Part shown: positions 1 through 55,624 of the stretch, one piece after another
How the letters are laid out: each line of letters begins with the position of its first letter
Position numbering within the stretch: position 1 is the first letter of the stretch
NCBI GenBank assembly: GCA_001724265.1
Contig: MEDY01000182.1
Span: 1-55,624, forward strand
Source of the DNA: Rhizaria sp. SCN 62-66
Taxonomy: Eukaryota
Direction of reading: 5' to 3'
Length of the DNA: 55,624 nt
The notes under the pieces: generated by a model
What the model was told of the DNA's origin: nothing
The model's database searches: none
The model's input: the letters and a program-made list of their open reading frames with translations, nothing else
Made by a program: the position numbers and the translations under genes

Positions 1-1
1 C

Positions 2-289
2 AACATGGTCGAGGCTGCTGCCCAGGGTGACCTCGCTGCCGCGTCCGTCTACCCCTCCGGCACCTACACCCTCCCCAAGCTGTACATCAAGCAGCAGTAT
101 TGCATCTCGTGCGCCGTCCACGCCCGCTACGTCCGCTCCCGCTCTGCGGCCAAGCGCCGCGTGCGTGCCCCCGCGGTCAAGTCCCGCCCCGGCGTTAAGG
201 TGAAGGGTCCTGGCAAGCCCCAGAAGGGCGTCAAGCCCTCCCAGCGCCGTCTCCCCGAGGTTTCCCGCATTGCCGCCATGCGCAAGTAA
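2..289 (+). CDS. rps26: 40S ribosomal protein S26 (eS26), 3' part; 5' end lies outside the window
   Basis: [15 protein letters not shown]...[27 protein letters not shown] matches the eS26 C-terminal Zn-binding motif (YCxSCAxH..VRxRS). Ends with TAA at 287-289. Confidence 0.95.
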
Positions 290-939
290 TTCACTCAGCC
301 TGTCTGACGCGCTCCACAGTGCGCTGCTAAACTCAACGCGGGGCACTGCGGAGGAATGTGATATACTTGTACAGGCGCGAAGCCATGCGTTTCGAGTGCG
401 CAGGGCGAGCGTGGTGCTTATGCGGGCGTGTTAAGAGCTTCATAAGTGTGGCTGTTTGACCTAGCTTCCCCTCTCGCTGGTGTGTGTGCTTTGCGAGTAC
501 TTTCAACAACGACAACAAACTTCAATACAACATCTTCTTGCATCTGATCAATACTTTCAGCGTGTGATGTGGGGAATGTAATTTGTATATGTATTACCAT
601 TGTGTTTTGAATCTTGCTAATTTTGCATATGTTTTGATTGAAATAATTTGGTGTGTTGCTCTCCCTCCTCTCACTAGGCGTGTGCGTGCTTGCTTGGAAG
701 ATAAATATTCGCAAATGCAGCACGGTTCAGTTCCATGCTGCACAGGGCACCAAGCATTGGACACGCACAGCAACAGTGAGAAGTATGCCGCCGTGTTCGC
801 GTTCGGTACACTCGAACAATCGTCGCGCCACAGTGAGCGAGAAATTGCGAGGCTTAAAGTACAGTCAAGCCTCTTTTGACAGTCCGTTAGCGATGGCGAA
901 TGAGTGAGGCGGCAACAGCGACGCCTGCGGTAGAGGTAC

Positions 940-2021
940 TTAGATGATAGCAGCGCCGACAGTGACGACGCCGGTGATGGCGGCCATCGCGATCGAGGAC
1001 TTGTCCTAATGATGTTAAAAAGCAAAAACATAACGAGGCACAATAGGCACAAGAAATGAGCGCATTGAAACAGATATGATACCACTGATAGATAAATACT
1101 ACAGGCATATTATAGTCGAACGAGAGATTGATCGTGATCGGTTAATGTAGTTTAGATGGTGGTTAAGTAAACGCACCTGGAACTCGTGAGTGAGGCCCTC
1201 ACCAGTGAAGTCGTGGTACATCTGGCGGACGCCACCGAGCCAATGGTAAGCCAGGGGCGCGGCAACGGCGGCCTTGGCGACGGGGACGAGCGCGGGGACG
1301 GCGGCCTTCATGGCGAAGATGGCGGAAGGGACGTCGCAGGAGCCCATGGCGCCGTAGAGGCCGGTGAGGGTGATGCCGGTGGCGAGGACGGCGCCGGAGA
1401 TGCGCACGCCGACGTGGAGGTACGCAGTGGGGGAGAAGCGCCAGATGGCGAGGTCGGGGGAGATAGGGTTGCCGTTGGCGGAAACCTGTGGCAGAGGGAA
1501 CGAGCAGCGCAAGCAGGAGAGCGGGGAAGAGATAGGAAAGGATGAGGGCATGGGAGAGGGACAGAGGAGCTGGCGGGGGAATCTGTGTGACAGAGAGGAG
1601 CAAGACGCAACGCGTTCGATGCAGGATTGAAATGAACAATATGCGAGTGAAGTCGCTTTGATGGGGGAGATGTTAGCAGAGAGAAAAGAAACGTACGCCG
1701 TTGGTGGGAGCCTTCTCAAGGACAGCAGGCTTGGTGGTGGAGGAGGAGACGCGAGCAGGGCCCACTTTCGAGGACAAAAACAGATACAGGAAGAAAACAG
1801 GCAGTGTGAGAGGTAAGAAGCAGATCTGGATGTACGGAATGTGGGGAGAAATGCGTTGCAATGCTCGTGGGGACAAGGGCAGATAGGAAATGTGGGTTAC
1901 GGGGAGGTTGGCAGTCGTTCGAGTGGGGTGTGAAAATAGGGTGCATAGACGTACTCTTGGAGACAAGGGCCGCAGCGGGAGTCTTGACGGTCGCAATGCG
2001 ACGAACGGTCGTGCTAAGCAT
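940..2021 (-). CDS. sdhC: Succinate dehydrogenase cytochrome b560 subunit (SDHC/SDH3), 4 exons: 2021-1955, 1764-1697, 1485-1177, 1005-940; 169 aa
   Basis: Arg/Ser/Thr-rich presequence MLSTTVRRIATVK, followed by PISPDLAIWRF...HVGVRISG and YHWLGGVRQM, resembling SDHC (RPxSPHLxIY..HRxTG / YHxxxGIRHL). Exon phases are consistent at GT-AG sites; stop TAA. Confidence 0.88.
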
Positions 2022-2544
2022 TTTTGTAAACGTTATTCCAGCAGGACAAAGCCGACAAATCCACCCTGATCATGCCGTCACAGCGTCCCAAGCAAGCCCA
2101 GTTCGATTCGGTCCAGTCAGACCGTCCGCAAAGTTAAGCCGCTACTCACAGTCATATCACTGTGACAAAACAACGTATAGTTCACTGGAACAAACATAGA
2201 TCCATTCAACATCTTACAAGCATATTGGCATAATAATGTCATATATAAACATCGTGTTGGTTTGCGTGGAGTAAGCCATATGTGTGTATATATCTGCGCC
2301 AATGTAGTTTAGTAACATCACTAGTCCCTACAAATCCTTCTCTCGCAGACAGAAAAAAATGCGTAAAACAAAATCAAATAACAAAATACACACATATACC
2401 AACATGAAACATCCTGTCCCATAATACAACCCGGCGTTGCGTTAATTCAAGTTCGCTGCATAGCTCCGCACTCGACAATCACCAAATACTTTTAGTGTCT
2501 TTGCACGCGCTCTGCTGATGCACTTTGCGCTTTGCGCCTCGCGC

Positions 2545-5500
2545 TTAGCACTTGGCAACGTTGGAGTAGGAGAACTTCTTGGCATCCTTGAACTCGTCGA
2601 AGTACTTAACCTCTCCGTCAGACACGGCCCAGAACTGCGTGCACACAGAGGCCAGGAAGTGCTGGTCGTGGGACACCACGAGGACGCTGCCGCCGTAGCC
2701 CTTAATGGCGCCGATGAGCGCGTCGACAGTCTCCAGGTCGAGGTGGTTCGTCGGCTCGTCCATAATGACGAGATGGGGCTTCTCCCACATCAGCATCGCA
2801 AACGCCACGCGCGACTTCTGGCCTCCGGAGAGGGAACCGATGAGCTGAGTCTGCATCGCGCCAGCGACGCCGAACTTGCCCAGGTGGCGGCGGATGATCT
2901 GCGGGTGGTTCTTGGGGAACATCTCCATCAGGAAGTCGAGGGAAGACATGTTGCCCTTGAGCTTGTCCATGTGGTGCTGCGCGAAAGTGGCGATGCGCGC
3001 GTTGCCGTTGACGTGGATGTTGCCTAAAATGAAACAAACAATGAAAAACAAACGGTGAACAAAAATGTGTCAGCATACAGCTCATTAGACATGTAGAAAG
3101 ATCCAACCACAGAAAAATATTACGATTGACATACATGGAAAGTATATGGACCCGCTTTGAGATTCTACGAGTGACATTGATTGATTTTGTTTCTCATCAT
3201 GAGGAACGTACCGGAGGTGGGCTGGAGCTTGCCAACGATGATGTTGATGAGTGTGGTCTTACCGATACCGTTGGCACCCAGCACGCCGATGCGCGAGTCG
3301 TTGGCGACGTTGGCCGTCACGTTCTGCAACAGATACGGCGCGGAACCGTTGTAGCTGAAGCAGATGTTGTTGATCTCGATGGCGCTGTGAGTCAGCGCAT
3401 CCGACGGGGTGGGGAACTCCATCACAAACTCTGTCGAGGTAACAAAACAGTATGATAAAGAATCAAGATGTGGGAATCGTTAATTGAAATGTCGATGCAA
3501 AATAAAATGCCAGAAATTTCATGCGTTATACTCATGTTCCAGTTTAAGGGCATATATGTTGACAAATAAAGTTTTTTGTTAAGTGCACCACAAAACCAAA
3601 AACGTACCAGCGTCCTCCTCGACGTCGTCGACCTTCTCGAGCTTCTTCAGCGCCTTGATACGCGACTGCACGAGCGCGGCACGGGCCGCAGACGCGCGGA
3701 ACTTGTCCACGAACTCCTTCATGTGGGCGATCTTGTCCTGCTGGGCCGCGAAGGCGCGCTTCTGCTCGCGGATCTGCTCGGCGCGAACCTTCTCGAAGTT
3801 GGAGTAGTTGCCGCGGTACGTGATAAGCTCCTTGCGGTGGAAGTGCAGCACGTCGGTGATGACGTTGTTCAGGAACATGCGGTCGTGGGAAATAACGACG
3901 ACAGTCTTGGGGTAGCTGTGAAGGCAGAAGCGAAACAAAGATGATGTTATAAGGTTAGAAAGTGGTCATGATAAGCAAAACCAAACGTGGAATAGACTGG
4001 TTATGACATTACATTATACATATATATATACATATATATCGAGTTCAAGTAATACAAATGATGACTAGAGCGAAATAAGTTCGACGAAAGTGAGAGTAGA
4101 CACGTACCGAGTGAGATACTCCTCGAGCCAGAGCACGGCGGGGAAGTCGAGGTGGTTGGTCGGCTCATCGAGCAGCAACAGATCGGGCTGCGCAAAGAGC
4201 GCGCAGGCCAGCGCGACGCGCATGCGCCAGCCACCGGACAGGGAGCGCGTGGCGAGGTTCATGCGTTCCTTGGTGAACTGCAGACCGCTGAGGATCTCGG
4301 CCGCGCGGGCCTCGGCGCCGTGCGCGTCGATCGACGACATCTGCGAGTGCACCATGTCGAGCTGCTCGTAGGGGTCCGCCTTGCCGCTGCCACGGCCAAG
4401 CACGAGCCGGAGGAGGTCGTTCCAGCGCGCCTCCTCGGCCGCGTTCACCTCGGCGTCCTCCGACTGCGCGATAGATAAGCCGCTCTCAGTCTTGTTGTCG
4501 CCGCTGACGACCTCGACGGAGGACTTCTTCTTGTCCTTGTCCTTATCCCCGTCAGCGCCGGTGTTAGCAACCTCCTGGGCGTCGATAGTGCGCAGCAGCG
4601 AGCGCTCGGCGTGCAGCAACACTTCGCGCTCGATGTCAGCGCGCACCACAGTCTGCAGTGCCGAGTAGCCGTCGCCGCGGGACTCCTGCTCGACGTGCAC
4701 GACGCGGATGTGCGTGGGGAAGTTGGGCACCTCGTAGAACGCAAAGGCCTTAAGCAGCGTCGTCTTGCCGACGCCGTTGGAGCCGATGAGCCCGTACACA
4801 CGGCCCTGTGAGAGCGTACACGTGCCGTTCTGCAACAGCTCCTTGGAGCCGTCGGGGGACGTCATGCTGAACCCGCTGATGTGAATGTCGACGGAGCGCG
4901 ACTTGCCCAGGTGGAGCGTCGACAGATACTTCTTGACGGCCTCTTCCTTGAGGTACGCCTCGCGCTCCTTGCGCTTCTGGTCGCGCAGCAGCGCCATCTC
5001 CTTCATCTTCTTCTCCTTGGCGAGATCACGCATCTCACGCTTGCTGAGCTCGGCGTCGGCCTTCTCGTCGCCGTCGCGGTCCTTGCTCGAGCTCGTCTCG
5101 TCCTCTTCCTTGGAGCTGGCCAGCCCGAAGTCAGAGATGCGCAGCGGCGCGGGCAGCGGCTTCACGTCAGCCGCCGCGGCCTCGGACTCGGCGGCCGCGG
5201 CAGACGAGTTGTTGTCGTTGTCAGAGTCTTCGAGCTCGGCCCAGAACATGTCTTCCTCGTCGCCGTCGTAGGGGTGACCTTCGCTGGCGCGGCGCGCACG
5301 CTCTGCGATGCGGACAAGGATGGAGGCGCCGGGGACCTTGATGTCGCGCAGGGACACGCACTCAACCGCGGAGTAGCCCACGAACGAGGAGATGTAGCCG
5401 CCGTCGGGGGTCTGCTTCTCGATCGTGGCAAAGTACCACTTGGAGTCGCCCGAATAGCGCGCCTTGATCACGGAGCCCGCGGCGAGGCGCGCGGTGTTAA

Positions 5501-5981
5501 CGTCCGACTGGCGCGCCAGCTGCCACGACGAGGCGCGCTCGAGCTGCTTCTGCGACGCACGCGCGCTCGCCGCCGCGTCGGTCGTCGCTTCCGGGTTGTC
5601 TTCGGCGACGGCCTTGGCGACAGCGGCAAGAAGTCCGCGGCAGACCTCGTTGGCGGCCTTCTCGGAGCCAGCGACGCCGTACCACTGGAGCATCTCGCCG
5701 ATGGCCTCGAACAGCTCGTCCGCGTCGATCGTCGGGTTCGACAGGATCACGGACGTGATGTACTCGCGCATGCTGTCGTCGGCATTCTATACGTTGTTTT
5801 AATGTCGAGATCGCAGAAATGCATGAAGGTTGAACGTGAGATGAGGGCGAGGACGCGGAAAAGCGAGGGGTGGACTGGCTGGATGATGAGTGTCTTTGGT
5901 GAGATCTGCGAGGGGATATAGACGTACCGTAACGCTGCCCTTAACGAGGTCAGCATAAACCTGAGCTTGATCCGTCGCCAT
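2545..5981 (-). CDS. ABC-F family ATPase (GCN20/ABCF3-like) with a Tudor-like domain; exons 5981-5928, 5786-4108, 3915-3608, 3430-3212, 3023-2545; 912 aa
   Basis: Two ABC domains: GSNGVGKTT / LSGGWRMR / LLLDEPTNHLD / ISHDR, and GANGIGKTT / LSGGQKSR / MDEPTNHLD / VSHD. Has the ABCF linker (YRGNYSNFEKVR..QSRIKAL) and no TM domains. All four introns are GTACGT...AG with matching phases; stop TAA. Confidence 0.93.
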
Positions 5982-6333
5982 TGTTTCTTAAAAACACAAC
6001 AAACAACGTTTCTTGCAATCGAATCTCCCTCTTCGACACTTCGCTTGAAATCAACCCAAAGCCGCAAGCAAGCTCCCCGCAGTCCCCGCTTTCGGACCAC
6101 GAACGATGTCCACTTGGAGGTCCATCTGTGGTTCGATCAATAAAGCCGACACAAACTAGCAAAGATGATCATATATCCGTAAATAAACGAGGGAAATGCA
6201 AATATAATAGCTGTTACTAAGTTATTGTAGGCAACATTAATCTGTAGCAGAATGTATTAGGGTTAGACATGAATCTTAAATTGGGCGACTAATTCTAAAA
6301 AGTAATCGCGTTGTTCAACGAACAAAGCGCGCT

Positions 6334-7806
6334 TTAAATGTTGAAGTCGACGTCAGCGCGCATCTGGAAGCCGTCCTGGAGGATGTTGAACTCGGCATTA
6401 GACAGCGTGAGGCCCGCAACGGAGGGAAGAGGGATGCCGTCGGCGAGCATGACGTTGATGCCGGGGAGGATAACGTTGTTAAGCAGGGCGTTGACAACGA
6501 TGTTGAGGAGCGTGAGGTCGATGTTGCCGATGGTGGAGTCGGTGACGGCGAACTTGGGGTTGAAAGCCGGGATCGCGAGGTGCAGCACGGGGTTGAACGG
6601 CACGGACGTGTCAAGCGAGACCTCGAGGTTGGTGGAGCCGGTAGCCGCGAGCTTGAGTGCGCTGACCCAAGCGTCCGCGCCGACGGGGGAGACCTGAACG
6701 TCGAAGCGGAAGTCGGCGCCGAGAGTCAGCGCGCCGGGGACGGCGTTGACGGTGGGGTCGGCGCCAAGGGTGACAACGAACCGCACGTCGTGGTTGGGGT
6801 ACTTGGCCTTGAGGGCGGGGATGTACGTCCACTGGTCGGTGTTGAAGATGTCGGGGAACTTCTCGGGGTGCTGATCCCTAGTGATGAGCTTGTTGAGCAT
6901 GCCGGAATGCGCGTAGGTGTGGAACGCAGACTGCAGCGTGAAGGTGTCAAGCACGATGTCGAGCAGACGGCCGGAGGGGACAAACGGCATGCCGGCGTGG
7001 CGAGGAGTGAGGCCGTCCGAAAAGCCGCCCTGGGGGTAAACCTCGCCGTTGAAGGCGAGCACGATAGAATCGCCGATAGTAGCGAGGCCCTGGGCGGGGA
7101 TGTGGAGGTCGATGGTGCCCCACTTGCCGACGCGGCCGGCCATGGGCAGGGTCGCAATGATAGCCGCGATCTTGTCGTTAAAGGTGGTCTCGAGAGCGTT
7201 CTTGAGGCCCTTCTCAACAGCACGCTTGAAAGTGCCCTGGAAAGCCTTGATGATGAGGTTGTAGAGCCAAGAGAAGAGCGAGCCGTGGGTCTTGATGGTG
7301 ATCTTGTGGATGTCCACGGTCACCTCGTTGATGCGGATCGACGGGCGGCCGTCGGCGGTGACGGCGAGCGCGAACGTGGCACCAATGTCGGACACGTCCA
7401 TGGTGGCATCAGCGGTACCGGAGCCCTTGGGAAGGTGGGGCCACTTCTTGAGCTTGTACTTCCAGTCCATGCCCGCCTTGCCGTAGATGCCGCGCAGGTC
7501 GACGCGGACGCCGCTGGTGACGGAGAGGGTAAACGAGGCAATGTTGAACTCCTTGATCTTGATGGAACGGACCTCGTAGTTGAAGCCGCTCTCGCGGCCG
7601 GAGATATCCTCAAGGGGGGTAGCCTTGACCATCTCAAGCGCGGCAGGGAGGATGTTGTTGATGAGCTTGGTGATCGCGGTCGTCGACATGCCACCCATGA
7701 GACCAGGACCGTTCTGAGCGACGACGAGAGCGTTGGGAGCAGCGCTCAGCATCGACACTGCGAGGACGCAGAAGGCCGCAAACACCGCCCAGAGACTGAG
7801 ACGCAT
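6334..7806 (-). CDS. Secreted LBP/BPI/CETP (TULIP) family lipid-binding protein, single coding exon, 490 aa
   Basis: N-terminal signal peptide and BPI-like segments (GSLFSWLYNLIIKAF..., NNVILPGINVMLADGIPLPSVAGLTLSN). Length fits two BPI domains; strong GC3 codon bias; stop TAA. Confidence 0.85.
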   Translation of the reverse strand: MRLSLWAVFAAFCVLAVSMLSAAPNALVVAQNGPGLMGGMSTTAITKLINNILPAALEMVKATPLEDISGRESGFNYEVRSIKIKEFNIASFTLSVTSGVRVDLRGIYGKAGMDWKYKLKKWPHLPKGSGTADATMDVSDIGATFALAVTADGRPSIRINEVTVDIHKITIKTHGSLFSWLYNLIIKAFQGTFKRAVEKGLKNALETTFNDKIAAIIATLPMAGRVGKWGTIDLHIPAQGLATIGDSIVLAFNGEVYPQGGFSDGLTPRHAGMPFVPSGRLLDIVLDTFTLQSAFHTYAHSGMLNKLITRDQHPEKFPDIFNTDQWTYIPALKAKYPNHDVRFVVTLGADPTVNAVPGALTLGADFRFDVQVSPVGADAWVSALKLAATGSTNLEVSLDTSVPFNPVLHLAIPAFNPKFAVTDSTIGNIDLTLLNIVVNALLNNVILPGINVMLADGIPLPSVAGLTLSNAEFNILQDGFQMRADVDFNI

Positions 7807-8384
7807 TTACTGGCTAAAGGGCACAAGGCGCACAAATTAGCACGTACATGTTTTATAAAGATCAGGTGAGAGGAATATCGGTAAGGAGCGCGAGAAGCAA
7901 GGAGACGAGAGGGGAAACGGGGTGAAAGCACGCCTCAAAGAAGGGCTCATATGCACTATGCCAACACGTTTCCTGCAGATTTCTTAAGTTGCACCGATTA
8001 TAAAACACATGTGTCAGCAAGGGCAAAATGCCGACATTTCGTTTAGTGGTCATGGAAGCGTAAGAACAAAGTGTTCAAAATGCAGCAGGAGACGTCGCCC
8101 TCCGAGTCTCTTCCGGTTCTTCTGAGGCTGAGACTGTGGGCGGTGGGACTGAGGGGTGTGTAACTGCCGCGTACGCTACTGCCGAAGTGCCTGGTATCTT
8201 ATACGCTCGCGGAGTCTTAATACAACTCAGGTTGACATTAATGTATTAACCGTTGCAAATTTTTTTCTGAATTATTGCAACTGATTTTATCAACGAAGTT
8301 ATATTTATATGAAAATATATGATGTTTTAAGATGGATATCCAGCTAAGATTGTCGAGGCACTCATGACAACGTATGGACATCAT

Positions 8385-9225
8385 TACGCAGAGCTCTAAG
8401 ATATAACGTGAAGCTTGTTGACGTCGGCAAACACGACTACGTACATCGATATCACTAAACCCTCGGCAAATAACTTGAGAGCAAGCCCCATGTACTGGAT
8501 AGCTTGCGGTCGCCTGAAGCTTGCAGTCTGTCGACTCGTCCTTCAAACGGGTCTCGAAGGTCCCCAGCTCGCGATAGACGTGGGCAACGAAGGAACCGAG
8601 GAGGCTCACGACAACCATAAGGCCGGGAGTTGCATGACGTCCCGCAGGCGTTCCCGCTGGAGAAATGGATGTGATGCGCATGCCAGCCTTCGTGGGAGCA
8701 GCCTCGAGCTAGTCTGCAACGGCGCGGACAGTCGCGCAACGGAGAAGTCGGCGTGGTTTGTGGCAGCCCTGGCCTTAAGGCGTGCGAGTTCCGCGTTGTC
8801 AGCGGCGAGTTCTGCGGCATTGGCGACAGAGGAGAAGTGGGAGAGAGCGTTCTTGGACCCGACATGGTGAAATTGCAGTGGGCTGATGTGAGCATCAACA
8901 CGTGCAAATACGGTGTATATGTACCATGGATATGCGGTATATATGTGATGTTCTTCATTAAGACCGACGCACACCGGCCCGTAAAACTATAGTTGTCGAT
9001 GGTGGTTAGATTGACAACGACGTTTGTGTTGCGCTTCTCTATTTCGCAAAAACTTGTAGTGTTGACTTCACTGATACTGGATAGACTCAAGAATCTCAGC
9101 CAAAGATTCAATTTGGGCCCGCGCAACAAAAATCCACGACACCTCAACGATGATGTCATTCTTTTCGACATCAAAGTTGGTTAGAACAATGTGATTTGAA
9201 TGTCCAACGTATGCTTTATACAAAA
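8385..9225 (-). pseudogene. Possible frameshifted gene remnant of unknown family (boundaries approximate)
   Basis: Protein-like segments lie in different frames: AELAADNAELARLKARAATNHADFSV / TVRAVAD*LEAAPTKAGMRITS...FETRLKDES / QAIQYMGLALKLFAEGLVISMYVVVFADVNKLHVI. No single clean ORF or clear splice solution joins them. Confidence 0.3.
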
Positions 9226-9323
9226 ACATTTTATTTTAAAAAGGAAACCTAAGTAAACATAATCAACCGTGCCCATCGTTAAAAAGATGAGCACAAGTCT
9301 CTCAAAATAGAATAAATCACAGA

Positions 9324-9369
9324 AATATATTTAAATACACACAGCAATATATTTAAATACACACAGCAA
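9324..9369. repeat. Tandem duplication of the 22-nt unit aatatatttaaatacacacagc (about 2.1 copies)
   Basis: Read directly from the sequence downstream of the VPS9 gene. Confidence 0.9.
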
Positions 9370-9476
9370 CATATTACCGTCCCATGTAATGTGGCATTTG
9401 GAGTGGTACAGTCTCATTTCCCTTCAAAAGAGAAGTTGTAGTCGTTTTGTCGACACATGACACATGATGTGCATAC

Positions 9477-12400
9477 TCACTTGCGAGACGCAGCGGGCGC
9501 ATTCAACCCCTTGCAGTGCTCCTCGAAGTCGAAGTTTGCGATGTAATCAAGAGCAGCCTCAAACACAGTCAGGTAATAGCCGGCCTCCCCCTGCAGGCTT
9601 GACTGGGCTGACAACAGCGTCCTAAAGTATACAAGATAAGTAAGCGAAGTGCAGCAAGAGAAGACGTAAGAGCAAGTGTCTCAGAGTAAGCATTACGTAT
9701 TCCAGTTTGACGATCAAAATAAAGTTCACATCATGACAAAATACAATCAAGGGAACGCAAAGAGTACATAATCAAGAACACAATCGCGGAACATTGCGGC
9801 GCAGATAGGTGTGTGACGTACATGTGCTTGCGGACAGTCTCCGGGTGCTTGATATCTGCGTGAATGAGCACGTAAACAAAGATAGGGAAGAAGTCGTCTG
9901 CAGCTAACACAGGCAAACTGGTATCGCCGCCCTTGGCCCTCTTGCTGCTGCCGTCGTGCTTGTGGGATGGCGAGACGAGCTGCTCGATACCGCGCTTGAA
10001 CTGGGCATGTTGCGCCTGCGAAAAGAACAATACACGATACAAAACAAGATCGATGAGCATACTATCAAACACGTTACAAAATAAAAAGGGGTACATAAAT
10101 ATGAAATTATCTCTCAGGTATTTCAGAGAGATAATTGCTTTTTTAATGAACGTCATGTCATCGCAAATGAACGTACCTGAATGGCGTTGTGCGTTTTGTA
10201 GATGGCCTTCGCGGTGTCCAGCAGACAGTCAACGCGTTCCGACGGCACCTGGTTTGCGTCGCAATCATCGCCGATGTGCGACAGCTCCGCCACGGCAAGC
10301 GCCCAGTGGTCGGGCGACGCGAAGGCGCGCGCGACGCCGAGGAAGGCCTGTTCGCAGCCCCACGTCCAGTCGCTGCCCCAGGCCAGACGCTCGCTCTCGA
10401 CGACACTGGGACCAGTGCGGGGACTGAGTCCGGTGGCTAAGGGGGTACTGACGAAGGGGGTGCTGGACGGGTTGCTGCTGATCAGACCGCGGCGTTGCGC
10501 CTGGCCCCACGCGCGCAAGTGCCGGCGCAGGAGAGCCTGTTTGCGGCGGATGACCACGTCGCGGTCGCGGCACACAATGAGCAGGGCGGAGCTAATACGG
10601 CTCGTGAGCGGCCGTAGCAGCGCACACTCGGCAACGCGCGCCCAGAGGCGGCAGAGGCGGGCCTCCCGGTCAACGAGGGGCTCGACCGTCGGCGCCGAGA
10701 GCTCACCGTGTGTCGAGACGGCGACGATCGCTGCAGTGGCAGCCGCGGCAGAGGCGGATTCGTCGCTGCTTGAGTTGTTCGCCGAAGACGTGACGCTCGA
10801 GAGAGCCCTGATGAACGACTCGGCATCTTTCTTCGCCGTAGCGAACGCCACCGAGTGCGCGGCGCCCTTGGTGAGCGCGCCCGCGGCGGAGGACGCCAGA
10901 CCGCAGTCGGCGGCCGCGGTCGTGCTGACGGACACGATCTTGGGCATCGGCGCCAGGTCAACCGCGAGCAGTTGCGCCAGCCGCGCCTGCTCGAAGTGCG
11001 CAGCCAGCGCGTTGTTGACGTTGCGCAGCGTCGAGAGGAACTCAGCCGCCTCGGTCTCGTAGGTGAGCGCGGTGACAGCGTCGCGCCCGCAGTCTCCGAG
11101 CGCCGCCGAGCCGCCGTAGACGCCGGGGAAAATGCGGTACAAACCGTTCCCGCCTGCACTGCCGGCGTTGGTGCTGCTGTTGTTGGGGAGGGCGAGGAAC
11201 GAAGGCTCGCGCGTGAGAGCGGCCTTGGAGCTGCTCGGACTGGAGCTGCCGCTGGCGCCGGCGTTGCTCGCGGTGGGCTGCGACGAAGGGGAGTTAGACG
11301 GGGACGGCGGGTCGATCGTCTGCAGTAGCGCGGTGACACTGGCAGCGTCGACAAGGCTGGGGACGGCGATCATTGCGAGCTCTTCCTGCTGCTCACGATC
11401 GCCGCCGGCCGTCGCCGCCATCGCCGAGTCAGCGAACACGACGTACTCGGACGACTCGGTGTCGGCGGCACTGATGTCAGCGCCGCTGGGGGGTTGGCTG
11501 GCCGCGGCAGTGAGCGTCGACGCGGGCGACACAACGGGCGACAGAGGCGCAGCAGCAACCAAAGATGCGGCCTTGCCGCCGCTGTTGGCGTGGGAGTTGA
11601 AGTTGGGCGAGAGAGGCGCGATGTGTTGCGTCAGCGCGGCGAGACTCAGCGTGGGCCTGTTGACGGGAGTCGCCGCGGGAGTGAGGCTCGCGTTGGGGTG
11701 CGCAGTCGCGAACTGAAGAGAGCTGCTGTTGCTGCTGTTGTTAATACTATCAACCGTCACAGGTGGAGCGCTATGGATGCCGTTGTTACTGTTGGGTGCA
11801 GTGTAAAACAGCGATTGAGATGCCGACGCAGACAACGACGGCGAAATGAACGGGATCGTCCCCATATCGCTCGCACTCGCACTCGCCGCTGTCTGACTTT
11901 GGTTCTGACTCTGGCTGGGGTGAAGCCGCATCGCCTGTCCGACGACTGGCGCGGCGGGTGCGGTGATGCCGCTGCTCACGGTCGCCCTGCCCACAGTCCC
12001 CACGGTCGCCGGCGGGGGGACCGTGGGCCGCGCAGTGGAACAGGGCCGGCCAGGGCGAATGCCGACCAGCTCCAGCGCCTCAGCCGCCGCGCGTTGCTCC
12101 TTCGCCGTTCTAGTCGGCTGCTGCTGCTGTTGCTGCTGGTGCACGGGCACGGCGTGGAGGTTGCGCGTCGACGCGCCGCCCGCGCCCGCCGAGCCCGCGG
12201 AGGCGGCGGCAGAGGGGTTGCTAGGCACGGCGACGCCGAGGCGCGAGAGCAGCGCGGCAGCGAGCGGCGATGACGCGGGCGGGGTCATGAACGCGTACGC
12301 CGCCTGCGCGGGAGTCAACGGGGACCCGGACCCGAGCCCTGTGGTGGGGCGGTAGCGCGGCGGTGGGAACGGCACGGGCGGCGCCAGGTAGAACGCCGCG

Positions 12401-15400
12401 GTGACCAGTGGAGGCGAGATGTGGTTGCCGGGCCACAGGCGCGCCCAACGGATCGCGTCAGCAGCGCGCTGCTGCCACAGCGCGTCCAGCTTCGGGGTGT
12501 TGGCCTGCGCAAGGAGAAGAGAACACAGAAAGCACCGAGTGAAAAGGTCGTTCAAATGAGATATGACAATGAATTAGATATTAATGAAGATAAAACAAAT
12601 AGTAACAGTTAAAATAGCAAAATAATTTAGAATGTGCATAAAAGTGAGGAAATTCGCGTACTTTAAGTTGCGCGAGAGTCTTTCGAATGGCCCGCGCTTC
12701 CTTCTCGTTGGGGTCGACAGCCCAGCGCTCCGCACACAGCCGAACGCGTGCCAGCGCCAGGACCTCTGCCTCGAGCGTGTCCTCGACGAAAGTCAAGCCA
12801 CCCACCGCGGTCGTCGTGAGGCCGCCTCTGGCGCCGGCGCTGCAGGCCGGCGGGCGGTGCGACCAGGCGACGGCCCGGGCAATGGCCGCCACCGCCGCCG
12901 CAGCAGTCACCGAGCCTGAGCCAGAGCCGGAGCTGGAGCCGGAACCGGACGCAGCGTTGGCGCGCGCCATGGTGAGGTGGTCGGCCGCGGCGGTGTAGAA
13001 GGCGCGCGCGGAGGTCGAGAGCGAGGACAGACTAGTCCACGTGGCGGGGGACAGAGAGGCGAGGTAGCTGGCCGGGATCAGCGATGAGACCCAAGGAGCT
13101 GTGTCCCAGGCAATGTCAGCGCTGTAGTTGGCGGAACTGGCGTTGTTAGAGTCGGAATCGCCCTGTTGGCGGGTCTCGTTCGCGGCCACCGTGGTGCTTT
13201 GACTGGTCGAGTTCGCCATGTTGTTGGCGCCGGGAGCGAGGAACCCCGCTGCCTCCACAAGCACCGACTGGGACATGCCGCCAACAGCAGCAGCACTGCT
13301 CTTGGACGCAAAACCAGATCCAGAGCCAGCGCCAGGGCTACCGGCAGCAGCAGCACTGGAGCTGGGGCTAAGCGCCAGCGCCGGCGGCGGCACGATGCCC
13401 GCGGCGCCCAAACTCATCGCGCTGTTGTTAGGGATGAACGAGAAGCCCGGCGACATCGGCACATTGTCAGCCGACATGAACCCGTTGCCCGCCCCGCCGT
13501 TGGAGTTCTTGACCGCGAGCGCGGCGTTGGCGTTGGCCGCGGCGACGGCCCGCGTGAGGAACTGGTGGATGCGCGCCGCCTTCTCAACCGCGCGCGCCGC
13601 CGCCAGGTGGCGGTTGATGGCGATGACGACGTCGACGACGCACAGCGGCGACCACGGCGCCACCACTGCGGTCGACGGCGGCGAGTCGACCGTGCTCGGC
13701 GGCGGCGGCAGCGACGGGGCGCCGGAGTGCATGCGGTTGTCGGGCGCATGACTCGTGCTGCCGCCGCTGCTCTTGCCCTTGGACTTGTTCGCACTGTTGT
13801 TACTGTCTACAGCGTCAGGCTCGCTGTCTGCGAGCTCCGGCGGCGGCGTCGGTGTCGGCGTCACGTCCAGCGTCTGCGCGAGACTCGCATTCTCACTGCC
13901 GCGGGCGACAAGGAACGACGACAGAGCCCATGCGTTCAGCGGAGTGACACTTACACCCACGCAGGTACTTACATTCCCGCCGCCTGCAGTAGCAGCGGCC
14001 GTGCTAGAGCTGTTTTGCGCGGTCACGGCCGCGGTGATGGCGGCTGTCAGTGCGGGCACCAGCGCCGCGCCCGTGGCCGCGCAAACAGTCGTCCCAGTCC
14101 AGGGGGCGAGCCCGATCGCGGCCGCTGCGGCGGCCTTGCTCAGACTCGCCTGCGACGGCGGCGGCTGCTGCTGCTGCTGCTGCTGGATGGGTGTGGTGCG
14201 CGTGACGTGCGCCGCGGCAGCCGTTGCGACCGCGGTGGCGGCGGAGGCGACTGCGTTGGCGGTGGCGAGCGCGACCGAGAGTGGCGGCGCCGACAGAGGC
14301 AGCGCGCCGTGGGCGGGGATCGCATATTTCTGCGCGTCGCGAGACGAGTAGTGCAGCGAGAAGCTGCCGGGGGCGCCTGCCAGCGGCGCTGAAGGCAGCG
14401 ACAGCGCAGTCGTGACGGTGTTTGCGTCAGCGCTAGCGGCGTTAGAGCTCACGCTACCGCTGGCGTTGTTGCTGTTGTTGCCGTTGTTGTTGTTGCTAGC
14501 GCTGGTATTAGTCGAGAGACCGAGGCTGATGGCGACACTGGTCAGTGCATCGACAGTGTCGTTGTTGTAACTATCCGGGCTCGAGTTGCCCGAAGAGCCC
14601 GCGCCGTTGAACAACGGTCCGACACCGATGCTCGTGCCCCAGTTGGCGATCCGTCCGGTGTTGTTCACGCTGTTGTTGTCGTGCATGCTGTAGTGGTACA
14701 CGCCCGTGCCGCCCACGGTCACCTGCGCGCATAGCACCTCAGTCAGCTTGCACTTGAACGTCACCGAGTGGCCGCCAGTCATGGCCGCGTCCGCGACGGT
14801 GGCGGCGGCGCCGGCGGCGACCGCGGCCGCAGCGGCGCCGGGGTCTGACAGCGACGCAGCCGGGTTCGCGGCGGGGACTGTGAGCACCGCGCGTCCGTCT
14901 ACGGCATTGCTCACGGTCGCGCGGCCGCCTCTGCCGCTCGCACCGGACATGTTGCTTTTGTTGTTGTTGTTGTTGTTGTTGTTGTCGTTGTTGCCGCTTT
15001 TGTTGGCGGCGCCGGCCTGACCCGTGGAGTAGCTGTAGCTGTTATTGTTGGCGGGGATCGGGGCAGGCAGCGCGGCGACGCGGCGCGCGAAGCCCTGCTT
15101 GAACGAGTTCTCGGGGGAATCGGACCGGGGGAACGAGTCCGCGCCCGTGGCCGCGGTGAACGGAGTCAGCGACCCGCTGCTGGTACCGTGCACGCTGTAA
15201 TCATCGGCGGCGTTGCTCAAGCACGCAGCGGCGTCGGAGGGACAGCAAGCGTGCGCGGCTGTGTAGTGTTGGCGGACGCGGGCGCGCGCTCGCTGCGACC
15301 GCGGGTTGTATTGCTCGGGCGCGGCGTTGCGGTACAGAGATGAGTGCGCGTACGTCGACTCGCACTCGTCATTGACAGCGTCGTCGTCGTCGTCCTGAGT

Positions 15401-18400
15401 CGTCTCAACAACGCTCATGTTGCGCATGACGGCGTGCGTGGTGTCGGCGTCGCTCTTGTTGTCCGCGCCAGCGTCCTCGCCCTCACCACCAGCCTTCTTG
15501 CTGTGGCTGGTGTCGATGATGACGGGGCTGGCTCTAGTCGCCGCCGCCGCCGCGACGGCCGCGGCTACAAGCCTGGGCGCCAACTTGCCCACCTTGTGCA
15601 GCACCGCCAGCGCCGTCGCCGCGGGGGTCGCCGTGCCCGTGACGTAGTTGGCCGCGCCCAGGTGGGTCAGGCGGAGCACGCGCGGCAGCTTGCGGCCGAT
15701 GGCGTTGACCTTGCTCACGGTCAACTCAAGCAGCAGCGGCGAGTGCGCGCTCGGGACCGCAATCAGCGCAATGGGAGGCGACGATGATGACGATGAAGAC
15801 GCGTTGCCGTTGCTCACCATTGCGCCGGCAGCAGCGCCGGCCGAGTCCGAGGCGGTACTTACACTGCTTTGAGGGGTACTTAGCCCCGTTTCGCGGATCG
15901 CGACCGCGGACACGCACGCCGACCGCGGTCCCAGCAGCCCGAGAGAGCCCGAGTCTAGACCGTCCCAGTGCCCGGCGTACACCTTGCTCGCCAGCGCCGC
16001 CAGCAGCAGCCAGCGTGGAGCGCGGGAAAAGGACGCAGCGCTGATGGTGTCGGGCAGCGCCGTGTGCGCGCGCGGCAGCAGCGGCGGGCTCGACGACGGC
16101 GCAGCAGCGGCGGCCACGGCGGCGGCGGTATTGGCGGACTCGGCCAAGGCGGACGACGACGTCAGCAGATTGGGCTTCGTCGCAGGTGCATCCGCTCCTG
16201 ATTGCGCAGTTCGGACGACGGCAGCGGCGTTCGAAGCGGACTGCGGGCTAGAACTGACCGCGATCGGAGCCCCCTCGGGGATGGGGGCAGCGGCAGCGCT
16301 GAAGCTGTTGAGGTCAAACACGTTCAAGTTATTCGCCGCATTCGCCGCCTTGTTATTACTGTTGACATTGACGTTGGGCGTGACCGGATCGTTGTTGAAC
16401 TGGGCCACACTCGACCGCCGCAGCCCGCGCGCGCGCGCCAGCGCGAGAACGGACGCGCGGGACCCGCCGGCGCTAGCGAACGCAGCCGTCTCGGCCGCGG
16501 CCAGCGCTGGGTACAACGGGGGCCGGCCGTTGCCGACAGTCGCATTCGTACTCGCACTATTGTTGTTGCAATAGAGTGAGGCGGCGTCGGCGTCGGCGGT
16601 GTCGGTCTTGACGCCAAGCTCGTCGGTGTTGTCACTGATGACGGACGCCGATGCGGCGGCGGCGGCGGAGGCGGAGGCCAGGGGGTTGCTGTACAACGAG
16701 AACCGGTGGGTCCTGGAGGCTGAAGTTAAGCCGCCAGGCGCGGTGGCAAAGATGGAGCCAGCGCGGCTGTTGCTGCGAGCGTAGATATTGCCCCCATCGG
16801 CCACGTTATCGCCGAGGTTATCGTTGGCATTGTCGCCGGAGAGCAGCGCAGAGAGGGGGTCACCGTCTTGCTCATCAGAGTCGCTCTGATTTGGCTCGAG
16901 CTCGTGCTCGTGGTCCAAATCGCCGTGTTTCGGGCTAGCGTTCGCGTACGTGCTGACGTTGCCGCCGTCGTCATCGTACACTTCATCCAAGTCGCCGCCG
17001 GTCCGCTGCGGGAAATCTTCATTCTGCATCTGCTGTTGCTGCTGTTGCTGTCGACTTGCCGCTGTGTTTGTATCGTTCATGTTCCCGTGGTTCTTCGCGT
17101 GCGACGACGCCGCCGAGGGAGGCTTGCTGTTTTGCAGCGGGGCCGGCAGCGACGGCACCGGAGGCGTCTCGGACTCGGCCACGACCGACAGCGCTGCGGA
17201 GCGATTGTTGACTGCGTACGCACCGCCGTTGGGCTCCGGAGAGTGGGTACGTGATTGTGAGCGCGAATGTGGCTGACTGCACTCTGGCGTCAGCAGCACC
17301 AGATCGTACTCGTCAGGCACCATGCCGCTACTCACATTCACACAGCTGCCGCCAGTGTAAGGGCCTCCAGTGTAAGTGCTCGGCCGCGGGGTGATGGTCG
17401 GCGTGCTGTTGTGCGGTGGCGTCGGCGGCAGTGGCAGCGGCAGACCGCGCAGCAGCGCCGTGTTGGCGTTGACGCCGATGCTGTTGGCGTTAACGCTGTT
17501 GAACGCACTACTAGCCGTGCTGATGCTGCTGTTGTTGTTGACTGTGGAGCGCCGGGGCACTAGTGTGTAGCGCTGCTCCGCGGCCGCCAGCGCGGCGAAA
17601 CTGATGCTCGTGACGGAATTCTCCCTGACCCCAGCGCCACTACTGCTGAAGTTAGCTGCATTGTTGTTGTTGCTGTTGTTGCAGCTGGAGTTGGAGTTCG
17701 AGAGCAGGAGAGACTTGCGCACGGCAGTGGTGCGCAGCGCGGCGTGGCGCGGGCACAGCGGGTCCCGACGGCTGCCCAAGTCGGGGTAACATGCGGGACA
17801 CGCGACTCTCGCACTCGCGGTCGCGGTCGCGGTGACAGCATCAGTCACGTCGCCAGCGCCGTTGCCACCTGCACTATGAGTGTGCGCGCCACTGTTTGCA
17901 GCAGCGACGGTTGATGAGCGGGGCGTGATGTGTGTGATGATGCCGCGGCCGCCGCCGAGACCGCTGCCGGCACCCGCTGGGCTCCCGGCGTTCCCCGCAT
18001 TCGTACTATGGGAGAATGCGTTGGCCGCGTTGACCGAGGCAGTGGTCGGGGTGCGCACAGTCAGAGACACGCAGTCACCACCAGCATGAGGGGCGGCGTT
18101 TCTACCACTCGTATTCGCAGACGCAGTCGCAGGTAGAGAGCTAGAGCAAGTAGTCGCAGTAAGCTGGGCACTGTTGTTGTTGGTATTGTTCGACTGAGGG
18201 AGGTAAACGCGGGAAAAAAGAGCCAGCTGCGCCTCACTTTCAATCGCACGTTGTTGTTGCTGCTGCTGTTGCTGCTGCTGTTGCTGCTGCTATTGCTGTT
18301 GCGCGAACGCTGTGTGCGGCGACAGTGGCAGCGGATCAGCGATCGACGGCATCGCGCGGGCTGCGGGCACGGCGGGAGGGCGCTGGTAAGAGCGCGCAAT

Positions 18401-18559
18401 CTCGCGGACACTACGCGGGGCAGGGTTCAGCTCCGCAGACTTGTTGCTCGCGCTGCCAGCAAGGATATTGTTGCTGTTGGCAGTGGCAGCGGTCGGCATC
18501 GGCTGGGGCTTAGAGGCGCCGATGGGGATCGCGGCAGAGGCACGGGGAGGGGAAGACAT
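9477..18559 (-). CDS. Giant VPS9-domain protein (Rab5-family GEF); exons 18559-12662 (in-frame TAG at 18292-18290), 12504-10177, 10015-9822, 9621-9477; about 2854 aa
   Basis: C-terminal VPS9 motifs: PSERVDCLLDTAKAIY, LAADDFFPIFVYVLIHA and GEAGYYLTVFEAALDYI. Intron phases match. The N-terminal ORF (18559-18290) joins ORF 18070-12581 in frame across a TAG in a poly-Q run. Stop TGA at 9479-9477. Confidence 0.85.
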
Positions 18560-19380
18560 CGCACCAGAGAGCTAAAAAAACAGCGATGGGGCAGATGCTT
18601 ATGTGGGCACGGCCGCAGGAGCAGCGCGGAACTGTGAAAGAAAGAGGAGTGTGTGGGATGGAGGCGAGTAGACACACTTGAAGAGCACAGAAAGATGTGA
18701 AGGAAGTGGGATTAGATTAGGTTACCGGAAACAAGCTGGGCATGACACAGTTCAAACTTTGTTTTAGATCCCAGTAGTATAGTCATATTTATAACGAAAT
18801 GCAGTTGCGGAATATTTGTTAACGGTTAATTCTAGGCACAAGATTCAGTATTTTGGGGTGCCAAGTCGCGACTGCCGGCATGCGACCCAAACTGTGATTT
18901 TTTGAGAACCGCTACCGTGCCAAAGCGGCAGCCACCAACGGGTCTCTGATTCATCCTTGTGGGTCTATATGCATCGCAACTTGAATATTTTTGCCTGTAA
19001 TTGAATGGCATGAGACATTTATTTTAGCGATAAATAATATTTGATTTTAGTTTCTGCCCACGATCTCTAACCAGGTTTTTCAATTGACTTTCTCTCCGTG
19101 ATTGCCCCTTGCTATTCACCTCCTCAACATTGTTTTTTGCCTCCGTCTGACGCCGTCCATAAGGCACAAATTGCCTCACCGGTATATCGCACGCTTTTCC
19201 AGTAAATAACTAGTTGTATTCCTGCTCGATTACTCGAGGTACGCGTATATTGGCTTACAGGCAGTCGTCCTAAGCTCTGGCCTCCATCTACTCTCTTTCC
19301 GACACCGCCAACGCTGACCTCCCACCTCTCTCACACCAACCAAGCGTCCACTCTCAAGGGTCCGCGCACTTGCGCCAACT

Positions 19381-20874
19381 ATGTCCGGCGTTTTTGCGCG
19401 CTACCGCAAGCTCGACACGATCGGGCGCGGCACCTACGGTGAGGTCTCGCGTGTCGTTCCCTACTCTGACACGAACCTCGTTTACGCCCTCAAGGTCGTC
19501 ACATGGAGCAACCAGGCCGAGCGCGATGCTGCGCGGAGCGAGGCTGCGCTTATGAGCTCGCTGCCGCGACACAAACGGCTTATCTGCTGTGTGGAGATCT
19601 TTGAGGACTCGGACCAGCTTGCCATGGTGCTTGAGTACGCCCCGCTCGGCGACCTCACCAGCATCATCCAGGTGCGTCACTGCATCATAGTCTCAGTTGC
19701 AACGTGTATATCTCTTATTTTTAAACTGACAACAGGCGCAGACGTGCAATTGATGCATCTCTAGACTATATTACAAATTTGACGCTTGAAACTAATCTTG
19801 ATTCTTCATTTCAACTTGTTTTCACACCTGCACACAGGCGCACCGCGACGCCCGCACTCTTCTGCCGGAGGACGTTTTGCTCCGCTACATCATCGAGCTC
19901 GCTGAAGGACTCGAGCACCTGCACAGATTCCGCACGCTCCACCGCGACGTCAAGCCCAGCAACATCTTCATCGACGCCACGGGCAGTCTGAAGCTCGGCG
20001 ACCTAGGGTTCGGTCGGACCCTCAGCATGAACGCGATTGGAACCAAGAGTCTCCACGTTGGCACACCGCTGTATTACGCGCCGTAGCTGTGTCGCGCGTA
20101 CCTGCCTCCGATCAGTCCGCAAAACCAACATCACGCACAGCAACAACAGCTTCAGCAACAGCAGCAGCCTCAGCAGCAACAGCAGCAGCATACACAACCG
20201 CAGCTTCAGCAACAACAGCAGCACTCGCAACAGTGGCAGCAATGGCAGCCTCACCTGCTGCAGCTCCAACGCCCCACTCCGACGCTCCGCGCAGCCACGC
20301 CGGTGTTGTCGCACCAGTCGAGTGGACTCGGCCACTCGCCGCACGTGTCTGCGTTCAAACTCGTCGCCCCGTCGCCGAAGCCCAACAACAGTAACAACAA
20401 CAACAACAACAACGCGGCCATGTACGTGCAATCGCCCGCGTTCACCCCGCTGCCGCCGACCGCGGCTGAGGCTGTGCCTGCGGTCGCGACTCTCGCCCTG
20501 GCCGCGGACACTGCCGCGGTAGCGACTTACTCGTACCCCATCGACATCTGGTCCCTCGGTTGTGTGGCGTACGAGCTCGCGACACTGGCCCCGCCGTTCA
20601 CTGCGTCGACGCTGCCCGAGCTTGCGTGCGCAGTCGTCCGGTCACCGACGCCGACTATCTCGACGAACATCTACTCCCACGCGCTCAGCGGCTTGATTTC
20701 TAGCATGCTGGAGAAAGACCCACAGCGCAGGCCCACGGCGGGCGCGGTGAGGCGCATTGCGACTGCGCTGCGGGAGGCATATGAGGCCCACAGTAACTGC
20801 AACGCGAGCACGAACACGGGCTCCAGTTCGGCGAACATGAACATGTACGCGATGGCAGAGACTCCGGTTCAGCC

Positions 20875-20906
<32 letters not shown>

Positions 20907-23900
20907 GGCAGCAGCAGATGACACCGACGCGGTACTTGCATCAAAGGCACTCACAGTCACCCTTAGTCGGCGGCGTCAGTCTGTTCGTCGCGCGCGCCAG
21001 CCCCCGGGGTGGGCCAGTGAAGGTGCTGTCGAACAGTCCATACCGGCCGGTGCCTTTGCCTCCGTTCGGTTCGCAACAAGGGCAATCGCTATCGCCGTCA
21101 GAGCAGCTTCAACAGCATTACGCATAGCATGTACAGCTGCAGCCGCAGCAGTTACAGCAACAGCACGGCGCATTATTATTTTATCGTCAGTCTCCTGTTC
21201 CGTCACCTCCCACAAACGACAACCCTGTCATGACCCGTATCAACAGCGCCGCATCCAATGTCATGGCGCCCGCACCTCTGCCCGTTGTTGCGAGCAATTC
21301 AGCTGGCGTACAAGTGCTCCGCAAGCCGTTCGGGGCAACGCGGCTTAACTTCAACGACCCGAAGCCGACTGTTACGCCGGCAACGCCGCGGACCGGATCC
21401 AACACTGTGAGTGCGAATGCAAACGCAGGCGTGTTTGCATCACCGTCTCAACGCTATCTTCAAGCAACTGCAAACATGGACGACATGAACTCAACCAACA
21501 ATATCAACAATAATGGCTATGCCGCAAACACAAGTGCTGTGTATTCCGGCTCCACCGCTCATGCGACTGGGAGCGATGCTCTGAATATCACGGATGCAAA
21601 TGCTGCCGACGTCTCTACGTCTGGCTTTAACACGAGTACGTTCAAGATCGTAAAGCCGATGACACAAGAGGAACGTCCTGAGATGACACCTTTGCGTTTT
21701 CCCCAACCGACGCAACAGCTCTATGGACAACAGCAAGTGCAACTGCAGCAGCAAACCCACGCATTTACTTCGTTAGCCTCTGATCATGTCGATACAAGAA
21801 CCACACAAAACGCAATGGTGATGACTGCTGCAAACGCTGCAGGTTCGACCTACGATGTTCCGACCAGTGGCGCAGCCACACACTATGGTGGTTTCGTCTC
21901 GCTCGCAACTGCCACTGCAGACATGTGGGAGGTCGACAAGACGGTGAATAGCCATGCCCACAGTGGCGCCAATAGCTGCAGCAGCAGCAATGGCGATGCC
22001 AACAGCAACCACCGTGCGAACGCGAGCAGAAGCACGAATGGCATCGACAGCTACGGCTACAACCGCGACTTTTCGTTCCGGCTGCCGATGCGCGCTGACT
22101 ACTTGAACAACGACACGGTCGTCACCGCCTCCACGAACAACACGCTCCACTCGAACGCGAACGGTTCAGTCGCTGTCAGTTTTAACACTAAGAACGCGGG
22201 CGCGAATGCGAACAATAGCTCTGGTGACAATGCCAAGGCTGTTGGCATGATCAATAACTCTCTCATCGACGTCAATAATGTTAGCACTGGGATGGGCAAT
22301 GCGGGTGTTGCCTTGCATAATGTAAGTACTGGTGCGAGTACGAGCGGCATCGACAAGTCGGCACTGCGCAGTGCGTGGCTGCAGCATATCTCTACACATA
22401 TTGTGGAAACCCATTCGGCAACATCTACTGCTGCCGGAACGAGCACGTCTAATCATGCTCTTCTGAGTCAAGCACGCGCGGCTGATACGTACAACCGCAC
22501 TGAGGCGACTGGTGGTGTCATTGGCTCCGATGACAATGCTAATGAGAACAACATGCAGACAGAGGCTGTCATGACTGTCACTCTCACTGAGCCTGTTTTG
22601 GAGACTCCCCCTCAACAAAACACGGATGTGGCCGCCAAGCACCACGACGACCAAGAGTCGCAGAATCAGCCGCAGCAGATGCTGCTGCCGCTTATCCTGC
22701 AATTGGACCAGCACTCCCCGTCCTACTCTGCCGTACCGAGCCCCTCAAACGCCCTTAACAGCTATTTGGACGGTCCTCGCAGGCCGCACTTTGCGCCGAA
22801 TCACCTCTACCCTCGCTTGGTTGAGGACCAATTTGACGACGCCGGTGTCAGTGATGCGCAGAGGGATGGCGCGATTGTTCGTCACAGCCCCGACCTAAGC
22901 GCAGTCAGTAGCAGCAGCAGCAGTGCTGACAATAGCTTTACTGCCGCTACGTACAACCGTCCGTCAGCTCCTGTTGCGTTCATGCATTTCAACGGCAACA
23001 ACAGGAGTCTTAACCATAGCAATGATGAAGAAACTGTGAACAATAGTCTTGGCAATGGGGGCTACACCAACTATCTCGCTGGCAGGAGTAGCAAGAACAT
23101 GTTCTTTGCGTTTGGCACTCCTAGTAGCACGACAACGACGACCAACTCGTCCGGAAATGGCGTTACCACGACGACCACAACCACAACGAACACGAGTGAC
23201 ACAGGAAACAACGAAGACTGCGTCAACGACGATAACGCTGATGTAAACGCAGTTGCTGTCGGGAACGATTCATCGGCTATGTCACCGTTCGGCTCCCCGG
23301 CGCCTGCGTACGTTTCTACGGCGGCCGCGGTAGCAGCTCACATGGGCGCGAAAACCGGCGAAATCGCACGCAAGTCAGCCAGGTATTCTCTGAAGGCTAC
23401 AGCCGCTGCAGCCACTGCGGCTGCGCTTGCTTCGGTTGCATCGTCCAGTATTGCAAACGCGAACAGTATCCGCAGCGCGACCGTTAGCTCTTCTTCTAAC
23501 ACTGATTTCGTGAGCACCTCTCTGTATGCTCCTGCTTCGTCTGAGATCGCTGCGAATGCTCAGTCGCTCGTCCGGTCCGAGGTTAAGCCGCGCCAGCGTC
23601 TCGTGCTGCACATGTACCAAGGTGATGACCACGACGACAACGATGATGAACGCAAGACCGATGTTGATATTGCGAGCCGTAGTGTGCGCAAGGGACTTGC
23701 TTTTGACGATGTCGATAGTGACAATGACACTGACAGAGCCATCAACACCATGCATCACGTGCACAATTCGACTGCTGCAGTCGCCGGCAACGAGAGTGAC
23801 GGTGAACAGAGTGACTGCGAGGACAACGCTGGCGTGGCTCATATTCAGCATGTCCAATATGGCCATAACGACAATGTCCACAACAGCGATGACGAAGACG

Positions 23901-26553
23901 CTGGTGATGATGACACCGCTACCGATGACGCACCTGGTGCTGATTACGGCAACTTTCCCCAAGGCAGCCGCGACGCATCTCCCGAGCGCAGCTTTGCGTC
24001 CCCTGTGCACCGCCACTCGCCACCTGACCGCCGCCACTCGACGCGTTCTCGCCCGCGCACGACCACAAAGAACAGTGACGGCAGCGTCAATGCTGTTATG
24101 AGCGATAACGCAACCGCTGTAGCGACGCTTGACACTGAGTTCGCTGCCGCTGCGTCTGCCTTGCTTGCGATCGCGCCGCTGCCCGCAGTCACGTCGACTC
24201 AGTCTGTGGTCGCCACCGCGAGTACAGTGAGCGCCGTGCCCGCAACGCCGACGCTGCCGAAGCCCGTGTCGTCATCTCCCGACTCGTCATCGAATGGCAT
24301 GCTTAGTCCTGCAGCGCGCTCGCAGTTGCGCCTGCTCCGCAAAAAGCTCACGCCGCCCACAAACAACAGCACTAACCCTGCTGAGACTGGATCTAAGCCC
24401 GTCGGCGCTGTCTCGCACTCAACTGCGCCTCAGCCTGCCGAGATGGCTCCCCTGACAGATGTTGCTAAACTTTCTGGTGCGAAGTGGCGCGCTGCGTTAG
24501 AGGCGGTCGCTTTTGGCGATGTTGATGAGGGTGCCGCAGTTGAGGCCGAGATCGAGTCTGAATACGCAGAACTATATCAGCGTAGCAACGATACTTACAC
24601 TAACAGTGTCAACCACGAGCACAACGCACAGTCACAACACTTACATCTGCGCTCACGGTCGCGGTCGCGGTCTCGTACTCGGGTCAATCTGGCTCAGCTT
24701 GATGACTACTCGCACTCGCGCTCGCGCTCACGCTCACAGTTGCAGTCTCGGTCTAGATCGCAGTCACGCTCGCAGTCGGTGACTCCCCGTATGGGTGCTT
24801 TGGTCGCGCAGATGGCCGAGCTCGAGCTTACTGCTGGCGGCTTAGGCAACATGACATCCCCGCGCCGGCGTAGCTATATCTCATCTCTGAACAACACGGC
24901 GGAGAATGCAGGTGCCGTCGACAATGGCTTGGAATCGATGCAGCTGCCGACAGTCAATAGCTACCGTGAGCTTGACGACGCTGATAGCGATGAGACTCGT
25001 GAGCATGCTGATGTCAATGACAGTGCGACTAGTGCAACTTCTGGGAACAGTACAGTACAGCTCCGGTGTTTGCTTCGCTGGCAACGTGCTCGTCCTAATA
25101 CTGCAACTGTCAGTGCTACTAATAGCGCCCTGGCTTCTACCGCAGTCTCAAGTGTTGGCCAGTCGCCGCGCCGTCACTCCGCGGTCAACACTCCCCGCCG
25201 TCCGCACACAGCGCCAAGCAACGTGCACGGTGAAACGTGTGCGATGTCGCCGCGTGGCCACAGCAGCTCTCCGAACGCGAGCACCAACCGCAGTGCAAAC
25301 AGCGAGGGAGTTGTGTCGATACCACTGACACGGTCGCAGCACGTCGACGGCGCTGACACATCTAAGTACCTTTCTTCGGGGTACTTAGACTGGGTTAGCG
25401 CTCTCATTCATCACCCTCGCGCCAACAGCACGAGCGCCAGCGTGGTTGACATGAGCAACAGCGATACTTGCAGTGAGAGCAACGTTGCCAATATGCAGTC
25501 GATGCCTGCCACGAGCACTGAGCCCGTGTTCCGCAACCGCGTCATCTACCCCTTCGCGCGCCACAGCGTCAGCTCCACTCTTGCCCGTTCGCGCCCGCTG
25601 CTGCTGCTCCTACAGACCAACGGACCCGCGCCGGACCTACTCTCGGTCCGCGTGCTCTACGGCGGCAAGCAGAGCGCGCAGCTGGCGCAGACCGCGCGCC
25701 TCTGGCCCATCCCGGTCCCGCCCTCTCTGCAGGACGCGAACCTCGCTCGCCTCGCGTCCGGTGACAGTCTTGTCGCGGTTGAGGTGCCCACGGTCGTGAC
25801 TCTGCCTGGTGAGAGCGCTGGGAACGGTGGCTGGGCGGTCCCGACTGGCATCTACCTCGAATTCGACAGGGCTAACCCGCTTAACGCGCTGGTACGTCTA
25901 ATGCACACCTGCTAGGAAGGATTTATTACGATGCCCCTATAATCTATTTATATGTATCTATACTCATGTCTTTTTTTATTGCTCACTCCTTATCACTCCA
26001 TTTTTGTGTGTGTATCTTTTAGACTGTGTTTCAAGGCCCGTCCAGCGCTCTCGACAGCTTGCAAACGCTGTCGGCCGCCGCGGTGACTCAATTCATCGCC
26101 ACTGCATCTGCGAACAAGGCGAAGCCTCAGCCCGTGCGCGCTCAGACGCAGCGTGCTGGGGTTCACTCTAACGTCGCGACACCGTTGCAGTCTGCCAGGC
26201 GGCCTGCACAGTATGGCGATGCGGGGGCGAATAAGGAGAACAGTGTGACAACGATTATGGTGCCGGCGTCGGCTCGCAAGCCAACATTGGGCAGTAACAA
26301 CACGGTGAGCGTTATTCGCGACACTGCTGCCTCGAGTAAGACTGTTAAGAATCTCGACGATAACGCTACTGCACGCACACCGATGCGCACGCTCTCGAAC
26401 GCGAACTCCAACGCAAACAGCGTTAGCACCAACTTCACGAACAGCAACGGCATGACTACTCCACGGAAGACGGTTAATGTTGCCATCAGCAACAGCACTC
26501 AAAAGAACACCAACAGCATCACTCTCAACAGTGCGCGCAAGGCATGGTTATAA
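19381..26553 (+). CDS. NIMA-related (NEK-family) Ser/Thr kinase with a long low-complexity tail; exons 19381-19671, 19838-25891 (in-frame TAGs at 20084 and 21125), 26023-26553; about 2291 aa
   Basis: Kinase motifs IGRGTYG, YALK, HRDVKPSNIF, KLGDLG (DLG occurs in NEKs), GTPLYYAP, DIWSLGCVAYELATLAPPF and MLEKDPQRRPTA. ORF pieces 19877, 20303 and 21230 share one frame and are separated only by TAG. Stop TAA. Confidence 0.88.
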
Positions 26554-26670
26554 GATCATCTGCGACACTAATGTATTCTTGCTCGGGAATCGTAATCATG
26601 GTTGACGAGTGAGCTCGTGCTCGTTTACTTGGATGTGGGATTTAAGTTTAATTAATGCACAGATTCTTGT

Positions 26671-29600
26671 TTAACTTAAGTCAGAGTACTGGCTGTTGTC
26701 GTTGTTGACATCAACGCTGCCACTCGCCGTTTCCGCGCCGACAGCAGTTGTGTTGACTGCCGCTGTTGTGATGTTATCGCTGTCAGTCATCGGCACTGTG
26801 TTGCTGCCGACACTATCACCCACACTTGCAGCTGCGCTTTCGTTTGCAGTATTTTGCGCGCTGCTCGTGTTTGTTGTGTGAAGGTTGTCGGCTCTGGTGT
26901 TCGTACCTATAGCTGGCTCCGTTGCTTGTGCGGTAGGTTTGCGTTTGTACAGCGCGCCAGCACTCCCGTGAAACGATCCAATCCCGCTCGTTGGGGCGTT
27001 ATATTGTGGCTGCTGCTGCTGCTGCTGTTGCTATGAAGGCTGTTGTACAGGTTGTTGCTGCTGCTGTTGTTGGTGTTGCTGCTGCATGGCAGCTGTGTCG
27101 GTGAACGTGCTCCTGCTGGAGGCCCAGCCAGACCCAGCGCCGACAACAGGGGCAGCCACACGTGCAGGCGCTGCCGCAGCAGCCGCTGCTGCAACCGCTG
27201 CTCCCGCCTTCTGCTGATGCCGCGGTGCCTTAGTTGTCGTAGCCGCAGTTGGCACAACGCGCTGCTGCTGTTGGAGAGGATGCTGCTGCTGTGGCTGCTG
27301 TTTGGCGACGAGGCCGGACTGTAGCGGTAACAACCGTTGCATAGCCTCGACCGCGGTTGCGACTGACCCTCGACGCTGCCACCGCCACCCGCAAAGCCCC
27401 CCAACTGTCGTAGGTTGCGGAGCTTCTGGAAACTGTGCTGCGTCGATGAGCAGGCTGGCCGCGTCAGTCGTGACTGGGGTAGCTGACAGAGTGTGTGCGA
27501 CGATGTTTGCAGCAGCGTCAGCGATGGCCCTTGTCACTGAAGGGGTCGCCGTAGATGTGGTTGCTGCACTGTCATAAATGCTTGCATGTGTGCTTGTAGA
27601 AGTGCTCGCGGCACCGAAAGGCAGGATAAGCGATGACTCACGCAACGGCTAGTTGTTTTAACATATCGATCACAACGAAAATCGAGGCGTACTTTTCGTT
27701 AGACAGACAATCACGATATTACGTACGAATGATATTTTAGTTTTTTAGTTTTCACTTAGACATTTTAAGAATTTGATCTTTTAACCGCTCGTGCAATGGT
27801 AATAGAAACACTCTTTTCATATCGTACGGACCCGAATGATCGCTTCGTTCTCAGTCGCTACAATGACGTAGCGACTGATATACGGTAACTCGCGCCCGGT
27901 CGTGCCTGCTGCGGCACCGACCCAGCCAGCTCCTCCGCTGTACTCACAGTCACTCTGCGACTGGATTTGGCCTTGAGGGTCGACAAAGTGCATGTGACCC
28001 GCAGGATTGTGACTGCCCCACAGCACAGCGGCGCCGCTCTGATCCCTCGCCCTTGTCACAGCGGATGTAAGCACCCTTAGACTGGCCGACTCCACCACAA
28101 GCGCCTCACCCGACAGAGCCAGCGCGCGCAGCAGGGCTCGCCCAGCCTCCGCTTGCGCTGCCAGCGCGGCTGACCCGCCAGTGGCTTCGTCCTCGGCGTC
28201 GGCGACTGTGGCGACGGCAGCTGCAGTGAGGTCAAGCGGGGTCGTTTCATCGTTGCCGCCGGCACGAGCGCTGCCGTTTGCGGCAGCGCTGTGACCGCTT
28301 AAGCCACGGTGACTGCTACTCCAAGCACTTGATGATGTCCCGTGGGCGCTAAAGTGCCCTTGAGCAGTGTTCGCCAGTGCGCTCGCGCTCGCGAGAGACC
28401 GTGGAAATGCTCCAGGTGGCAGCAAGCCAATTGTAAGCGGCAGCGGCTATCCAGGCGCGGCAGTCACAGTGGCACCGGCTGAGATGCCAACTGCAGGCGC
28501 CAGCAAACCTGCGACGGAAACGCCGTCAGACAACGCACAGTCACGCGCCTGCGATTGCATCTTTGAGACAGATACAAAACCACTTGCTGCGCTGGCCCCA
28601 ACCCCAGCGCCAGCACTCGCGACCGCAGCGGCACTTGCACTGGCGCCAGAACCCGTGTATGCGTGTACACCTGGCGTGGTTGTTGCAGGCAAAAACGATG
28701 ACGTTGACAACGCAGCTACAGCGGCTGTGCCCCGCAGTGCGCTCGCTGTCAGCGGAACAATTGCTACCACAGGCTCCGTGAGGTACATCGTGGGTAGCAA
28801 AGAGCGGGGCAAGCGAGCGACAACGACAGCTTGTGCGGCGGCAGGCGCAGATGGCAACGCAATCGCCTCTGTAGCAGGGCTCTTGTGCACAGCATCGGTG
28901 TGACCGCTCTGGTTTGCTAGAGAGAGATCCAAGCCGTCGTTGTCACTGTCACTGCCGTCCGTATGCGTACCGACAGAAGCATCTTGCAAACTAGAGTCGG
29001 CATTGTCACGAGTATTGGATGGAATGTTCTCATTGTTCAGATAGAGTGCTTTGTCGAGAGCCGTTGCATCAAAGCTCAGGCACGATTCCTCAGAAAATGT
29101 GTCGTGTCCATCACTAAGGTAGCCGTTTTGGCTGCGTATGTCCTTCTCTGCAATTAGCGCAGCGGGTGACCCTGAGAAAGCAAGTGCTACGCCTTGAACT
29201 GACTCAGCTAAGCGGGCACGCTTACCGGTCACACTACAGTACCTGACACTGCCGCAGCCGATACCACTCACGGGCGCAAGCACGCTGGGATTGGAAATTG
29301 TTGTTGCACCTGTACTAACGGTGTCAAGCTCGTTGCTACTGCTACTACTGCTGTTTTTGCTTGCTGTTGCGCCTGCACTGCTGAATATATGTGTGGAAGT
29401 GGCTGGAAGGCGTGAGCTCGCGTGTGTATGTAAAGGCTGCCGATGACAAGCGCATAATAGAGTCTCGGTAACATTAGGCGCTGGCAGCGTTAGTGCAGAC
29501 GGTAGAAGTGTGAAGTCACAGTGAAATTCGTGCATGTTGCTGTGTGTTGCAGGAGCCTGGTCATCGGCCGCTGCGCATGAGCTGGACTAAGCACTGTTCG

Positions 29601-31331
29601 GAGCATGTGTGTCATTGTCTTGATATGGGAAATGAAGCCGGAAAAGCCGTGCAGTGCAGTCCCTACAGAAAATTAAAAAACAATGAAGAATCCAATATGG
29701 TGACTAATATTGAGAAGTATTTCTTACATGTTGAATTGTTCGTTCAAACCTGTGCTTAAACCGTACGTACTGTTTGAAACGGGTCACTTCGCTCATCTGC
29801 GCAAGTGCGACCTGGTCGCTCACACAGTCAGTGATAGTACTGACTGGGTTTGACTGCGAGTAGTGGGAGCCACGGCAACGAAGGAAACCCATGCTCAGTG
29901 ACTTCTGGTCGAAGTTAGACTGCGTTGTTAAACTACCGGAACTGACGGACAATGGCTGAAAGTCAGAGTTAAACTCACCATCTGTCAGCGGCGGTAGCGT
30001 ACTCAAGAACGTATTGAAAGATCCCGCAGCCTCTATCTCACGACGCATATGTTCAGCCGTGCTACCTGATCCGCATGTGTCATACAGTGTGCCTGTACCG
30101 ATGCTCCCATTTGTGTCGTACTTTGCATCGTCAGTCTCGTTGTTGTACGCTCTTACGCTGCGACTACTCGTGTCGGTATCGCTCGTGTTTGTCGCGATGC
30201 GGCTTGACTTCAAGTAGTACTCCGCCGGCGTGGGAACAGCAAGGAAGCTCAAGCGTGTTGCAGGCGGCTCCAAACCAAACGCCCAATCATATGGACCAAC
30301 GGGTAAACTAACGCTAATGCTCGCGTGTGTGTTGCCGCTGAACCCACCCTTGCTCTTCGAGCCTCCACGTCCTGATGGTGTCGTCGTGGTGTTTGTGGGC
30401 GTGTGACTAACGGTGTTCGTATCAGCAGACACCAGACCAGGATGCATTATCGAGGACGCGGATGATGATAAACGAGTCTTGCTGGCAACTGCTGTGGCAA
30501 ACGCATTGGCTTGGCTTTGAGGCAAGAACTGGCACGCAACAGTAAGCTGCGGTTCTTGCTCATCAACAGCACCACCCGCACTCGCACTTGCAGTTGCGCT
30601 TGACCGTTGGCCTTGGGTCGGGATAGCGTTCCCATTGGTGGCATGACTGCATGTCTTTTGAACGCAGAGTAGAGGGCTAATGATGGTGGCGTTGGTACCC
30701 ACAGTCACATTCGCGGCCCACACTGCAGCACTCGCACTCGACGCCAGTGCGGCCGCAGCCAGAGCGTGGTTCCTCTGCTCTAGATACCTCGACAACTCGC
30801 GCAGGGCCTCTGGCAACAGCTCAGCGCTAGATGCAGATACCGGCGCGCCACTTCCGCTGTAAGCAGTGAGTGTCGATAGAAGTGATGTTGATGACGCTTG
30901 CGGGAGCGGTGACACCCGCAAAAAGCCGGCAGGCAGCGTGCGCGCCTTGACCGAGGCAGTAAAGTTCTTGAGGGCGGAACAGCTGTTGAACAACGACGCG
31001 CCTGGAGGAAAAACCCAGTATAACCCTCCCTCCGCCGCGGAGGGTGTAGGAGGACAAAGAAACGCGAAGGCAACGTCGACGAGCGAGCCAGGGGACGCAG
31101 ACTTGAGGATAACACATCGTGCGAAAAGAAAAGATGATAGATCCTCGGATAGAGTCTGAAAACATCGAGAGGTATGCACAAGTAATCACATGAGTGCTTG
31201 AAATAAACCGTAGATAATGAGTCGCGAGCAGTATGGTTGCGAAGACGAACCTCGAGCATCATGTTGTGGTCGGCGAGAGAGAGTGTGCTGCCGGACGCAG
31301 GAGGGCGCACATCAAGGATAATTAGATCCAT
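26671..31331 (-). CDS. Hypothetical low-complexity protein; exons 31331-31251, 31155-29771, 29662-27832, 27648-26671; in-frame TAGs at 29589-29587, 28449-28447, 27033-27031; about 1424 aa
   Basis: ORF fragments join in frame through GTNCGT-AG introns and three TAGs, ending at TAA 26673-26671. No family recognised; exon 1 is less certain. Confidence 0.65.
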
Positions 31332-31850
31332 GGCTTTCTGAGTCTTGTTAAAACAAAAAGCTTTACTATGGATGCTGAGAGCGGAGTATGTGTTTCAAGA
31401 GGTCAAAGGGATCACCTTTGGGACTGACTTGAAGAAGACGGCGCGAAACGACTGTGTGCGAACAACAAAATCCAGAATACACACGGATAAAAACAGCCAT
31501 ATAATTAGACACCAACACAATACTATGTCACTATGTGTTGGGTAATTTATCCAGCTGTTGACCTTTCTGTCGGCCCACACTTTAAGTTGGAAGACGAATA
31601 GTTTTATGCGACGACTGATTTTTCAAGTTGGAACGGAACGACTGTGAGCACTTGAGACCAGAAAAGAATACGTTGATATATCTTCTTTGCTATCGTCAAT
31701 AGCGCTAAAACTTGTGCAGAAAGTTTCAATTAAACCAAACTCTTTCCTTCTTCAACCTCACAGTTATCAATTCTATTCCTATCGCACACTTGCCGCTCGC
31801 ATAACAGCCGGAAGCATCGAAAGGACGTAGGCCCGCTCTTCTTTGCCGCC

Positions 31851-34800
31851 ATGGCTTTCTTCGATGCCATGGGCAACGCCATGTGCCGCCTCATTGCCAC
31901 GTTAGATAGCAACAAGCCGGCAGCTCAGTACCCCGCTGTCATTGCCGCTAGCGAAATCGTTGGCGCTCTTGATCTCGCTTCGCCGTCATCCGAAGTCCAG
32001 GCAGCGTCGCCTGTTGCAAGCACTTTAACACTAAACTTGTGCGGGGCCTCGGGGGAGCTCGCACGTGCAGCACAGATTCTGCTAGACGCACATGTGTGTT
32101 TGGCTCCTGTTACCTTGGCACTTCCTGTTGTATTTCATGCTGACCGTAACACTCATTCAAGCGACTGCGTAACTAACTCCAGCTACAACGCGAGCGTTGA
32201 CAACTCGAGCTCCAGCTCCTTGTCATCAGCACATCCAACAACAAATCGGTACTTGTAGCCTTGCCTTGCGTTGCGCCAGCAGTTCCCGCTGTCGCTTCCG
32301 AGTTAGCATAACCAGCTGCGACAGCAAGCGCTGGTGCACACTCAGGCGCAGCGGCGCGCAAACGACGCTGGTCCCGAGGCGACTGCAAAGCTTGCAAAGG
32401 CCCGCGCAGAGGCAGAATCGCAACTGCGGGTAACTGTTAACAGCAGCACTATTGCCCCACATTTTTACGCGTTTCGCTACTACGCAAATCCTAGCACTCA
32501 CGGCACAGATTTCAGGAGTCAAACTACTTCGGCTGATGATGGTGTAACGGTTTCAGCGGTGGCGGCGGCAGCCGCAGCAGCTGGGCGCGTGCTGGTACCC
32601 CTGCCGTCTGTTACCGAGTGGCTGCAAAGCAAGAGCAACATGGGTCGTGTCGTTTCTGCTTCTTGCAGCTCATCGCAGCTATTGTCGTACAGCTCTCGCG
32701 TGGTCGTGAGTTACAGTGCGGGCGATGCCGCTTTGTGTTGCAACGTTGGCTGCAGCAGCCAAGAAGAGGCTGACGCCGAGGCGGAGGCTGTTATTGCAGC
32801 TGATATTGCACGGGAGCAAATGGAGCTAAAGCGGGCATCAGACGTGTCTAAAGGGACAGTTCATTGTTACACAGTAGCCTCACTTGCGGCATACGGCCCC
32901 TCACGTGCGACTGCAGCTTATGACGCGCGCCACGGTCATGGCGGCATTACTAACAGTAGTGGCCCAGGACACAACAACACGGGCTTAAACTCGAGCGGTG
33001 TTTGTACAACAGCAGAGAGCGAGGGCGACGCCAACAGCAGTTTACTGCAGCTGAACAGCCGATTGCAGTCACAGATGCAACATGAGCAGCAGCGGCAACT
33101 CCAGCTACTTGACTACCATCAGCAACGATTGTACCTCCGGCAACAGCAACAAAGCGCAAGTGATATTAAGTCCTCGTCATGGTTCCTATCGCGTGTGAAG
33201 TCCTTTTTCTCTTTCAGCAATGATAATAATACTAGCAGTGGTTGTTTGACTGACGGAAGCAGCGGTGACAGAAACCATGGCAAGAACGTCACATATCAGT
33301 CCCACGTCGCTGCCAGTGCGCTAGGTCTGGCGAATGTTTTTAGTCAACGTGCCAACTTAGCTGTGGGCGGCGGGCCACCGCGCGATGCAAGTGGTGGACT
33401 TGGTAGAATTGACCGTGAGCATTGCCAGATTCAGCAAGACGAAGAGGAAGAAGATGGCCTCTATAAGGGTGACAAGGGTGAAGGGCTACGGTTGCAACCG
33501 CCTCTGAAGTCCCACCAAAATGGAAATCTGCAGTCGCCGCCAAAGTCACAGCCCTATTCACGGTCACAGTCACCGTCATCACTGCCACCACCCTCTTCTC
33601 ACAGTGGCTCGCGCGCGCTATTGCAGCGGCAGTTAACACCGAGTTGTACGTCTCAGTCCACTGCAAGCCCTCTGTCGCGCGTTAGCCACATTCACTCTGA
33701 CATCGTATCAGGCGCCGCAGCCGGCGGTCATCCCGCCAGCTCAAGCAGTCTTAGACAGTTTGAGGTTGAGCTTACTGCGCAACGGCTGGCCGCGACAGAT
33801 GGTGTTATTGTGATCGAAGGGCGCCGCTTTTACACCAAGCCTATTCCAGCATCTTTGTTGCCCCAGCAGCAACAACAGCAAGAGAAACCTTAGCAGCATG
33901 AGTGCAAAAGTGGTGACGCAGTGACAGCGCTTAAGACTCAAAACCCCGGTCTTGCGCTTGCTATCGAGCTAAACAATAGTTTGAAAAGCTTTGGCAATGG
34001 TAGCAGCGGCGCGCCTAATAACGGGAGTGGTGCGGGCAAGAGCCCCGCTGTGGGGCAGCAGTTGACTGCTGCAATGTCGGTTGCGCAGGCTTGTGCTGGC
34101 ACGCACCCGGGCCTGTCGCTTGCATCGATTGCTGTTAGTGGGGCACTCAAAGCTGTCTGCGCTCACAGCGACATTAATAATAACATGAACATGGGTGTGA
34201 AAGGTTTTCCTAGTCTTGTTAGAGCTCCGAGTGCTGCAGGCCTTGTGGTTAATGTTTCTAGCGTTGCATCTGTAGCAGCTAATAGTGCAGTTAGTGCAAA
34301 GGCACCAAGTCTATCCACGCCTGTTGCAAATGACGCTCAAGCAGCGACGTTACGCCGCGGAGTGCACACAGGTACTGAGCACATTGAAGGCCTCTCACAG
34401 TTACCGAAGCACCTGCCTCCTGCAATCCCCTTGCATTTACCGCCGGGTGCATGCCAACTGCTGAAACCGCTTCCATCCCTCATAAACTACATTGATCCTG
34501 ACATGACAAGCTTGACCAGAGGCATGTGCATGAGTACAAGTACGGTGGAAGTGCTCACGGCAACTGAAACGACTGTGACGCCTCCGGGCACCACGACGCG
34601 CTTTAGCGTTGACGATGCCCGCACTGTCGCTACTGCTATTGAGCAAGCTTGCGCGGAGGCAGAAGCAGCGGCAATAGACACAGTGGCATCCGTTGCAGCT
34701 GCTCTTACCTGTGGTAACTGTGCGGCATACTCTAACTCAAGTGCTGCAAGCACTCGCATTGACCGCAACATTGACAGCGCCGTAAGTGACGCTAGCGCTA

Positions 34801-37800
34801 GCGCTGGGCGTCAGAGACCCAACACATGTGAGGACGACGAGGAGGATGGTGTTATCCGCACCATCAGCGATTGCGGAAGCACAAACACAAACGCACCCGC
34901 TCAAATTGCGATGACTAAAGCACAATTGCAACAGCGTATGTCTCGATTGCTCAGTGTGGCTGCCACGAGGAGTGCGAACTTGAGTCCGGTTCTGCACGGC
35001 GTTCCAGCAACGGAAACACCAAGCGAAGGATTGGCTAATGTGTGCTTGTGTAAGTGGTACTGCGCTCCCGTCTTTGCCGAGCCAAAGGCTTCGAAAGCCG
35101 TAGCAAATGCAAGCGCGGCCAGCACAACTAGGACGCATATCAACGCCACTGCCTCAGCAGCGGATGTGAGGACCTCTACGGCAGGTGCTGAGGATGAGCA
35201 AGAGGGCCAGGCTAAGGAGTATCATGGCAGCAAGCCTATCAGCAGAAGTCGCTGCGAGTGCACCGACAGTGAGAGCTGGGTTGAAACAGCGGCGCGCACT
35301 CTTGACTTTGCAAACAAGGTCATCAGCACATCAATCCACAATACTCATACTTTTCGTTTCGACAATGCAGTTGCTACCGCGGGCAATTATATAGCGCCAC
35401 CAATGGTCGAACCTTGTGCAAAAAACGCTCCGACCCGCAGCCATAAAAACGTTGCGCCTGACAGCTATTGTAAAACTGTTTGGAAGAGCGTCGAACGCTG
35501 CACGACTAGCGGCGCTAGTGACGACGAGAAAGAGGACGGTCGTGGTGAGAGCAGCATATTCTCAAAGACGACTTTGACACCAGCGGAAAAAGCTGTGCAA
35601 AACAACAACAATGACCACTCTTGCCGCGGCGGGTGGCGCAAGGAAAATAACAATGTGCAGGCTTTAAAGACGACTGAGACTGACGTGCATGCTCAGTCAA
35701 GTCCAAGCACAGATGATGAGGTAGAGACTTTCTCAACTCCAGAGTCAACATCATCTTCACTCACACCCGTTCGTAGCCTAAGTCTACAGTGTGCTGCTCC
35801 TAAGACGAAGTTCAACGTCTCTTACTCGGTCGCAAGACACCCGTCTACGCACCACATCAACGCGACAGGCAATGGTCGGGGTCGTACGAGTAGCCTGAGT
35901 AAGGGATCAGTGGCTGTTGAAACTAAGCATAGCGGTGGTCATGGCGCCGACGCTTGGCGCCACTTTGTTACCCCTCCTTTGCACTCTGTCCCCGCTCCAC
36001 TTTCAACACAAACTGCAAAAAACGGCACCGCTGCAAGCAGTAAAGGTAATATCAATGGCGAGTGCAATGCGGCTAGCGCCAAGCAGGGCAATGCAGATGC
36101 AAATGTGTCGAGCGTAAGCTCTAACACAAAGCCTGTCAACAACAAGACTGCTTCGCCGTCCCAGCTTGACAGGTCTCATACAGACTGGAGGCCTGAGTAC
36201 TTGTTCACACTTCTCAACTCGCAGTGCCCATGCGCAGCTGCGTTTGAGTCACCAATTGGTGCGTTGCTTACAGTTACAAGTACGTGTGCATGTGCACAGA
36301 GGTACTTTGCAACACTTGCGTCTCTCAAACTCACTAACGACGCAGGCACAAGCCCAAGCACTGGCATCCGTAGTTCAGATAACGACAAGATATATAGTAG
36401 CCACACATCATCTCTGATTCGTGCTGAAACGGACAGCTGGCACTGTGACGAGATTGCAACTGTAACAGTGCCGTTGTCTGATGTGAGAGTTACTCTCCAA
36501 GAACTAGGAACGTGGCTTGTTTGGCACCCTCCTGTTCTACCTCTACCAACGGTGACTTTCTCTGGTGACGGATGCGCAGCAGCGAATGCGCACACGAATA
36601 AGAGCGGTACTGATTGCAAGGTAGCAGCTGCGCATAACGGTGACTTTGGCGGTAAGAGAGTCGTCAAGAAGAAGCTGTCAATATGGGGCCACATCAAGGC
36701 AGCCTTTGGTTTTTCCCGCAGTCCGTCCAGCGTTGACAGCAACTCGGGTCAACTCAATAATAGTCGGTTACCTTATAGCGTAAGTTCACAGTTTCATCCT
36801 GTGTCACCGGCCGTTTGCACCAAGACTGCTGTGGGGCAACTGTCTGTGTCATCTACAAAGGGCCCTGGTATAGCCGCTGGTGGTGTCGTCAGCCGGGCCA
36901 AGCCGTTGCCACTGTCTCTCATAACTACGCCTCCTTTGTCGGCATCCGGCGGCTGCACAAGCGCAAAACAAGAGAGCTCGTCGTTAAGTGGGAACATGGA
37001 CTTGCGTACACTCCATTGCAAACCAATAGAGGCGTGCGCAACGCTTGCCCTGACACTGCGGCGGCCCACAACAGCGGTCTGCACAGCAGCACTAGTTAAT
37101 GCCGCAACCGCTTCAGTGATAGAGTCTAACGCGGTCGCGCAAGCACATCAACAGCAACAACAACAGCAGCAAGCGCAGGCTCAATCACAAGCGCAATCGC
37201 TGCGATCAAGACTGTTCTTTTCTAAGCCTGCTGCAGTATCTGCGCCTGTAAGTGCAGCAGCTTTGGGCACATCAATTGCAGGGGTAGCTGGCAATGCCCT
37301 CCCCTTGCACCCGGTTTGGTCTGTGGTTGCAACAGACGCTGTCATCACCGCTGCTCGCAGGCGACTTGACTTGACCAATCGCGTACGGCAGACGGCAGCC
37401 AGTGCCTCGGCGCTGCTGTCGCTAATAATGGCAAAGTCCCGTGCAGCGAGATGCAAGGAGGCGTTTCACGCTCTTAAAGTCACCACTGCAAACAAGGATA
37501 CGAAAGATATTGATGCAGCGGTTTGCGACGCCGCCATTCATGCAGCGGCTGCAGTAGATACTTTCACCACCGCAACATCCGCGTTCTTGCAGTTGCCCGT
37601 AATACCATGCGCACTGGCGTGGGGGCCGGACACGACTGAATCGTCGCTGAGCGTGAGCACGCTGCAGCACTGCAACGAGCCTGTTGGCGCCGGGACAGGT
37701 AAGGTTACCGGCGAAGCGGTAGTTAGTGGCATTGGCTCAACTCAGCAGACTGGGGCAAATGTGACCGCAGTGAGTTGTGGCGCAGCACCTGAGATGACAA

Positions 37801-40508
37801 CGCTTAATGCAGCGAACGTTGTGGTAGTAAGCGGAAGCGAGGCTGATGTCATGACGGCAGCCGCACGCGCACTGCGTCGATACCTCATACGGCAGGCAAA
37901 GCAACAGAACAGCGGTGAGCTCGGTTCCAACGACGATGTCTGCAAGAAAGCTCTGCAGTGCTTGAATGCGCAGATTCCTGCATTTGAGTCTGTCTTTACA
38001 GCCGTCGTGCATCACAACGCAAGCTATAGTGAGAGCACTAACAGCTTTGATGACGATAGAGTTAGCGCTGGTCGTGATTCTGCGACTAAAGTGGCGGTCG
38101 AGTCAATGACCATTGCTGGTCTCAGTCTGCACTGTTTATCTCGCTCTCTGGTTGTTGCACTTGCCCGCTCACTAGCCGCTGACCCTCTCATGCCCGCCGC
38201 GTTTGCATACAACTCGGTGTTTTCCGTGCTTCCACTCTGCCGGGAGGAAGGGCAGCAGGCAAACACGCCCCCAACTGCAACAGCAGGTGGGGCTGGCATT
38301 TGCTGCAACGATTGTCAGCAGGGTTCTAGTGCGTGGTTTGGAGACAGTGACTGTGAGCACGCCCGGGTAACAACAACAGAGTGGCTCCGGTGCGACGGCG
38401 CACTGCTGCGTGCCGCTCTCTTTACAGTCTACTCAGATGTCACAAGTGATAATGTCGGCGCTAGTTTAGGTGTGTGCTATCACAACTTCCACGCAGGCGT
38501 GCACACGCGCGCAAGCACAAGCACGCACGACGGCAACGTGCCCTCAGCCACTGGCGGTACTTCTAGGATTAGCCATGCAGTGCTTGGTGAGCCAACAGAC
38601 CGCATAACCGTTGGCAGCAATGGCATCACCAACTGGCGCGAACGCTGCTACAATGTATCCACCATACGGTGCAGTCGTACTCGCTCAGGCAGATCGAGGT
38701 TACACCGTGTTGCCAAATTTGGTTGTGCAAGGTCAAGTTATGGTGCATCAACAAGATCGTCCTGTGGGGATGATATGAACTGGTGGTACTGCGATTGCGG
38801 CGGCTGCGTGCTACGGCGGTCTGTGGCGACGTTGCCGCTGGAAGAAAGGCTGCCTCCGACTATAGCGCTCTGGTGGCGCGGTGCACGCGCTTGCGCGTCG
38901 AGCATAATTGCGGCAGCAACTTCGACATGCGCTGCACATGGTAGTGTAACGTCTCGTGTAAGCACAGGTGTCACTTCAGACATGTTGACGACGACAGCGT
39001 CAAGTACTGTGGACACTAATCTTGATGTAGGTAGCCGTGTGCAAGAGACGGATGACTGTGAGCACCCCGACTGCGATGATCGTGGTGGGTGCTTGCGCTG
39101 CGCAACACTGTTTGCCCGCGCGTGCAATGAGGCGGAGGCTTGGGGTGGCTTTAAACTGTTACTTTCGCTTGCTGCCATAGACACCAGTGACAACAGTGTG
39201 ACAGCTAATCATAAAAATGATTCATCTAGCAATGACGATGGCTTCAATTGCGATAGTGATGATAGCAGTGGCAGCGATTGTGGTAACCATCGTAGTGACA
39301 CTCAAGACGAGTATACAGACAACGCAGACACAACCACTAACAGCACTGCGAATAATGACAGCTGTGGCAGTGGCGCTGGCCATGAGGAGAATTGTGACAG
39401 TGTTAGCGTCTCTGCAACTCGCAGCAGCACGTCGGCAACAACCACGACTGACACCTGCAGCAGCAGTGACTCTAGCAGTCAAAGCCGTGGCAATAGCAGC
39501 ACTAGCAATGAAGACAACGACGACTACAATGGCAACAACAACAACAACGACAACAACAATCACCACAGCGCGGCTTGCAATGACAACGCAAGCGATCACC
39601 GCAACGCCAATAACAACGAATCTAACGACTATCGCAGCGAAAACCACGATGTTGGTTATGGCGGCATGCACGGTGGCTGCTATTTAGCCAGCCTGAACAG
39701 TGCGTACGCAATGGAGAGTGAGACCCCGAAGCACGCTGAGTCGAAGTGGGAAGAGTGTAAGTGGGACGTATGCACGCCGCCCACCATTGACAGCAACGCA
39801 AAGCAAACCTTTGTGTTTCAACTTCCTCCGCTAAAAACAGCACCAGTGTCTGACAGCACGCGCGCACTGTCACCTCAGACAGGGCCGGTGACAAACACGA
39901 ACAGATGCAGCATTGGCTACCGTTGTCCTGGTGGTGGCGTGACAAGCTCGCGGCCGTCGCCTGAAGACAGTGTTGAAGAGTTTGACTTTGTCAAGCCTCC
40001 TAGTCTTCATTACAAGTCTAACAAGTCACCGATGCTACATAAACGAGCTGCGGCAACGCCGCTTACACCTCGCTATAGACACTTAAATGCGGGGACCGCC
40101 ACAGCAAAGAGTGGCGTGCTAAAGAACATAGCGAACAAGAGCAGCAATCACGGCGGCAGCAGTGGAGATGACGGTCGAAATGCGAATCGCCGCCTAAGCG
40201 CTGTCACCACAGCCACGACGCGCGCACCAGCCCTTGCTGTGAGCACGGTTTCCACGGTTGCTAAACCAAATGTGCCTAGCAATTGTGAGGTAAGCGCAGT
40301 GCCGCAGTTACAGCTGCATCCGTCACAGAAGCAAAAGCAACTGGAGCAATTGCACCGCCAAGAGCAGTTGCAGCGGCAACAGCGGCAGAAGCAGAGACAG
40401 CGGTTCCAGCAACGACGCAACTCATACAGCAACAACGGCAGCAGCGTTGCCGACAGAAGCGCCGAAGGGGGCTGTTGCGAGTGCGCGCCGAGCTGCAACA
40501 TCATGTGA
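31851..40508 (+). CDS. Giant intronless hypothetical protein (about 2885 aa) with three in-frame TAGs (32256, 32304, 33891) and a C-terminal CaaX motif (CNIM)
   Basis: ORFs 31851-32258, 32334-33893 and 33921-40508 are all in one frame, separated only by TAG codons. Ends GGCCECAPSCNIM-TGA. No family recognised. Confidence 0.72.
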
Positions 40509-40844
40509 CTCAGAACTCACGTTAATATCGCAACAGCCACAGCAGAGCAAGAATCTGATCATGTTTACATATTGAGCCATCGCAGATAGAACCATTTATT
40601 TGACGTCATAACTTATTCAGAATACAAATTTGGCTATATGATTTATTGATTCGCGTTACTTGCTAGTGTTATGACAACACGTACGTTGTTTAGTTTGTAC
40701 AATATAGATGAGTGAAAGAATATATAAGAAAGTAGTTGATCAAAAGCTGACCAACAAAGTGATGAAATGACATTGCTCACGTGTAAGTATTGCTTCTTGC
40801 TGCAACACCAAACATCAGCAACGTACTGCTGCAAAAGCTGAGCT

Positions 40845-43800
40845 TTACTTGCGATTACGGTTTTTGTTCTTGCCATTCTTCTTGGCGCTTCCACCGTTGT
40901 TACCGTTACCGTTGTGGCTCCCATTATTGCTCGCCTTAGGATTGGGATTGGCATTGGTGTTCGCAGGTGCAGGCGCAGGCTGCTCAAGCACAGGTGTCGG
41001 CGTGGTCTCCGCAGCCGCCGTCGCGTCATCGGCAGGCGCCGGCGTCGCGTCAGCGGGTGCAGCGGCGTCGGCGTCGGCGTCCCCAGTGGCCGGGACCGGG
41101 GCGGGCGCAGTGCTGGAGACTGTGAGCGCGGGGGGGTCGAGCTTCGGCGCGGCCAGGGCGGCTATGGGGACAGACATTGGTCCGTCGGGTCCACTCACGG
41201 CGGCAGCAGCGGCGGCAGCAGCAGCAACAGCAGCAGCGGCAGCATCGGCAGCAGCAGCGGCATCGCCGTCGCCGGCACTGACAGTCGCGGTGGGGGCGGC
41301 ATTAGCAGCAACGGGGGAAGTGAGGGCCGACTGAGTGGTCTTGCTGGGGTTATTGTTGTTGTTATTGTTGCTGTTGTTGTTAATGTTATCAGCAGGCTTC
41401 GCGGTGTTGCCGTCATCACCACTGTTGCTGCCGAGCAACTTGACATTCGCGGCGCTGGCGTTGTTGCTGGCGCTGGTCGCCGGCGTGGACGCTGTGAACC
41501 GCGGCGAGGGCGAGCCGGAGCCGATGGACGACACGGCCGCAGCGATGGCCTCTAGGCGCGACACGTTCACAGTCACCGACTCGGAGGGCCGCGTCGTGCT
41601 CACGGTCACCGCCTCGGGCGTCGCAGGCGCAGGCTTAGACTTAGCGGTGGCGTTAGCCGGCGACAGCGCGGACTCAGTAGAACCAGCTTCGGCCTCAGCC
41701 TCAGTTGCAGTCGCAGTCTCCGTCGCGGTGGCGGTGGCAGTGGTGACAGCGGTGGCAGGCGCACCGACGGCGGAGACATAGCTGCTCGCAGTCGTCGCAC
41801 TGCCGGCGCTGTTAGCGCTGTTGACACTGGCAGGGCTGTGCATGCTCCCGTGGCCGTGCGCCGCCCCGTGGTGACCGTGGCTGGCGCCAGCAGCAGCGGA
41901 GTGACCGTGCGCAGAGTGACCGTGGGCCTGCGCCCCAGCGATTGCCTCAGCGGGCAGGGCGCCGAACCCCGGGACCGTGCCCGTGAACCCGGGGCCGGTG
42001 CCGGTGCTAGCGAGCGCGTTGGCGACGCCGACGCCGCCGCCGGCCAGCGGCCCCGCGAGCGCGACGGGCACCGACACGGGCGCCGACACGACGGGCATCG
42101 ACGCGGGCGGCAGCGCGGCCATCGCGCTCAGATTCGCGCTCGAGCCGACGATGGGCAGCGATCCCAGCAGCCCCGCCGCGGGCACGGCCACGGGGCGGCC
42201 GCCGGCCGCGGCCGCTGCGGCGGTCAGCTGCGCGGCCGTCATGTCGGCGGCGGCGGAGACTGCGGCCGCGGCAGCGGCGGCGGCGGCGGCGGCGGTGGTG
42301 CTGCTGCTGGCGGCGCCGTAGTAGGGTGCGTTGAAGAAGCCGACGTTGGCGCTGTGGAGCGCCGCGGCCGAGTGGCTGTGGCCGTGGCCATGAATGTGGG
42401 AGACACTGGGAGCGACGAAGGACGGCGACGCCAGCAGCATCCCGGCGTTGCCCCCGCCCGCATTGACGCCGCCGAACCCGGTCTGGCCGGCCACCGCGCC
42501 CCCGGTGTGGTGACCGCCGCCGGTATAGCCGGTATAGCCGGCGCTGAAGCTGGCGTTGTGCGGCATCGCGAGCGGCATGCCCGCGGCGTTGAGCGCCCCG
42601 CCAGCGTTAAGCGCGCCCGCAGCGTTGAGAGCGCCGGTGTTAAGCCCGGCGAGGTTGCTAAGGTCGACGCCGTAGGGCGAGGCGCCCGCGCCCGTGCCCA
42701 GCGCGGCGAGCGCGGCGACAGAGCCGGTGCGGGCCCCGACGCTGAGGCCCGAGAGCCCGCCTGCCGCGGTCACGGCGCTAGGCAGGAACGCAGAGGTGTT
42801 GGAGGCCAGCCCGGCTGCGGTGGCGGCCAGAGTGGGGTCCGCCAGGGGGGTGCTGCCGGCGCTGAGAACGCCGCCGCAATTGCCGCCGTTGCAGCCGCTG
42901 CTGGTGGTGGTGGTGGTGGTGGTAGTGACTGAGCCCGAGACGGAGCCGCCGGGGGTGGGGGCGACAGCCGCGCCCGGCGCAGATGAGGGACCGAAATTAT
43001 TGCCCCCCGCGGCGGCACTTACATTGCTCGGGGTGGAGACTGCGACGGAGCTGTAAGGGCTGATGTAAGTGCCCCCGGGCGTCACAGCGGAGTTGACCGA
43101 GTTGACTGAGGGCGCGCCGCCGGCGGTGTAAGTGCCCGAGCCGCCCATGACGGGATGTAAGGGGGGCAGCGGGGCCATGACCGTGGGCAGGACGTGTCCG
43201 CCCGCGCTCAGAGTGACGCCGCCGCTAGGACTTGCGGCCGCCAGCAACGCCGCCAGGTTGGCGCTGCTGGCGCTGGCGAGGCTCGCGAGGTTCGCACTGC
43301 TCAGGCCGCCGCTGACGCCGCCATTAAGGCCGCCGACGCCGCCGGCCGCGTTGGCGAGGTACGCGGTGTTGATCGCGAGCGCGTTGTTGATCGCGGTGGC
43401 AGAGGGAGCGAAGCCCGCGGCGGCGTTGGCCGCGGCCGCGGCGGCGAGCGCAGCCTGGAGGTTGGCGGTGCTTGCGACCAGCGGAAGCATGTTGGCCGTG
43501 GAGGGAACCGACCCCAGGCCACCGAGGCCCGCGTTGGCAGCGCCGACGCTGGGGGCGGTGCCAGGCAGCAGCGGCGGCAGCGGGTACTGGGGGAAGAAGA
43601 GGCCGCTCGACACGTGCGGCAAAAGCGGCGGCTGCGGTTGCTGCGGCTGGGGCAGAGCGCCGGGCGCCGCGCCGCCGGCCCGCATCAGGGGCATCGGCAC
43701 GCTGCTGCCTCCAGTGATCTGGGGCGGATTCATGAGGGCCTGGCTCAGGTTCAGACTCGAGCCCGCGCCCGGCAGCATCGCGGAGGTCATGAGACCGCCG

Positions 43801-46800
43801 TTTGCAGCCGCGCCGCTGCCGCTGCCAGCGGCGTTGGTGGCGGCGAGGCTGGCCTCGAGCGTGGGCGTGGCGAAGAGCATCGGCAGCGCCGACAGCATCG
43901 GCCCCGCGCCGACCGGTGCGCCAGGCCCGTCAGCGCCGGGCAGCAGCGTGTTCTGGACGCTCAGGTACCCACCAGGGCCCGCCGTGGCGGCGGCGGCGAC
44001 GGCCGCGGCATTAGCGGCCGAAGCGGCGGCAGCGGCGGCGGCCGCGGCATCCATCTCGTGGCGGATCTGCTGGAGCTCGCGCATAACGCGCCTGAAGTGA
44101 AAATTTAAAAAAAAAATATGATTTTTTTAGATAAAGGTGAGAAATGTTCGAAATAAAACGAGCGTTGTTCAAAGTAAATAATGCAGCAATACCATGACGA
44201 ATATTGTTATAAAAGCGTACTTTTGGTGGACGCGGTCGTGCTTGACGACCCAGGCCTCGAGCGACAGCAGCAGAGCCAGCGCATCCTCCTCGTCGTTCAC
44301 GTAGCAACGCGCCTTGGACGGCTTGAGCCCGACGGTGCAGAGCAGCACCGCGCCGGGCAGCGCCTGCGTGAAGCCACCCGCGGCCGCCGCGGTCGCAGGG
44401 TAGGCGGTCAGCGCGGCCGCGGGGGTCACAGCAGCAGCGGCGGCGGCGGCGGAGACGGAGGCTGAGGCGGCGGGGTCGGTGGCGGAGAGCCCCGAGTTGG
44501 CGTTGCGCCAGGCCGCGGCCGTGCTGTTGGTGGCCGCGGTGTGCGAGGTCGAGCCGCCGTCGTCGGAGCCCGTCACGCTGCCCACGACCGAGACGGACAC
44601 GGGCGGGGGCGCCGTCACAGTGACACTCGCGGAGTTAGCGTTCGAAGTAGCGCTGGCAGGAGCGTTTGTGGTGGAGACGGGGGCCCACGGGGCGCGGCCA
44701 GCCAGCCCGGCGGTAGCGCCACTCGCACTCGCGGTCACGGGTGTCGGTGCCGGAGCCTGACTGGGGCCGCTCGCGCTCGCGTTGAGCGGCGTCGCAACCA
44801 CGCTTCCTGCGCCAGTGCCAGAGGACAGTGCGGGCGAGGCGGCGGCGGCGCGGGCAGCCTTGACGGCCTTGATCTGCGCCTCCAGCTCCTTGCCCTGCGT
44901 CATGATCGAGTGCAGCGTCTGCTGCGACTGCGCGATGAGACGAGACAGCTCCTCGCGCCTGGCCTCCGCGCCGGCTCCACCAGTCGCCGTGCTAGCTCCA
45001 GCGCCAGCACCAGAAGCGCCAGCGCTCGAGCTCGCGCTCGAGCTGGAGCCCGTGGCGGCGGTCGCGCTCGCGGCGTTGGAGTCCGATGCGCGCGCGGCGG
45101 CCGCGGCGGCGACTGCGGCGGCCGCGGCGGCTGCGGTGGCCGGGAACAGCGACTGCAGCGACGTCTGCCCTCCCGCGGCTCCACCGGCCCCGGCACCGGA
45201 GCTGGCGCTGGCACTGACGGCGGCGGCGGAGAGCGGCTGCTGCAGGGTGAGCTGGTTGTGGGTCATCATCAGCTGCTGCTGCCGCTGCTGCTGCTGTTGC
45301 TGTTGCTGCTGCTCTTGCTCACGGTGGCGACGCAGGGCGCTCGCCAAAGCCTCGGCCTGTGACTTGGCCAGGGAGCCGTACGCCGGGTGCACGGTGGCGT
45401 ATGCCGGCTGATGCTTGCCGCCGACGCCGCCCGCGCCAGAGCCGGCGCCAGCACCAGCGCCGAGGCCGGTGGCGTCACGGCGGTGCTTGCCGCTGACGCT
45501 CACGGCGCCCGCGCCGGAGCCGGAGCCGGGGACTGTGAGCAGCGAGTGACCGTGAGCGGCACCGGTTCCGGTGGCACCTGTGGCGGCGTGGCCGTGGGCG
45601 AGCGCGGAGCGGCCGGGCGGCGGGGATAGCGAGCCGTGGCCGCGAAGGAGCCCGCTGCGGCCGCTGAGCTTGGCTCCAGCCGCGGTGGAGCCCTCGAGGG
45701 GTGGCGACTGCGGCGGGGACAGCGCACCCATCGTCATCTGCTGCTGGTTGTGGTGCTGGTTGCCGTGATGCGTGGCGCTAGTGTGGCTGCCTGCGTGACT
45801 GCGCGCGGGGCGGTAGCCGCCCTCGGCCGTCACGCCCACGCTGTGGTGACCGTGGGCCGCGTGGCCGTGAACATGGGCAGCGTGACCGTGACCGTGAGCG
45901 TGGTGGCCGTGGCTGTCGGTCGCGACCAGCGCGCCGTGCTGGTTGTACCGGCCGCCGCCGTTGACCGACACCGCCGTGGCCGCCGCCGCTGCTGCCGCGG
46001 ACGACTCGGTCAGTTGCAGCAGCTTCTCTGGCGTCATGTGCGAGTGCTTCGACAGCGGGTACCGCTCGAGCGCGCCGAAGACGTCCTCGTCGCTGCGGCC
46101 GTCGCCGAGGCAAAAGATGAGCGGGGAGAAGAACGGCCCGAACCGGTGCGACAGCGGGCGCGGGAGCGGCTGTGGCACGCCAGAGGGCGCGTCGGGCGGC
46201 GGCAGCGCGCTGTTGGAGACCGCAGTGCTCAGACTCAGCGCCGTCGCACCCGCAGTCGCCGGCACAGTCCCAATCGCGAGAGCCATGGCTGTGGCACTAG
46301 CGCCGGTGAGCGAGGCGGCGCTGGTGGGCAGCCGGGGCGAGCCGGGCGGCGAGGCGTGGCCGCTGATCGGGTTGACTGAGCGGCCCGCGCGGCCCGCGAG
46401 CAGCGGCGAAGCGCTCGCAGCCACGCTTCCAGCGGCACTCACGTCGCCAGCGCCAGCGGTCGTCGCAGAGTTGAGACTGTTGCTGCTCGTGTGGGCAGCG
46501 TTGCTGCTGCTAAGATTGGCCTCGTTGTCGGGCGCGTCCTTGGACGGCAGCAGCAGCAGCGGAATGCTGGTCGGCGGTGCGGCGCGGGGGAAGCGCCACC
46601 ACGACGACACGGACGCGAGCAGACGCTCGTCCACCGTCACGCTGTCGTCGCCCCCGCCTAGAGCAGCGGTGTCCATGTCGTTGGGGTTGGTGGCGGCCGA
46701 GAGCGCCGGGGAGCCGGAGCCGCGGACGGGCCCGCTCGCGCTGGTCGCGGGCACGGAGGCGGAGACGGGCACAGGCGCGGGGACTGACACAGGCGCCGGG

Positions 46801-49800
46801 GCCGGGGAACCGACGCGAGAGCCCTTGGACTCGGCGGCATCAGCAGCGCTCGCGTTGGTGCTCGAGTTATTGGCGATAGCAGCGCCAGTGCTGCTGCTAG
46901 TGTAGATGTACTCTGGAGGAGCAATACCGAGGCAAGCGTGCGTTAAGAATGTCGCGACGGCGCCCTTGGACGCGCCGGCGGGCTTGGCCATGATGATGCG
47001 GTGGATATCATAGCTCTTGACGCGGATCGGCGAGTCGGCGAGCATGCGCGTGAGCAGCTTCGACAGCTCGACGGCCTGCCACGACCCGTACTGTGCGTCC
47101 GTTTGGTCGTAGTGCCACTCGACCGAGGCCTCCTTGTCTTCAACCCACGACCCGTCGGTGTGCGTCGCGTATTCGCGCGCCACATCGAGCACGTCGCTCT
47201 TCCACTTGGGCCCCAGCAGCGGGAACAGAGCCTCCCAGCCCAGCCGGTCGACCTTGGCGCCGTCGCTGCGCCGCTGCCCGCGCCAGCCGACCGGCCAGCG
47301 CACGAACACGCCCTCCTCGGCGACCAGCCCGAGCGCCGGGAGCGAGCCGAAGAGCGACTGCAGCGCGGCGCGGCCGCGGCCGGAGACGATGAAGACGGCG
47401 GTCAGCGGGTCCGAGCACAGCGCCTCGAGCGACTGCAACAGGCGCGCGTGCGACGCCGCCGCAGGCGCCGTGCCCTTGCGCAGGCGTGGCGGCGTCAGGG
47501 TGCCGTCGTAGTCCAATAGTAGCAGGCGGGGGCCCGTCGCGGCAAACGCGGGCACCAGCAGCGGGCTCTGGAGACGGAAAAAGTCGCGGCGCACGCCGAC
47601 CAGGCGCAGGTTGTTCAAACCAGTGGGGATCAGATGCAAGTCCGCGTCCAGCAGCGCTGCGGCCGCGAGCTGCTGTGTAAACGTGGCGACCCAGGACGCG
47701 AGGTCATGCGTCATCACGTGCAGCCAGCGCCGCGCGTGGCGGCTGCGGCGGCGGTCGAGCGGCATGTTCACCGCGGCCGCCATAGACACGGCGACCTGGT
47801 CCGCGTCCCAGGGGTTGGTCCGGAGCACGCCCGAGAGCGTGCGCGCGCAGCCGATGAACTCGGAGATGACCACGGCGCCCGGGTCCGACTCGTCCTGCGC
47901 GGCCGTGAACTCAAACGGCAGCAGGTTGAGCCCGTCCCACAGCGGCATGAAGGCGGCGACGCGCGCGGCGCGGTACACCGACACCTTCTGCGAGGTCGTC
48001 AGCGAGTCCTTGGAGATTAGCACGAGCGAGTTGGGCCCGAACTCTTGCAGGATCGAGACGTACTCGCGCGCCACCAGCGCGGCGATGAGGTACATCGACG
48101 CCGTCACGTTAAGCGGTTGCTTGTTGTACATGTAGGTGCCGCCGTTGGTCGCGGGGCTCAGCTGGGGGTTTGACCCCGCCGCGGGCGTCAACGCCGCCAC
48201 CGCACGCTCCACACTGCCCAGGGGGGCGACGAACGCTTCACGGGCAGCGCCCGTGGTACCTGTGGGACCGGTGGTCATGCGGGCGGCGCGGAGGCCCTGC
48301 GCCCAGAGAGCGGAGCCGAAGGCACTGGGGAGACGGTCCACGTCGTCGTTGTACACCGCAGCACTCGCGCTTGCACTCGTAGAGTTAGAGTTGGAGTTTG
48401 TGTTTGTGGTGGAGTTGGGGCGGCGCGGCATGGCGGCGGCGGTGGCGGCGGCGACGACGGCGGCGACGGCATCAGGGCTGACGGCCATGTGCGTGTGCAC
48501 GCCTGGCCACATCGCGCTGCCCGACACCACCGGCAGCCCGGCGCGCACCAGCGCGGCGATGCCCGCGACGGGGCCCGACACCAGGTCCACGAGCGTGACC
48601 GTAGGCGCGAGGTCCGGCCGCGAGCGCAGGAAGTGGCGGTAGCTGCGGAGGAACAACAAAGGCTCGCGCGACGCGGTGAGCTCGCTCGCCGTCAAAATGA
48701 TCTGGCTCTGGCTCTGGCTCTGGCTCTGGCCAGGCTGAGCGCTCTGAGGCAGAGGTAGCGGCACGGCGTTGCTGCCTCCACCGTTGACGCCCACGCTGCC
48801 CGCAGTGCTGCCCGGGAGCAGCGGCACTGGACGTGCGAGTGACTGTCGGATCTCGTCCTCGGCGGCGTGCACGTTGGTGTCGTCCGCGAGCGCGAGGTAG
48901 ACCCAGCTGCGGATGCCCATGTGGCTAACCTGCAGCGTGATCGTGCGGCCCGCGAACTCGAGACTCAGCCCCGCGCCGCCGGGCATGGGCTCGAAGTCGA
49001 GGTTGAGCACACGCTTCGTCGACGACAGGAAGTGGCGCGCGTAGTCGTACGTGTGGAAGCCGATGAGGTCCGCCGCCAGCATGCTCCGCAGCAGCGCGTC
49101 GCGGCGCGGCAGCGCACGGAGCACCTCGGAGGCCGGGAATGGCGTGTGGCAGAACAACCCGATGCGCGTGCGCGGGAGCTTCGCGCGCAGCGACGCCGGC
49201 AGCAGCAGCAGGTGCAGGTTGTGGACCCACACTGTCAGCGTGGCGCGCGTCGACGTCGCCGCGGGCAGGCGCGAGATGGCGTTGGCGAAGGTGATGTTGG
49301 CGCTCACGTACGCCTGCCACAGATCGTCGAGCCCGGAGTCGGCGTCGGGGATGAACGAGTACTGCGGTTGCGTGAAGTGGAACAGCGGCGACAGGATCTC
49401 GCTGGTGAACCGGCGGAAGCGCTGCTCCAGCACGGGGTCGACGAACACACCCGCGCAGTCGGCCGCGGCCAACAGGTCCTCCACGCGGTCGCGGTCACTG
49501 CGGAGGGGGTACGACGCCACCGCGGCCGCGGCCCCCGTCCCGCCGGTGCCGTCGCCGGCGCCGCCGCCACCGTCGCCGTTGGCGTTGGCGCCGGCGCTCG
49601 TGCCGGTGTTGGTCAGAGCGCTGTTGGCGCCCATCTGGGCAGTGCTGCTCGCCGCGGCTGAGGCGGCGGTGGCGGCGGCCGCGGCGGCGACGGCGGTCAG
49701 CGTGGCGGGCGTGCCCAGCGGCATGCAGTGCGCAATCGGCGCCAGCGCCGGGCCGAAAGCTGCGGGAACCGCGCCGAGTGCTGCATTCGACAGCGCGCGC

Positions 49801-51753
49801 CGGTAATGCTCGCGGCGGCGCAGCGACTGGACCGCCGAGAGCGCGTCGGTGAACGCCGCGCCCAGCAGCCGGCGGCCCGCCTCGGAGTCCGTCCAGGGCG
49901 TCGGCGGCGGCGGCAGGCCCGCCATGCTCACGACCACGCCCGCGGGGATGCCGGAGTTGCCGCACGCCGCGCTGGAGCTATGGCCGTGGGCGTTGGTCCC
50001 GCCGCTCGCGCCGCCGCCGCCCGTGTTGGCGCCGCTATCAGCGGCGGGGTCGCCGCCGATCGATGTGGCGAGCACAGACCTCAGCTGTCCCCACCACGAC
50101 TCGGCGTTGCGGAAGCTCTCCAGCTCTAGCTCGCCGCTGCCGCGGACCAGCGCGGCCAAGGCGGCGGCGCGGACGGTGGGCGGCAGGGGCCCGGGCGGGG
50201 AGAGCAGGGGCGCAAAGACGCGGGGCAAAGCGCCGGGGGAGCGCGCGAATGTGTCGATGACGGCGTCCATGGCGGCGTCCTCAAGCTCTTCGGGCGTCGG
50301 GGCAGTCGCACCGGTACTGCCGTTGTCAGCGGTATTGTTGATGTTGTTGTTGTTGGCGCCGAGGACGTGGGGCCGCAGAGCGGTGATCTCCTCGAAGATC
50401 ATCACCGGGTTCCCTCCGTTCACAACAACGCCGCCGTTGTGCACGCCGCTCTTGTTGCTGCAGAGACTGCTCAGCACGCCCCCGGACTCAGTCACGATCG
50501 AATGCGACGTGCTCGAGGTGGCCGTGACGCTGTGGCGCTTGCGCTTCTGCAGCAGCGCCGAGTCCGTGTTGAGGTGCTCCAGCGTCGAGTTCGTCGGGTG
50601 GCAGCGGGAGAAGGTGGCCGCCAGCGCGCGCGCGGGGATCGCGGCCGCCGAGAGCACGGCCGCGGTCGCGGGGTCGGTGCCCGCGGCCACCAGCGTGGCC
50701 TCACTCTGGGCGTCCCTCGCGGCCACAGAGCCCGCCGCGGCACTATTCGCGTCGCTGGCGTTGCTGCGGTTGTGGTGCGCGGAGTACACGGCCGCGAGCG
50801 CCTTCATCGTGTCGATGTCGGTGCGCGAAGGGGCGCGGTAGAGCCGCACCGGGAGGTCCTGTGTGGCGACGACAATGCGTTTAAGCTTCTGGATGCCCGG
50901 ACCGGTCTGCGCGCCCTGCGGCTGCTCACGCTCACGGTCACGGTCATTGTTCATGTGCAGGTGCGAGCTGACCAGGTCGCCGCCGGTGTCGTCGTCATCA
51001 TCGTCGTTGTTGTTGAGGTTGTTGGCACCGCCGCGAGAGCGGAGTGAACGGCGCCGGCGGCCGTGGGCGACCGGGGAGCCCGACCTATTCCCGCTCGCAG
51101 CAGCGGCAGCAGCAGCGGTGGCCGCGTCAGAGCTGTGGCCGCTGTTGCGGCGGCGACCGTGGGCTGCGGCGGCGGATTTAAGTGAAGCCGCGCCCTCCTC
51201 GTCGTCATCATCACCCGCGTGCTGGTGGTGGCCGTGGGCGCGCTTGCCGCTACTGCCGCCGCCGCTGCCGTGATGGTGATGGTGCCTGTGGTGCGCCTGC
51301 GACTGGGGCTGGCGCTGACGCGTCAGATGAGCGATGTGCATGCCGCTCATGCTCATCGTCGCAGACGTCTTGAGCCCCACGCCCGCGCCCGCGTCGGCGG
51401 CGGCGCGCCGGGCCGCGGCGACCACAGCGGACCCAGCGACCGCGGCCTCGACGCGGGAACGCTCCGACACCGCGCCCGCGCCCGCGCCGGACCGGGATCC
51501 GGGGCCGGAGCCGCGCTGGCCGACACCGCCGCTCTTACCGAAGGAGCCCTGAGCAGCGCCGGCCTTGGCGTTTGAGTGCGTGGCGTCGTCGTCAAAGTCG
51601 GCGTCGTCCTCGTCATCGCCATCGCCGGACTCTAAGGGGTCCGAGGAGGTACTTACGTCCGACGCCGGGTCTAAGGGGGGGCGCATGGCAGAGGTGATCG
51701 AGCGGCGACGCTGCTTAGACTGCGACTGTGACTTGGTAGCATCAACACTCCCA

Positions 51754-51801
<48 letters not shown>

Positions 51802-54356
51802 ATGGCGGTGGATTTGCGAGTGTTCGAGCGAACGCCCTCGTCCTCGTCCTCGTCCTCGTCGTTGCCGCCAGAGCCGCTGCCACTGCCACCATCACCATCC
51901 GCACGCTCAACCTTATCGCTCTTGCTCTTGCTCTTGTCGCCCTTCTTGCTGTGGCTCGGGCTGCCGCCGAAACCGGCCCGCTCGCTGTCGCTGCAGTCCC
52001 CCGAGTCGCAGTCTTGGCCCTGGCGGCCCGCTGCGAGCACCGCGGCGGCACTGGGCGCCGCGCCCACGGTCACCCCGCGCGGCCCCTCACGCGCTCCCTC
52101 ACAGGTACTCGCGTCGAGCGTGTTGGTGCGGCGCTCGTGGCGCACCGTGCGGTCCTTGTGGCGTAAGGGGTCTTGGTACTTAGACTTCGCGGCGGCGCTG
52201 GGACTGATGTTAGAACCCCCCGCACCTCTGCCGGACTGATCAGGGGTGGCCTTGCTGCGAGACTGCGACGGCGCCTGTGCATTCGCGCTGGCGCCGCCAC
52301 CGCGCAACCTGACGCCGCTGCCGGCGTTGGCGCCGCCGTTGTTGTTGCAGTGCACGGGCGAATCGGGGACGTCCTCGTCGTCGTCCTCCTCATACATCGT
52401 ACTGTCGCCGTCGCCGTTGACGTCGCCGCGGCTGTGACCGGCCATGCTGACGCTGCTGCTGCTGCCGCCGGTCATCATGCTGTCATCATCGTCGTCGTCC
52501 TCGTCCTCATCTTCGTCCTCGTCCTCGTCGTCGTCGTCGTTGTCATGGGCTAAAGGGGCGCGGGCGACGGCGGCGCTGGAGCTAGAGTTAGAGCTACGCT
52601 GTTGCTGTTGTTGTTGTAACTGTGCACTAGAGCTGGAACTCGCGCCGTTTGCCGCGCTGTTCGCGGCCTTGGCGCTGTAGAGCGCGTGCTTGCCGGGGCT
52701 GTGGGTCGACGTCGGGCTGACGATGCGGGGGGCGCGGAACGACGGCAGCAGCGCGACCTTGGCGCCCCCGGCGCTTGTGTTGACGTTGACGCCCGCCGTG
52801 CTCACGCTGCTGCCGCTGACGGTGTTGCCGAACGAGTTGTGGTGAAGTTTCGAGTGTGACTTGAGGGTGGTGCCGAGTCGAGACGCGTTGGCGTATGAGT
52901 GGCCGGCAACCTCGGCCAAGATACCGGCGTGCAGCGCCAAGTCGCCGCTGGTTACGATCGCGGCGTCGTCGTCGTCGTCGTCCTCGTCCTCGTCCTCGTC
53001 TTCAGTCAGATTATCGCCATCGTCGTCCTCGTCGTCCTCGTCGTCGTCGTTGACTTGACTGCTGCTCGAGAGCGTGTTCGCGACCCCACCGGTAGCAGTG
53101 GTACCGGAACCCGTGAGAGCAAGGTTCGCGGTACCGGAGCCCGTCGTGTTGGTTTGCGTGTGCGTCGCGTCGGTGCCCGAGCCAGAACTGAAGACGCTGG
53201 AGCTCTCGCACGTGCGCGCGCCGCCGCCGGCGATGTAAGTACCTGGGTAAGTACCCCCGCCGGGGGCGTGCTCGTCGCGGCCGTGCGTTGCCACAACACG
53301 GTCACCGCTGCTCACACCGGCCGCACTCGCGCTCGCGCTCGCGCTGAGGCCAGCGCCCGCAGGCACAGCGCCAGCGGCGGCGGGGGCGGCGGCGGCGGCG
53401 GCGGAAGAGTCGCTCTCAGAGAGCGCGGCATGACCGTGGCCGTGGCCGTGGCTAGCGCTGGCACTCCCGCTAGAGCGCGTGCCAGCGCTGTTGCTGGGGC
53501 TGAGCGCGCTCTGGTGGCTCAGACTGGCCGACAGCGGCATCGCTTGTAGTGTATTCGGACCGCCGGCAGTTGTACTGACGCCGCCGCCGCCGCTCCTGCT
53601 GCTCACGGCCGCGAACCCGCTCGTCGTCATCGCGCCAGCGCCGGCGCCTGCGCCTGCACTCGCGCTCGCGCTCAGTGCGCCGTAGCCGCTGCCCTGCGCG
53701 GCGAAGTTCGGGTTCGGCGATGGCAGGTCTCGTCCGAAGCTATAGTGCGTCGAGTAGTGCCGCGAGATACCCAGCCGCAGCCCCTGCGCGGCCTGCAGAT
53801 CGCGCAAGTGGGCGCGCAGCTGGCCTGAATGGGCGCGGCGCGCGGGCGCAGAGGCCGTGGACCGCGCGGACTCGGCCGCGGAGGTAGACGACAGCGCCGG
53901 GGAGGGCGGCGGCAGCGGCGGGCCCGCGGTGGCCGTCAGCGCGGTGCCGGCGGCGGCGGTGTTGAGGTACCCGCTGTTGGGGCCGTTGTCGAAGGCGTTC
54001 GAGAGCGAGGTAGCAAAGGACCGGACGGAGGGGTGCGAGGCAGTCGGGTGCGGGTATGAGCCGGTGGCAGCCGTAGAACTCGCATTGACACTCGCAGAGG
54101 CAGACTGGGAGCGAGAACTAGATGAATCTTGCTGCTGTTGCTGTTGCTGCTGCTGTTTAGACTTGCTGGCGGCAGTCTTCTCGCTGGTGCGTTTGTTCTG
54201 TTGCGCGTCGGACGCAGCCGCCGGAGAGTCGAGCGCGAAGAGCAAGGCGGGGCTGACCGCGGGCTCCGGGTCCGTGGCGAGCGCGGCCAGCACACCGGAC
54301 GCGACGCCGAAGACGCCGACGGCGAGCTGCAACCAGCCGAAGGCGGCGGAACTCAT
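40845..54356 (-). CDS. Giant trehalose-6-phosphate synthase/phosphatase fusion (GT20 + HAD-IIB; Tps2/class II-like); exons 54356-44221 and 44091-40845; about 4460 aa
   Basis: GT20 motifs IGLFCHTPFP, ADLIGFHTYDYARHFL, DGLNL..EF, ISEFIGC and NPWD. TPP motifs LLDYDGTL, VFIVSGR, WVEDKEASVEWHY, KPAGASKG, CLGDGRSDEDVF and CTVGLKPSKA. One phase-2 intron (GTACGC...CAG); stop TAA. Confidence 0.9.
51752..51800. repeat. (GCA/CAG)n trinucleotide microsatellite encoding poly-Ala on the minus strand; representative of many poly-Q/A/N/D repeats in the large genes
   Basis: Near-perfect cagcagcag... run read directly from the sequence. Confidence 0.85.
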
Positions 54357-55441
54357 GGGACGCGGGGTGGAACGCGCGGGGAGCGGCGCGGGGTGGCAGC
54401 GGGCGCGGTGGCAGGGCTGAGGGCGGGGGCACGCGCGGTGCGAGGGCGATGGGCGTGCGCTGTGCGGTCAGATGCGATGCGAACAGGGGCTGAATGCAGG
54501 GTGACGTGTGGCGAAGAGAAGAGTGGCGCTGGGGAGCGACGGTGATCGCAGATACGTCAAAAAGCACGCAAAGCACAGAAAGGCGCAAAAGTCTTTCGGG
54601 TGTGTGCTTGTGTTGTTGGTTAAGCGCAGGTGGGCGCTGAGAACCGTCCTGGAAAGGAAAAGTTCGTGTGTGACGAGAGAGGGGGCAAGAGGTGCTCGAT
54701 TGGAGGAGCAGTCGCTGAAGAGTAAAACAAGAGTTGTAAAGAGCAAGGGCGTGAGAGAAAGGTGCGATAAAAGGGCGCGGGCAGGGGATCGAAAGAAATA
54801 GTCGTATAGAGGCAAGGTGTGAGACGTGGGAGACGTCCGAAAAGAATGTGCTGATCCGATCGGATCGACCAGCGAGAAGCAAACTTCATACATTAATCGC
54901 ATGTAGCGTCAAGATGTAAAAGCAAAACGTGGCGGGAAAGCGCACGTCGTCAAGCATGATATGAAAATGTTAAAATGTACTCGTATAAAAAACGCTGTGA
55001 GTCACAGTTCAATGTCGCAAGCCGTACTTCGACTTCGTGGTCGGTCAAAGCTCAAACCTTAGACCGAAAAAAGCCGGGCTGGCCGAGAGCGACAGTCGGG
55101 AAAAAATGGGCCTTGCGGGTCTTGGGAGGGCGGCGAAAAGGGAAGAGATAATGTGCGTCGTATAGCGGCTTGATGTGAGTGCTAGATGGGTTATTTTTCA
55201 TCTTGGTCACAGGAGTATTAGTGAATATCTTTACGTGGCGTATCTGTCGTCGGTTGGTGCTGTGCGGACATCCGCATGGTGGGCGGCGCCTCCCAACAGT
55301 GCGGGACTCTGACTTGGACCTAATGACAACCTCCTAGCTTCTCCATGCCCCTTAAATGCAATCATGTGTCTGCTCCAAGCTTCATTTCTGACCATTATCT
55401 CATTGTTGTGTCTCTTTATTTCCGCTCCGCAGGCCTGCAAC

Positions 55442-55624
55442 ATGTCTATGCAGATTTTCGTGAAGACCCTCGCGAACAAGACCATCACTCTTGATGTCGA
55501 CCACTCGGACACCATCGAGACCGTCAAGCAGAAGATCCAGGACAAGGAGGGCATCCCCCCGGACCAGCAGCGTCTCATCTTCCAGGGCAAGCAGCTCGAT
55601 GATGGCCGCACCCTCGCGGACTAC
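55442..55624 (+). CDS. Ubiquitin (polyubiquitin or ribosomal fusion), 5' part, truncated by the window end
   Basis: [62 protein letters not shown] pyrimidine tract plus CAG at about 55432 suggests a 5'-UTR intron acceptor. Confidence 0.93.

What the first reader, a model, noticed from the sequence alone, without database searches (positions are those of the whole stretch)
18290..33893. Non-standard nuclear genetic code: UAG is a sense codon (probably Gln) while UAA and UGA remain stops
Seen in sequence: nine in-frame TAGs in four genes on both strands, at 18290-92(-), 20084-86(+), 21125-27(+), 27031-33(-), 28447-49(-), 29587-89(-), 32256-58(+), 32304-06(+) and 33891-93(+). In every case the same frame continues open, and in two genes it reaches conserved domains (kinase subdomains IX-XI; VPS9). 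No in-frame TAA or TGA occurs in the reconstructed exons, although CAA codons are abundant and random decay should also create TAA. All nine visible gene ends are TAA (rps26, sdhC, ABCF, BPI, NEK, the 26671 gene, TPS) or TGA (VPS9, CaaX gene); none is TAG. Established knowledge: UAA and UAG are nearly always reassigned together. Decoupled UAG-only codes are rare (Gln in the fornicate Iotanema, Leu in an uncultured rhizarian, Leu or Gln in some phyllopharyngean ciliates). Inference: this aerobic, intron-rich protist may be another independent UAG reassignment, implying a tRNA with a CUA anticodon and an eRF1 that poorly recognises UAG.
Basis: partly seen in the sequence, partly recalled or inferred. 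Interest (0 to 1): 0.96.

Follow-up and report, generated by a model that had tools for sequence, protein, structure and literature searches.

The report
UAG read as sense codon
An uncultured, intron-bearing microbial eukaryote from wastewater reactors appears to translate the stop codon UAG as an amino acid while still stopping at UAA and UGA, a rare kind of genetic-code change; which amino acid is inserted is still open.

Summary
All nine TAGs are at the stated places and in frame. Eight sit in exons with no plausible in-frame intron; 29587 could lie in a longer alternative intron. In 8,034 codons of the four TAG-bearing genes there are 9 TAG, 0 TAA and 0 TGA in frame, against 49-230 of each in the other frames. 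All nine gene ends are TAA (7) or TGA (2). Contigs from two other studies carry the same TAGs, one of them a strain with about 0.5% SNPs. TAG 20084 lies inside a kinase domain with homology on both sides. TAG 18290 lies upstream of a VPS9 domain. So UAG is very probably a sense codon.

"Probably Gln" is not established. The only TAG at a conserved column aligns with the invariant Glu of the kinase APE motif, which is E in 249 of 249 homologues. The poly-Gln contexts can be explained by CAG>TAG mutation alone. TAG is rare (1.1 per 1,000 codons), absent from the high-GC3 conserved genes, and followed by C in 8 of 9 cases. That pattern hints at an incomplete or context-dependent reassignment. The lineage is unnamed. 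No tRNA or eRF1 could be reached.

The parts
18290..18292 (-). In-frame TAG, codon 90 of the VPS9-domain gene, inside an 18-residue CAG/CAA poly-Gln run
   Evidence: Lies 89 codons after the ATG at 18557-59 and is followed by 1,902 open codons. Not covered by an independent contig (repeat skipped).
20084..20086 (+). In-frame TAG in the NEK-like kinase domain, at the Glu position of the APE/SPE motif
   Evidence: Homology continues on both sides (GTPLYYAP-TAG-LC against GTPLYFSPELC). The aligned residue is E in 249 of 249 homologues. Kept in X3 and X4 contigs.
21125..21127 (+). In-frame TAG, codon 527 of the NEK gene, in a Gln/His-rich stretch
   Evidence: no in-frame intron candidate; X3 and X4 keep it. 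Public gene calls break the gene here (P0006 ends, P0250 starts).
27031..27033 (-). In-frame TAG at the start of a poly-Gln run in the last exon of the 26671-31185 gene
   Evidence: X3, X4 and X5 contigs cover it unchanged.
28447..28449 (-). In-frame TAG in a GC-rich exon (63% GC within 60 bases either side) of the 26671-31185 gene
   Evidence: X3 and X5 contigs cover it.
29587..29589 (-). In-frame TAG; exonic under the best intron model, but removable by a 189-nt in-frame alternative intron
   Evidence: The only one of the nine followed by T rather than C. Weak coding score around it.
32256..32258 (+). In-frame TAG, codon 136 of the CaaX-ended gene
   Evidence: X3 contig and a poly(A)-library contig (32058-32454, no differences, colinear) cover it.
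32304..32306 (+). In-frame TAG, codon 152 of the CaaX-ended gene
   Evidence: Same calls and same contigs as for 32256.
33891..33893 (+). In-frame TAG, codon 681 of the CaaX-ended gene
   Evidence: X3 and X4 contigs keep it.
9477..18559 (-). VPS9-domain gene: giant low-complexity exon 1, exon 2 (10177-about 12502), two short VPS9 exons, stop TGA
   Evidence: Donors GTACGC/GTACGT. Pfam VPS9 pieces at E 4e-4 and 2.5e-5.
19381..26553 (+). NEK-like kinase gene, 3 exons, about 2,291 codons, stop TAA
26671..31185 (-). Low-complexity gene with no Pfam family, at least 3 exons, stop TAA; its 5' end was not determined
31851..40508 (+). 2,885-codon low-complexity gene ending in the CaaX-like box CNIM, then TGA
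29663..29770 (-). 108-nt in-frame intron (GTACGT...TTCTGTAG, 31% GC) that holds TAG 29704, which is therefore not a sense codon
25892..26022 (+). Last NEK intron; it holds TAG 25913 and TAA 25940, so neither is the gene's end
2545..2547 (-). TAA stop of ABCF3; homology to the 78%-identical relative P0127 ends exactly here

Best explanation
The nuclear genes of this uncultured eukaryote are translated with UAG as an amino-acid codon, while UAA and UGA still terminate. Shown: TAG occurs inside coding exons of four of nine genes, including a catalytically intact kinase domain. TAA and TGA never occur in frame. Every gene end is TAA or TGA. The TAGs are fixed in populations from other studies. Inferred: a tRNA with anticodon CUA decodes UAG, and eRF1 has lost part or all of its UAG recognition. 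The inserted amino acid is unresolved. My odds, conditional on sense reading, are about 45% Gln, 40% Glu and 15% other. The codon is still rare and sits in weakly constrained, lower-GC3 genes, so the reassignment may be young or incomplete.
For: 9 of 9 TAGs verified. In-frame counts are 9 TAG, 0 TAA, 0 TGA in 8,034 codons, against 49/115 TAG, 50/113 TAA and 125/230 TGA in the two other frames. P(all nine nonsense hits are TAG) is 0.002-0.004. No frameshift occurs in frames of up to 2,924 codons. TAG 20084 is flanked by kinase homology on both sides, and kinase subdomains IX-XI follow in the same frame. The gene with TAG 18290 splices in phase to exons that encode a VPS9 domain. 9 of 9 gene ends are TAA or TGA, and the ABCF3 end coincides with the C-terminus of a 78%-identical relative. 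Contigs of another study (X3) cover 8 of 9 sites with no difference. A strain with SNPs (X4) keeps 5 of the 5 sites its listed pieces cover. None of the listed variants touches a TAG, and none of the 33 in-frame SNPs is a nonsense change. Eight of nine sites have no AT-rich in-frame intron candidate.
Against: Only 55.6 kb could be examined. TAG is strongly under-used in frame (9 against 49-115 off frame). It is absent from 4,481 codons of TPS, BPI and ABCF3 exon 1. Only one TAG falls in a conserved column. 8 of 9 TAGs are followed by C, the weakest termination context by recalled knowledge, which could mean termination still competes. No tRNA(CUA), eRF1, peptide or proven mature mRNA evidence exists. 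The poly(A)-library contigs also cover a probable intron region (27687-27938) and the 18709-19094 spacer, so they may be DNA or pre-mRNA. Three variant rows were not shown.
Confidence: 0.78

Rival explanations
1. UAG has a dual meaning. It is still recognised as a stop in some contexts or near mRNA ends, and is read through efficiently where followed by C. This would be an ambiguous, intermediate code rather than a clean reassignment.
For: 8 of 9 in-frame TAGs are followed by C. P is 5.6e-5 against all codon starts (23% C), 0.035 against codons after Gln, and 0.023 against off-frame TAGs. TAG is rare and absent from high-GC3 conserved genes. Context-dependent stop/sense codes are on record for ciliates and Blastocrithidia (abstracts listed).
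Against: 0 of 9 gene ends use TAG. The excess of C is only marginal against composition-matched controls. Three TAGs in one gene would demand very high read-through at each.
Confidence: 0.12
2. The TAGs are corrected in the mRNA by RNA editing (U-to-C giving CAG, or A-to-I giving UGG) before a standard-code ribosome reads them.
For: The exclusiveness of TAG would fit fungal-type A-to-I editing, which favours UAG (recalled knowledge, no call).
Against: The poly(A)-library contig over 32256 and 32304 shows no difference from the DNA, though it is not proven to be mature RNA. Trp or Gln at the invariant APE Glu is not seen in 249 of 249 homologues. The ABCF3 tree puts the organism away from the two fungal rows.
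Confidence: 0.03
3. The TAGs lie in unrecognised in-frame introns and are spliced out, so the code is standard.
For: Four other in-frame TAGs do lie in introns or a leader. 29587 can be removed by a 189-nt GTACGT...CCAG intron.
Against: For the other eight sites, no in-frame GT..AG candidate with intron-like composition exists; the one candidate listed, at 32256, is 48% GC and was set aside. Local GC is 50-63% against 31-40% in verified introns. TAG 20084 is flanked directly by conserved residues. 18290 and 27031 are inside CAG/CAA runs.
Confidence: 0.03
4. The four genes are decaying pseudogenes in a standard-code genome.
For: All TAG-bearing genes are fast-evolving and low-complexity. Only 12 of the 33 in-frame strain SNPs are synonymous.
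Against: No TAA, TGA or frameshift occurs in 8,034 codons, and P(9 of 9 TAG) is 0.002-0.004. The other invariant and nearly invariant kinase-domain columns of alignment A1 are intact, and so are the VPS9 pieces. The splice sites are kept in phase.
Confidence: 0.02
5. The TAGs are assembly or sequencing errors.
For: None found.
Against: Independent contigs of other studies agree at 8 of 9 sites.
Confidence: 0.01

Closest known systems
NCBI translation table 15 (Blepharisma nuclear code; TAG=Gln, TAA and TGA stops)
   Same: Same stop-codon pattern. The four genes read open under it.
   Different: Gln is not demonstrated here; the one conserved column calls for Glu. The organism is GC-rich with 65-220-nt spliceosomal introns. 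That this is unlike a ciliate is my judgement; no ciliate rows were in the tree.
Iotanema spirale (fornicate), UAG=Gln with UAA kept as stop
   Same: UAG decoupled from UAA in a non-ciliate protist (passages of PMC11687900 and PMC5304391).
   Different: This organism has a nuclear sdhC, so it is aerobic by inference. Relationship is unknown, the amino acid is unresolved, and the codon is far rarer here.
Uncultured rhizarian exLh (UAG=Leu), Scotinosphaera (UAG=Ser), phyllopharyngean ciliates and Protocruzia (UAG=Gln or Leu)
   Same: UAG-only reassignments with UAA retained as stop (passages of PMC11687900).
   Different: Leu or Ser at the APE Glu position is not seen in any of 249 homologues. 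No evidence of kinship.
Uncultured ciliate with UAA=Lys and UAG=Glu; Blastocrithidia and peritrichs with UAR=Glu
   Same: UAG read as Glu, which is what the single conserved column suggests (passage; abstracts listed).
   Different: In those codes UAA is also reassigned. Here UAA ends 7 of 9 genes and is never in frame.
Amoeboaphelidium protococcarum (aphelid), UAR=Gln
   Same: A non-ciliate, non-photosynthetic protist with stop-to-sense reassignment (passages).
   Different: Both UAA and UAG are reassigned there. Here the ABCF3 sequence does not group with the fungal and animal rows.

Membership tests
UAG-only stop-to-sense nuclear codes (UAA and UGA retained) | UAG occurs in frame inside well-supported coding exons, including conserved domains | tested here: met
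   Eight robust sites and one uncertain site in four genes. One is inside a kinase domain with homology on both sides.
UAG-only stop-to-sense nuclear codes (UAA and UGA retained) | UAA and UGA are absent in frame and are used as terminators | tested here: met
   0 TAA and 0 TGA in 12,515 codons. 7 TAA and 2 TGA gene ends. The ABCF3 end is confirmed by homology.
UAG-only stop-to-sense nuclear codes (UAA and UGA retained) | UAG is not used as a terminator | tested here: inconclusive
   0 of 9 gene ends use TAG. Nine genes are too few: P is about 0.1 if TAG had an ordinary share of about 20%, which is my assumption.
UAG-only stop-to-sense nuclear codes (UAA and UGA retained) | A cognate tRNA with anticodon CUA | not testable with these tools
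   No tRNA in the window (ARAGORN; Rfam). No genome is held. The collection scans gave no further DNA of the organism.
UAG-only stop-to-sense nuclear codes (UAA and UGA retained) | eRF1 N-domain changes that weaken UAG recognition | not testable with these tools
   eRF1 is not in the window and no other contig of the organism could be reached.
NCBI table 15 (UAG=Gln) | TAG aligns with Gln at conserved columns | tested here: inconclusive
   Only one conserved column is available, and it is Glu in 249 of 249 homologues with the motif (266 examined, 17 without the motif). Poly-Gln context is Gln-like: 2 of 9 TAGs are embedded, against 21% of Gln codons and 0.3% of Glu codons. That comparison is confounded by CAG>TAG mutation.

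The most novel reading that the evidence does not exclude
UAG encodes glutamate while UAA and UGA remain the only stops. I found no record of this nuclear code in my searches (passages). It would occur in an unnamed eukaryotic lineage known only from environmental sequences, and would be caught at an intermediate stage: the codon is rare, confined to weakly constrained genes and almost always followed by C.
Probability: 0.33. Interest if true: 0.92.

Novelty: new member of a known kind. Interest (0 to 1): 0.8.

Why it matters
UAA and UAG nearly always change meaning together, and only a handful of lineages are known to have split them (passages of PMC11687900). Another case, in a GC-rich, intron-bearing, apparently aerobic protist that is common enough in wastewater reactors to yield contigs over 170 kb, would add an independent data point on how a single stop codon is captured. 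The rarity of the codon and its sequence context make the ambiguous-intermediate idea directly testable. There is also a practical consequence. Standard-code gene callers already split these genes at the TAGs in public protein collections: P0260, P0006 and P0250 are three pieces of the one kinase gene.

Tried and rejected
No whole genome is held for the window.

Attempts to get more DNA failed. The one metagenome scan, with the BPI protein, returned only a 2.3-kb fragment of the same organism (L001), so the contig could not be extended. The one genome-contig scan, with the relative's ABCF3 (P0129), returned 38 bacterial loci, mostly 22-32% identical in the best segment. None was a relative.

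Searches for orthologues that would show what relatives carry at the TAG sites failed. The near-length search, the longer-length search and the full representative search found only the organism's own fragments plus kinases at 56% identity or less. None showed similarity outside the kinase domain.

Naming the lineage failed. Cluster look-up gave no organism names. Two Atlas searches gave only broad family hits. The ABCF3 tree used 41 of the 120 listed hits; the other 79, unnamed or redundant, were left out. It puts the window in a starred clade of 7-10 unnamed environmental sequences with no named taxon inside.

Pfam found nothing in the 27817-31185 frame, the CaaX gene or the other low-complexity ORFs.

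Self-BLAST of 243-nt windows around the nine TAGs found only CAG-repeat matches and no paralogue to compare codons with.

I considered poly-Gln context as evidence for Gln and rejected it as confounded. Interruptions of Gln runs are single-step neighbours of CAG (His, Pro, Arg, Leu), so a TAG there is expected whatever it encodes. Codon-usage scoring is unreliable at CAG repeats because the shifted frames read as Ser or Ala codons.

Read-laying gave no cover of 18290. No poly(A)-library contig was listed over seven of the nine sites. No contig was seen to skip an intron. Expression and splicing therefore remain unshown.

Literature searches for a wastewater or activated-sludge protist with a changed code found nothing relevant. 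The giant-virus catalogue paper mentions alternative codes in sludge viruses, but not this organism (passages).


Full report
WHAT THE WINDOW IS. The 55.6-kb window is nuclear DNA of an intron-bearing eukaryote. It encodes ribosomal protein S26e, a succinate dehydrogenase cytochrome b subunit and an ABCF3-type ATPase, and a BPI-like protein. It also encodes a fused trehalose-phosphate synthase/phosphatase, a NEK-like kinase and a VPS9-domain protein.

Exons are GC-rich and full of Ala/Ser/Asn/Gln low-complexity sequence. Introns are 65-220 nt, 31-40% GC, and start with a strikingly uniform GTACGT (or GTGCGT, GTACGC). No tRNA or other known RNA gene is present.

No whole genome is held. Near-identical sequence is found in bioreactor, wastewater and activated-sludge runs of several studies.

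CHECK OF THE OBSERVATION. When only TAA and TGA count as stops, they lie in frames of 2005, 2046, 328, 1122 and 2924 codons.

I rebuilt the gene models.
- The kinase gene starts at ATG 19381 and has introns at 19672-19837 and 25892-26022. It ends at TAA 26551-53. The second intron's best acceptor puts the last exon exactly into the open frame.
- The gene with TAG 18290 starts at ATG 18557-59. It splices in phase (GTACGC...GCGCAG) to the 10177-12502 exon, then to two short exons. These match positions 41-64 and 77-103 of the Pfam VPS9 profile (E 4e-4 and 2.5e-5; each is below the gathering score on its own). The gene ends at TGA 9477-79.
- The TPS frame splices into the 40845-44126 frame and ends in TAA.

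IS IT MORE THAN CHANCE? In 8,034 codons of the four TAG-bearing genes there are 9 TAG, 0 TAA and 0 TGA in frame. The two other frames of the same DNA hold 49 and 115 TAG, 50 and 113 TAA, and 125 and 230 TGA.

If the TAGs were random nonsense mutations, the codon make-up predicts that 50-54% would be TAG. The chance that all nine are TAG is then 0.002-0.004. There is also no frameshift in frames of up to 2,924 codons.

I searched each site for an in-frame GT..AG intron with a donor like the verified ones and intron-like composition. Seven of the nine had no candidate. The single candidate at 32256 has 48% GC and I set it aside. Only 29587 can be removed, by a 189-nt alternative to the better 108-nt intron at 29770-29663.

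INDEPENDENT SEQUENCE. Contigs of a run from another study (X3) cover eight of the nine sites without any difference. A run from a third study (X4) differs from the window by about 0.5% SNPs, and its listed pieces keep TAG at the five sites they cover. None of the listed variant rows touches a TAG; three rows were not shown. None of the 33 SNPs that fall in these frames makes or removes a stop; 12 are synonymous. Site 18290 lies in a CAG repeat that the tool skipped.

A contig from a poly(A) RNA library runs colinear and unchanged over 32256 and 32304. However, contigs of that library also cover the spacer at 18709-19094 and a probable intron region at 27687-27938. I therefore do not count it as proof of mature mRNA.

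WHICH AMINO ACID? Only one TAG falls at a conserved column. In the kinase, GTPLYYAP-TAG-LC aligns with GTPLY[MF]SPE-xC in 11 of 11 homologues (alignment A1), and with SPELC in P0251.

I examined 266 fetched kinase homologues. Of these, 249 had a recognisable motif, and all 249 have Glu at that position. Every other column reported as invariant or nearly invariant in A1 is intact in the window's kinase, including the Arg that (from recalled knowledge of kinase structure) pairs with this Glu. That argues for Glu, or for an unusual tolerated Gln.

On the other side, TAG's neighbourhood looks like that of Gln codons. Two of nine TAGs are embedded in poly-Gln, against 21% of Gln codons and 0.3% of Glu codons. 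The next codon starts with C in 8 of 9 cases, against 54% after Gln and 23% after Glu.

This comparison is confounded. Interruptions of Gln runs in these genes are the one-step neighbours of CAG (His, Pro, Arg, Leu). A young, rare codon one transition away from the abundant CAG will therefore appear in Gln-rich, weakly constrained sequence whatever it encodes. Weighing precedent (Gln is the commonest outcome) against the conserved column, I put Gln at about 45%, Glu at about 40% and others at about 15%.

FURTHER FEATURES. TAG is rare: 1.1 per 1,000 codons, about 2% of Gln-plus-TAG codons. It is absent from 4,481 codons of the high-GC3 genes (TPS, BPI, ABCF3 exon 1; GC3 0.85-0.90). It occurs in genes with GC3 0.53-0.78.

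Eight of nine TAGs are followed by C, and the exception is the doubtful 29587. The excess is strong against all codon starts (P 5.6e-5) but marginal against composition-matched controls (P 0.02-0.04). Together these features fit a young or incomplete reassignment in which termination may still compete. They are hints, not findings.

WHO IS IT? The ABCF3 protein has a 78%-identical, transcript-like relative in a JGI data set (P0127). With it, the window's protein sits in a starred clade of 7-10 unnamed environmental sequences, apart from all named rows: animals, fungi, choanoflagellate, green algae, diatoms, ochromonad, haptophyte, labyrinthulomycete, dinoflagellate, jakobid, heterolobosean, trypanosome. 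The tree used 41 of 120 hits. No source gives an organism name. Independence from known reassigned lineages therefore cannot be judged.

COMPARISON WITH WHAT IS KNOWN. UAG-only reassignments with UAA kept as a stop are on record for Iotanema (Gln), a rhizarian (Leu), Scotinosphaera (Ser), phyllopharyngean ciliates (Gln, Leu) and Protocruzia (Gln). One ciliate reads UAA as Lys and UAG as Glu (passages of PMC11687900; passages of PMC5304391). NCBI table 15 is the formal TAG=Gln code. If the amino acid is Gln, this is a new bearer of a known code. If it is Glu with UAA and UGA as stops, I found no record of that combination in my searches.

VERDICT. UAG as a sense codon is the best explanation (0.78). 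Gln is not established. The mechanism (tRNA-CUA, altered eRF1) is inference only.

Noticed in passing
window 2548-5798 (-), 19672-19837 (+), 25892-26022 (+), 29663-29770 (-), 10176, 9821: Splice donors are unusually uniform. GTACGT occurs at 3 of 3 ABCF3 introns and at several others (GTGCGT or GTACGC at the rest). Introns are 31-40% GC inside exons of 55-75% GC.
   Followed up: partly
window 20087-20530 (+): The NEK-like kinase carries an in-frame insert of about 150 residues, rich in Gln, Asn and Pro, between the APE motif and the DIWSLG helix. None of the 11 aligned homologues has it.
   Followed up: partly
window 40845-54467 (-): The trehalose-phosphate synthase/phosphatase is a giant gene. 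A 3,432-codon exon with long low-complexity inserts is spliced to a further 1,093-codon Ala/Gly/Ser-rich exon. It has GC3 0.85 and no TAG at all.
   Followed up: partly
window 4104-5783 (-): ABCF3 has a long N-terminal extension whose middle looks Tudor-like by eye. Pfam gives no Tudor hit for the window's protein, but relatives P0129, P0147 and P0151 carry PF00567 in their precomputed lists. The architecture seems typical of an unnamed environmental clade.
   Followed up: partly
window 1-55624: GC content swings from 47% to 75% over a few kb. The TAG-bearing genes sit in the 52-60% part (18-42 kb), except that the VPS9 gene's exon 1 runs down into the 65-68% GC stretch (12.6-18 kb). The flanks at 42-55 kb are 70-75%.
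   Followed up: no
window 18290-33893: In-frame TAGs lean towards the 5' parts of the long genes (codons 90; 180 and 527; 136, 152 and 681). The last 2,204 codons of the CaaX gene have none. With nine sites this is only suggestive.
   Followed up: no
window 20200-20260 (+): TGG (Trp) codons interrupt a Gln run (QQWQQWQ). They are two transitions from CAG, via CGG or via TAG.
   Followed up: no
window 18709-19094 and 27687-27938: Contigs from a poly(A) metatranscriptome library cover an intergenic spacer and a probable intron region colinearly. That library therefore holds DNA or unspliced RNA of this organism.
   Followed up: no
proteins P0260, P0006, P0250: Public protein collections hold the kinase gene as three separate 'proteins' that end or begin at the two TAGs, showing how standard-code gene calling fragments this organism's genes.
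   Followed up: yes

Follow-up and report, generated by a model that had tools for sequence, protein, structure and literature searches.

Probable reading of UAG as a sense codon, with UAA and UGA as terminators, in a stretch of nuclear DNA from an uncultured eukaryote of bioreactor and wastewater metagenomes

Across the 55.6-kb stretch of DNA analysed here (the window), nine exonic TAG triplets are spread over four or five long genes whose frames are otherwise unbroken and which are arranged as follows:

12584 to 18559, minus strand: first large exon of the probable VPS9 gene, 1992 codons, GC3 0.78
19381 to 26553, plus strand: NEK6/7-like kinase gene, with exons 19381-19671, 19838-25891 and 26023-26553 (TAA) and introns 19672-19837 and 25892-26022
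26671 to 31185, minus strand: orphan gene or genes, comprising an ORF at 27817-31185 (intron 29663-29770) and a same-frame ORF at 26671-27657, with a 167-nt gap of GC 0.32
31851 to 40508, plus strand: orphan gene of 2885 codons (the CaaX gene), ending in a CaaX-type box (CNIM) followed by TGA

The first of these exons probably continues via 10156-12573 to the VPS9 exons at 9480-10228, with a TGA at 9477-9479, and VPS9 domain matches were found at 9480-9680 (E = 3.6e-6) and 9734-10228 (E = 1.1e-3). The original prediction had the frame run past the TAG at 18290 into this domain; the domain itself is present as claimed, whereas its linkage to the TAG-bearing exon requires at least two inferred introns. 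In the kinase gene, both parts are matched by Pfam Pkinase, and NEK7 is one of the top matches with a solved structure (E = 8e-30). The minus-strand orphan locus may be one gene or two, and a homologue search with it matched only the window's own fragment. For the first 1200 residues of the CaaX gene, no homologue was found among 1.84 billion representatives save its own TAG-truncated fragments; the database proteins from this locus end exactly at TAGs (P0130, 1-135; P0128, 162-680) and thus show the effect of the standard code on these genes.

All nine triplets read TAG on the strand predicted for them, and, as the prediction also held, the frame stays open past each:

18290 to 18292, minus strand: codon 90 of the long gene with its ATG at 18559, inside a CAA/CAG polyglutamine run and in the repeat 18246-18304; stop-free codons on either side, 89 (from the ATG) and 1902
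20084 to 20086, plus strand: stands where the APE motif of the kinase has Glu (GTPLYYAP-TAG-LCR), NEK gene; 82 (from the exon start) and 346
21125 to 21127, plus strand: Q-rich linker of the NEK gene; 346 and 1595
27031 to 27033, minus strand: head of a polyglutamine run in the 26671-27657 ORF; 205 and 119
28447 to 28449, minus strand: joins ORF segments of 379 and 209 codons, stop-free on either side
29587 to 29589, minus strand: lies 25 codons past a predicted 108-nt in-frame intron; 25 (counted from the 3' splice site) and 379
32256 to 32258, plus strand: codon 136 of the CaaX gene; 135 (from the ATG) and 15
32304 to 32306, plus strand: codon 152 of the CaaX gene; 15 and 528
33891 to 33893, plus strand: codon 681 of the CaaX gene; 528 and 2204

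Further TAGs at 27649-27651 and about 18572-18574 belong to low-GC or upstream segments. Beyond the TAG at 20084 the kinase runs on into subdomains IX-XI, as had been predicted: query residues 234-312, which follow the TAG, are aligned by HMMER to NEK7 residues 213-295, and every motif checked is intact. The other eight TAGs lie in lineage-specific, low-complexity sequence without homologues.

Statistically, the longest stop-free runs flanking the TAGs far exceed what composition would produce, with a composition-matched first-order Markov model of 19838-40505 giving a mean run of 28 codons, a probability of 6e-4 for a run of at least 205 codons and, in 100 simulations, no run above 336. The TAG-bearing genes hold nine TAGs in frame and no TAA or TGA in about 8,580 codons, which agrees with the predicted lack of in-frame TAA and TGA, a count that is partly circular in that the ORFs were delimited by those same codons. 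Ten gene ends were checked in the window and, in line with the prediction, none is TAG. Seven are TAA (rps26 at 287, sdhC at 940-942, ABCF at 2545-2547, BPI at 6334-6336, NEK at 26551-26553, the 26671 ORF, and the 40845 ORF, or TPS) and three are TGA (VPS9 at 9477-9479, the 27817 ORF, and the CaaX gene at 40506-40508, where the TGA directly follows the C-terminal CaaX box); with ten ends from one window, a TAG share of 25% would still give zero in ten with a probability of about 0.06.

We also compared the TAGs with contigs from independent data. Contigs of run X3, which belongs to another study, cover eight of the nine TAGs without a single difference (18878-20380, 20922-22332, 25750-29052, 29060-30354, 31022-32799 and 32932-34500), the ninth, at 18290, lying in the repeat that was left out of this comparison and being covered by none of the listed independent contigs. 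Run X4 represents a second strain with 27 listed differences, and it keeps at least five of the TAGs (20084, 21125, 27031, 29587 and 33891) on contigs 18516-20360, 20922-21942, 26390-27181 (no differences), 28465-30540 and 33487-34500. A JGI metagenome contig (L001) carries the TAG at 20084 as well, and no listed strain or assembly difference falls on any of the nine. Six studies carry at least part of the stretch, in wastewater data sets of 2015 to 2025; the window itself may derive from the sample of run X1.

From the in-window statistics, the independent assemblies, the second strain and the exon-like composition at the TAGs, we read UAG as a sense codon in the nuclear DNA of this uncultured eukaryote, with UAA and UGA terminating, and give this reading, which was the core of the original prediction, a probability of roughly 80%. 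Mechanistically, UAG would be decoded by a tRNA with a CUA anticodon that does not read UAA, and eRF1 would be weak on UAG. A tRNA and Rfam scan of the 55.6-kb window returned no match, and the window contains no eRF1 gene. UAG would then be a rare and probably poorly translated codon, tolerated in genes with weak GC3 bias and missing from strongly biased ones.

The alternative that survives best, although an improbable one, is a dual meaning, in which UAG still ends some genes and is efficiently read through in these by a suppressor or near-cognate tRNA, an ambiguous intermediate as opposed to a completed reassignment. Such a state would fit the low usage of UAG, which amounts to about one per 1000 codons where GC3 bias is weak and to none in 6,382 codons of five GC3-rich ORFs in the window, as well as the C that follows eight of the nine TAGs (background C at the first codon base, 0.24), a C at +4 being the weakest eukaryotic termination context. 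The excess of C is not clearly beyond composition, however, since off-frame TAGN, too, is most often TAGC (0.52) and 57% of CAG codons are likewise followed by C. Moreover, with three TAGs early in one gene, hardly any full-length protein could be made if decoding were inefficient, and the absence of TAG from all ten gene ends speaks against a terminating role, a sample of ten being still compatible with TAG terminating some genes. Programmed stop-codon readthrough with the standard code in force, also considered, was rejected: it expects one leaky stop late in a complete ORF, with a C-terminal extension as the product, and here there are up to three TAGs per gene, at codons 90, 136, 152 and 681 in genes of 2000-2900 codons, one TAG lying inside the kinase catalytic domain.

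Considerably less probable is that the TAGs never reach the ribosome as such, whether because of overlooked introns that take the AG of the TAG as their splice site or surround it, or because of U-to-C RNA editing. Each TAG does end in AG, short introns do exist in this genome, and three other in-frame TAGs (29701, 25913 and 1101) are truly intronic. Compositionally, though, the nine TAGs are exonic, because the GC content at every one of them is exon-like, at 0.50-0.65 in 60-nt bins versus 0.31-0.38 in seven recognisable GT..AG introns, and low-GC segments within the TAG-bearing ORFs are confined to the known intron and one 3' tail. Conserved kinase residues stand immediately before the TAG at 20084, and an intron from a nearby GTACGT to the TAG at 29587 would be 184 nt long and would break the frame. 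Contigs from a single polyA-RNA library, X8, are colinear and unedited across three of the nine TAGs (21072-21229, over 21125; 32058-32454, over 32256 and 32304, with no differences), where DNA carry-over is possible because the assembled X8 contigs also cover the intergenic 18709-19094 and span no intron. The introns of the window are in any case few and short (108-189 nt), so that the description of the organism as intron-rich was an overstatement.

Slightly less credible again is the idea that the standard code holds, with the four or five genes being recent pseudogenes or harbouring nonsense alleles that still segregate. The genes are fast-evolving, of low complexity and without homologues, and the strain differences within them comprise 8 synonymous and 16 non-synonymous changes, so constraint at the amino-acid level is weak. 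Nevertheless, the genes look constrained: coding sequence totalling about 14.3 kb shows 24 strain differences, and the adjoining 821-nt intergenic stretch 18560-19380 shows nine, a density about six times lower in the TAG-bearing ORFs. Nor do these 8,580 or so codons hold a frameshift, TAA or TGA; under random nonsense TAG would make up about half of the hits, and nine TAGs and nothing else would have a probability of 0.5^9, or about 2e-3. The TAGs are also fixed in samples of 2015 to 2025 and in two strains, and the catalytic motifs of the kinase are kept. Finally, assembly or sequencing errors in what are truly CAG or GAG codons are a very remote explanation, in favour of which nothing was found, given the identity of the X3 contigs from another study at eight of nine sites and the TAGs kept by the diverged strain X4 and by the JGI contig, and the T bases can be regarded as checked at those eight sites.

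As for what UAG encodes, the original assignment, probably Gln, was not supported as it stood. Only one of the nine TAGs (20084) falls in a conserved column, and there it occupies the position of the Glu that is invariant in the kinase APE/SPE motif; homologue searches with the TAG-bearing proteins otherwise gave none to align. The TAGs inside polyglutamine runs say nothing on the meaning of the codon, because CAG>TAG transitions are expected there whatever UAG encodes. We therefore hold two assignments to be possible, each at somewhat short of even odds: Glu, to which the only conserved site points, and Gln, for which there is precedent. According to the treatment of such codes in PMC11687900, UAG-only codes use Leu, Gln or Ser, and UAG stands for Glu solely beside UAA for Lys; our literature search found no code with UAG as Glu and both UAA and UGA as stops. 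Just such a code, in a GC-rich, intron-bearing, non-ciliate host that is possibly related to labyrinthulomycetes and is at an early stage with UAG still rare, is a still more tentative proposal. Taxonomically, the sequence is clearly not ciliate-like, and a single-gene tree of ABCF weakly hints at labyrinthulomycete-like stramenopiles. The predicted aerobic lifestyle is consistent with the sdhC gene in the window.

Codes that split UAG from UAA are described from a handful of lineages, mostly ciliates (as summarised in PMC11687900 and PMC5304391). Iotanema spirale (Fornicata), in which UAG is Gln and UAA and UGA are stops, resembles the present case, as far as those two accounts describe it, in that UAG alone is reassigned, in-frame UAG is scarce, UAA is kept as a terminator and a tRNA(CUA) is inferred, not found. 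It differs in belonging to a group described as anaerobic, whereas the window has sdhC, and in its Gln, where our one conserved site points to Glu; the genome studied here is also GC-rich (47-75% in 2-kb bins), with giant low-complexity genes. The rhizarian exLh (Sainouroidea), with UAG as Leu (PMC5304391), is likewise a non-ciliate with a UAG-only code, and UAG is under-used in its highly expressed genes as it is here in GC3-rich ones; there, 384 in-frame UAGs were reported from 71 genes and matched conserved Leu columns, as against nine in four or five genes here, none at a Leu column, and Leu would be an implausible residue for the APE position of the kinase. Among ciliates, PMC11687900 gives UAG as Leu in three TARA MAGs of phyllopharyngeans and as Gln in the phyllopharyngeans Hartmannula and Trochilia and in Protocruzia. 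There, too, UAG is translated and termination falls mainly to UAA, and the suppressor tRNA(CUA) genes reported from two of those genomes provide the mechanism proposed here; in those ciliates 78-91% of genes use UAG, whereas our sequence contains multi-kb genes and spliceosomal introns (108-189 nt) and shows a much lower UAG usage. Oligohymenophorea sp. PL0344 (UAA as Lys, UAG as Glu; PMC10553269, PMC11687900) is, in the codes given there, the only one with UAG alone as Glu, the residue that our kinase site favours, but its UAA is sense, whereas UAA ends seven of ten genes here. The green alga Scotinosphaera, with UAG as Ser and UAA as a stop (PMC11687900), shares with our case a UAG-only reassignment outside ciliates, and Ser is supported by no site here. 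Context-dependent codes (Condylostoma, karyorelicts and, for UAA, Blastocrithidia; PMC11687900) also place a standard stop triplet inside genes, but, as described there, the same codon ends genes as well, unlike the single in-frame stop triplet and the ten TAG-free gene ends of the window.

We consider this a likely new case, and a non-ciliate instance, of a known but rare type of code change. In practical terms, standard gene callers truncate the proteins of this organism at each TAG, as the database fragments illustrate. If true, our reading would place a further case in an unrelated lineage, one met repeatedly in wastewater data, and would give one more independent example of how UAG becomes uncoupled from UAA, and the low usage of UAG, limited to weakly biased genes, could reflect an early stage of reassignment.

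The 55.6 kb window contains zero N and varies in GC content from 47 to 75% across 2-kb bins. Its matching public runs are bioreactor, wastewater and activated-sludge metagenomes from 2015 to 2025, and at least part of the stretch is present in 11 run rows from six studies, one row being possibly the window's own source. Domain and homology searches revealed a eukaryotic gene set that includes ribosomal protein S26e and sdhC, an ABCF gene of four exons, a BPI/LBP gene on the minus strand, a VPS9-domain gene, a NEK-type kinase, a giant trehalose-phosphate synthase/phosphatase (TPS) and, at the right edge, a ubiquitin gene. This last ubiquitin-family ORF (55313-55624, +; Pfam E 8e-24) appears to carry several substitutions relative to canonical ubiquitin. 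The TPS ORF (−; 3432 codons) apparently runs on across a short intron (~44130-44170) into a 1093-codon ORF (40848-44126), and the joined gene (40848-54467) would total ~4500 codons, mainly low-complexity sequence. The gene at 31851-40508 (+) encodes 2885 residues with a C-terminal CaaX-type box (CNIM), and a Pfam search found no domain in its product.

Direct reading found TAG at all nine positions, and on the strands, where the original prediction had placed in-frame UAG codons. With TAG read through, these fall in five frames delimited by TAA or TGA:

12581-18598, minus strand: 2005 codons, VPS9 gene (TAG 18290)
19802-25942, plus strand: 2046 codons, NEK kinase gene (TAGs 20084 and 21125)
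26671-27657, minus strand: 328 codons, orphan ORF (TAG 27031)
27817-31185, minus strand: 1122 codons, orphan ORF (TAGs 28447 and 29587)
31734-40508, plus strand: 2924 codons, CaaX gene (TAGs 32256, 32304 and 33891)

The stop-free runs on either side of the TAGs include pairs of 528 and 2204, 346 and 1595, 379 and 209, and 205 and 119 codons. Under a first-order Markov model of 19838-40505 (100 simulations), the mean run was 28 codons, the probability of a run of at least 205 codons was 6e-4, and the maximum never exceeded 336. Because the observed runs lie far above this null, the sequence flanking the TAGs must be coding, or have been coding until very recently.

Decay of these genes is an unlikely explanation. 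Across ~8,580 codons there are nine TAG and no TAA, TGA or frameshift, whereas random nonsense would produce TAG only about half of the time (0.5^9, ~2e-3, for nine of nine, a test that is partly circular since TAA and TGA delimited the ORFs). Differences between strains are also about six times denser in one intergenic stretch (nine in 821 nt) than in coding sequence (24 in ~14.3 kb), and the kinase retains its Gly-loop, Lys, HRD, DLG, GTPxY, DIWSLG and DPxxRP motifs. It is this stop-type asymmetry without frameshifts, together with coding constraint between strains and intact kinase motifs, that makes decay improbable.

Introns are a further alternative. Seven introns read directly begin with GTACGT or GTGCGT, end in AG, span 108-189 nt and have a GC of 0.31-0.38; the organism had been called intron-rich, and introns are indeed present, but few and short. 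The 60-nt bins holding the nine TAGs all have a GC of 0.50-0.65, and the only low-GC segments within the TAG-bearing frames are the intron at 29663-29770 and one 3' tail. Three further in-frame TAGs, at 29701, 25913 and 1101, do sit within low-GC introns, and were rightly omitted from the original prediction. Contigs from a polyA-selected RNA library (X8), informative where they cover the window, carry alleles of a second strain (that of run X4) and are colinear with the genome over TAG 21125 and over 32256 and 32304. This library is moderate evidence only, since it also covers an intergenic stretch and crosses no intron. The intergenic contig (18709-19094), in the middle of the divergent VPS9/NEK region, reflects long 5' UTRs or a transcript so far unannotated, or else comes from DNA carried in the library. 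A further run, X5, recorded as RNA-Seq and flagged as probably DNA, was excluded from the RNA evidence. Sequencing error is the weakest alternative: when contigs of four runs were placed on 18000-34500, the differences listed fell on no TAG, the listed contigs of a separate study (X3) spanned eight of the nine without a single difference (TAG 18290, the ninth, falls inside a repeat skipped in placement), those of the second strain (27 single-letter differences listed) retained TAG at 20084, 21125, 27031, 29587 and 33891, and a separate JGI contig (L001) has TAG at 20084 as well.

Two segments touch on gene structure. The kinase carries, after its APE motif and before subdomain IX, a Q/N-rich insertion of ~147 residues (20087-20527, +), whose 3' border is covered colinearly by an X8 contig (20431-20789) and so is not intronic. 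Between the same-frame ORFs 27817-31185 and 26671-27657, which may belong to one gene or to two, lie 167 nt of GC 0.32 (27650-27816, −). This segment may be an intron because no ATG occurs early in the downstream ORF. A GTACGA...TAG splice pair was rejected for this gap, as the resulting 179-nt intron would shift the frame. In this segment the genome and one X8 contig (27687-27938) are colinear.

Ten gene ends could be read in the window:

TAA (seven): rps26; sdhC and NEK, each preceded by a terminal intron; ABCF; BPI; the 26671 ORF; the 40845 ORF continuing TPS
TGA (three): the VPS9 exon; the 27817 ORF; the 2885-codon gene with the CaaX-type box

None of the ten is TAG, as would be expected if UAG had been lost as a terminator, ten ends being too few for proof. 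Taken with the long flanking runs, the independent contigs and the exon-like GC, this supports the predicted sense reading of UAG: decoding of UAG as an amino acid, with UAA and UGA kept as stops, explains the data best, at a probability of roughly 0.8.

TAG usage varies with codon bias. Genes or segments with a GC3 of 0.53-0.78 contain TAG about once per 1000 codons, and five ORFs with a GC3 of 0.81-0.90 or thereabouts (ABCF exon 1; BPI, counted at 6337-7806, −; 10156-12573; 40848-44126; and TPS), 6,382 codons in all, contain none. Neighboring genes contrast sharply in GC3: ABCF, the VPS9 gene and TPS (4014-18289, 40845-54467) have values of 0.78-0.90, the NEK, 26671-31185 and CaaX genes (19838-40505) values of 0.53-0.68. 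Every exonic TAG sits either in a gene of weak bias or in the 5' end of the VPS9 gene, where bias is also weak. The base after TAG is C in eight of nine cases (TAG-CAG, CTG, CAT, CAA, CCG, CCT, CAT and CAG), the exception being TAG-TCC. Compared with a first-base background of 0.24 this excess is significant; compared with off-frame TAGC (0.52) or with the base that follows CAG (0.57) it is not. It fits a weak-termination context, and composition may account for it.

The amino acid is harder to assign. The TAG-bearing proteins are lineage-specific: a word-based protein search gave the kinase exon one database relative (42% identity), a homologue search with the 27820-29661 protein matched the window's own fragment alone, and HMMER found no homologue of residues 1-1200 of the CaaX protein among 1.84 billion representatives, its matches being three TAG-cut fragments of the window itself and one at chance level (E 7e-5). 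A metagenome scan with the kinase exon returned the same organism again (L001, 1841 bp) and an unrelated, prokaryote-like contig of 44% GC (L002). TAG 20084 is the sole TAG at a conserved column. There, HMMER aligned VGTPLYYAP-TAG to VGTPYYMSPE of NEK7, with TAG opposite Glu, and BLASTP aligned the region to SPE of the single database relative. This subdomain VIII Glu (Hanks and Hunter) hardly ever varies among kinases, and its pairing partner, the Arg of subdomain XI, is kept in the window's kinase (DPQRRP). Four TAGs lie in or adjoin polyQ runs. Differences between strains are transitions by ~3:1 and near-neutral in amino-acid change, and CAG is the most frequent codon one step from TAG, so that most TAGs would derive from CAG in Q-rich stretches that tolerate change, irrespective of the meaning of UAG. 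A naive-Bayes score of neighbouring residues favored Gln over Glu by ~25 log units over ten TAGs (including the intronic 25913), and was discounted because two polyQ sites dominate it and the CAG-to-TAG origin confounds it. Precedent among UAG-only codes leans to Gln in the accessible text of PMC11687900. On balance, the predicted Gln is not favored over Glu: with the single conserved site pointing to Glu, we weight Gln and Glu alike, each a tentative assignment short of even odds, and consider all other amino acids together unlikely.

Among the 120 ABCF3 matches listed, the closest are environmental sequences (78, 61 and 59% identity), and named eukaryotes reach ~45% or below across most of the query. 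In a quick single-gene tree of 26 of these matches (the named and the closest environmental ones), the window is placed, with full support, in a clade of ten environmental sequences whose sister is the labyrinthulomycete Hondaea (SH-aLRT 91), which makes a labyrinthulomycete affinity a lead, short of placement. Gene length, introns and GC are unlike those of ciliates. Environmental ABCF3 proteins P0004-P0009 (56-78% identity, one on a 264-kb contig) join the window's protein in a clade with full support, suggesting that public metagenomes contain an entire unsampled lineage of eukaryotes. A contig scan of genome collections with ABCF listed bacterial loci only (80 of 80), and cluster look-ups for taxonomy gave generic ABC and TPS clusters only.

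In the accessible portions of PMC11687900 and PMC5304391, UAG-only reassignments are recorded in a rhizarian (Leu), Iotanema (Gln), Scotinosphaera (Ser) and, among ciliates, phyllopharyngeans (Leu; Gln twice) and Protocruzia (Gln), and UAG as Glu is listed only for a ciliate with UAA as Lys. The rhizarian exLh avoids UAG in highly expressed genes (PMC5304391, in the portion available), which the absence of TAG from the window's GC3-rich ORFs resembles. A full-text literature search, supplements aside, found no report of a UAG-only code in a wastewater eukaryote or a labyrinthulomycete. The case is most safely placed among the rare UAG-only reassignments already known; if UAG encodes Glu here, the code variant would be new.
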